NCBI GenBank assembly: GCA_045837725.1
Contig: JBEWZL010000087.1
Span: 62,001 to 126,000, forward strand
Length of the DNA: 64,000 nucleotides
Direction of reading: 5' to 3'
Source of the DNA: Vermamoeba vermiformis
Taxonomy: Eukaryota
Shown: one piece after another, positions 1-64,000 of the stretch
Numbering within the stretch: position 1 is the first letter of the stretch
Layout: every line of letters starts with the position of its first letter
Notes under the pieces: generated by a model
The model's database searches: none
Seen by the model: the letters and a program-made list of their open reading frames with translations, nothing else
Told to the model about the DNA's origin: nothing
Position numbers and translations under genes: made by a program

Positions 1-59
1 TGTAATAAAACATATGTGGTATTTATTTTCGATTTTAAAAAGCTAATCTTTATTTGTAG

Positions 60-2141
60 GCAAAGAAAAGGATAAAGATAAGAAGTTGAACAAATCCAAA
101 CCTCCAATGGTCATTACCGGCCCTACTGGTGTAGTACATCAAGGACATGTCGGATTTAATACTGATCAAGGTCGTTTTGAGGTAATTAACGTCATTTCAT
201 CTCAGATCGCGCTTGGAAATTTCGTTTCGTTAATGTTTTACTCTCCAGTGGCACGGTCTTCCGGAGTCGTACCAACGATTGTTTACTAATTTGGATAAAA
301 CCCTGCAAGCTATGGGCGTGAACGGTCTATCTCAAGCAGAAGCCAAATTGCTGCTCAAAGCCCTTCCTACTCTCGGTCCAAATCCTGCTACTGACATGCC
401 ACTCAAATCTCCATCTAGTTTGAGTGCAGTAAGTATCGCAGTAATATATTAGGTTATATATTAGTACCTTTCAGCTGAAACAGGAATCGGATCTCGCAGA
501 AGTTTTCTTGTTCTAACGATTACTTAATTAGGATAAGTTGACGAAAGCGAATAGCAGCAAAGATATCAATATTTCATCGCCAACAGCCGCAGCGAAAGTT
601 TCCAAAGTCAATCAAGGCGTATTGAATCCGCATGTAGAAGGTGCGTTTTTCAATTACATTATTATTTTATAATGAATACTAAATATATTATTGTGTAGCG
701 CTAAAAGAGATCGTTGGTCAACAAAAGAAGACTCTTGAAGAGCTCAGTCGATTTAAAAATGATTTAGTTGAAGAAAATAACGAACTTCAAAAGAAAATTG
801 AAGAATTAAAATCGAAACAAGAGTCAGTATCGAAGTTAAAAGAGAGATTGAAGGCGCTTGAAAAATCAGAAAGCGTTAATTCGAAACTTGGCGAGCAAGA
901 GCGTACTGAAATCGCTAAAATGAAGAAAAAAGTTGAAAAATACAAGAAGGCTCGTACGATGGTCAAAGACGAGAATGAAATGCTTAAACTACAATTAGGC
1001 GCATTTAGTCATATTCAACAATCTCTGGACGCTAAGCAGTCCCGTGCCACCATTCAAGTAAGAGTATTTTTTTTGAAAAGAAAAGATGAAACTGAACTAA
1101 TTGTATTAATACTTCGTTAGGTCGATGAAGTGTACATTAAATTAAAGAGCGAGATTGAAGTCCTTCAAATGAAGTATGAGAAAGAAATCGAGAAGCGACG
1201 TGTCATCGAGAAACAGAAGAAAGAGGCTGATGTCAAGATCGTCGAACTGAAGACAATGCAAGAACAGTCCAGTACGTATTACTGTGTTTTATAGTCAGTT
1301 TAAGTGCTTATCGAACTCGATTTTAGCTCAAGAAATCGCGGATCTGAAATCGAAGCACGAGAAATCTCGCAGTGAGGTAAAGAAACTCAAGTCGAGATTA
1401 AAAGCCCTTCAAAAAGAATTAGAAGAAGCTACTGCCAACACTGAGAACTCGTCAGATATGTATGCTTTCCGTTCCAATACTCATTTGAGTGAATTACTAA
1501 TCGTTCTCCATAGCGATGTTTCGACCCCTCGTCAAACTTCTAGCACTGACTTGACGAGCAGCACTTCAACGGAGTCTATCGAAGCTGATAAGGCCGTTAT
1601 AGCGCCACGAGCTCCTTCGATGGGAGTAGTTACACAACAACAACAACAACGTGCTTCTACCATGGTACTCGCACCTGCTCCGCCACCACCACCTCCCGGT
1701 CAACCGGACTCGCCAGGTAATAAGCCACGATGCGTCTAATCACACAAATATGCTAATAAGCGATATGTAGGTATCAAAAAGGTCGCTCCAAAAGCAGGAC
1801 TAAAGAAAGGACCAATGCCAGGTGGACCCAAAAAGTCACCTGTCACCCCGTTACCTTTGAACGGTGGCGCTGCAGATCCTCGTGGAGGCATTCTTGATGC
1901 TATTAAAAATCAAGAAGTCAGTCTCAAGCCTGTCGTAAGTAACGTATATCAATGTAATAATATGACTAACTGGTCGTAGGAGGACAAGCTGAAAGAGATA
2001 GGAAACAACGGTCCAGTCGATGTTGACGATCAAAATGTGTTGAACTTGATTGCTAAAGCACTTATTTCCAGACGTAAAGCCTTTGAAGACGATTCTTATA
2101 ATCCTGCTAATGCTGACGGAAACGATGCAGACTGGGATTAA
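60..2141 (+). CDS. WASP/WAVE-family actin nucleation-promoting factor (CRIB + long coiled coil + poly-Pro + WH2-C-A); 5' end outside window, multi-exon
   Basis: Spliced translation gives a basic patch then CRIB 'ITGPTGVVHQGHVGF', E/K-rich coiled-coil exons (~700-1460), PPPPPPP, WH2 'PRGGILDAIKNQEVSLKPV', central helix 'LIAKALISRRKAF' and acidic tail 'DGNDADWD*' (TAA 2139-2141). Confidence 0.85.
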
Positions 2142-2218
2142 AATTAATAAAATCATAAAATTCGTTCAGATTGTGCGCGTCTAAATCTTTTGTCCCTCTT
2201 TAAACTTAGATACCATAA

Positions 2219-5200
2219 ATGAACGCAAGTTGCTTTGATATACTCTCCAATGAGGAGATATCGAATATAATTGCATATCTGGACGCAGTATCTTTATTTC
2301 ATTTTTGTGGATGCTCGTCAAGACTGTTAGAATTCAATAACATTTCAAATGACCACTGGAGAAAATTATATTCTATACAATGGTTCGTTGAAGAGGAAGA
2401 ATTGCGTTTGTATGAAGACATGTAAGCCAAATCCAAATAATCAAATATTAGAATTAATTTAAAATATTCAATTAAAGGGATTGGAAGGCAGAATTTAAAT
2501 CTAGGTTAACTTTGGAAAATAAAACAAGACAAAACATTCATGGCAATGAATTCGACAGAAATCTGCGCAGTTTATTAAGATCTGTCACTTCGACAGACAC
2601 AGTGGCTGCACTCGATAAAATATTAGAAGAAACAGTAATGAGTAAGCATTTTGGCGTGATCTATTAATAATAGTAAGAGATTACATTTCTAACTTCAACT
2701 CTTCATTTTTAGACACGCCTGCAATCTTTGTGGCCACAGCGATCTTAAGATTAACACGTAGAAACGAACTGTCTTCACATAGGGCATTCGAATATGTAGC
2801 TACATTGTTTACTTTATGTAAGCCTTCAGAAAATCCGGATTCGTTTGAAGAAAACTAATGATTTCCAATTGTAAATTTAGCACTGAACGAGGAAGTCGTA
2901 ATTGGAGTACTTTCAGTAGCCGTAGCGTTATTAGACTTAAAATATAACAATACAACTCTGCTAGAAACTTTGAGGCTGTTGCAAGATTGCGGATCGAAGC
3001 CACGCTATAACCTCGGCGACAGTAATAATACAATTCAAATTAATTCTTTTAATATTAATTATGAATTTAGGCGCGAATGTAAGGTACTTGGCATTAGAAT
3101 ATCGATTATTAGATATCATTGAAAAATCTTCATCGCTCCAGCTGATCGAGAATGCCATGGTTGCGTTTACTTGTACGCACAAATACGTTTAATTATAATA
3201 CAATGAACTAATGCATATTCACTATATTTAGTTTCAGTGAATATTGGCAACAGACCAGCACTGTGTCAAAAAATATGTCAAGCGATAGATCAATGTTCAA
3301 ATCCGGATTCGAACCTAGAGATGGAAAAAGCGGGGACTCTGGCAATTATTAAAGATTTTCTCGGTAGACTGGTAGATAAGAGTACGTATTAGCGACGTAT
3401 TAAGCAGAATACTGACACTAACTAATTTTCTTCGAAATTCAGACAGCGAATTTTTGGTCGCGCAGGGAGTCCTTCAAAAACTGTTCGATTCAATTCCAAA
3501 ACTCAGCGTAGTTCCATTTTATTATGTGATGACCACTATTGAAACATTCACTTATGAAAGTATGTCAAAGGAAATTTTTGATGAGCCAGCCTATAATAAC
3601 CGTTCTAACACCAACTTTTTAAAATCCAATATTACTATATTTGGAAATTAAGCAGTACCAATGATATATCGCCATCATACGCGATCTTAGCTTTGCAAAA
3701 GTTCTTTTCACTGAATTTTCTTTCGAACAGAGGCGATCGCAAACAAAGTAGCCAAAGACGAAGTGTTGATGAACTTCATTCTTGATCACGCGAAAAAACT
3801 TCGCAGTAACACTACTCTACCCACTGAAGAATTCACCATATTCGACGGAGTTTTTGGATTTTTTTACTCGCTCATGTATTGTCGTAAGTACAAATATTAA
3901 CAAGCTTAAAAATATCGCAAACTAAAAAATATCGCAAACTAAAGCTATATTAACGCTTCCATTACGCTATGAAAGTAGATTGACAAATGAAATTAAAATT
4001 GCATATTAAATTTCGCAGTTTTTGACTTGTAACATAGTTAATATTATTCACGAACAGGAAACGTCGAACATCTTTTCAACAGTCCGTACTTGGACTACGT
4101 ACTTCCTTATTTGGAAAAAGAAGAAATTGGAGACACTGTATTTTCCCACCTTTGCAGTGTTTTATCACAGTACATTCGTTACGGCATAGAAACACGTACG
4201 TAAAACATTTCCATATTTGGTAAACTGTCTCGGGAACTAACGAACCTCTCATTATTAGTGCGATTGAATTCCATTCATAGGCGATTAGAGCCATATCTTC
4301 AAACAGTCATCAATAGTCCATTCTTCAAGCACTCAATCACGCTATGGCAAACATTGTATTGCGGTAATATATAATATTATCGATTAGTTTCGTTAAACAC
4401 AATCGTAACTAACATTACCTTATTAGGCATGAAACTTCCACTCGACCTCGCAAAAAGTCTTATTGAACGAATCATTCCTGAATTGCCATTCGAAACTGAC
4501 AAGCGAATTAATCGTTCTTACGCGGAGTTATTAGCAAATATGGTACAAGTTGACCGTAAGTTTAATTTCGGGTAAAATTTTCTGACTTAATAATTAATTT
4601 TTTTATGTTTCGTATTAGGCGCGCCATTTTTTGATATTGATATGAAGATATTATACGACTATTATTCGAGACAACTTATTATCGATGATCGTACCAACGA
4701 CCCTGGTACTAGAGGAAAAGTGCCGTTTGCTTGCAACTTCATTGCTGCTGGCTCTAGTGTTCGTAAGTATAGTATAGTTAATGAAGTTATTAACTTCAAT
4801 TATTCAAATAATATTTCGTTTGTCAGAGCAATTTGCCGAGCTTGCGATTAAGGATCTGGTGTTGCTTGAAAAAATGTACTCGTTGTATGACGAACAGAAA
4901 GAGGTTAATGAAACAATCTACTTGGTCGTTAATTTCTTCAGCTACGTCGTCAAAATTCCAGGTAAATCTTAAGCATCAAGCGAGATCCAAACCAGATCAA
5001 CTGAAATTTTCGATTGCTTCTTTATATTATAGATCAAAGTCGTCATATAGTTAATCTACAAACATTAATTAAGTAAATTTATACTTCTCTAATGATTTAT
5101 GTCTTAGGCTGGGACAATCGCAGAGGTCTCGAACTGCTCGAACGATGGGGTACGACAATGCCGCTCAAAGCACCCATGTACTACATGTTCACTATGATAG

Positions 5201-5498
5201 ACTCATTCATACACCTTTTTGCACGAGACAACCCCGTAGAAATGTTGTTGTTCGGTACCTGGATCATCGCGAGGATGTCCCAACGACGTAAGTTTTAAAT
5301 TCTCAGAATTGTTGAAATTTCGTAAATAACATACGGTTTGTCTCTACTACAGAGGACGGACGTGATGGCTTGAGGCACTTGAGTTCTGATACTTTAGAGT
5401 GGTTACTGAGCCACCCGGATCCACGCATCCGCAAAAACATGAATTACTACCAACAGAACATTTATCGGGCACAAATGGGTTACGTCGATGAATATTAG
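2219..5498 (+). CDS. F-box protein with long helical (ARM/HEAT-like) C-terminal region, many exons
   Basis: N-terminal F-box 'FDILSNEEISNIIAYLDAVSLFHFCGCSSRL...W'; the exon junctions checked join in frame across GT-AG introns; last exon ends at TAG 5496-5498; helical-repeat call is from composition only. Confidence 0.7.
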
Positions 5499-6180
5499 GT
5501 ATTTAAATAACTTATAAATATTTTTAACATTGAACATAATTTTGTAAGTAATCAACCCGATCTTTTTTGTTAGGAATTGTAGCACTATTTGTACGACGAA
5601 TTAAAATACAAATACAAATTAGAAGAGGGTATAAAGAGCTGGATATTCCACGTTGCTACAACATGAGATCCGCTGAATTTTCGGGAATATCGCCTTACAC
5701 TGCACAAGTTGCTGAATAAGACATTGGCGTTAGATAGATTCGACATTGAACAACCAAGAAAGAAGAGGTTGTCGAAGAGCATTAGTGGACGCAATTCAAA
5801 AACTCCGAATATGGATTTAACCTAAAAAGGAGCGAACACGTGGAACAGAACTTTGTCGGATGCACCCGAATGCAGCCGGACCGAGATTAATGAATCAGCC
5901 AGTAGGGGAACTTAAAGACTAATATCGACGTCTTCATTGATGGTAGCATTGCACGGACATCTAACCAGCGGCAAAAACCGTTCACTGGAGCGAATCCAGA
6001 AATGGTGCGTAAGTTTAAATCTATATTTCGAACGCCAAACAAATACAATGGCAATACTAATAGAGGTCTATGTGCTAAAAGCACCGGAAGGAATGTCAAC
6101 TGACGAAGTAGTCACAACAAGCACATGTGTTGTTCATTCTATTAAAGTGAGGCAAAGAGATCACGGAACAATCCTCGAGA

Positions 6181-6222
6181 CGAGATTATTTATAATAACT
6201 CCGAGATTATTTATAATAACGA
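6181..6222. repeat. 21-bp tandem duplication (CGAGATTATTTATAATAAC x2)
   Basis: Directly visible tandem copies at 6181 and 6202. Confidence 0.85.
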
Positions 6223-6488
6223 CTCCGCGCAAAGTCTTGACCGGGTAATTTCGTAAGTTACACAACATATAATGGTATGCCAAGACTAACAACTTTTTGA
6301 AAAGTTGGTACGGTACAATTTTGTACGCATGCCGATAATACATGCCGAAGATAGATTCTGTGCATCTCCAGACGAGATTTGTTGGCACGTGCGTATCTCC
6401 AGACGAGATTCAAGTTTCGGCATAAATAGCCAACCTCGGTGGGCGGTTATTTTTTTATCTTTATCTCAAGCGACAACAACACATCACG

Positions 6489-8037
6489 ATGCTATTTAAG
6501 GCATTAATCCTCGCTTGCATTCTAGCATTGGCCACGTGCCAATCTGTCTCTAGTTGCGACAGCACTTCATTCTACTTCTATAATGGATACGGCATAAGTG
6601 AGGGCTTCGCTGAGCAGTATTGGGACTGGCAAGGCTATGACTTTAGCGACGGCACTAGCGACACCTTTGACGACTACTTCTACTTGGATTTGATTATCGA
6701 CAACGCCATCTACTCTAGTGACAACTTTTACAACTCTCCCGTGGATTACTACTGCGACGTTGGCACTACTGATTTTAACTCAACTTCATATGCCAGCTAT
6801 ACCTACAATATCACCGACACAATCCAGCTCGTACGCGAGTTTTACGCTCCTCGTTCAAGTAAGCAAAACCTATTAATATTAGTCTTAAGCGTATTCCCTA
6901 TTCAATTGAATTAACACAAATACGTCTTCGCCAACATAACCTAACTGGTTAACGGAAAAATTATCCATTTTATCTTTTTATGGAGTTTTTTAATTTTAAC
7001 CGGTAATAACTTGCCTAAATTCAGCCGTGTGGCTTCGTGTCTTCGATACAGTGCATAACTTCGGAACTTCGGCGGTTAATATCTCAATGAGATACTACGG
7101 AGAATACGGATCCGATAGTGACACTACGTTTGCTGTTGTGAACGATTATTACTGGGTCAGGTAAGAATTCCCATTACTGTTGATTCATGTCATATTAATA
7201 TTAACCGAATTCATTGTTAGCTCTGACGGTGATAACGGCAATAGTGATCCTCCATTCACAGTGAACGCTGCTGGCTCTGGCGCTCAAATCATTCCGACTA
7301 AAACGTCAGGCTTTAATGAAGGAAATGACGTGACTTCCTTCACTTATAACTCCATCTCTATTCCTGCTGGTGAGTCCAGAGCCATCATGATTGTTTTGGG
7401 TCAACACGGAAACCTCAGTAACGCTCTCGACGGTGCTAGTCAGATTAACTTATTACCGGAATATATCTACACTAACCTCTCTAAGTTGGCAAACGTCGTT
7501 AACTGGAACTTTTGCGGTGCCACAATTGAAGCTGTGGATCCGAAGACTACTTACTGCTCCACACCTATTTCCATCACCTTCACTGTTTCCGAAGACATCC
7601 CAGTCTCATTCAATAGCAACCCCGTCACGGTGTCCAACAAGCAGTTCACCGTTAACGTTGTGAATGGCAACAACCAGATCTCGTATCAGCGTCAAGTCGG
7701 AGATTGTCCCGCTCGTACCGCTAGCTTTGACTTCAAATTGCCTCCCGCCAACTTTTCTGTATCTGTTGACAACAGCGGAACCTTCCCTAAGGTCAACGCG
7801 ACTGGTGGTTATGGTACTTACGACTACACCTGGAAGTTCAGTTCTGGTGGCGATTTGACCACCGCATTCGGTGGTAAAGCTACTGTAACTGTTACTGATA
7901 TGGAAGGATGCGCTGCTTCAGCTCAGATTGACGTGCCTAAGCTGCCCAGCATTCCTAGTACTCCTGCCAAAGTTTCAAGCGCTTCTCAAATCATCGCTTC
8001 ATTCGTTGGCTTGATCGCTTTGGCGATTGCATTGTAA
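6489..8037 (+). CDS. Secreted/GPI-anchored surface protein with a SprB-like beta-repeat; 3 exons
   Basis: Signal peptide 'MLFKALILACILALATCQ'; introns ~6859-7024 and ~7161-7220; motif 'ATGGYGTYDYTW...ATVTVTDMEGC'; terminal hydrophobic tail 'SSASQIIASFVGLIALAIAL*' typical of a GPI signal. Confidence 0.8.
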
Positions 8038-9386
8038 TCAATTTCTTAGTTTGTAGTTTCAGTAAAGTTTGTTCTACGAAATAATTTGAACTTTGAGTAC
8101 GCCTTGAGCTCTTCACTTGGCTTATAGCACTTTCTCTGCCTGGTTAACGCGTTCAACTTTACCAGTAATTGGAGCAGATCTACGTTTTGTTTTCGAAACA
8201 AACGAGCAAGTTTTTTAGTTCCAAATTGAACAATGCACCGCAAGTCCTCTTACGCTCAACGAAGAGGCTATTTGTTTTATACGGCATCGCTTTTGGTGCT
8301 TGTAACGCTTGGGGTCGCGGATGAAGACAATTTTGTGCAGACTGTACCGGCAAGTTACTATATTAATTTCAAGTAAGATAACGGAGGGTAGAGTTGATCC
8401 TCATCCGGCACCGGACTTTTAAAAACATTGCAGTAGTTTGTCGGCGACAATTGTAAAGATTAAAAATGCGAGATATTGTCAAGATATCTAGTCCGTACCT
8501 AAATTAGGCATAACGTCCTTAAACTTACTTACTATCTACCGAACACCATTTACGTTACTTACGTTGTCTAACAGGTAAAAAGGATGGTTTCAGCAATTTA
8601 TGCATGATAATTGCATGTTTTTTATTCTAATCAACAAGGTTTAGTGATGGATGGAGGATCTTATAGGTTGCCATGGATAAGAATGGGTCCAGGAAGCACA
8701 TTTCCCGTCACGTCCCTCCAGGGGTTTTTGTGGAACGGTCCGGGCGTATGTACTAAACTCCGAACTTAAGCAAATGACAGTAACCCGAGCAAGTCTTACT
8801 AGTAATAATAACCTGCGACTTCTACAGTACAACCTAACCAAAATTAGAATTCTTCCTAATATGGAAATTTAAATTTAAGTGAACTGATCTTCTTCGATAT
8901 CTCGTTAGTTAGCTCCAATCCACCGTAGAGCTCAGTGGAAAACTGTCCACGAGGTGGGAAGTAACAACATAGGGTCTTGGAAGTAGTTGGGTTGTGGCAG
9001 CGTTGGGTTGAAGAACTCATCTTGAGTAGGCTTAGGTTGTTCAAAGCGTATATTATTACTGGAACGACGTGAGATGTACTAGGACAGACTAAGTACGGCG
9101 ATTACTCTTCGCTCCTCGAAATGAACGTACATTCGGTCAGAGTTTGTAACCCTACAGTGTTAATCGAAACACAAAAAAAGATCCTTCTGCAAGGGTTGTT
9201 AAATTTAAAACTAAAAATATAGCGAGTTAATTAATTTAAATTTAGACGCTTGTCTCAAACATATGAATTTGATCAACTTACTTTTTCCAGCGTGAAATCC
9301 ACTGAACCTTATGACGTGACAATTTAACTCGTTTTTTCTTACAAGACAACATAAGAGCATATTACTCGTGTATTTCTAAAGCAGAA

Positions 9387-12072
9387 ATGCATTGGCGACG
9401 AGTATTGTTGCCTATCACGCTTGTATTGGTGACCGTGATCTGCTTTGTTAAATGTTCGAATGTCGATCAGACGTCTTCATCCAAGCTCTATGATTTTGTA
9501 AATGAATATTGTACTTGTCAAGTAAGATATTATTATTTAACATCAAATTAATAACGTAAAGCTTCACGGAATAATTTAAACGAAATGTAAATAATTCAGA
9601 AAATTATAGGTGGCTTTATATCGCCAAATTTCGGCCTAAATATGGCTTAATATATTCAATTCTATCAATCAAAAATAATTCTTGATTATCCGAAAATGTT
9701 TAGCAGTGACTCATCCGTCCACTTGAATTCTACACGTCACCAACTTCTACTTTTCCAACTTATATCCGAAAATTTACATAATATTAATACTATTTATATT
9801 ATAGGAAGCCTTAACAGGCCAATTAGGCGACTGTTGTTGCGACATTGATACCGTTACTAAAGTTAACAAAGATCTCTATCCCTTAGTCAAGCAATTAGTC
9901 TCCAACTCATTCTTTAGATATTACAAGGTATATTAAGCCTCTTACATATTTTGTATTGCGATAATATTAATTTTGTTTCGTCACCGGATGTGATCCAAGT
10001 GCTTACGTGGCGAAACAATTGTTAATTTATTATCTAATAGCTTTTTTTCCAAAAAATCGATCATTTATATTAATTTTATTACTATATTTAGTTAAATCTT
10101 CATCGTGGCTGTCGATTTTTCCCTGACGATGGTCAATGTTTCCTGCGCGATTGCGCTGTTGATGAATGTCCACCTGTAAGTACTATAATATAAAAATACT
10201 ATATGAAATTAATATATAATATAATAGTAATATACTTTGCCTATAGGAAGAAGTTCAAGCGTGTTTCGAAGAGTCAGACAATGAACTCGGCAAACTCAAC
10301 AGAGACGATGTCAAAGTGAGTTTTAATGAAATATTACTATATTAGGAAATTAATTAATCGGCCATGTTGTAGGTTGATAAATGGATTGAAGAAGAGAATC
10401 CTTGGACGGTGGATCTGGGTGACGACGAAGGTCCGTACAGACTTTATTAAACTAAGTCGTATTCGCAATCACATTTAATATTTATAATTAAATTAATACT
10501 ATATGTTATATATTAATAGTTTTATTACTTTAGGCGATATTTACATTGACCTGTTGAAAAATCCTGAACGATTTACTGGTACGTACAAAATCGAATTATT
10601 TTAAATGGCCTTTCATGAAAGTCATTTCTATATTTGGCAATGCTAATATACATTACTTTAGGCTATGCGGGAGTTCCAGCGACCAGAATTTGGAAGGCAA
10701 TCTACGAAGAAAATTGTTTTGAAGACGGAGACAAATGTATGGAGAAAAGAGTGTTTTTCAGATTAGTATCGGGTCTACACACATCTATCACCGTTCACTT
10801 GGCCTATGACTATTTATTGGATCGTGAGAAAGGTGTTTGGGTAAGGATCTTGGATGTGGATCGAGCGAATCTGGATCAATTCTTTCCCGATATTCTTTTG
10901 ACTTCGCAAACACAAATTATATTTAATTTAACTATATAATTATATAGTTTACTAATAAATCTTCATAGGGACCCAACTTGACTGTGTTCCATGACCGAGT
11001 CGCGAAATTTCCAGATCGGATCAAGAACCTTTACTTCCTTTACGCATTCGTATTGAGAGCAGTATCGAAACTATCTCCTTATTTGGCCGAGTATCCTTAC
11101 AACCTGCGCGATGGTAATGAACAACAAAAACTAAAGGTAAGTCACATCCGCTAACGTTTGGATCCAGATCAGATTCATCGGAAGCGCTCATTCTTCAATT
11201 TCATTCTTTTACTTATAAATAGTGATTATAGTATTAATTTTATATAAAAGGGTTTGATGGATAATCTGCAAAAGATTACGTACTCGTGCCCCGTGACATT
11301 CGATGAATCTCAGATGTTCCAGGTACGTCTCTTATTATTGCAATGACATAATATTGGTACAGATATTAGACCTTGGCACCTATAATACTAATACATATAT
11401 ATGAGTGTTATTAATGATTTTTATTAGGGTAACGAGAACGAGCAGATCGCACTCAAGCAACAGTTCAAACAACATTTCCGCAATATTAGCGCTATTTTAG
11501 ACTGCGTTGCGTGTGAAAAATGTCGTGTGTGGGGAAAATTACAAATTAATGGACTAGGCACGGCATTGAAGGTGTTGTTCGAACTCAACGACAAAGATGC
11601 GGATCAAGAAGGACTTGAAATCACGAAAAATCAACAAAATCCGACTAATAATGTCGCGAAGACGCTTTCATTAAGCAAGAATAATCAATTACAACGAACA
11701 GAAATTATTGCCTTAATTAACTTGATGGATCGACTTAGCGAATCCATTAAATTTACAGAGGTACGGAAATATCATCATTAAGACACTATTGTATTATAAT
11801 AATAATACTGTAGTGTAATTATCGAATGTAGATAGTTGGACTAATTGATATTTCCTTTTTAGGAAATGATGAATATGAACTACGATCACCACACAACGCT
11901 CGAGAAAACAATAGCGAGAGCGACATTATTTCTCAGAAATTTGAAGCAGTCAAACAATCTCGTACGAGGCGTAGTCACTATTATCTTGGCCATGGTCGTA
12001 TTCAAAGTTATCACCAAGTACGTGAGACGAAGTGCCAATACTAAGAATAGCAACAATAGAACTGCTAAATAA
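9387..12072 (+). CDS. ERO1: ER oxidoreductin 1, many exons
   Basis: Signal peptide; 'FFRYYK/LNLHRGC', outer site 'CFLRDC' (Cx4C), '[14 protein letters not shown]', '[10 protein letters not shown]', inner site '[15 protein letters not shown]' (CxxCxxC). Confidence 0.95.
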
Positions 12073-12247
12073 GTGCAATATTAAGCGAACAATAATGTAT
12101 AGAAAACAACAAACACCGATTTTTAAACCAATTTGCTCGATCTGGATCCGATCCATTCATAGAATGCATTATGATCTTTTTTAATCCTGCATATTTTATT
12201 GAATATATATTGAACGAATCGATTGGCTTTAATTGAAAAGTAGCCGC

Positions 12248-14403
12248 TCAAAGTGGCTGCACATTGATTGTAAACGAGTCTACGGGCTTGAGAGTGATCG
12301 ATTGTTGAAATTTCAGCTACAAATAGATCAAATTAATACTAGTACGACTATTATCGTACTTGTCAGTATAATCTATATGTAACGTACCTCGCTATTTGGA
12401 GTAAATTTGAATTTTTGCAATACTATCGCCAGCACTGCTTTCATCTCGAGCATTGCAAAATTATTTCCCATGCAGATACGAGGCCCTAAAAATTACAATA
12501 AGAACGCATTAGTATTACTCGGAATTGAAAAAATGAAATTTCAGGGTTTTTTCGTACCAGCACCAAATGGGTACCATGGAGCATTGTTAGTTTTATCAGT
12601 TTCATTTTCTTTGAGCCACCGATCAGGTCTGAACTCGTACGGCGCGTCGTAGAATTCTTCGGAAGTATGCAGTGCAATTGACAGCATGCTGAAGACAGTA
12701 CCTTTAGGCACGTGATAGCCGTTCACAACGGAGTCTTCGACGGACTGGCGAGAGAACCCCATCAACGGAGGATACAAGCGAGTGGCCTCTTTTATCACGG
12801 CAGTAATGCAGTTCAAATGTGAAACGTCCTCGTACGTCGGATCCGCTCCGTGAAGTACGGATCTTGCCTCGGATCTGGCTTTTTCTTGAACGTCCAAATT
12901 CTTCGCCAATAAATAGATAGTGCTAAGAAGAGCTTTAAAAAGTATTATTAGTCTTAGCTAGATTGAATTATATGTCAGGTTAACTTCGTACCAGAAGATG
13001 TTGTCTCGTGTCCAGCGATGAAAAATGTATTGACGTTGTGAATTAACTCTTCGTCAGTCATTTTTGCGCCTTCTTCATTCGCTGACACTAACATCTCTAA
13101 CAGATCACTTTCCTCGCCTAAAAATCAAATTGTTAATCGCCACCAGTTTGACGGATCTAATTTCAGTATTACGTACCTTCTCGTTTAGGCATTGAGCGCT
13201 TTTTGGCTATCAGATCCGTTACAAGCTTGCGAAAAGTTTTGAAATTTTCGTCTAATTTCTTGTTTTCTTTCGTAGGAAGCTTGGATAAGAAGGACGAGAA
13301 TGACTTTGGATCCGCCATTTTTTCCATAATGACTTGATACGACTTCAATTCGAGTGGTGCATCCTTTTCAAAACTTCCGAAATCGAAGCCAAACCCTGCT
13401 TTACCAATAGCTTCCATGGTCATCTACAAAAGGTCAAGAATGATTCTAGTACACGGATCTTCAAAAGTCTTAATCAAACTTACCTTAGTCAACAACGGGA
13501 ATAATTTAACACTTCCTCCATTTTCGCTCGCTTCTTGTTTCATTGCATCCATCAGCAAATGACTGACGTGAATGAACGCAGGGAAGATTGACTTCAACTT
13601 TGTGATTCTGAACGAAGGATTCATCACCTGTAAGATATTGATGGCACGTAAGTCAGAGGTCTATTAATTAATATTTTTGATGACAGGTGTCAAATTGAAC
13701 AGGGTTGGATCCGCTCTTTGATGCTTACTCGTCGCTGTCTGGACCATCTGTCACCCGCAACCATAAGCACACCTTCACCTGCTAGGCGGTCTAAAACTAC
13801 ATTGAAATTGTTGACCTTGTGAAACACTTCAGTGTTGCTGCAGTTCAGTGAAAAGTTAGTACGTCGGACAAATCTCCGAGTGAGTTAATTTTTTGAATTT
13901 GGTTTGTGAACGTGTTGAATTCACCTTGAAACCTCACGGATAATCTGTGGATCCCATGTAACGACCACTGGCACTCCGAAGAAGATCATTTGAACTGAAT
14001 GTGACCTATGGCGAAAGTTAGTGAGCGGATCTCGCTGAAATCACAAAGCTTACTTGTTCTCCCAATCTTTGGCGAACTTGGGAAACAGTTCAAAGTCAGG
14101 CGTTTTCTGAGGTATATTAATCGTTAGTACAGCAGTATACCAAGATATTCTCAATCGTTGCTAACATTTCCTGTCACCATTCTGTTTGCAAAGACAGCGA
14201 AGGTCGTAATTGGATTTTGATATGGCATCATAATGGGCTAAGAAAAAATATTAAAATCAACAGAATAAAAATTAATTGTTGCTTACCCTTCCGTTAGCCA
14301 AAGTTGGATCCACCAGCCGAACAGATTTCATTCTTGTAATGTTTGCAAGATACCTTTGTATCAAAAAGGCGAATACAGCGCCCAGTAGCAGAAGTACTAT
14401 CAT
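12248..14403 (-). CDS. Cytochrome P450 (microsomal type), multi-exon
   Basis: N-terminal anchor '[15 protein letters not shown]', I-helix 'IAGHETTSS', ExxR 'KEATR', 'FRPDRW', spliced heme motif 'FGAG/PRICMG'; stop TGA 12248-12250. Confidence 0.95.
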
Positions 14404-14758
14404 TGGAAATTAATATTTGTTTGTTGTTACTCGCTCAACATGAAAACAAGAAATCAATTTTCGGTGTTTTATGCCAGCCCCAATTTCCCGCTCAATTTAA
14501 TGACACACGTGACGGGCACGTGGCATTACGAAATCTCGCGAACTAGCCAAGACTCATCCTACGTAACTTAAGTCTGGCTGACCAGCAGAAGAACATAAAT
14601 TATCTCGCTGAAGATAGCGCCAAACAATATCTCTTATTTCCGTTTGTTCAAAAGTTATTGTATATTAACAAATATTTTGAATATTTAAAGTGTAGAGGTC
14701 ACATGTTTGCTTAAGCAAGATGCAGATGCAACAAAAATTTTGATTGAAATTTATTTAT

Positions 14759-17030
14759 TTACTGGAAACAATATTTAAACAACATCGGTATATTTTCTTT
14801 TCCTAACACTCGCCAACCCAAGATATCGATATACTCAGAGATCATTATCTCTCTGGCGGCACCGTCAAATTTCTTGACGTGCACCACTACTTCTTGCAAA
14901 AACCCTTCAAAATTCTGCATTTCTACACTGAGATCAACTTCAATCTGACAATACATGTCCGGATTGCTCGGGTCACCGCTCAAAGGCTCTTCTAAAATGG
15001 GTTGATAGCGTTGTTTGTACAGTGCTTGCATGAAGGCCATAGCTTCAAAACCTAATAAAAAAATCCGGTAAATGCATATTCTTATGATAAATAAAGAAAT
15101 AAATCTCAAAAAAATGGTGCAAAACTCGATCCAGCCTGAAAAATTTTTGTTCGTATAAGTTGTGATTATAAAAGTTAATAGTAATAGTAATAGTGAGGCT
15201 ATTGTGGCTATTATTTAAATCATATTGTGCTCCATATGGGCACTTACCAGTGCGTTCCAAGAGCTCTGAAATGAGGTATCGCAAGACATGCAGTTTGTGG
15301 CCCAGATTGAGGTCGGCCTTAATCTTCAACATCCTCTTGAACAGTTCTTGATAATTTTCGTACAGCGTGTAATCGGTCCACACGTTCACTGAAATGCCTG
15401 CGTCGTTGTTGATCACGTGATGGAACCACAAAGGCGGCAAGTACAACATGTCACCGGCTTTCAATGTGACCTAAAAATAGAAACAGATTAAGCATTTACA
15501 CTGATATTTCATGAATCTAAATACCGTTTGTACGGCATAAAATTAATAAATATTGGAATTGAAAATAAAATTTGCAATGTTACATTACTTGTTGGATCCG
15601 TGTAAGGAACGTACTTCGAGGGCACCGGTAACGTCTGCAAATTTCGGAAACGTTTCCAAATCAATTGCAGTGAGATTGGCTTGAGTTCTACGATGATGTG
15701 GATGAACGCGAGGGAACAAATAAATGTTCTTATGGTTCTCGGGGGGCAACAACAGGAAGGTCTTCGTGCCCGTGATTTGAACGAAGAAATTGTCGCTCAA
15801 GTCGTAGTGCATTTGCGTTGTGACTCCTAAAAGCAATGTCATTAATATTATACTCATTATATAATGATCCGTATCTTGCTTGGATAAAGCCAGGTCCGTC
15901 TTTGATTTTTAAAAACTCTGTACAATTTCAAATTTCAAATAAACCAATATTCAAAATAACTTACCTTTACTTCCGTACCAAAATTGGATTTTTTGAGGCA
16001 AATCTTTAGTCGGTTCCGGGCTTAAAATGTTGAAGGGACTCACATCCGCTAACAGATCTTTCGCGACAGCACCCATTTGCTTAATAGACTGCGAATAATA
16101 ATAGTACCCGAATGTTTCAGGCTGAAGAGACTTCTCGAACATCTCTTTGACGGTCATTTCAATCACTTCATAGGGTCTTTGACCGTAAGTCTGGTCGTAC
16201 GCCTCCGCTCGCTCTCGGTACAAATGAATTGTGGGAAGCGTCGAATGAAGTACGCCACCCAATTTACTCTTAGGACCTATAATATAAATAATTATTAGGC
16301 GATGCTACGATAAAGATGAATCTCGAGCGGAGATTTTTCTTGAGATCCGTTTCATGAACGTTACATATTTAACTATTTGACGAAAGTAATAATAACTATA
16401 ATTATTTGAGGCACGTACCTAGTTTTTTCAACAAGAATTCGCGGTTCCATTTGCCCAACGCTTTCCAATCGCGGTGTATTTGAGTGCCAGATTGGAATAC
16501 AATTGGCTTATTACGCGCAATTGCCTTTAAAATTATAATTAATTCCAAGATTAATTGAATTACTAAACGTAACGAGCTCTTTTGAAGCTCTTGTGTACTT
16601 TAATTGTGCAATTAATTTAAAATCGCACCAGCAAAATTAAAATAAATTGCAATAATACATTGTTACTACTTACTTGCTGAGCAAAAGGTTTGTTAGGGTC
16701 TTTCCAATCAACTCGCTTAACTTCATCGATTTTCAACAGATCGCGGTAATGTTTTGGAGGGATTACTTCTTTATCTCGATTTATTACGCTAAATATTTTT
16801 TCTTACGTAAGTGTAGTTCGTATTAATGTAATTAATAGCGAATTATCTAATTTTTCATGAATAAATACCGAATTTTTTATTAAATACCTGATAGTGCCTG
16901 TCTGGCCGCCAAAACAGCCCTCACCAACGCATTCGAAATCACCTCCTTCTACAGATACAAGTACATCTTGCGCTAGAACGCAAAATACTAGCGTTGAAAC
17001 AATAAGACACCGGATGAAACTTGGAGTCAT
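14759..17030 (-). CDS. JmjC/cupin-like 2-oxoglutarate Fe(II) oxygenase with N-terminal signal peptide
   Basis: 'TQMHYDLSDNFFVQITGTKTF' (HxD and K), 'GDMLYLPPLWFHHV' (distal His); first exon 'MTPSFIRCLIVSTLVFCVLAQD'. Confidence 0.9.
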
Positions 17031-17161
17031 TTCTGAATCTACCAATAATTAGTTGTAACTCTTCCACATGTGAATTTATTAGCTTACCTATTGTTTCACC
17101 ATTCTCGCACGGTTAAATTGCAAAGAAAAAATATTTGGACCGTTATTTTTTACGCACAACA

Positions 17162-17260
17162 GATGTGTTCTTAGTCTGCTTCTCCATCGTCAATCCTTCT
17201 TCCTTCGAGAACGTGCGTGCCAAGTGGTACCCCGAAGTCTCTCACCACTGCCCCACGTGA
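17162..17260 (+). pseudogene. Isolated Rac/Rho GTPase fragment
   Basis: Translates '[32 protein letters not shown]', closely matching the segment after switch II in Rac proteins; no P-loop upstream. Confidence 0.85.
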
Positions 17261-17939
17261 CGCCCCGACCGCGAAGAGTTCGCTCCGGATGTGCTTTTTA
17301 CCAAGTCCTGGAAGATCCGCAACGTCGGTGCTTTGCCCTGGTCAACCGAGTTCAAGCTCATTCAAGTCCAAAAAGACATCAGTGCCACGAGCCAAGTTGA
17401 CGCAGTGCCAATCACTCGCGAAGTAGCTCCGAACGAAGAGTACGATGTCACCGTCCCGATGCGCACTCCGAGCCAGCCTGGGTATTACGAGAGCTTCCGG
17501 AGAATGACCGATAACGAAGGCAAGAAATTTGGTCCTAAGTAAGTTACATCATTAATACTAGCTACGTACAAACTGACTTACATTTCTCAAGATTGATCTG
17601 CAAGGTCAACGTCGTTGCCCCGCAACCTCATTCAGCAGAGGAAAAAGAACCTCTGTAACATCTGTCGATAGAAAACAACTCGCCCCCGCTCGCAATCAAG
17701 CCAGAGAAGAGCGCTTGAAAAAGTACGAGGCTCAGATCGCCAAGCTTGAAGAGTTAGGCTACAAGCCCAACAACCAGCACCTTCGCCTGTTGGCTGAGTA
17801 TGACGGTGACGTCAACCGCGTCATCGCTTTCATGGCTCAAAAAGAAGGCACAAGCGAAGTCCTAAATTTCGAAGATCTACCAATCGGCGTTAGCCAGAAT
17901 TCATCGAATCAAAAAAACAATTTAATCTACCTACTATGA
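17254..17939 (+). pseudogene. NBR1-like autophagy receptor fragment (FW/Ig-like domain + UBA), disabled
   Basis: 'FTKSWKIRNVGALPW...VTVPMRTPSQPGYYESF.RMTDNEGKKFGP/KLICKVNV' and UBA 'YEAQIAKLEELGY...LLAEYDGDVNRVIAFM'; retains an intron (~17539-17591); in-frame TAA ~17656 and frameshift before the UBA. Confidence 0.75.
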
Positions 17940-18134
17940 TATGTATCGACCCTTCTTGTCTTCAATAAACGCTGCACGAGCTTTTCTCAGAGAAAAAAGA
18001 ATCGTGGCCGCAGATCTCTCTACCAGATCTCACTCCGCACATCCTCAACGCATTTTCAGTGAGTAAAGACCTTCGTTAGTACGCAAACCCAAGTTGACTA
18101 GCCCTTTCTCTCTAAGCAAAAGTAAAAAAGAAAC

Positions 18135-18208
18135 TGGCCTAACTCGGATTCGAACCGAGGACCTCCCGCTTACTAGGCGGGCGCAATAACCAACTATGCT
18201 ATTAGGCC
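18135..18208 (-). tRNA. tRNA-Thr(AGT)
   Basis: GGCCTAA acceptor stem, D-arm TAGCATAGTTGGTT, anticodon arm CCCGC-CTAGTAA-GCGGG, T-loop GGTTCGAATCC, T-run terminator downstream. Confidence 0.97.
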
Positions 18209-18287
18209 GTTGTTGTTCGTCGGGCCAAAAACTAGACGACGCGATCATTTGCAAAGAATTAGACTTGAGCTGTTTTATTCTTACCGC

Positions 18288-20840
18288 TCAGTAGTCGAAC
18301 GCAGTGAACTTAACCCAGTCAAAATTGAATGAGTCGGGCATACCAGCATGACCAATGTTATTGCAGATATCGGCACCGCTCCATTTGAACACAGGCTGAA
18401 AAAAATTGTCAGGTTGATGTTCACACGAACTTGTTAACAAGTACGTACCTGTTGGTTGTGAGTAGGACCGCTTTGAGCTTCAAACATCATGTTCTTAATG
18501 ATGGTATTGTCAGTGACCTTAGTATCAGTACCACCGAAGCAGAAGCGCGTTCTTAAAGGCATCCGTTAGTTTCAAACTTTTCACGCACGTGTCAACTTAC
18601 CCTTTGCCGTCAGGCATCAAATCAAATCGAGAGCACAATTGGTAAGAAGGATTGCCCTGAATTCGATGTTAGAACTAACATTGTACGTATTAACGTGTCA
18701 GACGTACCATGGCAAGAGGATCGTGCTCAAAGTTGTTGTAGCGCAACAAGTCCTTGATGCCCTTCAAAGAGGATACTTTGTAGTTGTCACGACGGAACAC
18801 ATTAGCACGAGGAGCAGTTTCGTAAGCATTGACTGTGTTGTTCTTGGCATACGGTTCCCCTAAAGCACATCCGTTAGATACCGAGCACGATAGGTAACAA
18901 TTATTGCTTACATCCACTGACTTCAGAGATCTTCTTGAAGAATGGAATGTTGTAGCTAGGCCAGTAGCCCAAAGCCAACATACGAGTCATATCAGCAGAT
19001 TCAATGTGACTAGATTAAACGGTCATTAAGTCATCGATGAACAAGACATAATCACGACAAGACGTACCCAGGGATTTGTTCAGAGATCCACAAAAGACCC
19101 TCCTTCAAAGGCTTGCCAGGCTCGAACTTGTTGTAGTCAACGACAATCCATTGGTTATTGTAAGTACCGCTGTTGAGCTTAGAGTAGACCTCAACCCAGT
19201 GCTTGCCGTCCTTAGCCCTGTACAAGCATTAGAGTTAATGTAACTTCTATACAAGCTCGTATCACATACATTCTGTTAGCAGCCATAACACGAGTCCAGC
19301 TCATCAAAGTCTTGGGGCTAATGAAAGTCTTGAACAACTCAGTGTTCGGCACTTCATTGGTAGTCTCCATAACACAGAAGCCACTAAGAACAAAACAGCA
19401 TTAAGACCACGTAAAGCGCTAGCATTGACAAGGAGATTCAGGTGTCAGTTTAAAGGCGCGTGCACTTACGTGTTCGTGATGAAAAAGTCGTCAGTAGAGC
19501 TCAAAATGCCAGGGTAAGACGAGAACGAGATGGTTTGAGCACGGGCGTGAGGGATCTTGAAATCATAAGACTTGAGAATTCTCAACATGGATCCGTATTG
19601 AGCCCAAGTAGTGTGACCCGAGTACAAAGACGACAAGTCATCAGATACGCGAACAATAGATGAGCAATGTGAGTTCACGGTCAACATGTGAGGGTCATTC
19701 AAGTCAAATGAAGCAGACAATCCGCGAAGAATATCTAAGAGTATGAAGGTTAAACGGATGGATCTGATCTACTTTTACTCGTTATTCCGAGACTTACCGC
19801 CAAGATCGTACCAGCTGGACAACATGAGCATGTCAGTGATGGCCATCTTAGTACCGTTTGAAGTGCCATAACCATCAGTCAAACCTTCGAGTTGACGGAA
19901 CTGGTGGTTGATCTGGATGTGCACGCAACATGGATTAGTCCAAGGCTTACGAACGTGGTTGCATCTAGCATATATTATCTTACGTTCATCCAATAGGGAT
20001 CATTACCGTTAGCTCTAACACTGCTCTTAACGAACGAGTAGTGCTCGAGGAAAAACTTGGTGAGCAAAGCGTAGTTCTTCATGATCTGAAACAAAAAATT
20101 AATTAATATTCGGACTGTAAGCTAGGTATATTAACCTAGGCGGACGATAATATTACTAAGATATAATATTGTTATGACTTACAGAAGGAGAAGTGGTCAA
20201 AAGGTTTGCCCAATTTTGTTCGATTCTAACGGCAGTAAGAACACCTCAAAGCATAAATTGAGTGACATTACGATATAAAATATTATTTAATTAAATTGCA
20301 AAACTCAATCATAATTGAATTGACCCGATCCGAATAAATAATTGCTGCGCAATCTATTTATCAATCAGTTAGTTAATATTTACCTTCAAGATAACCTGCA
20401 GCGTACATAACATCCTCAGGCCTCTTATTGACGGAGTCAGCGTGGACATAAAGCTTGCCCCATCCGTCTTTGTTTACTTCGTCATTCCATGAACCCCATG
20501 CGTCTTAAAAAATATACATCATTATTACGTTGTTATTTACGTGCTAAATTACGTCATTGTCAATTTAAAGATACGATCTTTTTTTAGTTTCAAAAATGAA
20601 ATTAATTAATTAACTACTAAACCTCATTCAATAATGCTTCTACTTACATCCAGAGATATCTTCAACGCCGTATTTAATAGAATATTTACCGTTTTGATTA
20701 TAAACGGTAGCCTTAGTTGGCGAGCTGATTAACGAATTAGTTGATCGACTCTTAATTGATTCAATTGCACTTTATACTTACGCAGCAAGCGCCGAAGCAA
20801 CAAACAATAAGGCAACTACGAAGATCAATTGTGTTCTCAT
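18288..20840 (-). CDS. Phospholipase B-like (PLBD family) lysosomal Ntn hydrolase, multi-exon
   Basis: Signal peptide 'MRTQLIFVVALLFVASALAA'; 'HCSSIVRV' nucleophile, 'GHTTW', 'ISFSSYPG', 'NSGTYNNQW', 'GYWPSYNIP', terminal 'FNFDWVKF'. Confidence 0.93.
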
Positions 20841-20949
20841 GTTTATTTGTTCAGCGACAAAAAAATACGAATTACTGCTATTTTTATCGCGTAATAAAAC
20901 TAAACTTTGTGGCTTTAATTATTTGGAGCAAAATCTATGGACCCTTTTA

Positions 20950-21588
20950 TTAGGAGAGAGTAACGGAAACCAACCGCGTTAATTGCTCTGTTATGTCAAA
21001 TTCATCATTTTCGTGGTACTGTTTGGCTACCAATGAGTCTAGGTAAAGGATTTGAAGGCTCTTCAACTTCGTTAAGTGAATTCCCTTCACCGAACCATGA
21101 CAATTTAAATTAGTTATATTGAATGACTCTATGATTTCTTCTGAGTCAACACCAGGGGTCCAAGTGTCCAGACCGATAAGCGTGTCACCCAGTAATATTA
21201 TTAGCAAAGAGATGATTAAACGCTAAATAAAGATATCAATTCGATTCTTGAGCGTGAGATGGCCGCTGTTTCGGTTAACCGTAAGAAAAAAGCCATGCTC
21301 TCGTCAAGCTCCCAAGTACATATAGAATTCGTCAGGCTGCTAAATGAACCATATTTCGGGAAGGAAAGAATTTTCGTGCAAGCACAACTCCAGCTTCGTC
21401 AATTGGAAGCCTCATCTCAATTTCAATACTGGACCAAATTACTTCGTAGGACCGAGCAGAGAGAAAACGAGGTTCGCCGTAAATTAGGAGAGGAGACGAG
21501 GGAATTCGTTGATTACAGACAGGTGGAGCGAGACAATAATTTAATAATTGCTATAAAAATCAAGCATAATAAACAATAAATTTACCAT
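20950..21588 (-). pseudogene. Possible degenerate LRR-gene relic
   Basis: 'HLTKLKSLQILYL', 'LTRLVSVTL' LRR-like words; ATG|GT start at ~21588 followed by stops; no intact model. Confidence 0.3.
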
Positions 21589-21879
21589 TTGTGCGCGTAT
21601 TTGATTGTTGGTTTGATCTGTTTGGGTGTCTTTCGGCGTCTATTGAAAATAAACAAAATCTGATTTTGTCCTTATTTTAACAATTATGAGAAGAATATAA
21701 GATGGAACTTGTCCAGTTCTCAACATTCGTCGGTTTTTAGGAAGCGTTGTGTTTCTGTAACATTGACATTTTTAAAACAAAATCAACAACAGACGAAGAC
21801 TAGCGTCAGTTGGTTATAAAATTGGTTCCTAACTAGTTGTACGTACGGCTGTTTATTTGCTACATTATAACAGATCTTG

Positions 21880-24800
21880 TTAATCTTGCATCTGATCTTC
21901 GGACTTGACGGGCACGGAAGCTGCTTCTTGTTGCTTCTTTTGGTCCTGTTTCCATTTCTTCGCCATTTCGAGGATCTTAAGCTTGGGCTTGACTTCTTCC
22001 TCGTCGGGGAAAATGTAGTCATAGTATTCTTCAAGACCCGCATCTTGACCAGCCTCAGTTGTAACCCTAAACAATGCCAGTTAGTTAATGCTTTGTAAAT
22101 ATGATGGCAGCGGGTCCCTCTATTATTGTGGTAATTATTTCTGGTATTAAATTCGAAGGTTCATAAAATAACGGTTGTGGATCTACATACTTTCGTTGTT
22201 TCTTGACACGTCTAGGCATGTTCTTGTTAACTTCTTCTCTTGTTGCTTCATCACCAACTTGCTCTTCAAACTCGCGCCAAGCATCGAATATCAATACACG
22301 CTATCAATAGTGTTAGATCCGGATGCACCAAAAAATGATCAAAAAATAATTGTACACTCACCTCTTCTTTGTTATCCACATTCTTAAGTGCAGCAAACGC
22401 TTGTCTGAATACTTCTCGAGCCTCTTTAATGGCGCCAATGGAAACTTCAAACTTTGCGTAGCTGATCCAAACTTTGACGTGCTTGGTACGTTGCAACAAT
22501 CGGCGGTACAACGTGCGAGCATGTCCGTATTCGCCGTTGCCAATCTCAAAGTCGATGTAAGCCTTCCACAATAATTCGGGCATATCCAACATGGTTTGTT
22601 GGGTAGCGAGTTCGTAGATCGCACGTGCTCTTTCGATCTGATCAGGCGTTGTTAATGGTTGAGGATTATTACAAAAACGCTATTGGATAGGCATATAGTA
22701 TCGTAGTTATATATGATTATATCGGAAATTTAATATTGTGATGCTACTTACCTCCTGCAGATCGCGTTCGAGATCGGCAAATTTAGTCCAAGCTTTGCAA
22801 TTATGCGGAGCAGTTTCAAGCCATTTTTGGAAAATCTTTCGGCATCTGTCCATCTCTCCCAATTGCATCTCCAACTCGATATAGGCGTTGAAAATTCTAT
22901 CGTTCGGGGCTTGACCAAGGGCGTTACCGTAGATCTGACGAGCACCGGCTAGATTCTTTTGACGGATCTCCAAGTTGGCGTATAAGACCCAAATCTTAGC
23001 AAAAGTGAAGATTTTGTGAGGAATCAAGTTCAAGCAAGCTTTGTAAACTGCTCTAGCTCGTTCAATATCCTTCGCTTCCATTTCTTCGTAGATCGCGTAG
23101 TTGATCCACAAATAGATGTATCTGCGCCAATATCTCTTTTCTTTCGTGGGCGGAACATTAGCAATGGCTCGTTCGTAAACGTCTCTAACGCGGTCCGGCT
23201 CAGAATGGGTCTCTTCTAATCGCACATAATCGAACCAAATGTCGTAGTTCACAGGGTTCAATTTGATTTCATCTTCATATTGGAATCTTCTCTTATTCAA
23301 AATCACGTCCTCAATGCCTTCGCGATCGCCATATTGCTTCTCGAATTGAATAAAAGTTTTGTACAATTCTTTGGCCTGACAAGTAAAAGTTAGATCCGCC
23401 AGTGCACGAGCCATAATATAACATCCATGACTTACTTGGTGCTTGGGAATATGGTCCAAAGCGTATTTGTAAATTGTTCGTGCGCGCTCGAATTCTTTGC
23501 AGCGCTCTTCGAATTTAGCAAATGCGATAAAGAATGATTCGTCATTGGCACTCTCGCCCAAATATTCAATAGCTGATTCGAAGACTTGACGGGACTTTAC
23601 AATTTCACCCTGTTTTTCTTCGAATTTGGCCCATTTTATCCACGAGTCTGTTGTTTGTTCGCTGACAACAAATCTGCGATAAATATCTCGGATTCTGCTA
23701 ATGTCACCTTTCTGGAACTCGAACTTGATATAAGCAGCTATAATATTAATGGTTAGTATTATATTTGCTATTGTTTAAGATTCAATATTCAAATCGCGGC
23801 CCTTGCTGAAAGTCTTCAAAAGTTTAATGTGGATCCGGTAAAATTTCATGTTCGTAAACTATTGCCAATTTATATAAGGGCAAATATATTATATTAATAT
23901 CATAAGACCGGGACCTATATAATAAAATGAATACTTACTCCAAGCGTACTTGTCGGGTTGCCACTCCATCCATCGCTCAAACAGTGTTCTAACACCGACA
24001 TAATTGCCCAACATTTCTTCCATGTGGATATATTTGTACCAAAACTGATTGACACGTGGCATAATGGTCACGGCACGGTCCCAAAGGTTACGTGCGTGAT
24101 TGATATTTTTGTTACGCATTTCAAATTCAGCGTATTTTAGCCACAGGGTCACGTGAGTCGGTTCAACTTCAAAAGCGCGTTCAAAAATTGATCGAACGCG
24201 TTCCCATTCGCCCTGTGTCTCTTCCCATGCAGTGTAACGCAACCAGTTACCAATGGAATGTCTATAAAAGGAAAGTTAGCGTTGAAGTTCATTCACCGGA
24301 AGCACATCCGCAAAACTTTTGTTATTCTTCGTATTATTATAACATGTGATAATGTAGAATGCTTCAGTTTCGAATTTCAAATAATTTTCCTTGCAAGTTT
24401 GTTCGATCGTGGCAGATGGAGCGAACTTTTGTGGTCAAATACTAATAGCTTCCTTATTAAAACTAAGATCATACCTGTTTTTTCGTAGAGAGTCCTCAAA
24501 TTCTTTTCTTTTGCGCAGTCTGTACTCATCGAGTTCCTCTTGATCCAGAATCTGTTGGTTAGGCGCTTGTGTGGAGACCTCTTGACGCTCAAAAGCTTCA
24601 CGCAAGAGTTGCTCAGCCGTAATTTGCATAGCCGCTGGGGCCTTATTCTTCACCTAATAACACCAGCGATTAATTTTCTAGATTCCATAAAAATACAATA
24701 TATTCACTAATAATATTTTTATAACGGCACATATATTTAAAAAATAATATTGTGCATTAGTAGTGCCAATTAATCTCTAAAACAGCAGATGCAGTATTTT

Positions 24801-24906
24801 AAAAAAATTCAGAAAATTAAGTATTCGTTATTCGGCGTAATATTTCAATGCCAATCATACAATCTTATATTTAATTAATACTTACTTTAACTGCGCGTGC
24901 TGCCAT
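21880..24906 (-). CDS. CRNKL1: Crooked neck / Clf1 HAT-repeat splicing factor
   Basis: '[20 protein letters not shown]', 'RKRKEFED', '[15 protein letters not shown]', '[15 protein letters not shown]', '[11 protein letters not shown]...[11 protein letters not shown]'. Confidence 0.97.
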
Positions 24907-25557
24907 TTTATTTTTGTGGTTAATCTAGAATCTACAACGACACTTAATAATTTGGTATCTATGGACACTTATTAACAATAATAATACAAGAAAGTGTACG
25001 AGAAATATACGTCTCGTATGGTTCGATCCAAAAGAACAGAAGACAAAAGGATTATTTTACGAGGACCGCTAGTTGAAGAAAACGCCTTGAAAAAGAAAAA
25101 CTTGGGTGGCGATGAAGCATTGCGTCCTAAAGATAGATACTTAATTGTCCGCGCCGTATCTCCTTCCACAATAACTCGGAGTTTAACAAACGTAATGAAA
25201 AGTGCTCGCGCCGAACGAGATCAGACTGTTCGCAAGTTAGACCTGCATGCTCATAATCGATCACTGAATGGTTGACGATATGTGGATGCATCCAGAGCTA
25301 TAATTTGATAGTAAGCTCAATGCCACGATAGGTAGAGGAAATAATTCTGAGATCCTGAAGAAAAGGTCTCGGATCTGACACTATTATCGTCCGCCATTAG
25401 CGACCGGTCGCTAGATCTACGTTTTACGCCTTGATTCATGAAAAAAAAGCTTGCAATTTTATTTTACAATGTTGACGTGTTGTGTTTTTGCTGTTATTAG
25501 CTCGCTCCGTCCGTGCTTCGTTTCAGTTTGCAGTGTGAGTCCATTAACAAACGTTCG

Positions 25558-26243
25558 CTATCCTCGGATGTAATTCGTAACTTTAACATCAAGTTCGTAC
25601 TCAGGATAATGCCTTCTGAGGATAAACTCGACCTTACGCGGATCGACCTCACCTAAAGTGACCATCCAATATATTAGACTTGCTTTACTAAGTATGATTA
25701 GATACGTACCATATCCTCCTGACTTTCCGTAGGTTTTTATCTTTTTAGACTCGTGGCTTATTGTCATAATTCCACCTAAAATCCGGATAGCAATCAATAC
25801 TCCGAACCAGAACCATAACAGCTGGTTTGCGCGAGGCAACAAAATATGCCGACGAATACTATGCAGGCATACGTTGAATAGACTTACCTCCTTCCACGAG
25901 CATGTTGTAACTGCCACGTTCCAAAGTCATTTGATACTCGAAAGCAATGTCAGAATGGTAAGCCATAGGCATCGATACGATGACGTATTGTTCGGGTAAT
26001 TGAGGCTTCAGAGGGACTAAATGGGCGAGAATATACTTTTCATCCCCTTCATGCTGTGGATTTGCAAAATATTAAAAAAAAAATTAATAACGTCAAGACC
26101 AAATTAATTTGTGTCTGAAATTCGTCAATAATTACATCCGCAATATTTATTCAAATCATTATTTTTCCTATTTGTCGGAGTGGTTCGGTTACCTGGATCA
26201 CACAACTCGTTTTTACAGCGTCTACCATCGTGAAGCAAGTCAT
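25558..26243 (-). CDS. PHPT1: Janus/Ocnus-family 14 kDa phosphohistidine phosphatase, 4 exons
   Basis: Spliced: 'EGDEKYILAHL...AYHSDIA...EG/GGIMTISHESKKIKTYGKSGGY/GEVDP...ILRRHYPEYE'; KY, YHxDI, GGG, YGxSxGYG and YP motifs are present. Confidence 0.8.
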
Positions 26244-26560
26244 TTACGTTATAATTGTTGTTATTAGGTTCTGGACTCGTGCAAACTGCGCTTGTATTGT
26301 TTCCAATTCAATGCAGTGCGACAAAATAAAATGGCAGACGTCCGTTTGTCAACAGAAAAACACAAGCGCGAGGCACAATTAAAATTGCCAAAATTTCTGT
26401 TGCCACGCCTATACTTGGACTATAATACTATGAGCATCTAGATAAGCCGCCAAACCAAAACCTCGATCTGGAGAGGATCGTTTTCAAGCTATTCTCCGAA
26501 GTCAAAGAAATGCTATTTGTTTCTAAAAATATGTACAAAGTTTATTGAAAGGTTATTAGA

Positions 26561-29500
26561 TTACAGCCGAAGAGCCACGACAGACTTAGACCTTCTCCTA
26601 TTCTAGATCTTACTCGCGAATAGTAGATCTGTCAATCGTGATTCAAAAATATTGTGTTGACGAACAGTCTACTTCTTATAGGCCGGTCGTCGAGGATTAG
26701 GACCAAAGATAGCGTTCAAATCGATGTTCTTGCCGAGTTCTTTGCCAAAAATTTCGTCAGGATCTATCGTGGTCTGCATCTCCAAAGCTTTATACAAGTT
26801 TTCTTTTTGAGTCCAAGCGGGGACTGGCAAATCAATTTCACTATCCGAGTCGTCGTCGCTGCAGTAGTCCAAAATAGGGCATTGGCATTCAGGACTGTCC
26901 AAAAATCCGCGAGGTCGAAGAGGAGATCTTGGCGGTGAAGGCGAGTAGAGCATTGAAGCCGAGGGCTTAGGCGACAAGGTTGGTTGTGGTGAGTGTGAAG
27001 CCTTCGGTGATTGAGCAAGCTTGATAGGAATAAATGATTTGACGGATGTGGCTCGGATCGAAGAAGGTGACTGAGGAGGCGGCATCATTTGAGCATCGCG
27101 GGTCTGTGACTGTAAACTGCTTAATGAAGGAGGTGCCAGTGAAGCAGGACCGTTGGTAGAGGTTGAACTAGCAGTAGACTTAATGCTTGAAGGAGCTGAA
27201 ATATTGTTGGCGGAGTTCTCGCGGCTGATCGGCTTGAATCCGAAGTTGGAGGCAGATGGAAGAGGCTTAGATTCGACCACGGGAGTAGGAGCAGCAACTA
27301 CAGGTGTAGGAGCGACAACTGCAGGCTTAGGAGCAGGTGCGACGTGCTCGTCTGAGCCATCTCGAATAAACTTTCGAAGATCTGAAAATGGCTTGGGGAC
27401 TCCTGAAGGCTTAGGGATAGCATTGGAAGCACTCTTCAGGTCTACGCTTGAGGTAGTCTCCTTCTCCGAACCAGAGGACTCTGAGTCTTCGGGATCAGTT
27501 GGTGAAGCAGCGGATGTGCTTTGTGTTGACGCAACTTCGCCGGTCAATTGTGGAGGCTTCTTCAAGAAGGCGAGCAGTGAGAGTTTAGGACCTTGAGGGG
27601 CAGGAGCAGGGCCCTGAGGCTTAGGTGCGGCCTCTACAGCTTCGCGAGAAGCGGAATTGTGTTTCTTCTCTTCCAAAGACTGGATCAAGAAGCGCTTACG
27701 TCGAGATTGAGCGTCTTCTTCTTTAGCAGCCTCTTCAGCCTTCTTAGTCTCGTCTTCTTTAGTTTCTTCGACTTCCATTTTTTTGGCGGCAATCGAACTA
27801 GCCGTTTCAGTTTTCTTTACGGGCTCTTCGCGTGCCTTCTTCAAAGCTTCAACCTTGCTGACGGCTTGAGCGCGCTTCTTCTCCATTTCTTCGCGCTTCT
27901 TTTGCTCGAGCATTTGTCTGTTATCAGCGGCACGCTTCAGCTTGTCATTGACGTCCAAAGCCTTCGAGGAGTTGCTCGTGGCCAAGGCAGGCTTAGATTG
28001 AGAAGCAGCGAAGCCAACTTTCTTCTGCTTCTTCTCCGTCTTGCCAGAGACGTCCTCGCTTGATTCAGTGAGGGTCGAGGGGCCTTGAGAGGCTTCAGAT
28101 AGGGACTCGGCATCGCTGTCGATCTGCATGGCGTTCTCCACAGCAGGCTCAGCACGCGTCACTTCAGTGTTGAGAGGCTCAACGACGGAGGCAATAACGG
28201 TCGAGGAAATCTCAGCCTCTTCGTGCACAACAAAGTCTGCAGCCTTGGGCTTGATAACAACGTCAACTTCGTCTTGCGAGTCAGTGCTGATGCGAGGAGC
28301 AACTTTAGGCTTGCTGGGAGTCTTGGTGGTAATAATCTCGATGTTCTCTTCGAACTCGAGGGGCAGATCTGCCATGATAGCGTCATCAATGGCAGGAGTA
28401 GGAAGGGCGACTCTCTTGGCAGGAGTGGCAGTGCCAACAACATCGACGATAACCTCGTCTTCTTCGTCCTTCTTGATCTCTTCCTTCTCAACGGGCTTCT
28501 CTTCCTTGGCCTCGTCCATTTTGACGTCTTCCACGACGTGCTCGGCATCGCTCTTCTCGTTACTGAGCTTAGCCTTCTTGGTCTTGGGCTTAGGAACCTC
28601 TTCGGAAGCACTTTGAGCTTCACTTTCGTCTTCAGATTCAGCTGCACGAGCGCGTTTCTTGCCACGAGTAGCTGTCTTCTTGACGTAGGTCTTCTTGGTT
28701 CTGCCCTTCTTCTTAGGAGCAGGAGCTTCTTCTTCTGATTCGTTCTCAGCTTCTTCAGCAGCTTTCTTGGCCTTAGCTTCACGCTCTTTCTCCTCGCGTT
28801 TGCCTTGCTCACGTTCAAGTCGTTCTTTCTCCTCGTGTTCAGCCTTCGCTTTCTCGAGTTTGGCACGTTCTTTTTCTTCCTTCTCTAAGCGTTTCTTTTC
28901 CTTTGCTTCAGCGGCCAATCGTGCCTTCTCTGCGGCCTTTTCTTCTTCGAGCTTAGCTTGGCGCTCTTGCTCTTCCTTCTCGGCTTTTTCGCGCTCTTCA
29001 GCTTCACGAGCAGCACGTGCCTTCTTCTCGGCGATTGTTGCGGCTCTCTTGGCAGCAGCGGCAGCCTTCTTAGCGGCAGCAGTAGTGCGAGTGGCCTTTA
29101 AGCGACCGGCGCGACCTTGAGGCTTGTCTTCTTCTTTGTCGGAGACTTCGTCGTCCTCTTTCTTCTCTTCTTCGCTCTCTTCGACAACCTCTTCTTTCTT
29201 AGGTTGTTCAACGGGCTTTTCTTCGGCCTTCTCATCGACCTTCTCTTCGACCTTTTTCTTGCCGAATCGTTCTTCAATAATTTTTTCTTCCATCTTTTCG
29301 ACGGCCGCTTGAACCTTGCTCTTGCCTTTAGCGACTTTCTTGGTCTCCGCTGGCTTCTTGACTTGTTCGACAATTTTCTCTTCCACAATCTTGTTTTCAA
29401 CAGGCATTTGATTTTCCTTGTTAGCGCTGAGTACGGACGTGTTAATATAATAAATTTGGATCGAAAAGCAGATGATCGAAAAAGTCCAAAATTCAAAAGA

Positions 29501-30045
29501 AGATTTTGTGAAAATACTCCACTTACACGACCACTTCTTCTTGTTGTTGCTTAACGGCCGCACGAGTTCTAGGTCTGTAGGCAGATGCAGGAGTAGCGAC
29601 TAAAACCAAATCTGTCAGTAACTCCGTCGCTACACCTTCGCTTAAATAACTTACGTTGTCTGCTAAGAGCCACACGATCAGGAGCACTATAGTTAAATTC
29701 TTTCAAAGGTGTAAATAATTCTCGGGTCTGTTTTGCCTTTGTTTTCTTTTCGGCAAGGAAGATGCGTTCAATTGTGCTAATTAGACAAATTAATACGTTA
29801 GAATCTATTTATGCACGGTAAATAATATTATTTAGCAAATAGATTAATTAATAAAAATAATTAAAGAAAGATCGAGTTGATAAAATGTAAAAGTACCTTT
29901 CGAAAGCCGACTTGCAGTCCTTTGATACAGTCTCCAGCCAAGCGATATTTTCATTATATGTATTATCGAATTCTTGAAGGCGTAATTCAAATTGGCTCTC
30001 TACATTCGTTGTAATATACTGGAGGCTTTCTGAAAACGAATCCAT
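26561..30045 (-). CDS. INCENP: Inner centromere protein (chromosomal passenger complex scaffold)
   Basis: N-terminal helix '...NENIAWLETV', long E/K/R charged helices, S/P-rich linker and C-terminal IN-box 'DSEIDLPVPAWTQKENLYKALEMQTTIDPDEIFG...IDLNAIF'; short last exon 'RRSKSVVALRL*'. Start codon tentative. Confidence 0.85.
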
Positions 30046-30390
30046 GGCTGTCTGGTTAAATATATCGACCACGGATATGTCCTCTATATTACTTATCGAG
30101 TTTGGTGCTCGATGTGTCTATTGTGGCTCGCTTGTAGAGCTTGGTGAAACGTTTGAAGCGAAAACGGACGCGGTAAAATTTGAAAAAAAATTGGGCGCGA
30201 AAACAACTTCCAACGGCTAGTACCCTCGCGCGAACTTCCTGTCCTCCAAAAATCTATCCTTAGCATTAGTTTGCGCTTAGTGGTACCAGCACGCAAGAAT
30301 TTTTATAGTTTCTCACCAAAATTTGGTTCCTTTAGCCATCCACGATCTTTGATTCAACGATCACATCCGTTGCAAGCTCCATGGCCAATA

Positions 30391-30552
30391 CGTCGATATG
30401 ATAATCGTATCAGGTATCGTTTAAATTATAAAGAAGCGGCTTATTTTGTGGCGTAGTATAATTTATTCATGATTGCTATTTAAACTCTAATTTTCTGAAT
30501 TATTATTTACTTGCCTCCGCCTCCTTTTCTTTTCGCAGCTCTTCAAGATTTG
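30391..30552. repeat. Diverged direct copy of 31294-31451 (ankyrin-gene C-terminus + 3' flank)
   Basis: Shared blocks ATGATAATCGTATCA, GCTTATTTTGTGGCG, TAATTTTCTGAATTA, TTTACTTGCCTCCGC, TTTCGCAGCTCTTCAAGATT. Confidence 0.9.
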
Positions 30553-31138
30553 TATAGGCTGTGGCCACATAATTAAGTGTTGTTGCGAGATTTGCGGGAC
30601 TACAAACAATTTTGTTTCTTGTGCCGTTTCTTCAAATCTGAATCGGGTAGAACTCCCGACCCGATAAGCAAATAATCGACGTATCCAAGGCTTACATTCG
30701 CTGCCAGCGTATGCCTTGACTATGGGTGTACACTGCCTATCGTGAGCTTTGTTAATGGGGAAACATTTTTACAATTACATAATGGAATATTTACGTGGCT
30801 AGCAAATTACAAAAAAATTAATTAATAATAAGTGGCGTGTTTTCCGTGTACTCCGAAGTTGCCTGTCTCTTGTGCTTTCGCTGCTTCTTGGCTACTCGAA
30901 TCGCGAGCGTCGACCCATCTTGTAGTGACATCATTGTTGGGCAGCTCTGGCCAGCGACAAGGAAAACATCCAATATATCATCTTCGGTGCTTACGTTCCA
31001 CAACTTAGCTGCTTTTAATGCGCTTGCCAAAACCTTCCTTACATCCACCGGGATAGGAGGGACTGTAACGCGAACGTACTCCGAGTCTTGTGTTTCGGTA
31101 TTGAACAATCCTAATAATTTGGTTTCCATGGTTTCCAT
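30500..31138 (-). CDS. Small hypothetical protein, possibly ubiquitin-like fold, probably chimeric or decaying
   Basis: ~100-codon open frame 'METMETKLLGLFNTET...LQDGSTLAIRVAKKQRKHKR' followed by candidate exons leading to the duplicated 'NLEELRKEKEAEASK*'. Confidence 0.4.
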
Positions 31139-31399
31139 TATCGACTTGTAATAGCTGTAGTAATTAGAATTCGAGAAATTTTTAATAAGCCACATTTTTG
31201 CAGATTTCTGTTTGTTGTTTGCTTACAAATTTTAAGGTCTCTTCTTGTGTGAAACCTTGATTTGGGCCTCGTTATGTCGTATTGGTGCTGGTACGTCGTT
31301 ATGATAATCGTATCATGTATCGTTTAATTATAACAGAAGCTGCTTATTTTGTGGCGAAGTATGGTTTATTCACGAAACTATGTAAACTAATTTTCTGAA

Positions 31400-34300
31400 T
31401 TATTTACTTGCCTCCGCTTCCTTTTTCTTTTTTCGCAGCTCTTCAAGATTCGCTTTTGGCCATTCATTGCTCCTATCATCAAAGAAATCAGCTTGCGGAG
31501 GGTTCAAGTAGCGTGTCTCGATCATCGGGTCAAGATCGATTGGAGCAATGCCCAAGTTGTTCTTGATTGTAACTGAGGCACCATTTTTCAACAATACTTG
31601 TCGATGTTGATATTGCTCCCAGGTCAAGGAGTCCTTCTGCAAGCAAATCATCAACGGCGTGTCTCCCGAATATGTTTGCTTGTTCACATCCGCTCCTTTA
31701 GAGATCAGGTATTCAGCAGATTCGCGGCTGTATTTCTTCGAGACTGAAAACGAAGAGAGCAGCGTATAACCACGAGCGTCGGCCAAGTTCACGTCGATTC
31801 CGCAACGCTCGATGAAGAACTTCGTCAGAGCTATGTGACAACTGACTCTATGGAAGATCTTTTGTAGCTGATTGTTACTCTTGGCGACGACGGCTTTGAC
31901 CTCTTCAGCGATGAAATCGAGGTTTTCTGGCGTCAGATATTTCTCAAGGATCGGCAAAAAGTCCTTATCTGGATCATTCGGTAAGTCTCCGTGTTACAAT
32001 TTTAAATGCTTTAGTTAGCCTTACCATCCATCATACGCGTAATTTCCTCAATAGTAGTGTCGAAAAAATAATGGACAAACGATCTGCCAAGCTTGTCTCT
32101 CAGCTTCAAATTCACGTTGCCATCGCGAAGTAAAGGCTTTAGGGACGGCAATGAATGTTGCAAGAGCATCATTAGGGGGGATTGATCGAGAAGGCCGCCT
32201 GGCTGATTAACATCAGCTCCGTTCTTCACGAGTGCGTCAATTATGGTCGAGGCGTAGCCAGACAAAAGTGCACGATGAAGCGGGGTCTCGTTCAACTTGT
32301 TGGGTTTGTTGACGCTCACGTATTTCGATAAGGGCTCGACTAATCGGGTGATTGTAGCAATTTTCTCCGTCAACAGAAGTGTATGAAGCATGGTGTTGCC
32401 TGCCTCGTCTATGAAGGTCGGATCCGCTCCTCGCGTAATCATCGATTTGATTTCATCGGTGGACAGCCCTGCAACAATCGCGAGTGATAATGGTGTCGCA
32501 ACACGTCCATATTCGTCGTAATCTACGCTATTAATGTTGGCCCCGTGAGCTAGAAGTGCGTCCAGTGACCCCGAAAAGTCGTTGCCGTTGGTGGCGCACA
32601 GAAGGTGCAGTGGCAATAAAGTGTTTCCAGCGAAGTTGGGATTAGCCCCGTGTTCCAAGGCAAAGGTGATTCGGGCAGTGTTAGAGGATTTCACTGCCTT
32701 GGTCAGCGGCGTGTACCCTGCTTTGTCCACGTGGTTGATGTCAACTTTGAACTTGTCCAAGATGCGCTCCAAGATAATCGAGTGTCGATCAATATCAGCA
32801 TTGGCTATCATCATATTGAACAGAGATGACCCGTCTTTGTCGTAGCTATTCGGGTCTTCACCAAATTTTTCAATGATGTAGTCGAGCGGACCGAAATCTT
32901 TTGGCGGCTCTCCAGAAGACACGTAACATGCTGCCACGCTGAAGAGCACCGGCTTGTTAGCGCTCTTGATTATATCCAAGGGTTCGTAGTTGTTGTTGGC
33001 AATAATGACGGTCCTGAGGAGTCGAACGTAGTCCACCGATTGGTAGCAGTCAACTTGAATGCTGCATCCGTTCTTGACCAGATCCAACCAAGTATCCCAG
33101 TTGTTTCTATCAAATGCCAATGTCGCAGCGTTCCATTTCTTGTCGCTTTCCAAGTTCCAATCGATGACGTCTTTGAACGGGCTCAAATCAATCACATTTC
33201 CATCTCGCGCGTAGTCGTGTAGGACAGTCTCGCCGGTATGATCTTTCGCCGAAAACAACGTCTTCAACACTTCATCGCTAACAGTTTCTTTAACCGCCTT
33301 GGTCGAGTCTATGTTCTTCAGCAGTTTTAAGAACGTTTGAGGGACTTTTTTCTTGATCTCCGGGTGTTGTCCAGCGTCTTTCAAATGATGAAGTGCCAAT
33401 GTGTAAGCGGAGTTATTGATGTATTCTATGAAGGCTCGCCAGTACTTGATTAAGCCATGGTTATACAACGTATTGATCATTTCATTGACGAGATTTGATC
33501 GGTTGAATTTTTGGGGTCGCTTGAACATGACAGTAGGTGCCAAATAAGGAAAGTGGAATGTAGGAGCTCTATTCAACAGATCTTTTTCGTACTCGGTGTT
33601 CGTATGAGTCTTCAATAGCTCTTCGACTTTCTCCGTCATACCTTTCTTAATGAGGAACGATAGCGGTGATTTACCAAATGCCGTTGCGTATTGAGCGTAA
33701 GTGATCGATGAAAATTCAAATATTTTGGACTTTAAATGGTGAAATCTGCAAGCGACTTCGACGCCAACGGATTTTCCAAGTGCCTCGAGTTCATTCCAGT
33801 GTTCATGAACGCTAGCCAATCTCGTCTTGTAGAGAATATAGGCCTTCTTCAATGACGGAAAAATACGTTTGATTATTGAGAAGTCGAAATTTCGGTCATT
33901 GATGCTGAATTCAAGTTCTCGTACTGACGGGTAAGTCGTTGTAACGTCATTGGAGTTGCGAAAATGAATCTTCCAAACAATCGAGTTTCAGGTTCTTAAC
34001 ATTAGGAAATAATATTAAGAATGATAATCGGTCAGCGGGTATTGCCAATGTTGTTATTTGTGGAAATTGTACTGCTGGCGGAGGAGCAATTTCGTCGTTG
34101 ACAGTGATGCTGTTTTCTGTGAATGTGAAGTCTCCAATACGACCGTTCGGAAGTCGGTCTATAACCAACGTATGTAAATTTGGTGAGGCGGTCACAGTGT
34201 TCTTGAACAATAAGAGCGAATCCGGCGTCTGCGGCAATAAAAGTGTATCTATTTTAAATCTCGCCAAGATGCCATTGCTGACAAGCTTGTGGTCCGTGCG

Positions 34301-34617
34301 TCCCAAATTCACTAAGAGCTGTTTTGAAAGGCTAGATTTTAACGCAGCTTGGTACCAAAACTTGCAAACGAAGATCAGCTCCTTCAACCAAGTAGCCAGG
34401 CCGAAATATTTAAAAATTTGATTGCCTAAGACTTCGAGAGGCAAGTCATAGATAGTTCGAGGAATCTCGTTGCTTTCTGAAATTATAAACATTAGCCTAA
34501 GGTGCATCCCGTTTCTTTATTTTAGAAAATTTACCTGTAAGTTTAATTTCTGCGTTAGAAGCCTAGGGAATATATTAGCAAATGCGATGATTATTAACTG
34601 ATAAAGAACCGTACCAT
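31400..34617 (-). CDS. F-box + LRR-like + ankyrin-repeat protein (paralog A); +1 frameshift near 33950-33985
   Basis: F-box 'YDLPLEVLGNQIFKYFGLATWLKELIFVCKFW'; ankyrin words GETVLH, GYTPL, GNTMLH, ETPLHRAL, GDTPL; ATG-only first coding exon at 34615-34617. Confidence 0.85.
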
Positions 34618-35195
34618 TTGCTTAGTGAAGTGATTTTTAAAATTGGGAGTCTTCAAGACTTTCTTAAAACGATCTGGCCCTACTACTAATCGCCTGAAAA
34701 GCAGTAATTAGCATAATTTGTTCTAAATAATTGCAAAATTTCCTTGTTGTAGGTATTTGAATTGTAGATTCAGAAAAAAAGGTGGCGGATTGAGGAAATT
34801 GTTGATCCTTACTGCGATGCTAATAGGCGAAACAGAAATTACAGGATTCAAGAGGATGGCCAACACTCTTTATTGTTCTTAAGTGTCTGGTTGTTAAAAA
34901 AAAGAAAGATTTTTTTGAATTTCTTTTCGTTCAATCAGCGAAGCCAAAAACAGACCTGGATCTACTTCCTAATTTGTATCTCGTAACAGCTTAATATTGT
35001 ATGTAAACAGTGCGGCGGATTGCAATAACGGATCTTGATTTTCATATTTCGAAGTATTTTCAAGAATAACTAAAGAAAGAATGCAAGATTACTTTGATAA
35101 AATTGCCCATTGGGCCTAAATTTGATAACTACTTAATTTATTGCAAATAATTTTATGGTTCAATTAATAATATTATTTCAGGATAGAAAGAAATT

Positions 35196-38100
35196 ATGGA
35201 ACAGTTGCCGATCGAGGTCTTGGCAAATCATTTATTCAAGTACTTTACCTTCTCCGAATGGATTCGAACTCTAGTTCGTGTATGCAAACTTTGGCAGCAA
35301 GCAGCTATTTCCTCGAACGCATCCAAGCAGTTGGTCGTGGATTTGGATGCTGATTACGGTTGTATTGCAACTATGGCAAAATATAGAGTAGATACATTAA
35401 TATTATCATCTGTGGGTTATTCGCGTACTTTGTTCGGACGTATTCTGGAAGCCTCGCCAAAACTCAATACTTTGGTTGTTGTCGGATCCCTCTCCCATTA
35501 CGACATAGGTACACTTTCAACTGTCAATAAGCCTAAAAGAATATTTCCGCATATTACAACATTATCGCTCCATCAAGATCACTTGGCATTGTTGCAACTT
35601 TTTCCGAACGTTACCAGACTGCGGATCGAAGAGTACATGGCAGACGAAGATTTACTAGATTTAGATCAATCAAAAATAGAAGTATTTGCCAAGGTCAAAG
35701 AATTGGAAATCACACAAGACAGTTTTGGTGGATGGGAAGGGATACAACGGCAATTCCCAAATTTAGAAACTCTCTACGTAACGGTCCTAGATTACGCGAA
35801 GAACTCGAAGATTATAGAGGAAGGCAAGAAGTTAGGCATTAAAGTCTTCTGCGACAACATGCACTTGATCAAGACCGCTTGGAACTCGCCGAATATTACG
35901 TATCATTTGTATGCTTTCCAACACCGAAAAACACCGTTGGCTTATCCAGTGACAATCGCTAATGCTGAATGCACCGTCGAACAACTTGAGCAAATGATGG
36001 CAAAGACTTCACCTGCTTACGAAAAAGAATTGGCAGACAGAGTCGCGGAGTTTCATATTCCAGCTAGAATTATGAATATAAGCGTTGATCCTGGATCTCT
36101 TGGTATCTTCTCTACTATTAGAAAGCCTGGATTTATTATGCCATTATACGTGAATAAGTACCTGGATTTTTGGACCGCTTTCGAAGCCGCTGTCCAGGCG
36201 AATCAGACAGATCTTGCATTGGAGCTATCGAAAGAATTATTGAACCATTTAGATAATAGCCAGCGACACCAATATATCCATTCCAATATTGAACTTTTTG
36301 GAACAAATTGCCGACACACAACGATTTCTGGATGCGGTCGGATCTGAAGCAGTGAAGAAAATAATGTCAGTGACTGACGAGCAAGGTTATAATATTATTG
36401 CAAGATGGGCGAAGTCTACCGGCTTCAATATCAACTGGAAGCCTATTGATGAATATGTTGATTGGAATACGAAGGTCAAACCAGGCCCAGAACGAGAACC
36501 TAAAATTGAAAATTTAGCAACAGTGGCATTTACTGAAGAAAAGTTTGAGAAGTGGAAGTACCTAGTCAACGAAAAGAAGCTTGATATAGAATTTGATCTT
36601 TTAACGGATGCCGATTTGCGATCTTTTATCCGAAGGGATCTTCTGGAAGAAATTTCAATTTTGGCAACAAACAAGGAGAAGCTCAGACGTATTATATTTA
36701 TAGCAACGGATGTATTTCGAAACGAAGATTTGGATTCGTTCAAAAGACTTATTGCCAAATTTGGAAATGAACAACTGTCTGAATGTTACAACGGCGAATA
36801 TTTGCTACAACATCTCGTGCTGAGTTCTTATCATAACGACGAATTATTGACATATTTAGTCGAAGAACAGAAACTCGATATCAACTATATCGATAAGAGC
36901 GGAAAAACTCCGTTGACAAATTTCCTTACGCTAGGCTTGCAAGAATCCGAGGATGTTTCACTGGTCCAGACGATGCTAGATTTAGGCGCAGATCCAAATC
37001 TCGCTGGAGATACAATGCTGCCGCTATTTTTAGCCCTGACATATGATCTTCGTGAAAGCCTAGAACTTATGGCGGCCCTGATCGATGCTGGAGCGGACGT
37101 TAACGCCGTAGATTTTGACAAAAATGGAAGGCGAGCGACACCACTGTCAATTGCTGTATCGATGGGAGCCTCAGTGGCAATTATTGAAAATCTCATTGCT
37201 CATGGATCTGACACCAAATTTGTTGATGACGCTGGCAACACATTGCTTCACACTCTTTTATTGGCCAATGAACTTGAAGACATCAATAACTTATTGCCTA
37301 TTTTGGTAAAGCACGTGGACATCAATCAGCCCAATCTCCTTGGCGAGACACCACTTCACCGCGCTCTGTTGTCCGGTTACGACGTGACATTGATAGCCAA
37401 ATTAATCGAGTACGGAGCAGATGTCAATCAGCGCGGTGGACTGCTCACGATACCTCCCTTGGTAATGACGCTTAATTACTTCCCGACGATGAAAGTACTG
37501 CTCAACGCCAAGAACATTGACATCAAGGCTAAGAATAGACTTGGCGAATCAATGTTTTATACCATTTGTAGACGTGATTGCACATCGGATTTTGTCGACA
37601 TTCATGGATTGTTGGCAGGTAAGTTTGAAAAAAAGTGATGGTGATCCTTGACCGATAAAATCTAATTACGTGCAATAGACAAAGAATTCCAAGAAATCGC
37701 TGCAAGATTTGCAACGCCGGAGAATATTGAATTCATTGCCAGTGAAGTGAAGAGATATATTAACGACTACCCACAAAATTTTAGCAACATCTTTTCGCTG
37801 TGCACGCGCGAGATGCCTTTGATAAAATTCTTGACCGAAACAGTCGGACTTGATGTCAACACGAAGACAGCAGTTGGCAAGACATTATTGTCAAGCATTT
37901 CCATCAACACAAGTTGTTCCTACGAAGTTGCGGAATATCTCATTCAAAAAGGCGCGGACGTCAATGCACAAGATATCTACGGAGATACTCCGCTGTTGAC
38001 ATCTGTCAGAATCGCATCTATGACACGTGAACAGTACCGATACCGACACTTGTTGCTGAAACATGGAGCATCTGTGACACTCAAAAACAATTTGGGCCTG

Positions 38101-38280
38101 GCACCTATTGACATCGATCCAATGATAGAGACACGTTACAAACAAGAAGAACAATCCATGGCATATTACGATGATAGGACTGTAGCGGATCTGCTCACCC
38201 CAAGTTTGGCAGAACTGCGCAAGAAGAGACAAAATTCTTCTAGAAGCAATGTCGACGCCAATAATGGACATACCAATTAA
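35196..38280 (+). CDS. F-box + LRR-like + ankyrin-repeat protein (paralog B); +1 frameshift near 36250-36290
   Basis: F-box 'MEQLPIEVLANHLFKYFTFSEWIRTLVRVCKLW'; ankyrin region collinear with paralog A (ETPLHRALLSGY, KNNLG.APID.DPMIETRY); intron ~37619-37677 at the equivalent position. Confidence 0.85.
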
Positions 38281-38456
38281 ATTTGATTGTGTTCCGTGGC
38301 AATTGTTCGAATAAACTTTTAGCGACCCGATTCGATTTCCATGGGTGAACTTGCCTAAAAAGGATAAAATGTCCGAGCCGAGTTACCAAGTACGTTCAAG
38401 CGGAGAATATACCCGTTGTAAAGCTTCAGTCAGAAATACGGTGCAAAAAGCAGTAT

Positions 38457-41400
38457 TTAATAGTTGTCATTTGCATCGTTTTCATCTTCTTCAATAATAC
38501 CTTCAAACGCTTCATCGAGTTCCTTTTCAGTTATTTCACGATGAAAATCGATCCGATGTGACGAACAGAATACAATTTTTGAGAGCAGTTCTGTCACTGA
38601 TTCTGGCTTGTCAATACACACTTCGATGTACCGTGCAGTAGTGTTCTAACACATGAAAGGTTAGTAAGTGATGCTAAATTAGCATAAGAAGGATTTGCTC
38701 GTACATTCAAGGTGCCGCAAAAACACTTGTCTGTTTGATTCGGGACTGGTGCTCAATTTTGTTCCGACAAACAAAACTTGAAAATTTTCCGGATGCAACT
38801 GCGGATCCAACACGTGCTGGAACGATGATATGTCATCGACGTTGAAAAATAAAGCTACCAAGCCCGACACTGGTGCAAGCAGCCCATTGAACGCGTCAAG
38901 CCCCTAGAAATAATTATTAAATTAATTTTAATATTAAAATCGTCGTTAATCACTGCTCATTTTCCACCTCTCCGATAAAGTAGGTCATATGCACTTTGTC
39001 TTCATAGAGTATTTCAATATGGTAACCACTAAAGATGTGTTCTTGTTGGTCAGGGATGGAGCGACCTTTGATCTTGTTCTGTTGAGGTCAAAAAAAAAGT
39101 TTTTAGCTTAGCGCAACAATATTGTACCATACAATATTATTAACATTACGTACTGGTATTGCGTCAAGCAAAGTAGTTTTTCCGACGTTGTGAGCGCCAG
39201 CGAAGTACACCCATTCGTATTGAGGGGAGGCAAATCGTTCTTCACGAGTTCTCCACCGCCATGTCACATTCGTGTGCAAGCCTTCTGATGCTATTAATAG
39301 ATCAGAAATTAATTAATACCACCAATACCAAAATTACTTCTAATCGTTTGTACTTACTTGATTTGGTATCTTCGAGCACTTGCTTATACCGAGCAATAAA
39401 TGGATCGGTTGTGTCGAGTTCAGGTGCTTCTGGATAATCAATCCACGTCTCTTCATGAACGAATTTTGGCTCGTTTGGCGGAATTTGGTACCTCAAGTAG
39501 CCTAATATTTTTGAAACGAGTCGATCGACGTTCATATAAGTCGAAGGACACACGTCAAAGTAGTTCTCAGGCTATGAGAATAACAAAAAATTCAGAGACT
39601 GATTTACTGGAAAATAAATAAATTAATAAATAATACTTACTGGAGTATAGAACACCTGGCGCGTATATTTGCCATCGGGAATGATGCCTACAACTACCTT
39701 TGAGATAGCTGGAGTAATCTTGTTATTCGAAGAAAAGGATTTGTAGTCAGCAACGGAGAACGTTTCAACGATCATATTCTGGTCCTCTGAAAGAAATCCA
39801 GCAAAAAGGAGCTGTAGGAGGTCATTAATTAGGGTTTAATCGATTAGATCTACTTACGTCAAAAATCGGGTCGACAGGTTTCACCTCCAAAATTAACTGA
39901 ATAATTGCTTTGTTCTCGTACAAAATATAGGTACTGAGCTAAGTATAATATTATTAGTAAAATAAGGTTGAAATGAATTTTGTACGTACTTTATCGGTTT
40001 CTGATGAAGCACATGGACCATGGATCTGCGCCAAAGAATTATTATAATTAGAATTTCTAAGAAAATAAATAAATACATGATATTCGTACCTGTATCGATT
40101 TGATAAGCGCCTTCGTTTCCTTTTCGGGACCATTGAAAGCAATTCGAAAACAGTAGTCACGACTGAGGTGCCTCAACTCCTTCTTTTTCATGAACCGCCA
40201 ATTGACGTCTCTAATTTGAAATTATTATTAGACTAAAATTTCTTGTTAATGATGGATCCTACTCTTTTAGCGGCTGATCTGGATCGAACTTATAAAAATA
40301 ATTTTGTGTACTAATGTCCTGTTGAAACTTATTTTTGGCTGATTCGTCTATTTAAAGTTAGCATATTAGCGCTGTAGGTATTGTTCGTTCTTACTGGACT
40401 GCAATTCGTCGAACAGTTTTTCGATCAGCATTGCTTGGTGCATTTCCTCATTGATTAGCTTGTGGGATAAATAGCTCAAAAGCTTTGATATGAGTTGATC
40501 GATGTTTTTGCCAGTCTTAGCGGATACCTCCAAGTATCTCGGTACGGCCTAAAAAGAAATTTCAAATTTTATTAATTTGTACAATCACTGCGTCGGTCGT
40601 TTATTAAGCATTAAAATAAAATAGCTATCTCGAACTGTATAAAATGCATATTAATCATCTTTATAGGGCCTACCTTGCATGGAATAACGTCGAGTTGGCG
40701 GATCGCGTCATCATCGGCCTTTGTACCGACGATTATAAAGAGACCACGTGACTCTTGTCCAAACTTTTCAATTTTAGTAAAACTAGCTCGATTTGATATG
40801 TCAACGAGGACTATTTTTAGGTCTGCTCGATAATATTCCTCGTTGGGAGCTGTCATGGGATCCTCGCTTAAGCTGAGACTTTCGAGATCTACAGCGGTGA
40901 AACGCAATTCTACGAGCAAATTATTGCAAAATATGAAAGCAGAGCCCTAGTGACTAATATTAGAATCACTTTGCGATAAGTTTTTCGGATCCGCACCTCA
41001 TCTTCGGATTCCAATGGCTGATCTCGACCCTATTTAAGCGAGGTGAGCGTAGATTGACAATAAAAATAGAATCTTACGCATAATGCGCGCAATAGTGATG
41101 TTTTACCGCACAAGGCGTTCCCAGTAATGACAAACCTGAAAAATCAAATCTGGTTTTTGTGTTAACGTTGGTTTCTGCTCGCTTCCAAGATACTTCTCTA
41201 ATATATATATTTAGATTAATTAGAATATCAAGGGATCTTCTTACTTAAGCGGCTGGATTTGAGCATTTACAGCCTGCCTCATTTTTTGAAATTTAAGCAC
41301 CGAATTTTTCCCTAGTAATGTATATTAGAGATTAGGTTAAGGAATAATTTCATAATATATTGTTATTTGATTTGTAAATTTCTGTAATTTCTTACAAGCC

Positions 41401-41594
41401 TTTTCCTCGTCGCTCAGCAAATCACGCAACCGATAGAGGTCAGAAATATCGTATCGTTTGGTTTCAATATTGAATAATTTGCACACTCGTTTTAAATATT
41501 GGAATCGCCAGTGAGTGAACAAATAGCCCAAGATCTGGAAAAGGATCTCTGGTGGAATGCTTTCAACCAAAGAAGGAGGGTTATTATCTTGCAT
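38457..41594 (-). CDS. F-box protein fused to three tandem Ras-like (degenerate) GTPase domains, many exons
   Basis: F-box 'ESIPPEILFQILGYL...LKRVCKLF'; domain 1 GNALCGKTS / VGTKAD / EVSAKTG; domain 2 'RIAFNGPEKETK...FSVADYKSF...VVVG...FDVCP'; domain 3 GAHNVGKTT / FNVDDISSF / VGTK / YIEV; an exon at ~40263-40347 links domains 1 and 2 in frame. Confidence 0.75.
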
Positions 41595-41787
41595 GTGTGT
41601 TGCGTATCTTATTTACATAATTAAAAAAAAGAATAAATCTCCTCGAGATAATCAGAACAAATCGGAATTCTATTTCAACAGTTGAACCCTAATCTTGGTT
41701 GGTGATGTAACCGTTGAATATTAAATCAGATCAGCAAAATTAAATCAGCTCACAAGCAATGAAAGAATATTAACACGCCTTTTAAGT

Positions 41788-44180
41788 TTATTTCATTTTG
41801 AAGTCAGCTTGTACATCCGGGATCTCATTATTCTCGCGTTTTTCTACTTTAATAATGAGCTGTTCAGTAAAATCTTTAGGAGGTGGCTTATAATCGACAG
41901 GCTTCTCCTTGTTCGATGACAAACTCAGATCTACGGTAGGCATTCGCTTCAAATCGAAAATTTCATAATAAAAGCGAGAGCTCCACTCATAAATAAATGC
42001 CGTGTATCGTCTAATTAATAATAAATCGTTAGAATGAACTCAAAAAAAGTTTTTTTAAGGACAGATCTGCTTACGATTCCACCAGCGGTGAGGATCCTTT
42101 AATAGTTGGCTTAAGCAGCATACCATCGTCGTTCCATTCGTAAATAAATGCTTTCTCTGTCATTAAAGTTAATACTATTTCTTATTATTATGAAATTATT
42201 GCGCCTGTACGTACTTAAGCTGGTCATGAAAGGTGCTGCATTCCAACCATCGTAGTACTTCGGATTCAAGCCTGTTTTGCCCGACAAGTAGTTCAACAGA
42301 TTGTACGCGACAACTGAAGACTGACGCAAGGCCGTGCCTGCTGTCGTGTGCATTGGGAACGCGCATGAACCGAGCGCATAGACGTTCTTGTGGTCTTTGT
42401 GTTGTAGCGTGAATCGGTTGATATCAACGAGTCCTGATTTGTTGGCCAATGAACTGGCTTTTACGTAGTCATCTGGAACGGCAGACGGCGTGAAGTGCAT
42501 TGCAACGAACGGCACGGTCACTTCAGCTTTGCTTCCTGGCTGCGTGAAAATAGCTTTACGGCTGTCGTGCAAAAACAAGATTAACGAACTGTTTCTCGAA
42601 TGAGCTCAAGTAATAACTTACTCTATATCACTCACAGCTACTAAGTTGTGTCTTGGGAACAAATTAATGCGATTTTGCTTGAGCAAGAGTTTGAGCTTAT
42701 CCCCTAACAAATCAACGTCGAACAAAGGAGGTTTGTCGCCAGGGAAGAACAAATCAATCGTGTAGTTGTATCGCAACTTCATTTGCTTCATTTTGTCGTG
42801 CAACATGAATAAGACCTGACAACAACAAATAAGTATTGCAAAAAATATGTATGCCGGTTCGATTTTTGTTGTCAAGTTTGGACTTACGGAGTATAAGATC
42901 TCAGGCTCTGCAACGTTTGTGCTGGATTCTAATGCGAAGACAATACGACCTTTGGTGGTTTCTGAAAGGTTTTGGGTCAGTACTCGTTCGACATCTCCAG
43001 AGCTGTCGTAGAAATGTGCGGATGTGACGGACTCAAGATCTCTTCTAAGTTCAATTTCATTTAACGGGTTTTCCTCTGGACTTTTAAGTCTTTGTTTCGT
43101 CATAACGCGCGAGTATTGTTGCACGAGGTATCGAAGTCGATTGTCGCGCACAATTGGATCTTCGATGCCAGCTACGTTTTTGAATGACTTATTCAAGCCA
43201 GTAGCAACAATCATCGCATCATAATGGACGGTCCTGTTAACTATAAGATGTTGCACACGTTAGTATTAGTCTTCTGTAAGTCTGATATGTCGCTGATCTG
43301 CTTAGATCACGTAGATCTCGCTAGCACTTACGAACAGTTTTAACGTAGTTCTTGGTCGGATGGAACTCTGCTACTCTGTCTTCAATGAGAGTTACACCAG
43401 GAGGAACAATGTCCTTCAATAACTTGGTTGAAGTCTTTCTGTGTTTGACCTTGTTGAATCCGAGCAACGGGAACAAAGTTTCATTGTAATGCTGGAGGAT
43501 AACGAAGCGCTATGTTAGTACGCACTTTCTACTATATGTGTAATATAATGAAGCAAATGTTGCTAGCAAGTGAAGCAAAATAAGCAAAAAATTTATCGAG
43601 TTACTCACCACTTTGCTGTGGTCAATAATACCAATGTCAAGGTCCATTTCCTTTGCCATGCCTACTAAGTCATTGGCGACGGCAAGTCCTCCAGCACCTA
43701 ATACAATTTTTAGCAAAAAATGCCGATTTAATGCATAGTTTGTCATTCAGATCTCGATCGACGATCTGTTTCGGTACTCACCGGCTCCAACAATTAAAAC
43801 TCTGTTTCGCGATTCAATGGGTTTAGGCAACACTTTGGTCAATATTTCTGGTGGTACTCTTGCTAGATCTGCTTCAGTTTTGACTACCTCGACAACAGAT
43901 TCTTTTCTGATAGTGTAATCGTATTTAGATAACTCCTTGTCTGTCTCTGCTTTTTTGTCCGGCACTTTATCGCTTTTATATCGTACTTGCAAAGCGAATA
44001 TTTGCTTGGTTTTTGCGGCTGACAATAATAAAAATTAATTTAATTATTTACAATAGAGATCGCGCAGTATTGGCATGTTTTCTCGTGAAAATTTAATTGC
44101 TCATTTAAGAGAATATTACAAAAATTATTTGAGCTGAAAATACCTTTGACCGCGCTGACTGCCTGCCTAATCCAACTCAT
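41788..44180 (-). CDS. Sulfide:quinone oxidoreductase-like flavoprotein, probably mitochondrial, catalytic Cys absent
   Basis: Basic presequence-like 'MSWIRQAVSAVK...', Rossmann 'VLIVGAG/AGGLAVA', 'YDAMIVATG', 'GLVDINRFTLQHKDHKNVYALG', 'YDG...P'. Confidence 0.85.
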
Positions 44181-44743
44181 TATCTAGATCTATGCTTATT
44201 ACACGCTTTTCGGCCTAGTATAACGCAGGAAAAATAATATTTACAACCTAGGACCGTTTGGTGTTGGTATTAGAAGCGTCCAAAATAAAAATAATCGCGT
44301 GCACGTTTGTGGGTTCACTCGTTCTACCGGCGTGACAGGCGAACAATACGATACGGGATATTGTTAGCAATAATAATTAAGGACTTATATAAGAGCAATT
44401 AATCATTAAAAACTCAACGTTTTGCGTAATGATGGAAGAATCCGGTGTCAAACGGGTTAAAACCGAATCTGCTTCACTGACAGCAAGTAACAGACGGCTC
44501 AGATTTCACTGAGACTTCAGTAATTGTAATGTCAGTTAATAGTTCTTTTTTTGATGTGGTGCGTTTATTTGACCGTTTTCGCGTTTCTGACGTAAGCAGC
44601 CAAAATGAAAAAGATTTCAAACGTGCAAATTTATCATTATTTTTAAAATAGAGGCCTCATCTGCTTATATTAATTATCAGTCATATTGATAATATCAGTC
44701 CCAGCACTTCAGCACTTGATATTTCAGAACCAATTGTAAACAG

Positions 44744-47700
44744 ATGTCTGCCTTTATCAACTTGTTTGAAACTGAAAGTAAGCGAGTCAAAGGTCTTGCA
44801 TTTCACCCTAGCAGACCTTGGATCCTCGCCTCGTTGCACACTGGTTTGATCCAGCTTTGGGACTACCGGATTAAAACTTTGGTTGATCAATTCAACGAGC
44901 ACGATGGTAATAATTTGAATTTAGCTGTATAATAGTGATACAACGAATCATACGGCATTATTGAATATTTTAATTAATTTTATATAATTTTGTAGGACCT
45001 GTAAGAGGCATTGCTTTTCATCCGACTCAACCCATCTTCGTCTCTGGTGGTGATGATTTCAAAATTAAAGTGTGGAATTATAAAGAAAGACGATGCTTAT
45101 TTACTTTGCTCGGACACACTGACTACGTGCGCACCGTTCAGTTCCACAAAGAGTACCCTTGGATTTTGACTGCATCCGATGATCAATCTATTAGGTAATA
45201 CTCATACGTTTGCTAGACTACAATATTATCATATTTTCAATATTTCATATTTATTTAACGCTATTGTAGAATTTGGAACTGGCAATCTCGTCAATGCATC
45301 TGCGTGCTTACTGGCCACAGCCATTACGTTATGTGCGCTCAATTCCATCCTACTGAAGATCTCGTTGTTTCAGCCAGTCTTGACTTGACTGTTCGTGTTT
45401 GGGATATTAGTGGTAAGTACAGACTGATATTTTCAAAACTATTGGTGAATCTGCATTTTGAAGCAGCAAATATTTTATTCAACGCTCTTTTACCGTACAA
45501 ATCAATATTATGCCCACAAGAGATGATTTTTCGTATTATTTGAATTTTGAAAAATATTCCGACGTTGCATTGCAAATACTCATTTTGTTACCCTTAGCTC
45601 TGCGTAAGAAAAATATTGCTCCGAACACTCAGCCCGAGGACGCCGGTCAAAGACTTCAAAACGAATTGTTCGGCAGCACTGATGTCTTCGTCAAGTTTGT
45701 TCTTGAAGGACACGATCGTGGTGTTAACTGGGCCAGCTTCCATCCGACTCAACCTCTCATTATCTCCGGTGCTGATGACAGACAGATCAAGTTGTGGCGT
45801 ATGAACGGTAAGTCACGTTATAACTAGACTCTAGAGTTTGCCTAACATTTGTGCCCGTAATTGATCCGATCTTGATCCGGGTTCACAATACTAGTTTTTA
45901 ACGACGTCAGCAAATTACCAACGATTTTATTAAATTTATTTCATTTATTAATTGGATTTTTCACGTAGATACCAAGGCTTGGGAAGTCGACACTTTCAGA
46001 GGTCACTACAACAACATTTCTTGCTGTATCTTCCACCCTCGTGCCGATTTGGTTATTTCCGACTCAGAAGACAAGTCCGTGCGTGTTTGGGACTTGTCTA
46101 AGCGCACTAACTTGCTCACTTACCGTCGTGAGAATGACCGATTCTGGATCCTGTCTCAACACCCTGAGTACGTTGACGCGTGAACTTTATGTTATAACTA
46201 ATTATTAATAACGATTGCTTGAGTAGATTGAACTTGTTTGCAGCTGGTCACGACAGTGGTTTGATTATTTTCAAATTGGAGAAGGAACGTCCGACTTACT
46301 TCTCGCAAAAGAACGAGCTACTGTTCTACATTAAGGACAAGTACTTGCGCATCTACGAGTACGCTTCTGCTCGTGACATGCCCATCTTGTCAATCACCAA
46401 GCGACCAGTCGCTCCTAGATTCGTTCACTACAACCCTGCTGAGCGTGCTGTGATCGTGTTCTACGAATTGGACAATAACGTCAACTCGTACGATTACTAC
46501 CAAATCCCCAAGAACAGCGATGCCTCCGTTGATCCTCGTCGCTCATCTTGCGTCTCCGTCGCTTGGGTTGCTCGTGACCGCTTTGCCGTTCTTGAGAAGA
46601 GCAACATCGTAAGCATTTTTATTGCTAACAAACGAAAGTACACAGCTTCAATTTCTAACGTACGTATTTTGTGCAGCTCGTGTTGAAGAATTTGCAGAAT
46701 GAAACTACCAAGAGCATTCAATTGGACATGTCTTTCGATATGTTGTTGCCTGCTTATCCTGGTGCTTTGATCTTGCGCAGCGAGGACAGATTGGTGTTGT
46801 ACGACATTCACCAGTTCCGTTCTTTGGCTGAAGTCAGCTTGCACAACGTCAAGTTCGTGTCATGGTCCCCGAAGGAGAAGGACGGCCTTGTTGCCTTCTT
46901 GGGCCGCGATTGTAAGTAGTCTTCATTCTTTTATTTTGGCGCGTGCTGACTACTCCCGACAGCCATCGTTATTGCCAACAAGCGCCTCGAAGTCTTGTGC
47001 TCTGTTCGCGAGACTATGCGCATCAAGGGTGGTGCTTGGAGCGAGAACGAAGTGTTCATTTACAACACTACCAGCCACATCAAGTACTTGTTGCCCAACG
47101 GGTATGTTACTCCGAGCTTTAGAGTCTCGTCGATTAATCGCTAATTATATTCGTTACATTAGTGACGGTGGTATCATCCGTACTTTGGACATTCCTATTT
47201 ACATCACGGCTGTTCGTGGCAACAAGATTCACTGCTTGGACCGTGAGATCCGCAACAGATCTATCACCATTGACACGACTGAGTTCACGTTCAAACAAGC
47301 CTTGATCAACAACAACTTCAACGAGGTCATGAAGATGGTTCGCAACTCGAAGCTGATGGGTCAAGCTATCATTTCCTACTTGCAAAAGAAAGGCCACCCC
47401 GAGATTGCCTTGCACTTTGTTCAAGACGAGAAGACTCGCTTCAGCTTGGCTCTTGAATGCGGAAACATTGACATTGCTCTCGATGCTGCCAAGAAGTTGG
47501 ACGATAAAGACATCTGGCAACGATTGGGCGAGGAAGCTTTGCGCCAAGGCAACCACCAAGTCGTCGAGTTGGCCTACCAAAAGACCAAGAACTTTGAGCG
47601 CTTGTCGTTCTTGTACTTGATCACTGGTAACGTAGAGAACTTGCGCACGATGGCCAAGATTGCTCAAAAGAGAAACGACGTTATGGGTCGCTTCCAAACT

Positions 47701-49313
47701 GCCCTCTTGTTGGGTGACGTCGCTGAACGAATCAAGGTGCTCGAGGAGACTGGTCAAGTCCAATTGGCTTATATGACTGCTCGCTCTCACGGCCTCGAAG
47801 AAGATGCCACGAGATTGTGGGAGAAGATTCAACGTGTCCACCAAAAGAAGTTGGCAGCTGAAGGAGTCGAGAACGCTGATCAGCAAGTGCTCCCTCCTCC
47901 CGCTCTCGACTTGTCACGCTCCAAGTTGCTCTTCCCTGCTGTGCCCATCTTGAAGCTTGCTGACAGCAACTGGCCGTTGTTGACTGTTACCAAGGGTCCT
48001 TACGACGTCTCATTCCGCCCTGCTCCTGCTGCTCGCGGACCTACCGCCAGTGAGGCTCCCAAGACTAGCGTTGGTAGATATACCGAAGATGTTGACGTTG
48101 GTGAGGCCTCTGGCTGGGGTGATGACCTTGACGTCGCTCTTGATGGTGGCGAAGGCAAGCCTCGTGTTCCTGAAGACGAGCCTGTTGGTGCCGAACCCGA
48201 CCTTGGCGGTGGTGATGACTCCGCTTGGGGAGGCGATGACTTGTCTGACGTGCTCGGAGACATCAAGATCTCGACTGGTCCCGCCACCAAGGGCAGATCT
48301 AACGCTGTTGCTGTCTTCCCCAACGAGGGCATGACTGCTGCTCAAGCTTGGACTATGGCTTCACAGTTGCCTGGAGATCACGCCTCTGCTGGTGGCATGA
48401 GCATTTCTCAACTGTTGTCCACTCAAATTGGTGCCGTCAACTTCGCTCCTTTCACTACTCACGTTGCTACTTCACACCGTGCAACTCGCACTTGGTTGCC
48501 TTTGTCACCTGGATCTGCACCGATCTGCACTTACGGTCCTCGAAGAACAGACGATGGACCTCGTTCATTGCCATTGAGCATTCACGATATTAGTAGCTTG
48601 ACTGCTAAGCTCCAATTGGGCTACAAGGCAACTACCGGTGCTAAATTGCCCGAGGCCATTGGCTACTTCGAGAGCATTTTGGCTGAAGTGCCTTTTGTTG
48701 TCGTTTCAACTCGTGCTGAAGCTCAAGAAGTCAGAGAGTTGGTTGGCATCTGCCGCGAATACTTGGTCGGTCTCAAGTGTGAGATGAAACGAAAGGAATT
48801 GTTGGCCAAGGAAGCTGAGAGTAAGTCGAGATCTGGACTTAAGTTAGTTTACAAATACTAATTTTATTTATTATAGATGCTATTAGAATCGCAGAGCTTG
48901 CTGCTTACTTCACACACTGCAATTTGGAGCCGCCTCACTTGCAATTGACTTTGAGATCTGCTATGGCGATCTGCGTCAAGCTAAAGAACTTGCAGAGCGC
49001 TGCTTCTTTTGCACGAAGATTGATCGATCTAGCGCCTCCTCAAAACGTTGTTGAGCAAGCACAGAAAGTTTTGATTTTCTGCGAGCAAAACAAGTTTGTT
49101 GAAGAGAAGCCGATGAAGTATGACGAACGAAACCCGTTCGTTATTTGCGGCAGCACCTTCACGCCTATTTACAAGGGCAGTCCTCTAGTACGTTGCACAT
49201 ATTGCAGTGCACCATACTTGCCTGAATTCCAAGGCAAACAGTGCCAGATCTGCACGATCTCGGAGATCGGACGTGAAAACTGCACCGGTCTGCAAGTCAT
49301 GCAGAATAAGTAA
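44744..49313 (+). CDS. COPA: Coatomer subunit alpha
   Basis: '[35 protein letters not shown]', WD40 repeats, '[21 protein letters not shown]', '[11 protein letters not shown]', C-terminal Cys-rich 'NPFVICG...CTYC...CQIC'. Confidence 0.98.
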
Positions 49314-49526
49314 TGAAATATGTGCTAATTAATTAGTGCATATTATTTACTCTATCTATCCAATAAATAGTGTTTTAGTCATACGAACGTTTTTGGTCGC
49401 GCAGATCGTGAATTCACCGCAGTTTTTCGGCTCAAAAATACAATCATACGTGTTCTTGATTATTATTCGATTTTGATCGTGTAAACAACGATCTTATTGT
49501 TATATATTTGTAAATAGAGTTAAATA

Positions 49527-51210
49527 ATGAGCAGTAAAGCCAACGATCCACCCTCTGTCAGCTTACTAGCTGGTGGTGCAGCAGGTATGAAAATGCAAAC
49601 AATAATATTTTTATTATTAATTATCGCTGTACGGTGTGAGATAGGCCGACGCTGCAGCGTCGCGAGATCTTGGCCCGTTTAATTCCGAAATTATTTTATT
49701 TTCAATTGCGTTAGCCTTTTAACGTTTTCTTTTGCTATAAATATTAATACAATCAAACAATCTAATGGAATAAAATATTGTTGAATTAATTGTTGTTGGT
49801 GCAATTGGATCTGAACTCAGATCTAACGATAAACTTGTAGGCATGGTGGCTGATGCGATCGTTCACCCTGTAGACACCGTTAGAGCGAGAATACAAGTGC
49901 AGGTAAGATGAGCGAATAATGCACTAGATCTGCTCAAGGGTTGACAGGACCGGATCACGAACTGACCTCATTTATCTTTTAGTCCGGAAACCACGGCTTA
50001 GTTAGCACTTATTATAATATTGTGACCAAAGAGGGTTGGCGAGCATTGTACAGAGGTTTTGGAATCGGTACGTAACGAAATTTTATCAAAAGAACAAAAG
50101 ATCCAATCATTTCTACAAAAAGCTCGAATCGATTTTACGAATGATAAACTGCTTATTTATACAATTCATTAGTTGTCGCGTTTACAACACCAGCACATGC
50201 GCTATACTTCTTGGGTTACGAGTTCGGCAAGAAGTACATTCAGCCACATAAGCCTGCCGATCAAAAAGGACCGTTAGTGCATTTTAGCGCCGGTTTAATT
50301 GCTGAATTGATGGGCGCATTGATATGGACTCCTATGGTAAGTTCTATTCAGATCCACAAAACAGATCGCAATTTGAAAATACTCATGAGCATATCGAACT
50401 AATTTATACGATACTATTTGATAGGACGTTGTTAAGCAACGATTGCAAACGCAACAAGGCTCAATTAAATATAAGAATTCTGCGCATGCTATTTTTACGA
50501 TTGGAAAACAAGAAGGCTTGCGAGGACTGTACAGAGTAAGTTCCCTTAATATAACAGTTATGACCTGTACATTATAGGACCATATAGTATATTATACTTA
50601 TTAATTGTGGATGATAGGGATTTTTTGCTAGTGTTGCTACATATGGACCATTTGTCGGCATTTACTTCACTTGCTACGAACAAAATAAGAAACTGTTTGC
50701 TAAATTACACAAAGTTGATACCGATAAGTTGCCTCTATATTCTCATTTAGGTAAGCTTTTCCATTTATTCGGCTACACGATCCGAATCTATGTACTGCCG
50801 ATTCGGTCTACGCTCTTAAACACTTAAAAATGCATAATATACTGACATTAATATTTATTTTAGTGAGTGGATTCGCTGCTGGAGCTACAGGTGCGGCAAT
50901 TACTTGCCCGTTGGATGTGGTCAAAACACGAATGCAAGTTCGAGCTGCCGGCGATACTACGGGCTACAAAACTACAGCGCAGGCATTTAAGACCATTTTG
51001 AAGCAAGAAGGACCAAAGGCGTTCTTTAAGGGATTGAGCGCAAGAATTTTGTGGATCGCACCTGGAACTGCCATTACAATTGCTGCCTGTAAGTAACAAC
51101 TTATCGGTAAATAGGTTATCTAATATTATGTAGATGAACAATGCAGGCGAGGTGTCCTCTACACGTTCAATAAGCTGCACGTGAACACAAACGACAAAGA
51201 CGAAAAATAA
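49527..51210 (+). CDS. Mitochondrial carrier (SLC25 family), multi-exon
   Basis: Three PxDxxK/R signatures: 'HPVDTVRAR', 'TPM/DVVKQR', 'CPLDVVKTR'; EGxxxxY/FxG motifs. Confidence 0.93.
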
Positions 51211-51995
51211 ATCCGGATCGGTTACCGAGGTAAATCAGTATTTTTTCGCTTATCATCGCTAACTAATTTACATGACCGTTATTTTTCAAATTAAATCGAA
51301 AAAGAAAATCTTTTTCGGCACGAGCAAACGTCAATGTATTGTCAATGTATTGTCATAATACTGCGGATGTTCCTAAACGTGCACACAAATTGATTTTATT
51401 TCCATTATGCATCCATTAAGTTAATTATAGTGGCATTAACTTACCGCAACGTGCTAGTTTTCGTGCAGAAAACTAATTTTATAAATAATTCGGTTAGTGT
51501 CACTGGTGTCACACGTTGTCGCAATTGTGATTCAGAATGTACATTTCGTCCGGTCACATAGTCAGTTAATTGATTTAAGCGAATTTGTTGCATAAAGCAA
51601 CGATAAAACAGAGTATTGCAGCCAACCTGATCTCGCTAATTCATTGCGGATCAGCAAATTATTGTGAAAAGTTGACAATTAGGCCTAATTTGTTCTGGAT
51701 TCACATACGACTAGTATTGTTTACTCATTTACTTGATCTTTTCGATTAGATTTGCCGTTAAAATATGAAAATAACCAATAGTGGTAAACTGACAGGTTGA
51801 ATCCGTTGTTCGAACCATTCGTGTGAGCAATTCGAAACAATGTGTTTGCCAAGTGCACCTGAAATATGACCATTTAATAGCGAAATCTAATCCCGCAGTA
51901 TACTGAGCGTATCTTTCTCGCGAGACATAAAATTGTTCGCTGCTAAATTCTTCATTATGATTCAATTTCCATTGCAAGAGACAACAAGTCCGCTA

Positions 51996-54690
51996 ATGAA
52001 GGCATTGATACTAATAACCGCGTAAGTATTTACTTGACACATATTACTTGGATGCTAATTTTAACCCAACGTTTCTAGATTTTATTGTGCTTTCGGGGCT
52101 GCATCTGTGTTGGATGCGCGCATTCCGGTAATTACTACATTCACCGGAGGACGTCCTGCAGTACTACCCGATTCTTCTGATCCAACGTATCTTTGGCCTA
52201 AAGCAGTAGCGGATGAACTTCCAACTCTTGCATCGATGGAGTCTGATATGACTTCTAAAGCTACTCATACCGCTGTATCTAGCGGCAAATGGTCTGCGAC
52301 ATCTACTTGGGGCGGCTCATCGATCCCTGGCGCTGGTTCAGTCGTTCGTATCCCATCTAACATCGTGGTTGTCTACGATGTTGACAGCGATGTTGCATTG
52401 AAAGACGTGCTTGTTCAAGGCACTCTTCGTTGGGCACGTGATCAACGTACCAAGATGCGCGTCGAAACTATCTTCACGACCAACACAAGCTTTCTGGACA
52501 TGGGCACGACTGCTGATCCGATCCCTGAATCCGGCATTGCTGGCACTCCTCAAGCACATATCATCTACGAAGGTGCCAATCCTACGACTACTATGCGATT
52601 AGGCCTCGTTACATCTGGATCCGTTCGTATTTGTGGTGCTGCTAAGCCGGAAAAGCTTGAAGTATCAGTGGATCCACGTGCTGGTGACACAACAATTCAG
52701 CTCAATGGTGACGTTAGCAAATGGCAAGTTGGCGACAAAATCATCGTAGTTGCTATGAGCGATGGAGGAAAGGCCACTTCAGACCCTCAGTACACTGGCC
52801 CTACGAGCTACTTTGACGCTACTGGCCAGGCTCCAGAAAACAGCCCTGAAGGTCACAGAATCGGTGACTGGGCGTTTGTTGGCTACAAGAAGTCCAACGA
52901 TGAAGTTAGAACTATTACTGCTATCAATGGCAACACTATTACCTTGGATACTGCTCTTCAATATGACCACATCTCCAGATCCGCTACTCTTCCTCGTGGA
53001 CAAAGCGTCAAGATTACAGCGATTGTTGCCAGTCTTTCTCGCTCAATCCGCTTCGAATCCGCTACTCCCAAGGGCTACCGTGGTCACAACATGTTCATGC
53101 ACAGCGATGACGTTGTTGTGCGTTGGGCTGAAGCTTTGAACATGGGCAGAACTCGTCAAGACCCTTCACTTTACGCCACTAACAACGACTTGCTGGACAA
53201 AGAAGGCGGTACCTCAGTGATGGATTCTAACAACGTCCGCGGTCGCTATCCTTGGCACACTCATTTGGCCGGTCCTAGCTTTGCTCGCAAGATGGTGGTA
53301 CGTGCAAACTCTAACGCATCACTTGATAGGTTTCTTAATCGATTTTGCTCGCAGATCTTTGAAGGCCTCTCAGCTTGGGCACCTTCGGACGAGGTCCCTC
53401 AACCTGGTTGGGCCATTACTCAGCACGGAGGCCGTGCTGCCATCGAGAAGTGCGTTGTGTACAATGTCCGAGGTGCTGGAATTGTGTCTGAACTTGGTGA
53501 CGAGATTGGGCAGTGGTTGCACAACGTTGTTTGCTGGGTTCGTGGAGACGGCTTCAGATATGGCTGGGGACGTCGTGGCGAACGAAAAATCAATCATCAT
53601 GGCTCTGCTGGCGTGGCTTATGAAAATCAAGCTCGTCAAATTCTGCAAAAATGGAACTGGGCTACGTCTTCGAACATTGGCTGGTCGTTCTTGCAACAGA
53701 TCAGTGATTCTTTGACACGTGTGCCCGATCACCGCGCTCTTCGATTCTTTGATCCTTGGGTTGGCGGCGGAGCTCCCGGCATTGGCGACATGAACGAGGG
53801 CTATGGAGTTGAACAGGCTCAAATCCCTGAGTGGCAAGACAACGTTTGTGTCGGGGTTGGCGATGGCTTTTTCGTTGCCCACAGACAATACACCAACCGC
53901 CAAGATCAATTGCCTATGATTGCTAAGAACTACCCTGTTGGGTGAGCCTTTTTTTTAAATTTTTTTGGTGGTTTTTTTTTTTTTTTTGGTGGGGGAAAGG
54001 GGGGTTTTTTTGGGATTTTTTTTTTTGTTTTTTTTTTTTTTTTGGGTTTTTTTTTTTGGGGGGGGGGGCAAATTTGGCGACAACATCATTCAGCCTCGTC
54101 CTTCGCCGTACAAGAACGACAACGAAGTTAACTTCAACCCTGCTACTTTTACTATGATCAACATGACGAACAATGTCTTAGACGTCAATGCTAATAGAGT
54201 CTATCCGCTTGCTTTTCAAGGCACAATTTCTGACGGATTCGGTACGCGACCTTACCCTCATTGGTCCTGGTTCGACGCTCCTGCTGACGAAGGCGTCCGT
54301 GAGTGGCAGAGAAGCACCGAAATTCCAGCGAGAATAGTTGAGCGTAATGGATGCTTCTATGACGATTCTGAAGGCGAATGGAAATCGCGGATGTACTTCA
54401 TCGACCACAACAGATTGACTGGAGATTATCTGATCATTCCTATCGACATTACGTTGAAGAATTTCAATACGACCTTCCTTGAAGCCAATAAGATCGTTCC
54501 TCAGCCTCCTACATTGCCTCTGCTCCCCGAATCCATTTCTGACGATGCAACCGTTCCGCCAGATAATTATCTCTCTCCAGATAGCCCTAATAATCCAACT
54601 AATGTTCCCTCAGCTGTGAGTAATGCATACAGATTTTTGTTCTCTTACGTGTCTATTGTTGCAGTTGTCATCATGTCTTTGTATTTTTAG
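51996..54690 (+). CDS. G8-domain, beta-helix-type secreted/membrane-anchored protein; interrupted by low-complexity tract
   Basis: Signal peptide 'MKALILITA/FYCAFG'; G8 'SGKWSATSTWGGSSIPGAGSVVRIP', 'WQVGDKIIV', 'GRYPWHTH'; P-rich stalk and C-terminal hydrophobic tail. Confidence 0.8.
53942..54069. other. T/G low-complexity tract, likely sequencing/assembly artifact
   Basis: Runs of T and G with almost no A/C, abruptly within otherwise clean coding sequence, with a frame change across it. Confidence 0.75.
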
Positions 54691-54874
54691 ATCGACTACA
54701 AAATTGATTTGTTCGCCACCAACTTTAAACGAAATGCAATAAATGATCGTAGTGTATTAATATACCATTAGTTGCCTCACTGCTTACAATACTTAATTGG
54801 CCCTACAAACGTCTGAAAGAAGGCAAGACAAAGAACCAAAACTATTTTACTGACTACGGAGTCTTGACCCTATA

Positions 54875-56483
54875 ATGGTAAAATTATTAAAGCAGAAATT
54901 AGCATAAAGAATTTGGTATAAATTATTTGGTGAACGAGCGAGAATAATTAGAGATTAAATAATAAAATTATTAATTTCTTTTATTTTATTATAGGAGCTA
55001 CCAAACGATATTAAGCGCTGTATAGCCTCGTATCTCGATGAAAAATCCAAATGGAAATTATATAGGACGTCACGAGAATGGAAGTATCTCTTGTGCTGGA
55101 CGGATTTCCTGATCGAAGGATTTATCAACGACGAACAAGTGAAAGAGATCGCCCAGCATATGCAATTATATCATCGAACGCCTATTGGATTAGAGTTTAT
55201 GGAGCTCATTAATATTACAATTGAAAGCTTAAAGTGGATCTCGAATTTAACGCATCTTACAACCCTTGGTTTAGGCAGTTACCAAAATAATGGCCCGGTT
55301 CAAGATCTGTCGGAATATTTAACTTCATTAAGCAATTTGCAAAGCTTAGAATGCATCAGACTAAGCGAACAAGCCTATCAACATTTAACAAATTTGACGA
55401 ATTTATCGACTGGCTGGTTTTATCCAATTAATTATCCGAAATTACGATCATTATCTATAATATGCAACAATTCAATAGTATCTCCAATTGATCTGGCCAA
55501 ATGGAATATCAGCACTTTAACAGCACTCACTTTAAGTCGAACTGGTTTGCGGATGTGTCAAGCTTTAGCGACTCAATTAACGACCTTGAAATACTTGAAT
55601 ATAAGAAACTGCAACTATGATATGGAAGGAGAAGATGCATTCAAGAATCTGACAGCTATTGATTTGAAACATATGACGCGATTAGAGTATTTGGCCGTTG
55701 GGTTAATTTTGACCGATTTTCCAACGATTTTAACAACGTTGAAAATTGATGCAGAATATATTCAATTAGAAAATACTATCAAATATACAACCAACTTACG
55801 GAACCTATCGTTAAATCCTCGACCCATGGCCGGCTTCAACATCGATTTTCGAAAATTTCCTTATTTGGAAACACTCTCAGTCTGTGGCGTGGCTTCAAAG
55901 AATATTAAAGAATTATCAGCGGAAAAATTAAATCGATTGCTATATAGCTAATTCAGCAGACATTACGGACCTTTCAAGATTAACGTCATTGCGAGATCTG
56001 ATCGTGGATAATTGCAGCTTTGATAGTATTGATATATTTACTACATTAACGAATTTGACAAGTTTATGCATAAGACACAATGAAGAAATTACCGTTGAAA
56101 TCCATCAACTTACCAAGTTGAACGAGTTATATTTACATTTGAAAGCAAATCGAGTTAATCTTAAAATATCAAAATTAACGAATTTGACACTATTGGACGT
56201 AAGAAATTTCGACCAATTTCCTTATTTGGAAGTGCCGACATCATTAGCGAGCCTTACGATTCAAGCATTGACACCCGAACCAAACTCAATAGATCTATCG
56301 GTATATACAGCCCTCTATGGTTTAACTAGACTACGAATTACCGAGGCATTAGTCAATTCTTGGAACTGTTTGCCTGAATTTACCGCTCTACGGAATCTTA
56401 GTCTCGTTGATTCAAAGAGTGATACAGTTCAAGATACTTATGCTTCAGTCTTGACCAACTTGGTATTCGATTACTATTTTTGA
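54875..56483 (+). CDS. F-box + leucine-rich repeat protein; +1 frameshift at ~55940
   Basis: ATG|intron|'ELPNDIKRCIASYLD...TSREW' F-box; many LTxLxxLxL repeats in ORFs 55091-55951 and 55989-56483. Confidence 0.8.
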
Positions 56484-56757
56484 ATGCAAGCATCTTAAAG
56501 AAGTTAAGCACAAACAAATCGGTCACCAAGTGTTTGTTTTTGCAAGTTGAAAAGTTGCACGAAAAAATAAAGCTGTAACCGTTAAATTCTCACGAGCATT
56601 TTCCGTTTATCTATCCCGGGAAATTTGTTGAGAAAAAATGTGTTACAAACTGCTGTTAAACTACCCATTATTAAATTCCAAAACTAACTATGCGAATGCA
56701 AATCTCGAGATGAGTTGCAAAAAAACCGTTGTTTTCTGTTTGAACAGATCTGTTTGT

Positions 56758-59700
56758 TTAATAATAATCGTGTACACGAACATGTCCTTGCACATCAAGT
56801 ATGACTTCATAACGACTATTAATAGCGATATGATTGGCTCGTGGCACATCCGTATTGTTCCGCCGTACTGCACTCCAAGTCAGGGTCTTCAAGTCCCAAA
56901 TCATGGTGAGACCGTATTTCCAAGCATCCATTAATAATCGATTATTAAGGACATCTACTGCGTGATTCACCGGCTGAAATAATAATTGCAAAGATTAGAC
57001 GCGATCTACGATAAAATAATATATTTCCTTATTTGGACGTACCGTAGCCCACACACCAATGAAATTGCGCTTCGGAAAAGTCACAGCTAAATTATAAATA
57101 TCACTTTCTTTGGTGTATCTATTGTCCAAAGCAATAAAGCCATCGTTCTTAGTGAGTAAATATCGATGTTCGTCAATCACCGAAATAGATCCGAAGTGAT
57201 GGTACCAAGGTATAGGATGACCTTGCACTAATTTCAGATCTCGATCAAAAGTCTGAATGACACGTTTATCTCTGCTAAATGTCACTATTGTAGGTGACGG
57301 CAGAAATTTGTTGACTGCGAGAATTGAGGCTGTCTTAGCAGGCAACGAATTGAGTACTTTTTGTTGCTGAATATCGATCAAGACCAGGTCTGTAATTAAA
57401 CATTAAAATAGTTAGAGAAGAGCGCGAGGGATTTCAGGTGATTACCGAAAAACACTTAAAGATTGCATACTTGTATTGTACTAAATAGGGTTAAGGGTGC
57501 GGGGGTCATCAGAGAAATTTCTTCGAATTTATAATCTTTTGTTTAATGCGTACCCTTAAATACGTATGCTAGTAACTGAAACGAACAAATCAAAAAAAAA
57601 AAAAATGATCCCAAAATATCACGTGATTTTTAATGCCTAATTTGAACTTACTGTCGCCAGTGACCACGTGATTTTTGTCCAATGAAGAGATTTTGTACGA
57701 AGTCGATGCTTGTGGCAATAGAATAGATCCCGTAACTTTGGTCTGGGACATAATATTCACCATCGATTGGCTTCCTAAAATGTGTGCTGCAACAATCGGA
57801 TCACGTGATGCCGAAGATTCGACGAAACATGCGTCCATAAATGTAGGACATTGAATCAATGGTGGTTGTTCGTTAGTATCGCAGTTCCAAAATTGAACGC
57901 CGCCTGATACATTCCAACAGGCCCAGTGTTCGGAGAGTGTCATGTGCCACGCCACACGATCTGTTATTAAATCTCGCTTGGTGCACTTTCCAGTGATCCA
58001 ATTCGACGCCATTCTAAATCAAAAATAATAAATCAATCAAAAGCGACCAAAAGATGAGAGATTATTAAAACTACAAATAAATAACTTAATGACACTAAAT
58101 ATAGCAATTAAATGAAGCTAAACGAGATTCCAATGCCAAACGACGTCATTTAAAGTGACAAATGTCAAAGTGTCATAATATGTATATAAAAAGATTGAAC
58201 CAATATCAGTATATAATCGGATCAATTAAAATAGGTCTCTTGTCTCTGACGACCCAATAGGTCGTAAGTGTCAAAAATGTCAAAGTGTCATTTTTCCACA
58301 ACGTACCGTGAATTCGAATGCACAAGATTCTTCCAGTCATTAGCGCCGCTTTGATTGTACGCTGAAAACTTCAGCTCGTTGAACGTATTTTGAGCAACAT
58401 TTTTCCATAATAGCGGTGACGAATGCGTTGAGTACTTTTCACGCATTGCTTTTGAGAGCGAAAACAGTGCCATAACCTCTTGCAAAGATAAATAGGCTGC
58501 AAATAACGCTAATATATCCATAGGCAGTTGATCGATCGGAAATTGACCGATATTATTTTTCTTATTTGCATTTGCTATTCGATGTTCAGCTTGCTTTTTT
58601 GCCGTGGCAACTTTCTTTTGCTGTTTTCCATAGACTAAATCAAAATATGAGCAATCGCGGTTTAAAAAAGTTTTGTCAATTCCAAGAAAATTTATGAAAA
58701 TTAATTTGTACTGCTGACATTCAATACTTACATGATTCCAAGTCTCCCAAATGCAAATTTTCCGCGCCCAATTCTTTCAAGTAGGCGCATAAAAAAGTAT
58801 TGCTCGGAATTTTCAAAACGTCCGCGATTGGTCGGTTTTCCGCGACCAGGATCTCCAAGGCTTGAGCGACTTCTACGATTTCAAGAATTAGCCGTTCAAT
58901 TCGATCTATCTTCATAGTATATATATAATTTGAATTTTCTTGCCTGGGAATTGCAAACTCATGTGTAATTTCTCGGCTCGTTGCACTACGCGGCTCAAAT
59001 TATCATTGCTGCGAAAATTCGATTAGTTACGTAAGAGTCGATCCTCGTATATATGTGTAACTATAATCTTACTGCAAGAAAAATTTGAGCAATTTCTTCT
59101 TCGGCAACAAACCGGAAATGTCGCGCACTGAGATCAGATCCGCTAAAGTTTTGCCGGATTTGGTTCGGACTAAAATTAGGATTAATTTCCAATCTTTTAA
59201 GGTTAATAAATATATCTTACTTCCTATAATGTCTCCTAACTTCGGTTTTGTTTGTTTGATAAATCTTCTGCCATTGTTCTGATAAAAATAAAACACTGGT
59301 GGAATTCCTTCAGGCCCACTTGACGTAAGTAGCAAATCACGTGCGTTTCGCAAGATGTATTGAAGCAATTGCCTCTTCGTATTGGCAACGATTTCCTTAC
59401 TCTCCAGCAACACAGTGATTACGGTCTTATCTAAAAAAGGCAAGTTTCAGTGAACGGATCTTGTACGAGAGCGATGCGGATCCAAACGTGGCATATACTA
59501 ATAATGATTTGAATAATACGTACGCTCGTGATTTTTCTTCCGAATATCCGCGCCAAGTTGCGTCAACAGAATAAACAGGCTGGGATAATTAACTGCAGCG
59601 AACAAACTCACGCAGCCATTATTGTAAGCTTCAAAATACGCCTTCATTCGCTCTTTTAATATTGGTTGATATATTTTGTTTTGTAACGATCGAATTTCTC

Positions 59701-60292
59701 GCTCTTTCTTGTATAACTTTACAATACGATCTGTTGAAAAGAAAAATGAGGAAGAATTAGCGGACTAATAACTGCAAGACTCCATTTTAATATTATGCTT
59801 ACATATCACTTTAGCCCAAGAAGCTTCATTAGCCTTATTTGGAGTGAGCTGAGCTGCCCCGCATTCAAAATCAACGATAACATGAGCGCAAGTCCAGCTT
59901 GAGTTCAAAATCGCCTATTATTTCGTATTAATATCGTTCGTATAATTTAATATCGACGTACGAATTCTAGAAGGTTAGATCCGTCAATTGGGCTGACGCA
60001 AATATTTTTTAACGCATCTGGAAGTTGTTGGAGAAGAGAAATCAAAGAAGCGTGATTATTTTGCTTTATAATTTCTAATAATAATTGCCGCCACTCTAAC
60101 GCTGATCTTGTTTCAAGCGACTTGCCGTCAAGACCTAAAGACTAAATTAATATTTTGGTAATTAGTAATTTAACGTTCTTTAATTAATTCTCATATATTT
60201 TGGGTCTTTTGAATGATTGTATTTAATTCGGTAAATAAAAACTGAAAATCAATCCAAGTCGCATACCTTGTGCCAGCACGTTAGCCTCCAAT
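56758..60292 (-). CDS. Protein with ankyrin-like/helical N-terminus, internal F-box and C-terminal beta-propeller-like region; start uncertain
   Basis: F-box 'IDQLPMDILALFAAYLSLQEVMALFSLSK...LW' is preceded by an in-frame acceptor (~58635) and further exons to ~60290; C-terminal 'VQFWN', 'VVTGD', 'MIWDLK' WD-like words. Confidence 0.6.
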
Positions 60293-60453
60293 CTACAAAA
60301 CTAGCTCGCAAAATGCTAACGAATATTATTGTCCAAGAAAAATAGGGAACGACTCGCTTTGTTGCAGTTCTGCGGTCGGCGAAATGAATGAAAGCTACAT
60401 CATTAAAATTTAACATTTTTAAAACTTAGTAAACACGAAAGAGCATACATAAT

Positions 60454-61494
60454 ATGGAAGACGAGTCCATATCAGTAAAATTTCAGGAACTCACGACCAC
60501 TGAAATTGAAGCACGAGAAAGGATAGCTCTCATTTCCGATCCCAGCGCAAAACTTACAGCTAAAGAAGTACAAGACAAGAATACCGAGGTCAGAGATATT
60601 ATTGCAAAATTAGAAAAAGATGTTGATGTAAGTACGCCCTGAATTTGCAAGACCAATTTTTCATTAAAAAAATAATCTTCAGAAAATTCATTTTAGGCTC
60701 CTAATTAACACTTTGTTACTCATACGCCTAATTAATAATGCTAAAATATATAGGGAGTTAAAAGAATGGCATACGAAAAAGATCTAGACGTCGCCGCAAA
60801 AGCTGACGTCAAATCGAAATTAGCCCGACACGAAAAAGAAATAGTAAAGTACGATTAATAATGATTCGATATGCGTTCGTTTGCTAATGCGCATTTAGCC
60901 TTAAAGAAAGCCTAAGGCAAGCCAATATCAAACATAAATTCTCGCTTCAAAAGCAAGCCTCACAAGAGCGAAAAATGCTATTAGAAGGCGGTGAAAAAAC
61001 TCTCCAAAAGCGCAAGATTAGGTACGAGTACTTTAGAAGCTCATTATTCCATAAACTCTTGATCTCTCGGACTCATCCGGTTTCCTCTAGGAGCAAAGAA
61101 GATGCTTTAAAAACATCAGAAGACGTTACAAATAGCTTAAGACGAGTACGGGAGCTAATGAGTAGTCAAGTCGATCACGGAAATGAAATTGTGAACGAGT
61201 TAGGTAAGACCTGCTGACCACCAGTTTTACTACGTCAGATCTCACTTCCAATGACTTATTTTTCATAACTTAGATGGCCAAGTTAAAGTCATCGGCAATG
61301 TTATTAATGAGCACGAGCAGCTTAGTGAAGATTTGCAGGTTGCTAAAGGATCCATAGGAAAACTTTTCAGGAGAGAAATTACCGATAAGATGCTGATGTA
61401 CTTTGTGGTCGGCTTCTTTATCTTCGTTTGCTTGTATATACTTAAAGTTCGACTAAGAATAAGCTTTGGATGGTTCTGGGGCATTTTTGGTTGA
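60454..61494 (+). CDS. SEC20: ER Qb-SNARE Sec20/BNIP1
   Basis: 'SEDVTNSLRRVRELMSSQV', 'KLFRREITDKMLMYFVVGFFIFVCLYILKVRL' SNARE motif plus tail anchor. Confidence 0.88.
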
Positions 61495-61516
61495 ATAAAG
61501 TTTGACCGATCTAACT

Positions 61517-62065
61517 TTATTTGTTTTTCTTCTTATTCTTGTTCTTATTGTTCTTCTTTTTCTTATTGTTATTATTTTTCTTCTTGCCATCTGCTGTTTT
61601 AGCGGCATTTGCTGATGTTAGCTCGTAGACAAACCTTCACACGAATAATTAATAATCGGGTGATTTTGGAAAACGCCAAAGAATATTTATGACAAGTTAA
61701 ATAGCAAAAAGTTAGCTTCTATATATTAGTATGAACGGCAAAAATATTTTTGGAATTTTCTGTGCCGTCAGTTTAAAGATCTATCGTGACACAAACGGAT
61801 CTTACCATTGAACGCTTATAAACAATAATATTGCCAATGTAAGCATGATATATAAATGAATTGATCGATAGCCAGTGAGGATCATGCTACCAAGAATTAA
61901 AATAAGGCCGATCAAGCTGACGTTGATCACGAGGATCAACTGCGACGGGATCTGACCGGGTTGATAGATACTGTCAAATATAATCTCCCAAAAAGTTTTG
62001 TTTTCATTCGATACTGTCGTTGTAGGAGCACTTTGGCTCTCGTCGTTTGTGTTAGTGTTGTCCAT
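61517..62065 (-). CDS. PKR1: ER membrane protein Pkr1 (V-ATPase assembly factor), 2 exons
   Basis: 'FWEIIFDSIYQPG...IHLYIML...ISVQW/FVYEL', two TM helices, ends in KKNK*. Confidence 0.8.
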
Positions 62066-62218
62066 GGCTGAAAAATTCTGACGAAGATCCACAGACGAAT
62101 AAACTTCTCCACAAGCGTTATAGTATCACAAGCTGTTACTATATTAAGTGATCATTTACATTTATTGTTATTATTATTATTTACGTTTCATACAAGGGTG
62201 ATACAAAATATTATTCGC

Positions 62219-63248
62219 TCATTCGTTCTTGGGCACTCCAAATGCGTAGAACTTGCTAGTGAAACTGCCTGAGCCTCCATAGTTCTCCAACTATACATGC
62301 AAATGATAAGTATCGATATCGGAGTTAATGGTCACCGAACGCTAGTACGTGACACCTACCACAATGTATTTAACGTATCGAGCAGTCACGGGCTCTTTTA
62401 AGGTAAACAAGTGATCACCAGCACGGTGCTCGATGTCTTCTTGCAAAACTTGAGTCCAATTCTCTTTATCGTCCGATACTTGGACTGCAATTTCTACGCA
62501 AAAGTCATAGTTAGAAATAACGTTTACACGACTGACTGTGCGTTCTTACTGGCTGGATTTTGATTGTTTTCACCGTGCAAATAAATTCCTAGCTTGTATA
62601 ATGTGGATTCAGCACCGAGCTTGAATATAATCCATTGAGGGACTGTCCGCAAGAGATAGTTAGAATCGGGTTACGTGGTGCACCTATTGCTATTTAATAC
62701 GTACATGAGGCTTTGACGTGAGTAAACCATACTTTGGAAGTAACTCTATCGAGCAAATTCAATGCACGTGACTCGTGGTGGCTAAACAACGCGATCAGTT
62801 AAACGATCCAGATGCAACTTGATAGAAATTGATTGAATAAATATTTAAAATAGGATAGCATTTAATTTATAAAATATATTGCCTATTCGACTGGTTCTGC
62901 AAATTTATTTCAGCGAGTGATTAAATAAAAATAATCTTATTGATAATTATCCGAGCTATTAAGCTTCGTGCTTCTTATAATGGAGTAATAATAATTTCAG
63001 TACGTCACAGAAAGTATTATTTAATTATTCGTCGCAAGTGGCCAACGAGCAAATCCACTCGATCGTATGATAAGACTTACTATTGACTTGAAAAAGAGTC
63101 TATTTCCGCACCGTTCTCAGCAACACATAAATTCTTCATTATTGCTATTTACACAGATGCTACGTGTTGTTACAGTTCAAAAAAAAAGTTTGAATAGGAC
63201 AGAACAGGCGGGAACTATTCGAACAACTTTCAATGAACCAAAACTCAT
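62219..63248 (-). CDS. Small F5/8 type C (discoidin-like / galactose-binding fold) protein; start tentative
   Basis: 'SFSSQY/HHESRALNLLD...WFT...PQWIIFKLG...QYSDDKENW...PVTARYVKY...SKFYAFG*'. Confidence 0.7.
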
Positions 63249-63611
63249 CCATATGGATGCAATAAGTACAAAATACATAATGGGACATATATCAGGCAAG
63301 AGAGAAGAGAATAAGCAAAGGCGTAGCGGTAATTGGAACCGTGTACTGTACTGCCGCGGTCTTAAGAGTAAGTCGCCTCACATCCTTTTCCTGAACAGCT
63401 TTTGTACTTAGTTCCGGCTACCCAAACCCACGCTGTTACAAGTAGACAGCGGGCCATCTGATAAAGCCATCTCGCAATCATAAACACGGAGGGTGGGACA
63501 ACTCGATTAACGAAATTTGCCTCCAAAACGAAAAAATGAGGTCCCAGCACGTAGATAAGCAAAAAAAAGGTGGAGCCAGAGGCGCAGAAGGGCTAAAAAG
63601 CAAAAAAGAAA

Positions 63612-63685
63612 TGGTTCCACTCGGAATCGAACCGAGGACCTACTGCGTGTTAAGCAGATGTGATAACCAACTACACCATGGAACC
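63612..63685 (-). tRNA. tRNA-Val(AAC)
   Basis: GGTTCCA acceptor stem, D-arm TGGTGTAGTTGGTT, anticodon loop TTAACAC, T-loop GGTTCGATTCC, T-run terminator. Confidence 0.97.
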
Positions 63686-64000
63686 TTGTTGGTGCGAAGC
63701 CGCGGAACGAAATTGACTCGCCCGCAAAAATCGAACCAGGCGTGCTGCAAGGCTTATAGCGATAGGTAAGTACTGTTATGTTCGCCCAATGTTCCACGGA
63801 GTTTTGCAGAGATTGTCTGTTCTTCTTGCGTTGGGGTGAAAGTGCGGGCAAGATTTCGCACACTCGAGAAGTGCAAACAAAAAGAAAACGTCGATTTCTA
63901 TCGCTTAGATCAAGTACGAGGAGGCGCTAGGCTTCGATCAATGCAGAATAGGATTATAGTTGTGAACTGCTCCAAGTATGATAGATATTATTTTTAATAT

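Follow-up and report, generated by a model that had tools for sequence, protein, structure and literature searches.

The minus-strand locus from 41594 to 38457 of the window (by which we mean the whole 64-kb stretch of DNA analysed) is a real multi-exon protein-coding gene, and the splicing that an initial annotation had sketched for it is largely right. On balance, and with modest confidence, we read this locus as a single gene, the product of which would carry an F-box-like domain followed by three tandem Rab-derived units that have decayed to unequal degrees, a putative substrate receptor of an SCF ubiquitin ligase.

Gene structure and transcript evidence

By open reading frames and splice modelling, the coding sequence runs from a start ATG at 41594 to a stop codon at 38459-38457 in sixteen exons (Table 1). 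Because several of the unit 1 and unit 3 exons proposed by a dynamic-programming splice model were unsupported by RNA joints, that model was set aside for a manual one. The transcript evidence comes chiefly from spliced contigs of a relative that is 95-99% identical to the window (runs X1 and X2); the library type of these runs is unrecorded, and the contigs are taken as RNA-derived solely from their absence of introns. Within them, 11 of the 15 model introns appear as exact GT-AG joints, and overlapping contigs link exons 2-11 into one chain and exons 12-16 into another. The intron at 39640-39572 is absent from the listed joints. In X2 one joint row was lost to skipped repeat letters; the output names a single skipped repeat, 39608-39641.

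The linker exon that had been proposed at about 40263-40347 is joined on both sides in the relative's contigs (40347 to 40395 and 40210 to 40263), and the RNA check suggested across 40210-40395 is answered by X2 record 10, a contig of 588 nt that runs from exon 5 into exon 8. Since both linker-exon junctions are seen, units 1, 2 and 3 lie on one mRNA in the relative. The claim that the scattered fragments splice into one frame holds for that mRNA; for the DNA of the window it fails when the splice sites seen in RNA are applied, since three extra bases break the frame.

RNA reads from a further organism, organism B, show the same last junction as the relative, with an in-frame replacement of 27 letters. 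Its raw reads match only partly (13 reads in X5 and 26 in X7), and besides the last-intron joint they give short partial matches only, at 39892-39929 and 38342-38371. The nearest upstream open reading frame on the same strand ends at 41788, nothing else in the ORF list codes on this strand in the gap from exon 1 to exon 2, no paralog is present within the 64-kb window, and an Rfam scan of 38000-42000 returned nothing credible.

Table 1. Exons of the manual model in transcript order, with the splice joints found in the relative's contigs
Feature	Coordinates	Strand	Content	Joints and variants
Exon 1	41396..41594	-	Start codon and F-box-like domain (IPPEIL...VCKLF; PF12937); GTAAGA donor	
Exon 2	41245..41311	-	Short spacer between F-box and unit 1; phase-compatible GT-AG splice to exon 1	3' end joined to 41197 in X1 record 7
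Exon 3 (relative's form)	41078..41197	-	EVSWK lead-in, beta1 and unit 1 P-loop (codons 41122-41099)	41197 to 41245 in X1, depth 6.5
Exons 4-6	41029-40997, 40946-40674, 40548-40395	-	Rest of unit 1: YYRAD, TKAD, SAK, closing helix	All three introns of this region (40395..41029) seen as joints
Exon 7	40263..40347	-	Linker between units 1 and 2	Both joints seen; two synonymous differences from the relative
Exons 8-12	40210-40090, 40025-39990, 39938-39858, 39811-39641, 39571-39358	-	Unit 2 and linker to unit 3	3 of 4 internal introns seen as joints
Exons 13-16	39290-39154, 39078-38968, 38903-38705 (in relative), 38645-38457	-	Unit 3 and acidic tail	39290 to 39358, 39077 to 39154, 38902 to 38967, 38645 to 38710

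An F-box-like exon and three unequal, probably Rab-derived units

The F-box previously called in exon 1 was recovered by Pfam, where residues 11-42 of the exon match positions 2-32 of the 47 in the F-box-like profile PF12937 with 24.9 bits (E 1.8e-5), a margin of only 0.6 bits over the gathering cut-off of 24.3. A single-sequence AlphaFold2 model of the exon (pLDDT 64.3) has helices at residues 15-28, 31-40 and 50-65. When this model was compared with the PDB using Foldseek, there were 0 matches at E <= 0.001 and 17 at E <= 10, none of them an F-box protein. A PDB search with the exon 1 sequence likewise gave nothing at E <= 0.3; the F-box protein FBXO3 came at E 0.34, with no stretch passing on its own. 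Pfam found no FYVE match in exon 1, which has only 10 residues ahead of the F-box.

Judged by its sequence, unit 1 appears clearly Rab-derived. Aligned with a Rab domain it scores z 17.9, a score reached by 0 of 500 shuffles, and a Rab profile built from the three Rab domains of a database protein (P0004) runs colinear with model residues 88-233 over profile positions 3-161 of 172 (18.3 bits). A PDB search with exon 5 gave five matches: the four G-protein rows are all Rabs (E 0.6-1.1), and the remaining match, in third place, is an Sm-like protein. Submitted as a single exon, exon 5 scores 14.5 bits against Pfam Ras (PF00071), below the cut-off of 21.6, and its AlphaFold2 model from a three-row alignment was unusable (pLDDT 39). 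Unit 1 keeps the P-loop GNALCGKT together with TKAD and SAK, motifs compatible with guanine recognition, and has lost DxxGQ, the aligned G3 place reading D-L-E-S, without the switch-II glycine and the catalytic glutamine. With this set of motifs it would probably still bind guanine nucleotide, without normal hydrolysis.

Units 2 and 3 have diverged further. Every G motif is lost from unit 2: the place of the P-loop reads GPEKETK, NKxD and SAK are missing, and nothing resembles DxxGQ. Because all nucleotide-binding motifs are lost, unit 2 is a candidate pseudo-GTPase. Its homology to unit 1 is demonstrable in the last third only, the N-terminal two thirds showing no resemblance to unit 1 (z 0.5) or to Rab (z -0.5), and the ESM Atlas does not recognise its exon 11. 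Unit 3 retains the P-loop GAHNVGKT and no other motif; TKLS replaces NKxD, SAK is absent, and at G3 the glycine is kept while the aspartate and the glutamine are both missing. To a protein language model unit 3 looks Ras-like, the ten best ESM Atlas matches of exon 15 all being small-GTPase clusters with a top score of 0.93, and exon 13 has weak P-loop matches in Pfam. When set directly against the Rab domain, neither unit 2 (z 0.4) nor unit 3 (z 0.6) gave a match, exon-by-exon searches found no Pfam Ras match in either, and the P0004-based Rab profile misses both. A GxxxxGK[ST] pattern check bears out the earlier observation of P-loops in units 1 and 3 and their loss from unit 2, and inspection of the model translation agrees that no unit has DxxGQ and that there is no CaaX. 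The protein's C-terminus is acidic and also lacks CC, CxC and any nearby cysteine.

That the units close with similar helices, as had been noticed, is borne out by local alignment of their C-terminal thirds: units 1 and 2 score z 13.1 (0 of 1000 shuffles reach it), units 1 and 3 z 5.9 (2 of 1000), and units 2 and 3 z 4.1 (3 of 1000). The units are of equal length, about 200 residues each, and each is preceded by an [EDN]V[SNT]W[KR] lead-in. In all three, a phase-0 intron falls exactly 7 residues past the GK[ST] position and another 3-5 residues ahead of a Y[LFI][ED]V strand. Units 1 and 2 share one more phase-0 intron, at 18 and 19 residues past the P-loop. These shared intron positions support a three-fold duplication, in which one intron-containing Rab-like G-domain unit would have been triplicated and the copies would then have decayed to different degrees. 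The initial description of three small-GTPase folds holds by sequence for unit 1 and probably applies to unit 3 as well; in unit 2 the case comes from the last third, the intron positions and the length.

The window copy and alternative readings of the locus

Three extra single bases in the window, at 41165, at 41137 and just before 38704, break the frame of the relative. The relative's exon 3 (41197-41078) is short of a single base at both 41165 and 41137, and its exon 15, which ends at donor 38704, is one base shorter than that of the window. The relative's transcribed form encodes about 730 residues. If the relative's splice sites are applied to the window, the frame shifts from about codon 100 and a stop falls at the exon 15/16 junction. 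An open frame of 701 amino acids in the window requires 41136/41135 as acceptor and 38726 as donor, neither of which is seen in any RNA from X1, X2 or organism B. Splicing at these two sites would remove 20 codons of exon 3 and 7 codons of exon 15. Substitutions relative to the relative number 21 in the model frame, 14 synonymous and 7 non-synonymous (dN/dS 0.13); with two junction letters added the counts become 14 and 9 (dN/dS 0.17). A binomial test against neutrality gives P of 9e-6 to 4e-5, and the substitutions are spread across unit 1, the linker, unit 2 and unit 3.

The three one-base extras would fit the view that the window copy is an allele or pseudogene whose frame broke recently and that the relative's copy (another strain, haplotype or paralog) represents the functional gene. 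The same reading accommodates the state of exon 3, in which the acceptor 41198/41197 and the first 11 codons with EVSWK are intact and the frame slips afterwards, as well as the organism B RNA, which is also shorter, and in frame, at the last junction. The alpha-COP gene elsewhere in the window, with about 3.7 kb of coding sequence, has no abutting frameshift, so the assembly is not generally indel-ridden. Three disabling indels combined with strongly purifying substitutions are nevertheless an odd mix for a decaying gene; moreover, two of the three indels adjoin substitutions, as consensus errors at heterozygous sites would, and each lesion has an in-frame alternative. We consider a broken allele a possibility to be taken seriously, short of a probable one. 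We find it unlikely that the window copy is instead functional but spliced differently, through the acceptor at 41136/41135 and the donor at 38726, to yield the 701-residue model. It is true that the inserted A made a TTTTTCAG acceptor, followed by G, at 41136/41135, with a TTAAC branch-like site 25 nt upstream, that both window-specific changes in exon 3 make splice-signal-like sequences, and that the junction is in frame, exon 3 (58 nt) being 60 nt shorter than its counterpart in the relative (118 nt). Yet, besides the silence of the RNA at both junctions, the ancestral acceptor, still intact, lies further upstream and would ordinarily take precedence, the 20 skipped residues include the lead-in motif that every unit conserves, donor 38726 (GTGTTT) is weak, and in-frame rescues were sought, so that finding some was to be expected.

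Two further alternatives concern the F-box-like exon. Across X1, X2 and organism B, exon 1 and its junction with exon 2 have zero RNA coverage (bins 41342-41800 are empty). The earlier architecture reading of an F-box followed by three GTPase-like domains is largely supported, as an F-box-like exon ahead of three Rab-derived units, the units sharing one mRNA in the relative. As no RNA joins the two exons and an in-frame ATG lies at 41282 within exon 2, the locus might be divided into an F-box-only gene and a triple G-like array starting at that ATG. Such a division strikes us as very improbable: the gap would be about 60 nt, compared with spacers of about 180-190 nt flanking the gene (41594 to 41788 and 38457 to 38280), both splice signals, the GTAAGA donor of exon 1 and the acceptor of exon 2, are canonical and phase-compatible with the frame open, and it would be unusual for an F-box to lack a partner domain. 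In a single protein, the F-box might mainly destabilise the protein itself, which would then be a fast-turnover Rab-like scaffold and not a substrate recruiter. F-box proteins are commonly auto-ubiquitinated. The authors who described the trypanosome protein TbFRP tie its F-box to rapid proteolysis of TbFRP (PMC3593210). Self-destabilisation is, however, compatible with substrate recruitment and does not exclude it, and as the main role of the F-box we think it doubtful.

Relatives, known systems and proposed function

When exon 5 was searched against 1.84 billion representative proteins, 4 matches were found at E <= 1e-3. Two are ORF fragments of 93 residues, 46-49% identical, that end at the same exon boundary. 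The other two were rejected as relatives: P0001 is a spurious bacterial repeat protein, and P0004 carries canonical Rab domains in tandem and lacks an F-box. A search of exon 5 against longer proteins gave 114 candidates, none at E <= 1e-3, and in searches for related loci (alignment A1) none of 72 pattern matches in metagenome contigs and none of 57 in viral contigs was confirmed. The family thus looks very rare, with two fragmentary relatives only among the 1.84 billion representative proteins. The host lineage is poorly sampled, the window's alpha-COP reaching at most about 48% identity over full-length database alignments (66% in short partial ones), and the gene also points to an under-explored proteome.

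Small-GTPase domains are found within cullin-RING substrate adaptors in Rab40, a Rab with a SOCS box that works with Cul5, and in RhoBTB, a Rho with a BTB domain that works with Cul3. Unlike the present protein, these dock through a SOCS box or BTB domain, not an F-box, and have one G domain, placed N-terminally of that module; both families belong to animals or amoebozoans, and the likeness is functional, with no sequence relationship shown. Tandem G-fold domains without nucleotide-binding motifs stand next to a nucleotide-binding G domain in p190RhoGAP, where these pseudoGTPase domains act as structural or interaction modules; p190RhoGAP differs in being metazoan, in having FF and RhoGAP domains and in having no ubiquitin-ligase module.

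Closer in layout is TbFRP of Trypanosoma brucei (Euglenozoa), described as combining an F-box, a Ras-like GTPase and a FYVE domain (PMC3593210). Both are protist proteins with an F-box N-terminal to a Ras-superfamily G domain, and ubiquitin-dependent turnover has been proposed for TbFRP; as described there, TbFRP has FYVE and a single GTPase domain, whereas the present protein leaves no room for FYVE and has three units, of which two are degenerate. Lineage-specific fusions of ARF-family GTPases with F-box or BTB domains have been reported (Vargova et al. 2021, PMC8358228); small GTPases have repeatedly been drawn into ubiquitin-ligase architectures. The same paper describes Euglena Arl13Triple, a tandem triplication of a divergent G domain. 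Those proteins derive from ARF or Arl13, in contrast to unit 1, which is Rab-like (YYRAD, LV-DIS, and PDB matches whose G proteins are all Rabs), and the main text does not report triplication and F-box together. GIMAP8 has three G domains in one polypeptide, which its authors call 'highly unusual' (PMC4201521); it belongs to the vertebrate AIG1/GIMAP family and, as presented there, lacks an F-box, and each of its three domains is a potential GTP binder. For Naegleria, the main text of Herman et al. 2021 (PMC8296547) cites an F-box review among its small-GTPase references, and RhoBTB appears in its reference list. The claim that no protein of this architecture had been described was therefore too strong, as TbFRP, the ARF-F-box/BTB fusions, Arl13Triple and GIMAP8 are published and match it in part. 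We found no report in the literature of an F-box with three graded Rab-derived units, and a closer match may be among the supplementary protein lists of PMC8296547 and PMC8358228. F-box-GTPase fusions and triple G-domain proteins are already known; what appears to be new here is their combination.

If, as we favour, the locus encodes one protein with an F-box-like domain and three Rab-derived units, its domain content suggests that it would act within an SCF (Skp1-Cul1-F-box) ubiquitin ligase as the substrate receptor. In place of the usual WD40 or LRR domain, the Rab-derived array would provide the partner-binding or regulatory module, and a G domain would be coupled to a cullin ligase by analogy with Rab40 and RhoBTB. 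A far more speculative proposal, to which we give little credence, is that the array acts as a decoy: an SCF ligase bearing one locked, GTP-bound-looking Rab unit and two nucleotide-free look-alikes would trap Rab regulators (GAPs, GEFs, effectors) or the Rab-targeting effectors of intracellular bacteria for degradation. Were this so, a free-living protist would possess a ubiquitin-ligase 'Rab trap'. Docking to Skp1-Cul1, if true, would add a further independent case of a small GTPase joined to a cullin ligase after Rab40, RhoBTB, TRIM23, TbFRP and the ARF-F-box/ARF-BTB fusions. By its motifs, the single polypeptide may also hold a natural series of G domains, one nucleotide-binding but catalytically dead, one with the P-loop only and one fully dead, and such a series would be useful for studying the origin and the binding partners of pseudo-GTPases.

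One spliced mRNA spans the three units in a relative

The window is eukaryotic in character (G+C ~40%, short GT-AG introns of 46-125 nt, CTAAC-like branch sites), and open-frame pieces on its minus strand can be chained through canonical introns into the target gene, for which our manual model has 701 residues, 16 exons and 15 introns. An automatic splice model gave most of the same exons and was rejected, its choices in units 1 and 3 (of three tandem Rab-like units that follow exon 1) being contradicted by RNA.

Spliced contigs from runs X1 and X2, derived from a relative, match the window at 95-99% identity and are free of its introns. As joints in these contigs, 11/15 introns occur at exactly the boundaries of the manual model, including 40347→40395 and 40210→40263, which flank the linker exon and confirm that it is spliced on both sides as first proposed. 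Two others (exons 2-3 and 15-16) are positioned otherwise in the relative, and two have no joint in X1/X2: exons 1-2, where coverage stops at 41341 with none higher, and exons 11-12, where one X2 joint row was lost to skipped repeat letters (39608-39641 being the sole skipped repeat named). Because contigs join exons across them (X2 record 10, 588 nt, runs through exons 5, 6, 7, 8 and further; exons 12-14 are contiguous in X2 record 9; X1 record 7 joins exons 2-5), units 1, 2 and 3 share one spliced mRNA in the relative, which refutes a division into two genes near 40366. The single frame envisaged by the initial annotation holds as one message in the relative; with the relative's splice sites, the window's own sequence slips out of frame. 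The last intron is also crossed by raw RNA-Seq reads from organism B (3 in X5, 1 in X7), whose exonic letters at the junction have diverged.

X1 contains a second joint, 40548→40753 (204 nt skipped; one contig, depth 4, side 27), with its donor within exon 5; it would cut 79 nt of that exon, shifting the frame, and could represent either a minor isoform or an artefact of assembly. Separately, an 87-nt piece was found in all four runs, as contigs or reads. In the X1 and X2 contigs its two ends, at 38342 and 38428, run into letters with no match to the compared stretch; in organism B reads, loose ends lie at 38342 (X5, X7) and 38371 (X7). Neither Pfam nor Rfam matches the piece, which looks like a conserved exon of another transcript.

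The target is adjoined by two divergently oriented paralogous genes that have an F-box-type motif at the start, ankyrin repeats and a C-terminal motif in common; Pfam F-box-like scores 20.6 bits on the minus-strand member, below the 24.3 cut-off, and Pfam assigns no family to the N-terminus of the plus-strand member. The pair and the target form a local F-box gene cluster. One further gene opens with an F-box-type motif, judged by eye; in Pfam it has no F-box match, and its leucine-rich-repeat matches all fall under their own cut-offs. The window also holds a large single ORF with a G8 domain (PF10162, E 1.8e-11) and an uninterrupted 976-residue, low-complexity ORF rich in Lys, Glu and Ala, overlapped by long antisense ORFs typical of biased composition.

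Positions of the target gene and of other features in the window
Feature	Position	Strand	Remark
Low-complexity ORF	26669-29599	minus	
Paralogous neighbour	31400-34516	minus	
Paralogous, convergent ankyrin-repeat neighbour gene	35187-38280	plus	flanks target gene
87-nt piece	38342-38428		just 3' of target stop codon
Target gene	41594-38457	minus	
Linker exon (exon 7)	40347-40263	minus	
Upstream same-strand neighbour	last ORF ends 41788	minus	flanks target gene
Alpha-COP (coatomer alpha) gene	44765-49301	plus	8 colinear tblastn blocks
G8-domain ORF	52065-53945	plus	
Gene with F-box-type motif	54995-56483	plus	

Domain content: an F-box and three Rab-like units

The F-box suggested by the initial annotation is borne out, narrowly, by exon 1, which scores 24.9 bits against Pfam F-box-like (cut-off 24.3) and bears the usual LPxEIL...VCKxW-type signature; its single-sequence structure model (pLDDT 64) has three helices and no Foldseek match.

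Judged by its sequence, unit 1 is Rab-derived. A profile from the three Rab domains of P0004, a public-collection protein, aligns colinearly to model residues 88-233, Smith-Waterman comparison with a Rab domain gives z 17.9 (0/500 shuffles reach the score), and a PDB sequence search with exon 5 returned 5 matches, including 4 G-protein rows, all Rabs and weak (E 0.6-1.1). Unit 1 keeps G1, G4 as TKAD and G5 SAK, and has D-L-E-S at the DxxGQ place; G1 is the sole motif retained in unit 3, and unit 2 has lost every motif, in agreement with the earlier observations that the P-loop is present in units 1 and 3 and lost in unit 2, and that DxxGQ is missing throughout.

The last third of unit 2 shows clear homology to unit 1 (z 13.1, 0/1000 shuffles, 33% identity over 52 residues), matching the similar closing helices reported for these units. 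Its first two thirds have no demonstrable similarity to unit 1 (z 0.5) and a weak one to unit 3 (z 2.6, 22/1000 shuffles), and its exon 11 is not recognised in the ESM Atlas. In unit 3, exon 15 is recognised there (recognition 3522), the best ten named clusters all being small GTPases (Ras 0.93, RagA 0.91), and the C-terminal third compares with unit 1 at z 5.9 (2/1000 shuffles). At the level of sequence, the proposal of three GTPase folds holds for unit 1; unit 3 is a probable G-fold, and unit 2, mostly unlike unit 1, a candidate one.

Intron positions were compared using manual-model coordinates and X1/X2 joints. Units 1, 2 and 3 each have a phase-0 intron exactly 7 residues past the GK[ST] position and another 4, 3 and 5 residues, respectively, ahead of the Y[LFI][ED]V strand. 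Units 1 and 2 also have a phase-0 intron 18 and 19 residues past the P-loop and a phase-2 intron immediately ahead of the [EDN]V[SNT]W[KR] lead-in, a motif that lies within exon 13 in unit 3. Such repeated positions are expected if a unit with introns was duplicated in tandem, and it is mainly because of them that unit 2 is accepted as a decayed G-like domain.

Selective constraint and state of the window copy

The window differs from the X1/X2 contigs at 25 single letters: 21 in the model frame (14 synonymous, 7 non-synonymous; 445 and 1658 sites; dN/dS 0.13), 2 outside the CDS and 2 in the part of exon 3 where the frame is disturbed. With two junction letters included, 14 synonymous stand against 9 non-synonymous changes (dN/dS 0.17). 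Over the two counts, a binomial test against neutrality gives P 9e-6 to 4e-5. Synonymous changes occur in each of the three units and in the linker exon, so constraint acts on all parts.

The window copy may not be intact. Compared with the window, the relative's exon 3 (41197-41078) is one base short at 41165 and at 41137, and its exon 15, with a donor at 38704, is one base shorter; a 27-letter replacement at the last junction in organism B has the length of the relative's in-frame form, unlike the window's. If spliced as in the relative, the window would keep frame through the conserved lead-in, slip beyond it and run into a stop where exons 15 and 16 join.

As a control, P0005, an alpha-COP homologue, was placed on the window by tblastn (16 rows, the 8 outside the colinear blocks being off-diagonal WD40-repeat matches). 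All frame changes between colinear blocks sit at gaps of 43-161 nt (introns), and because no abutting frameshift was found in ~3.7 kb of coding sequence, the assembly is not generally indel-ridden. This fits a broken allele. On the other side, three disabling indels are odd beside a purifying substitution pattern, and two of the three adjoin substitutions, as consensus errors look. Broken allele and consensus error are both possible, at about equal weight and each short of probable. In-frame alternative splicing of the window copy, through acceptor 41136/41135 and donor 38726, is unlikely: both sites are without RNA support and the acceptor would delete the conserved lead-in. All these weights are rough.

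Relatives, precedents and putative function

A search of 1.84 billion representative proteins with exon 5 gave 4 hits at E <= 1e-3. Two of them, ORF fragments of 93 residues in Logan or ENA assemblies, are 46-49% identical and stop at the same DV[IL]PCK exon boundary; another, a bacterial repeat protein, is spurious, and the fourth, P0004, carries canonical Rab domains in a tandem array. Searches of JGI metagenomes, IMG/VR and, by word index, longer proteins yielded no relatives. P0004 is a 665-residue predicted protein with three full canonical Rab domains and one partial, in tandem and without an F-box; it represents either a genuine multi-Rab protein or a gene model that fuses tandem Rab genes. 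In a 5.8-billion-protein collection, the window's alpha-COP reaches at most ~48% identity in alignments that span >=96% of the query and up to 66% in short partial ones, and the host lineage is poorly sampled on that account.

In published work, TbFRP combines an F-box, with a proposed role in the protein's own turnover, and a Ras-like GTPase (PMC3593210); ARF-family GTPases occur fused to F-box or BTB, alongside a Rab-BTB-BACK-Arf protein and Arl13Triple (PMC8358228); and GIMAP8 has three G domains (PMC4201521). The initial claim that such a protein had no described precedent is therefore too broad for an F-box with a Ras-like GTPase, and, as far as the literature search went, holds for an F-box with tandem Rab-like or pseudo-GTPase domains, which that search did not find; 'pseudoGTPase' jointly with 'F-box' returned no papers.

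We suggest that the protein would act as an SCF substrate receptor with the Rab-derived array as its binding or regulatory module, in which guanine nucleotide is likely bound by unit 1 but not hydrolysed normally, unit 3 may bind nucleotide phosphate alone and unit 2 would be nucleotide-free. A rival reading, compatible with the receptor one, is that the F-box would serve turnover of the protein itself, the role suggested in TbFRP. The target is a real, constrained member of a lineage-restricted gene family and, as far as sequence can tell, joins two known themes in a new combination, with a putative function and candidate G-folds in units 2 and 3.
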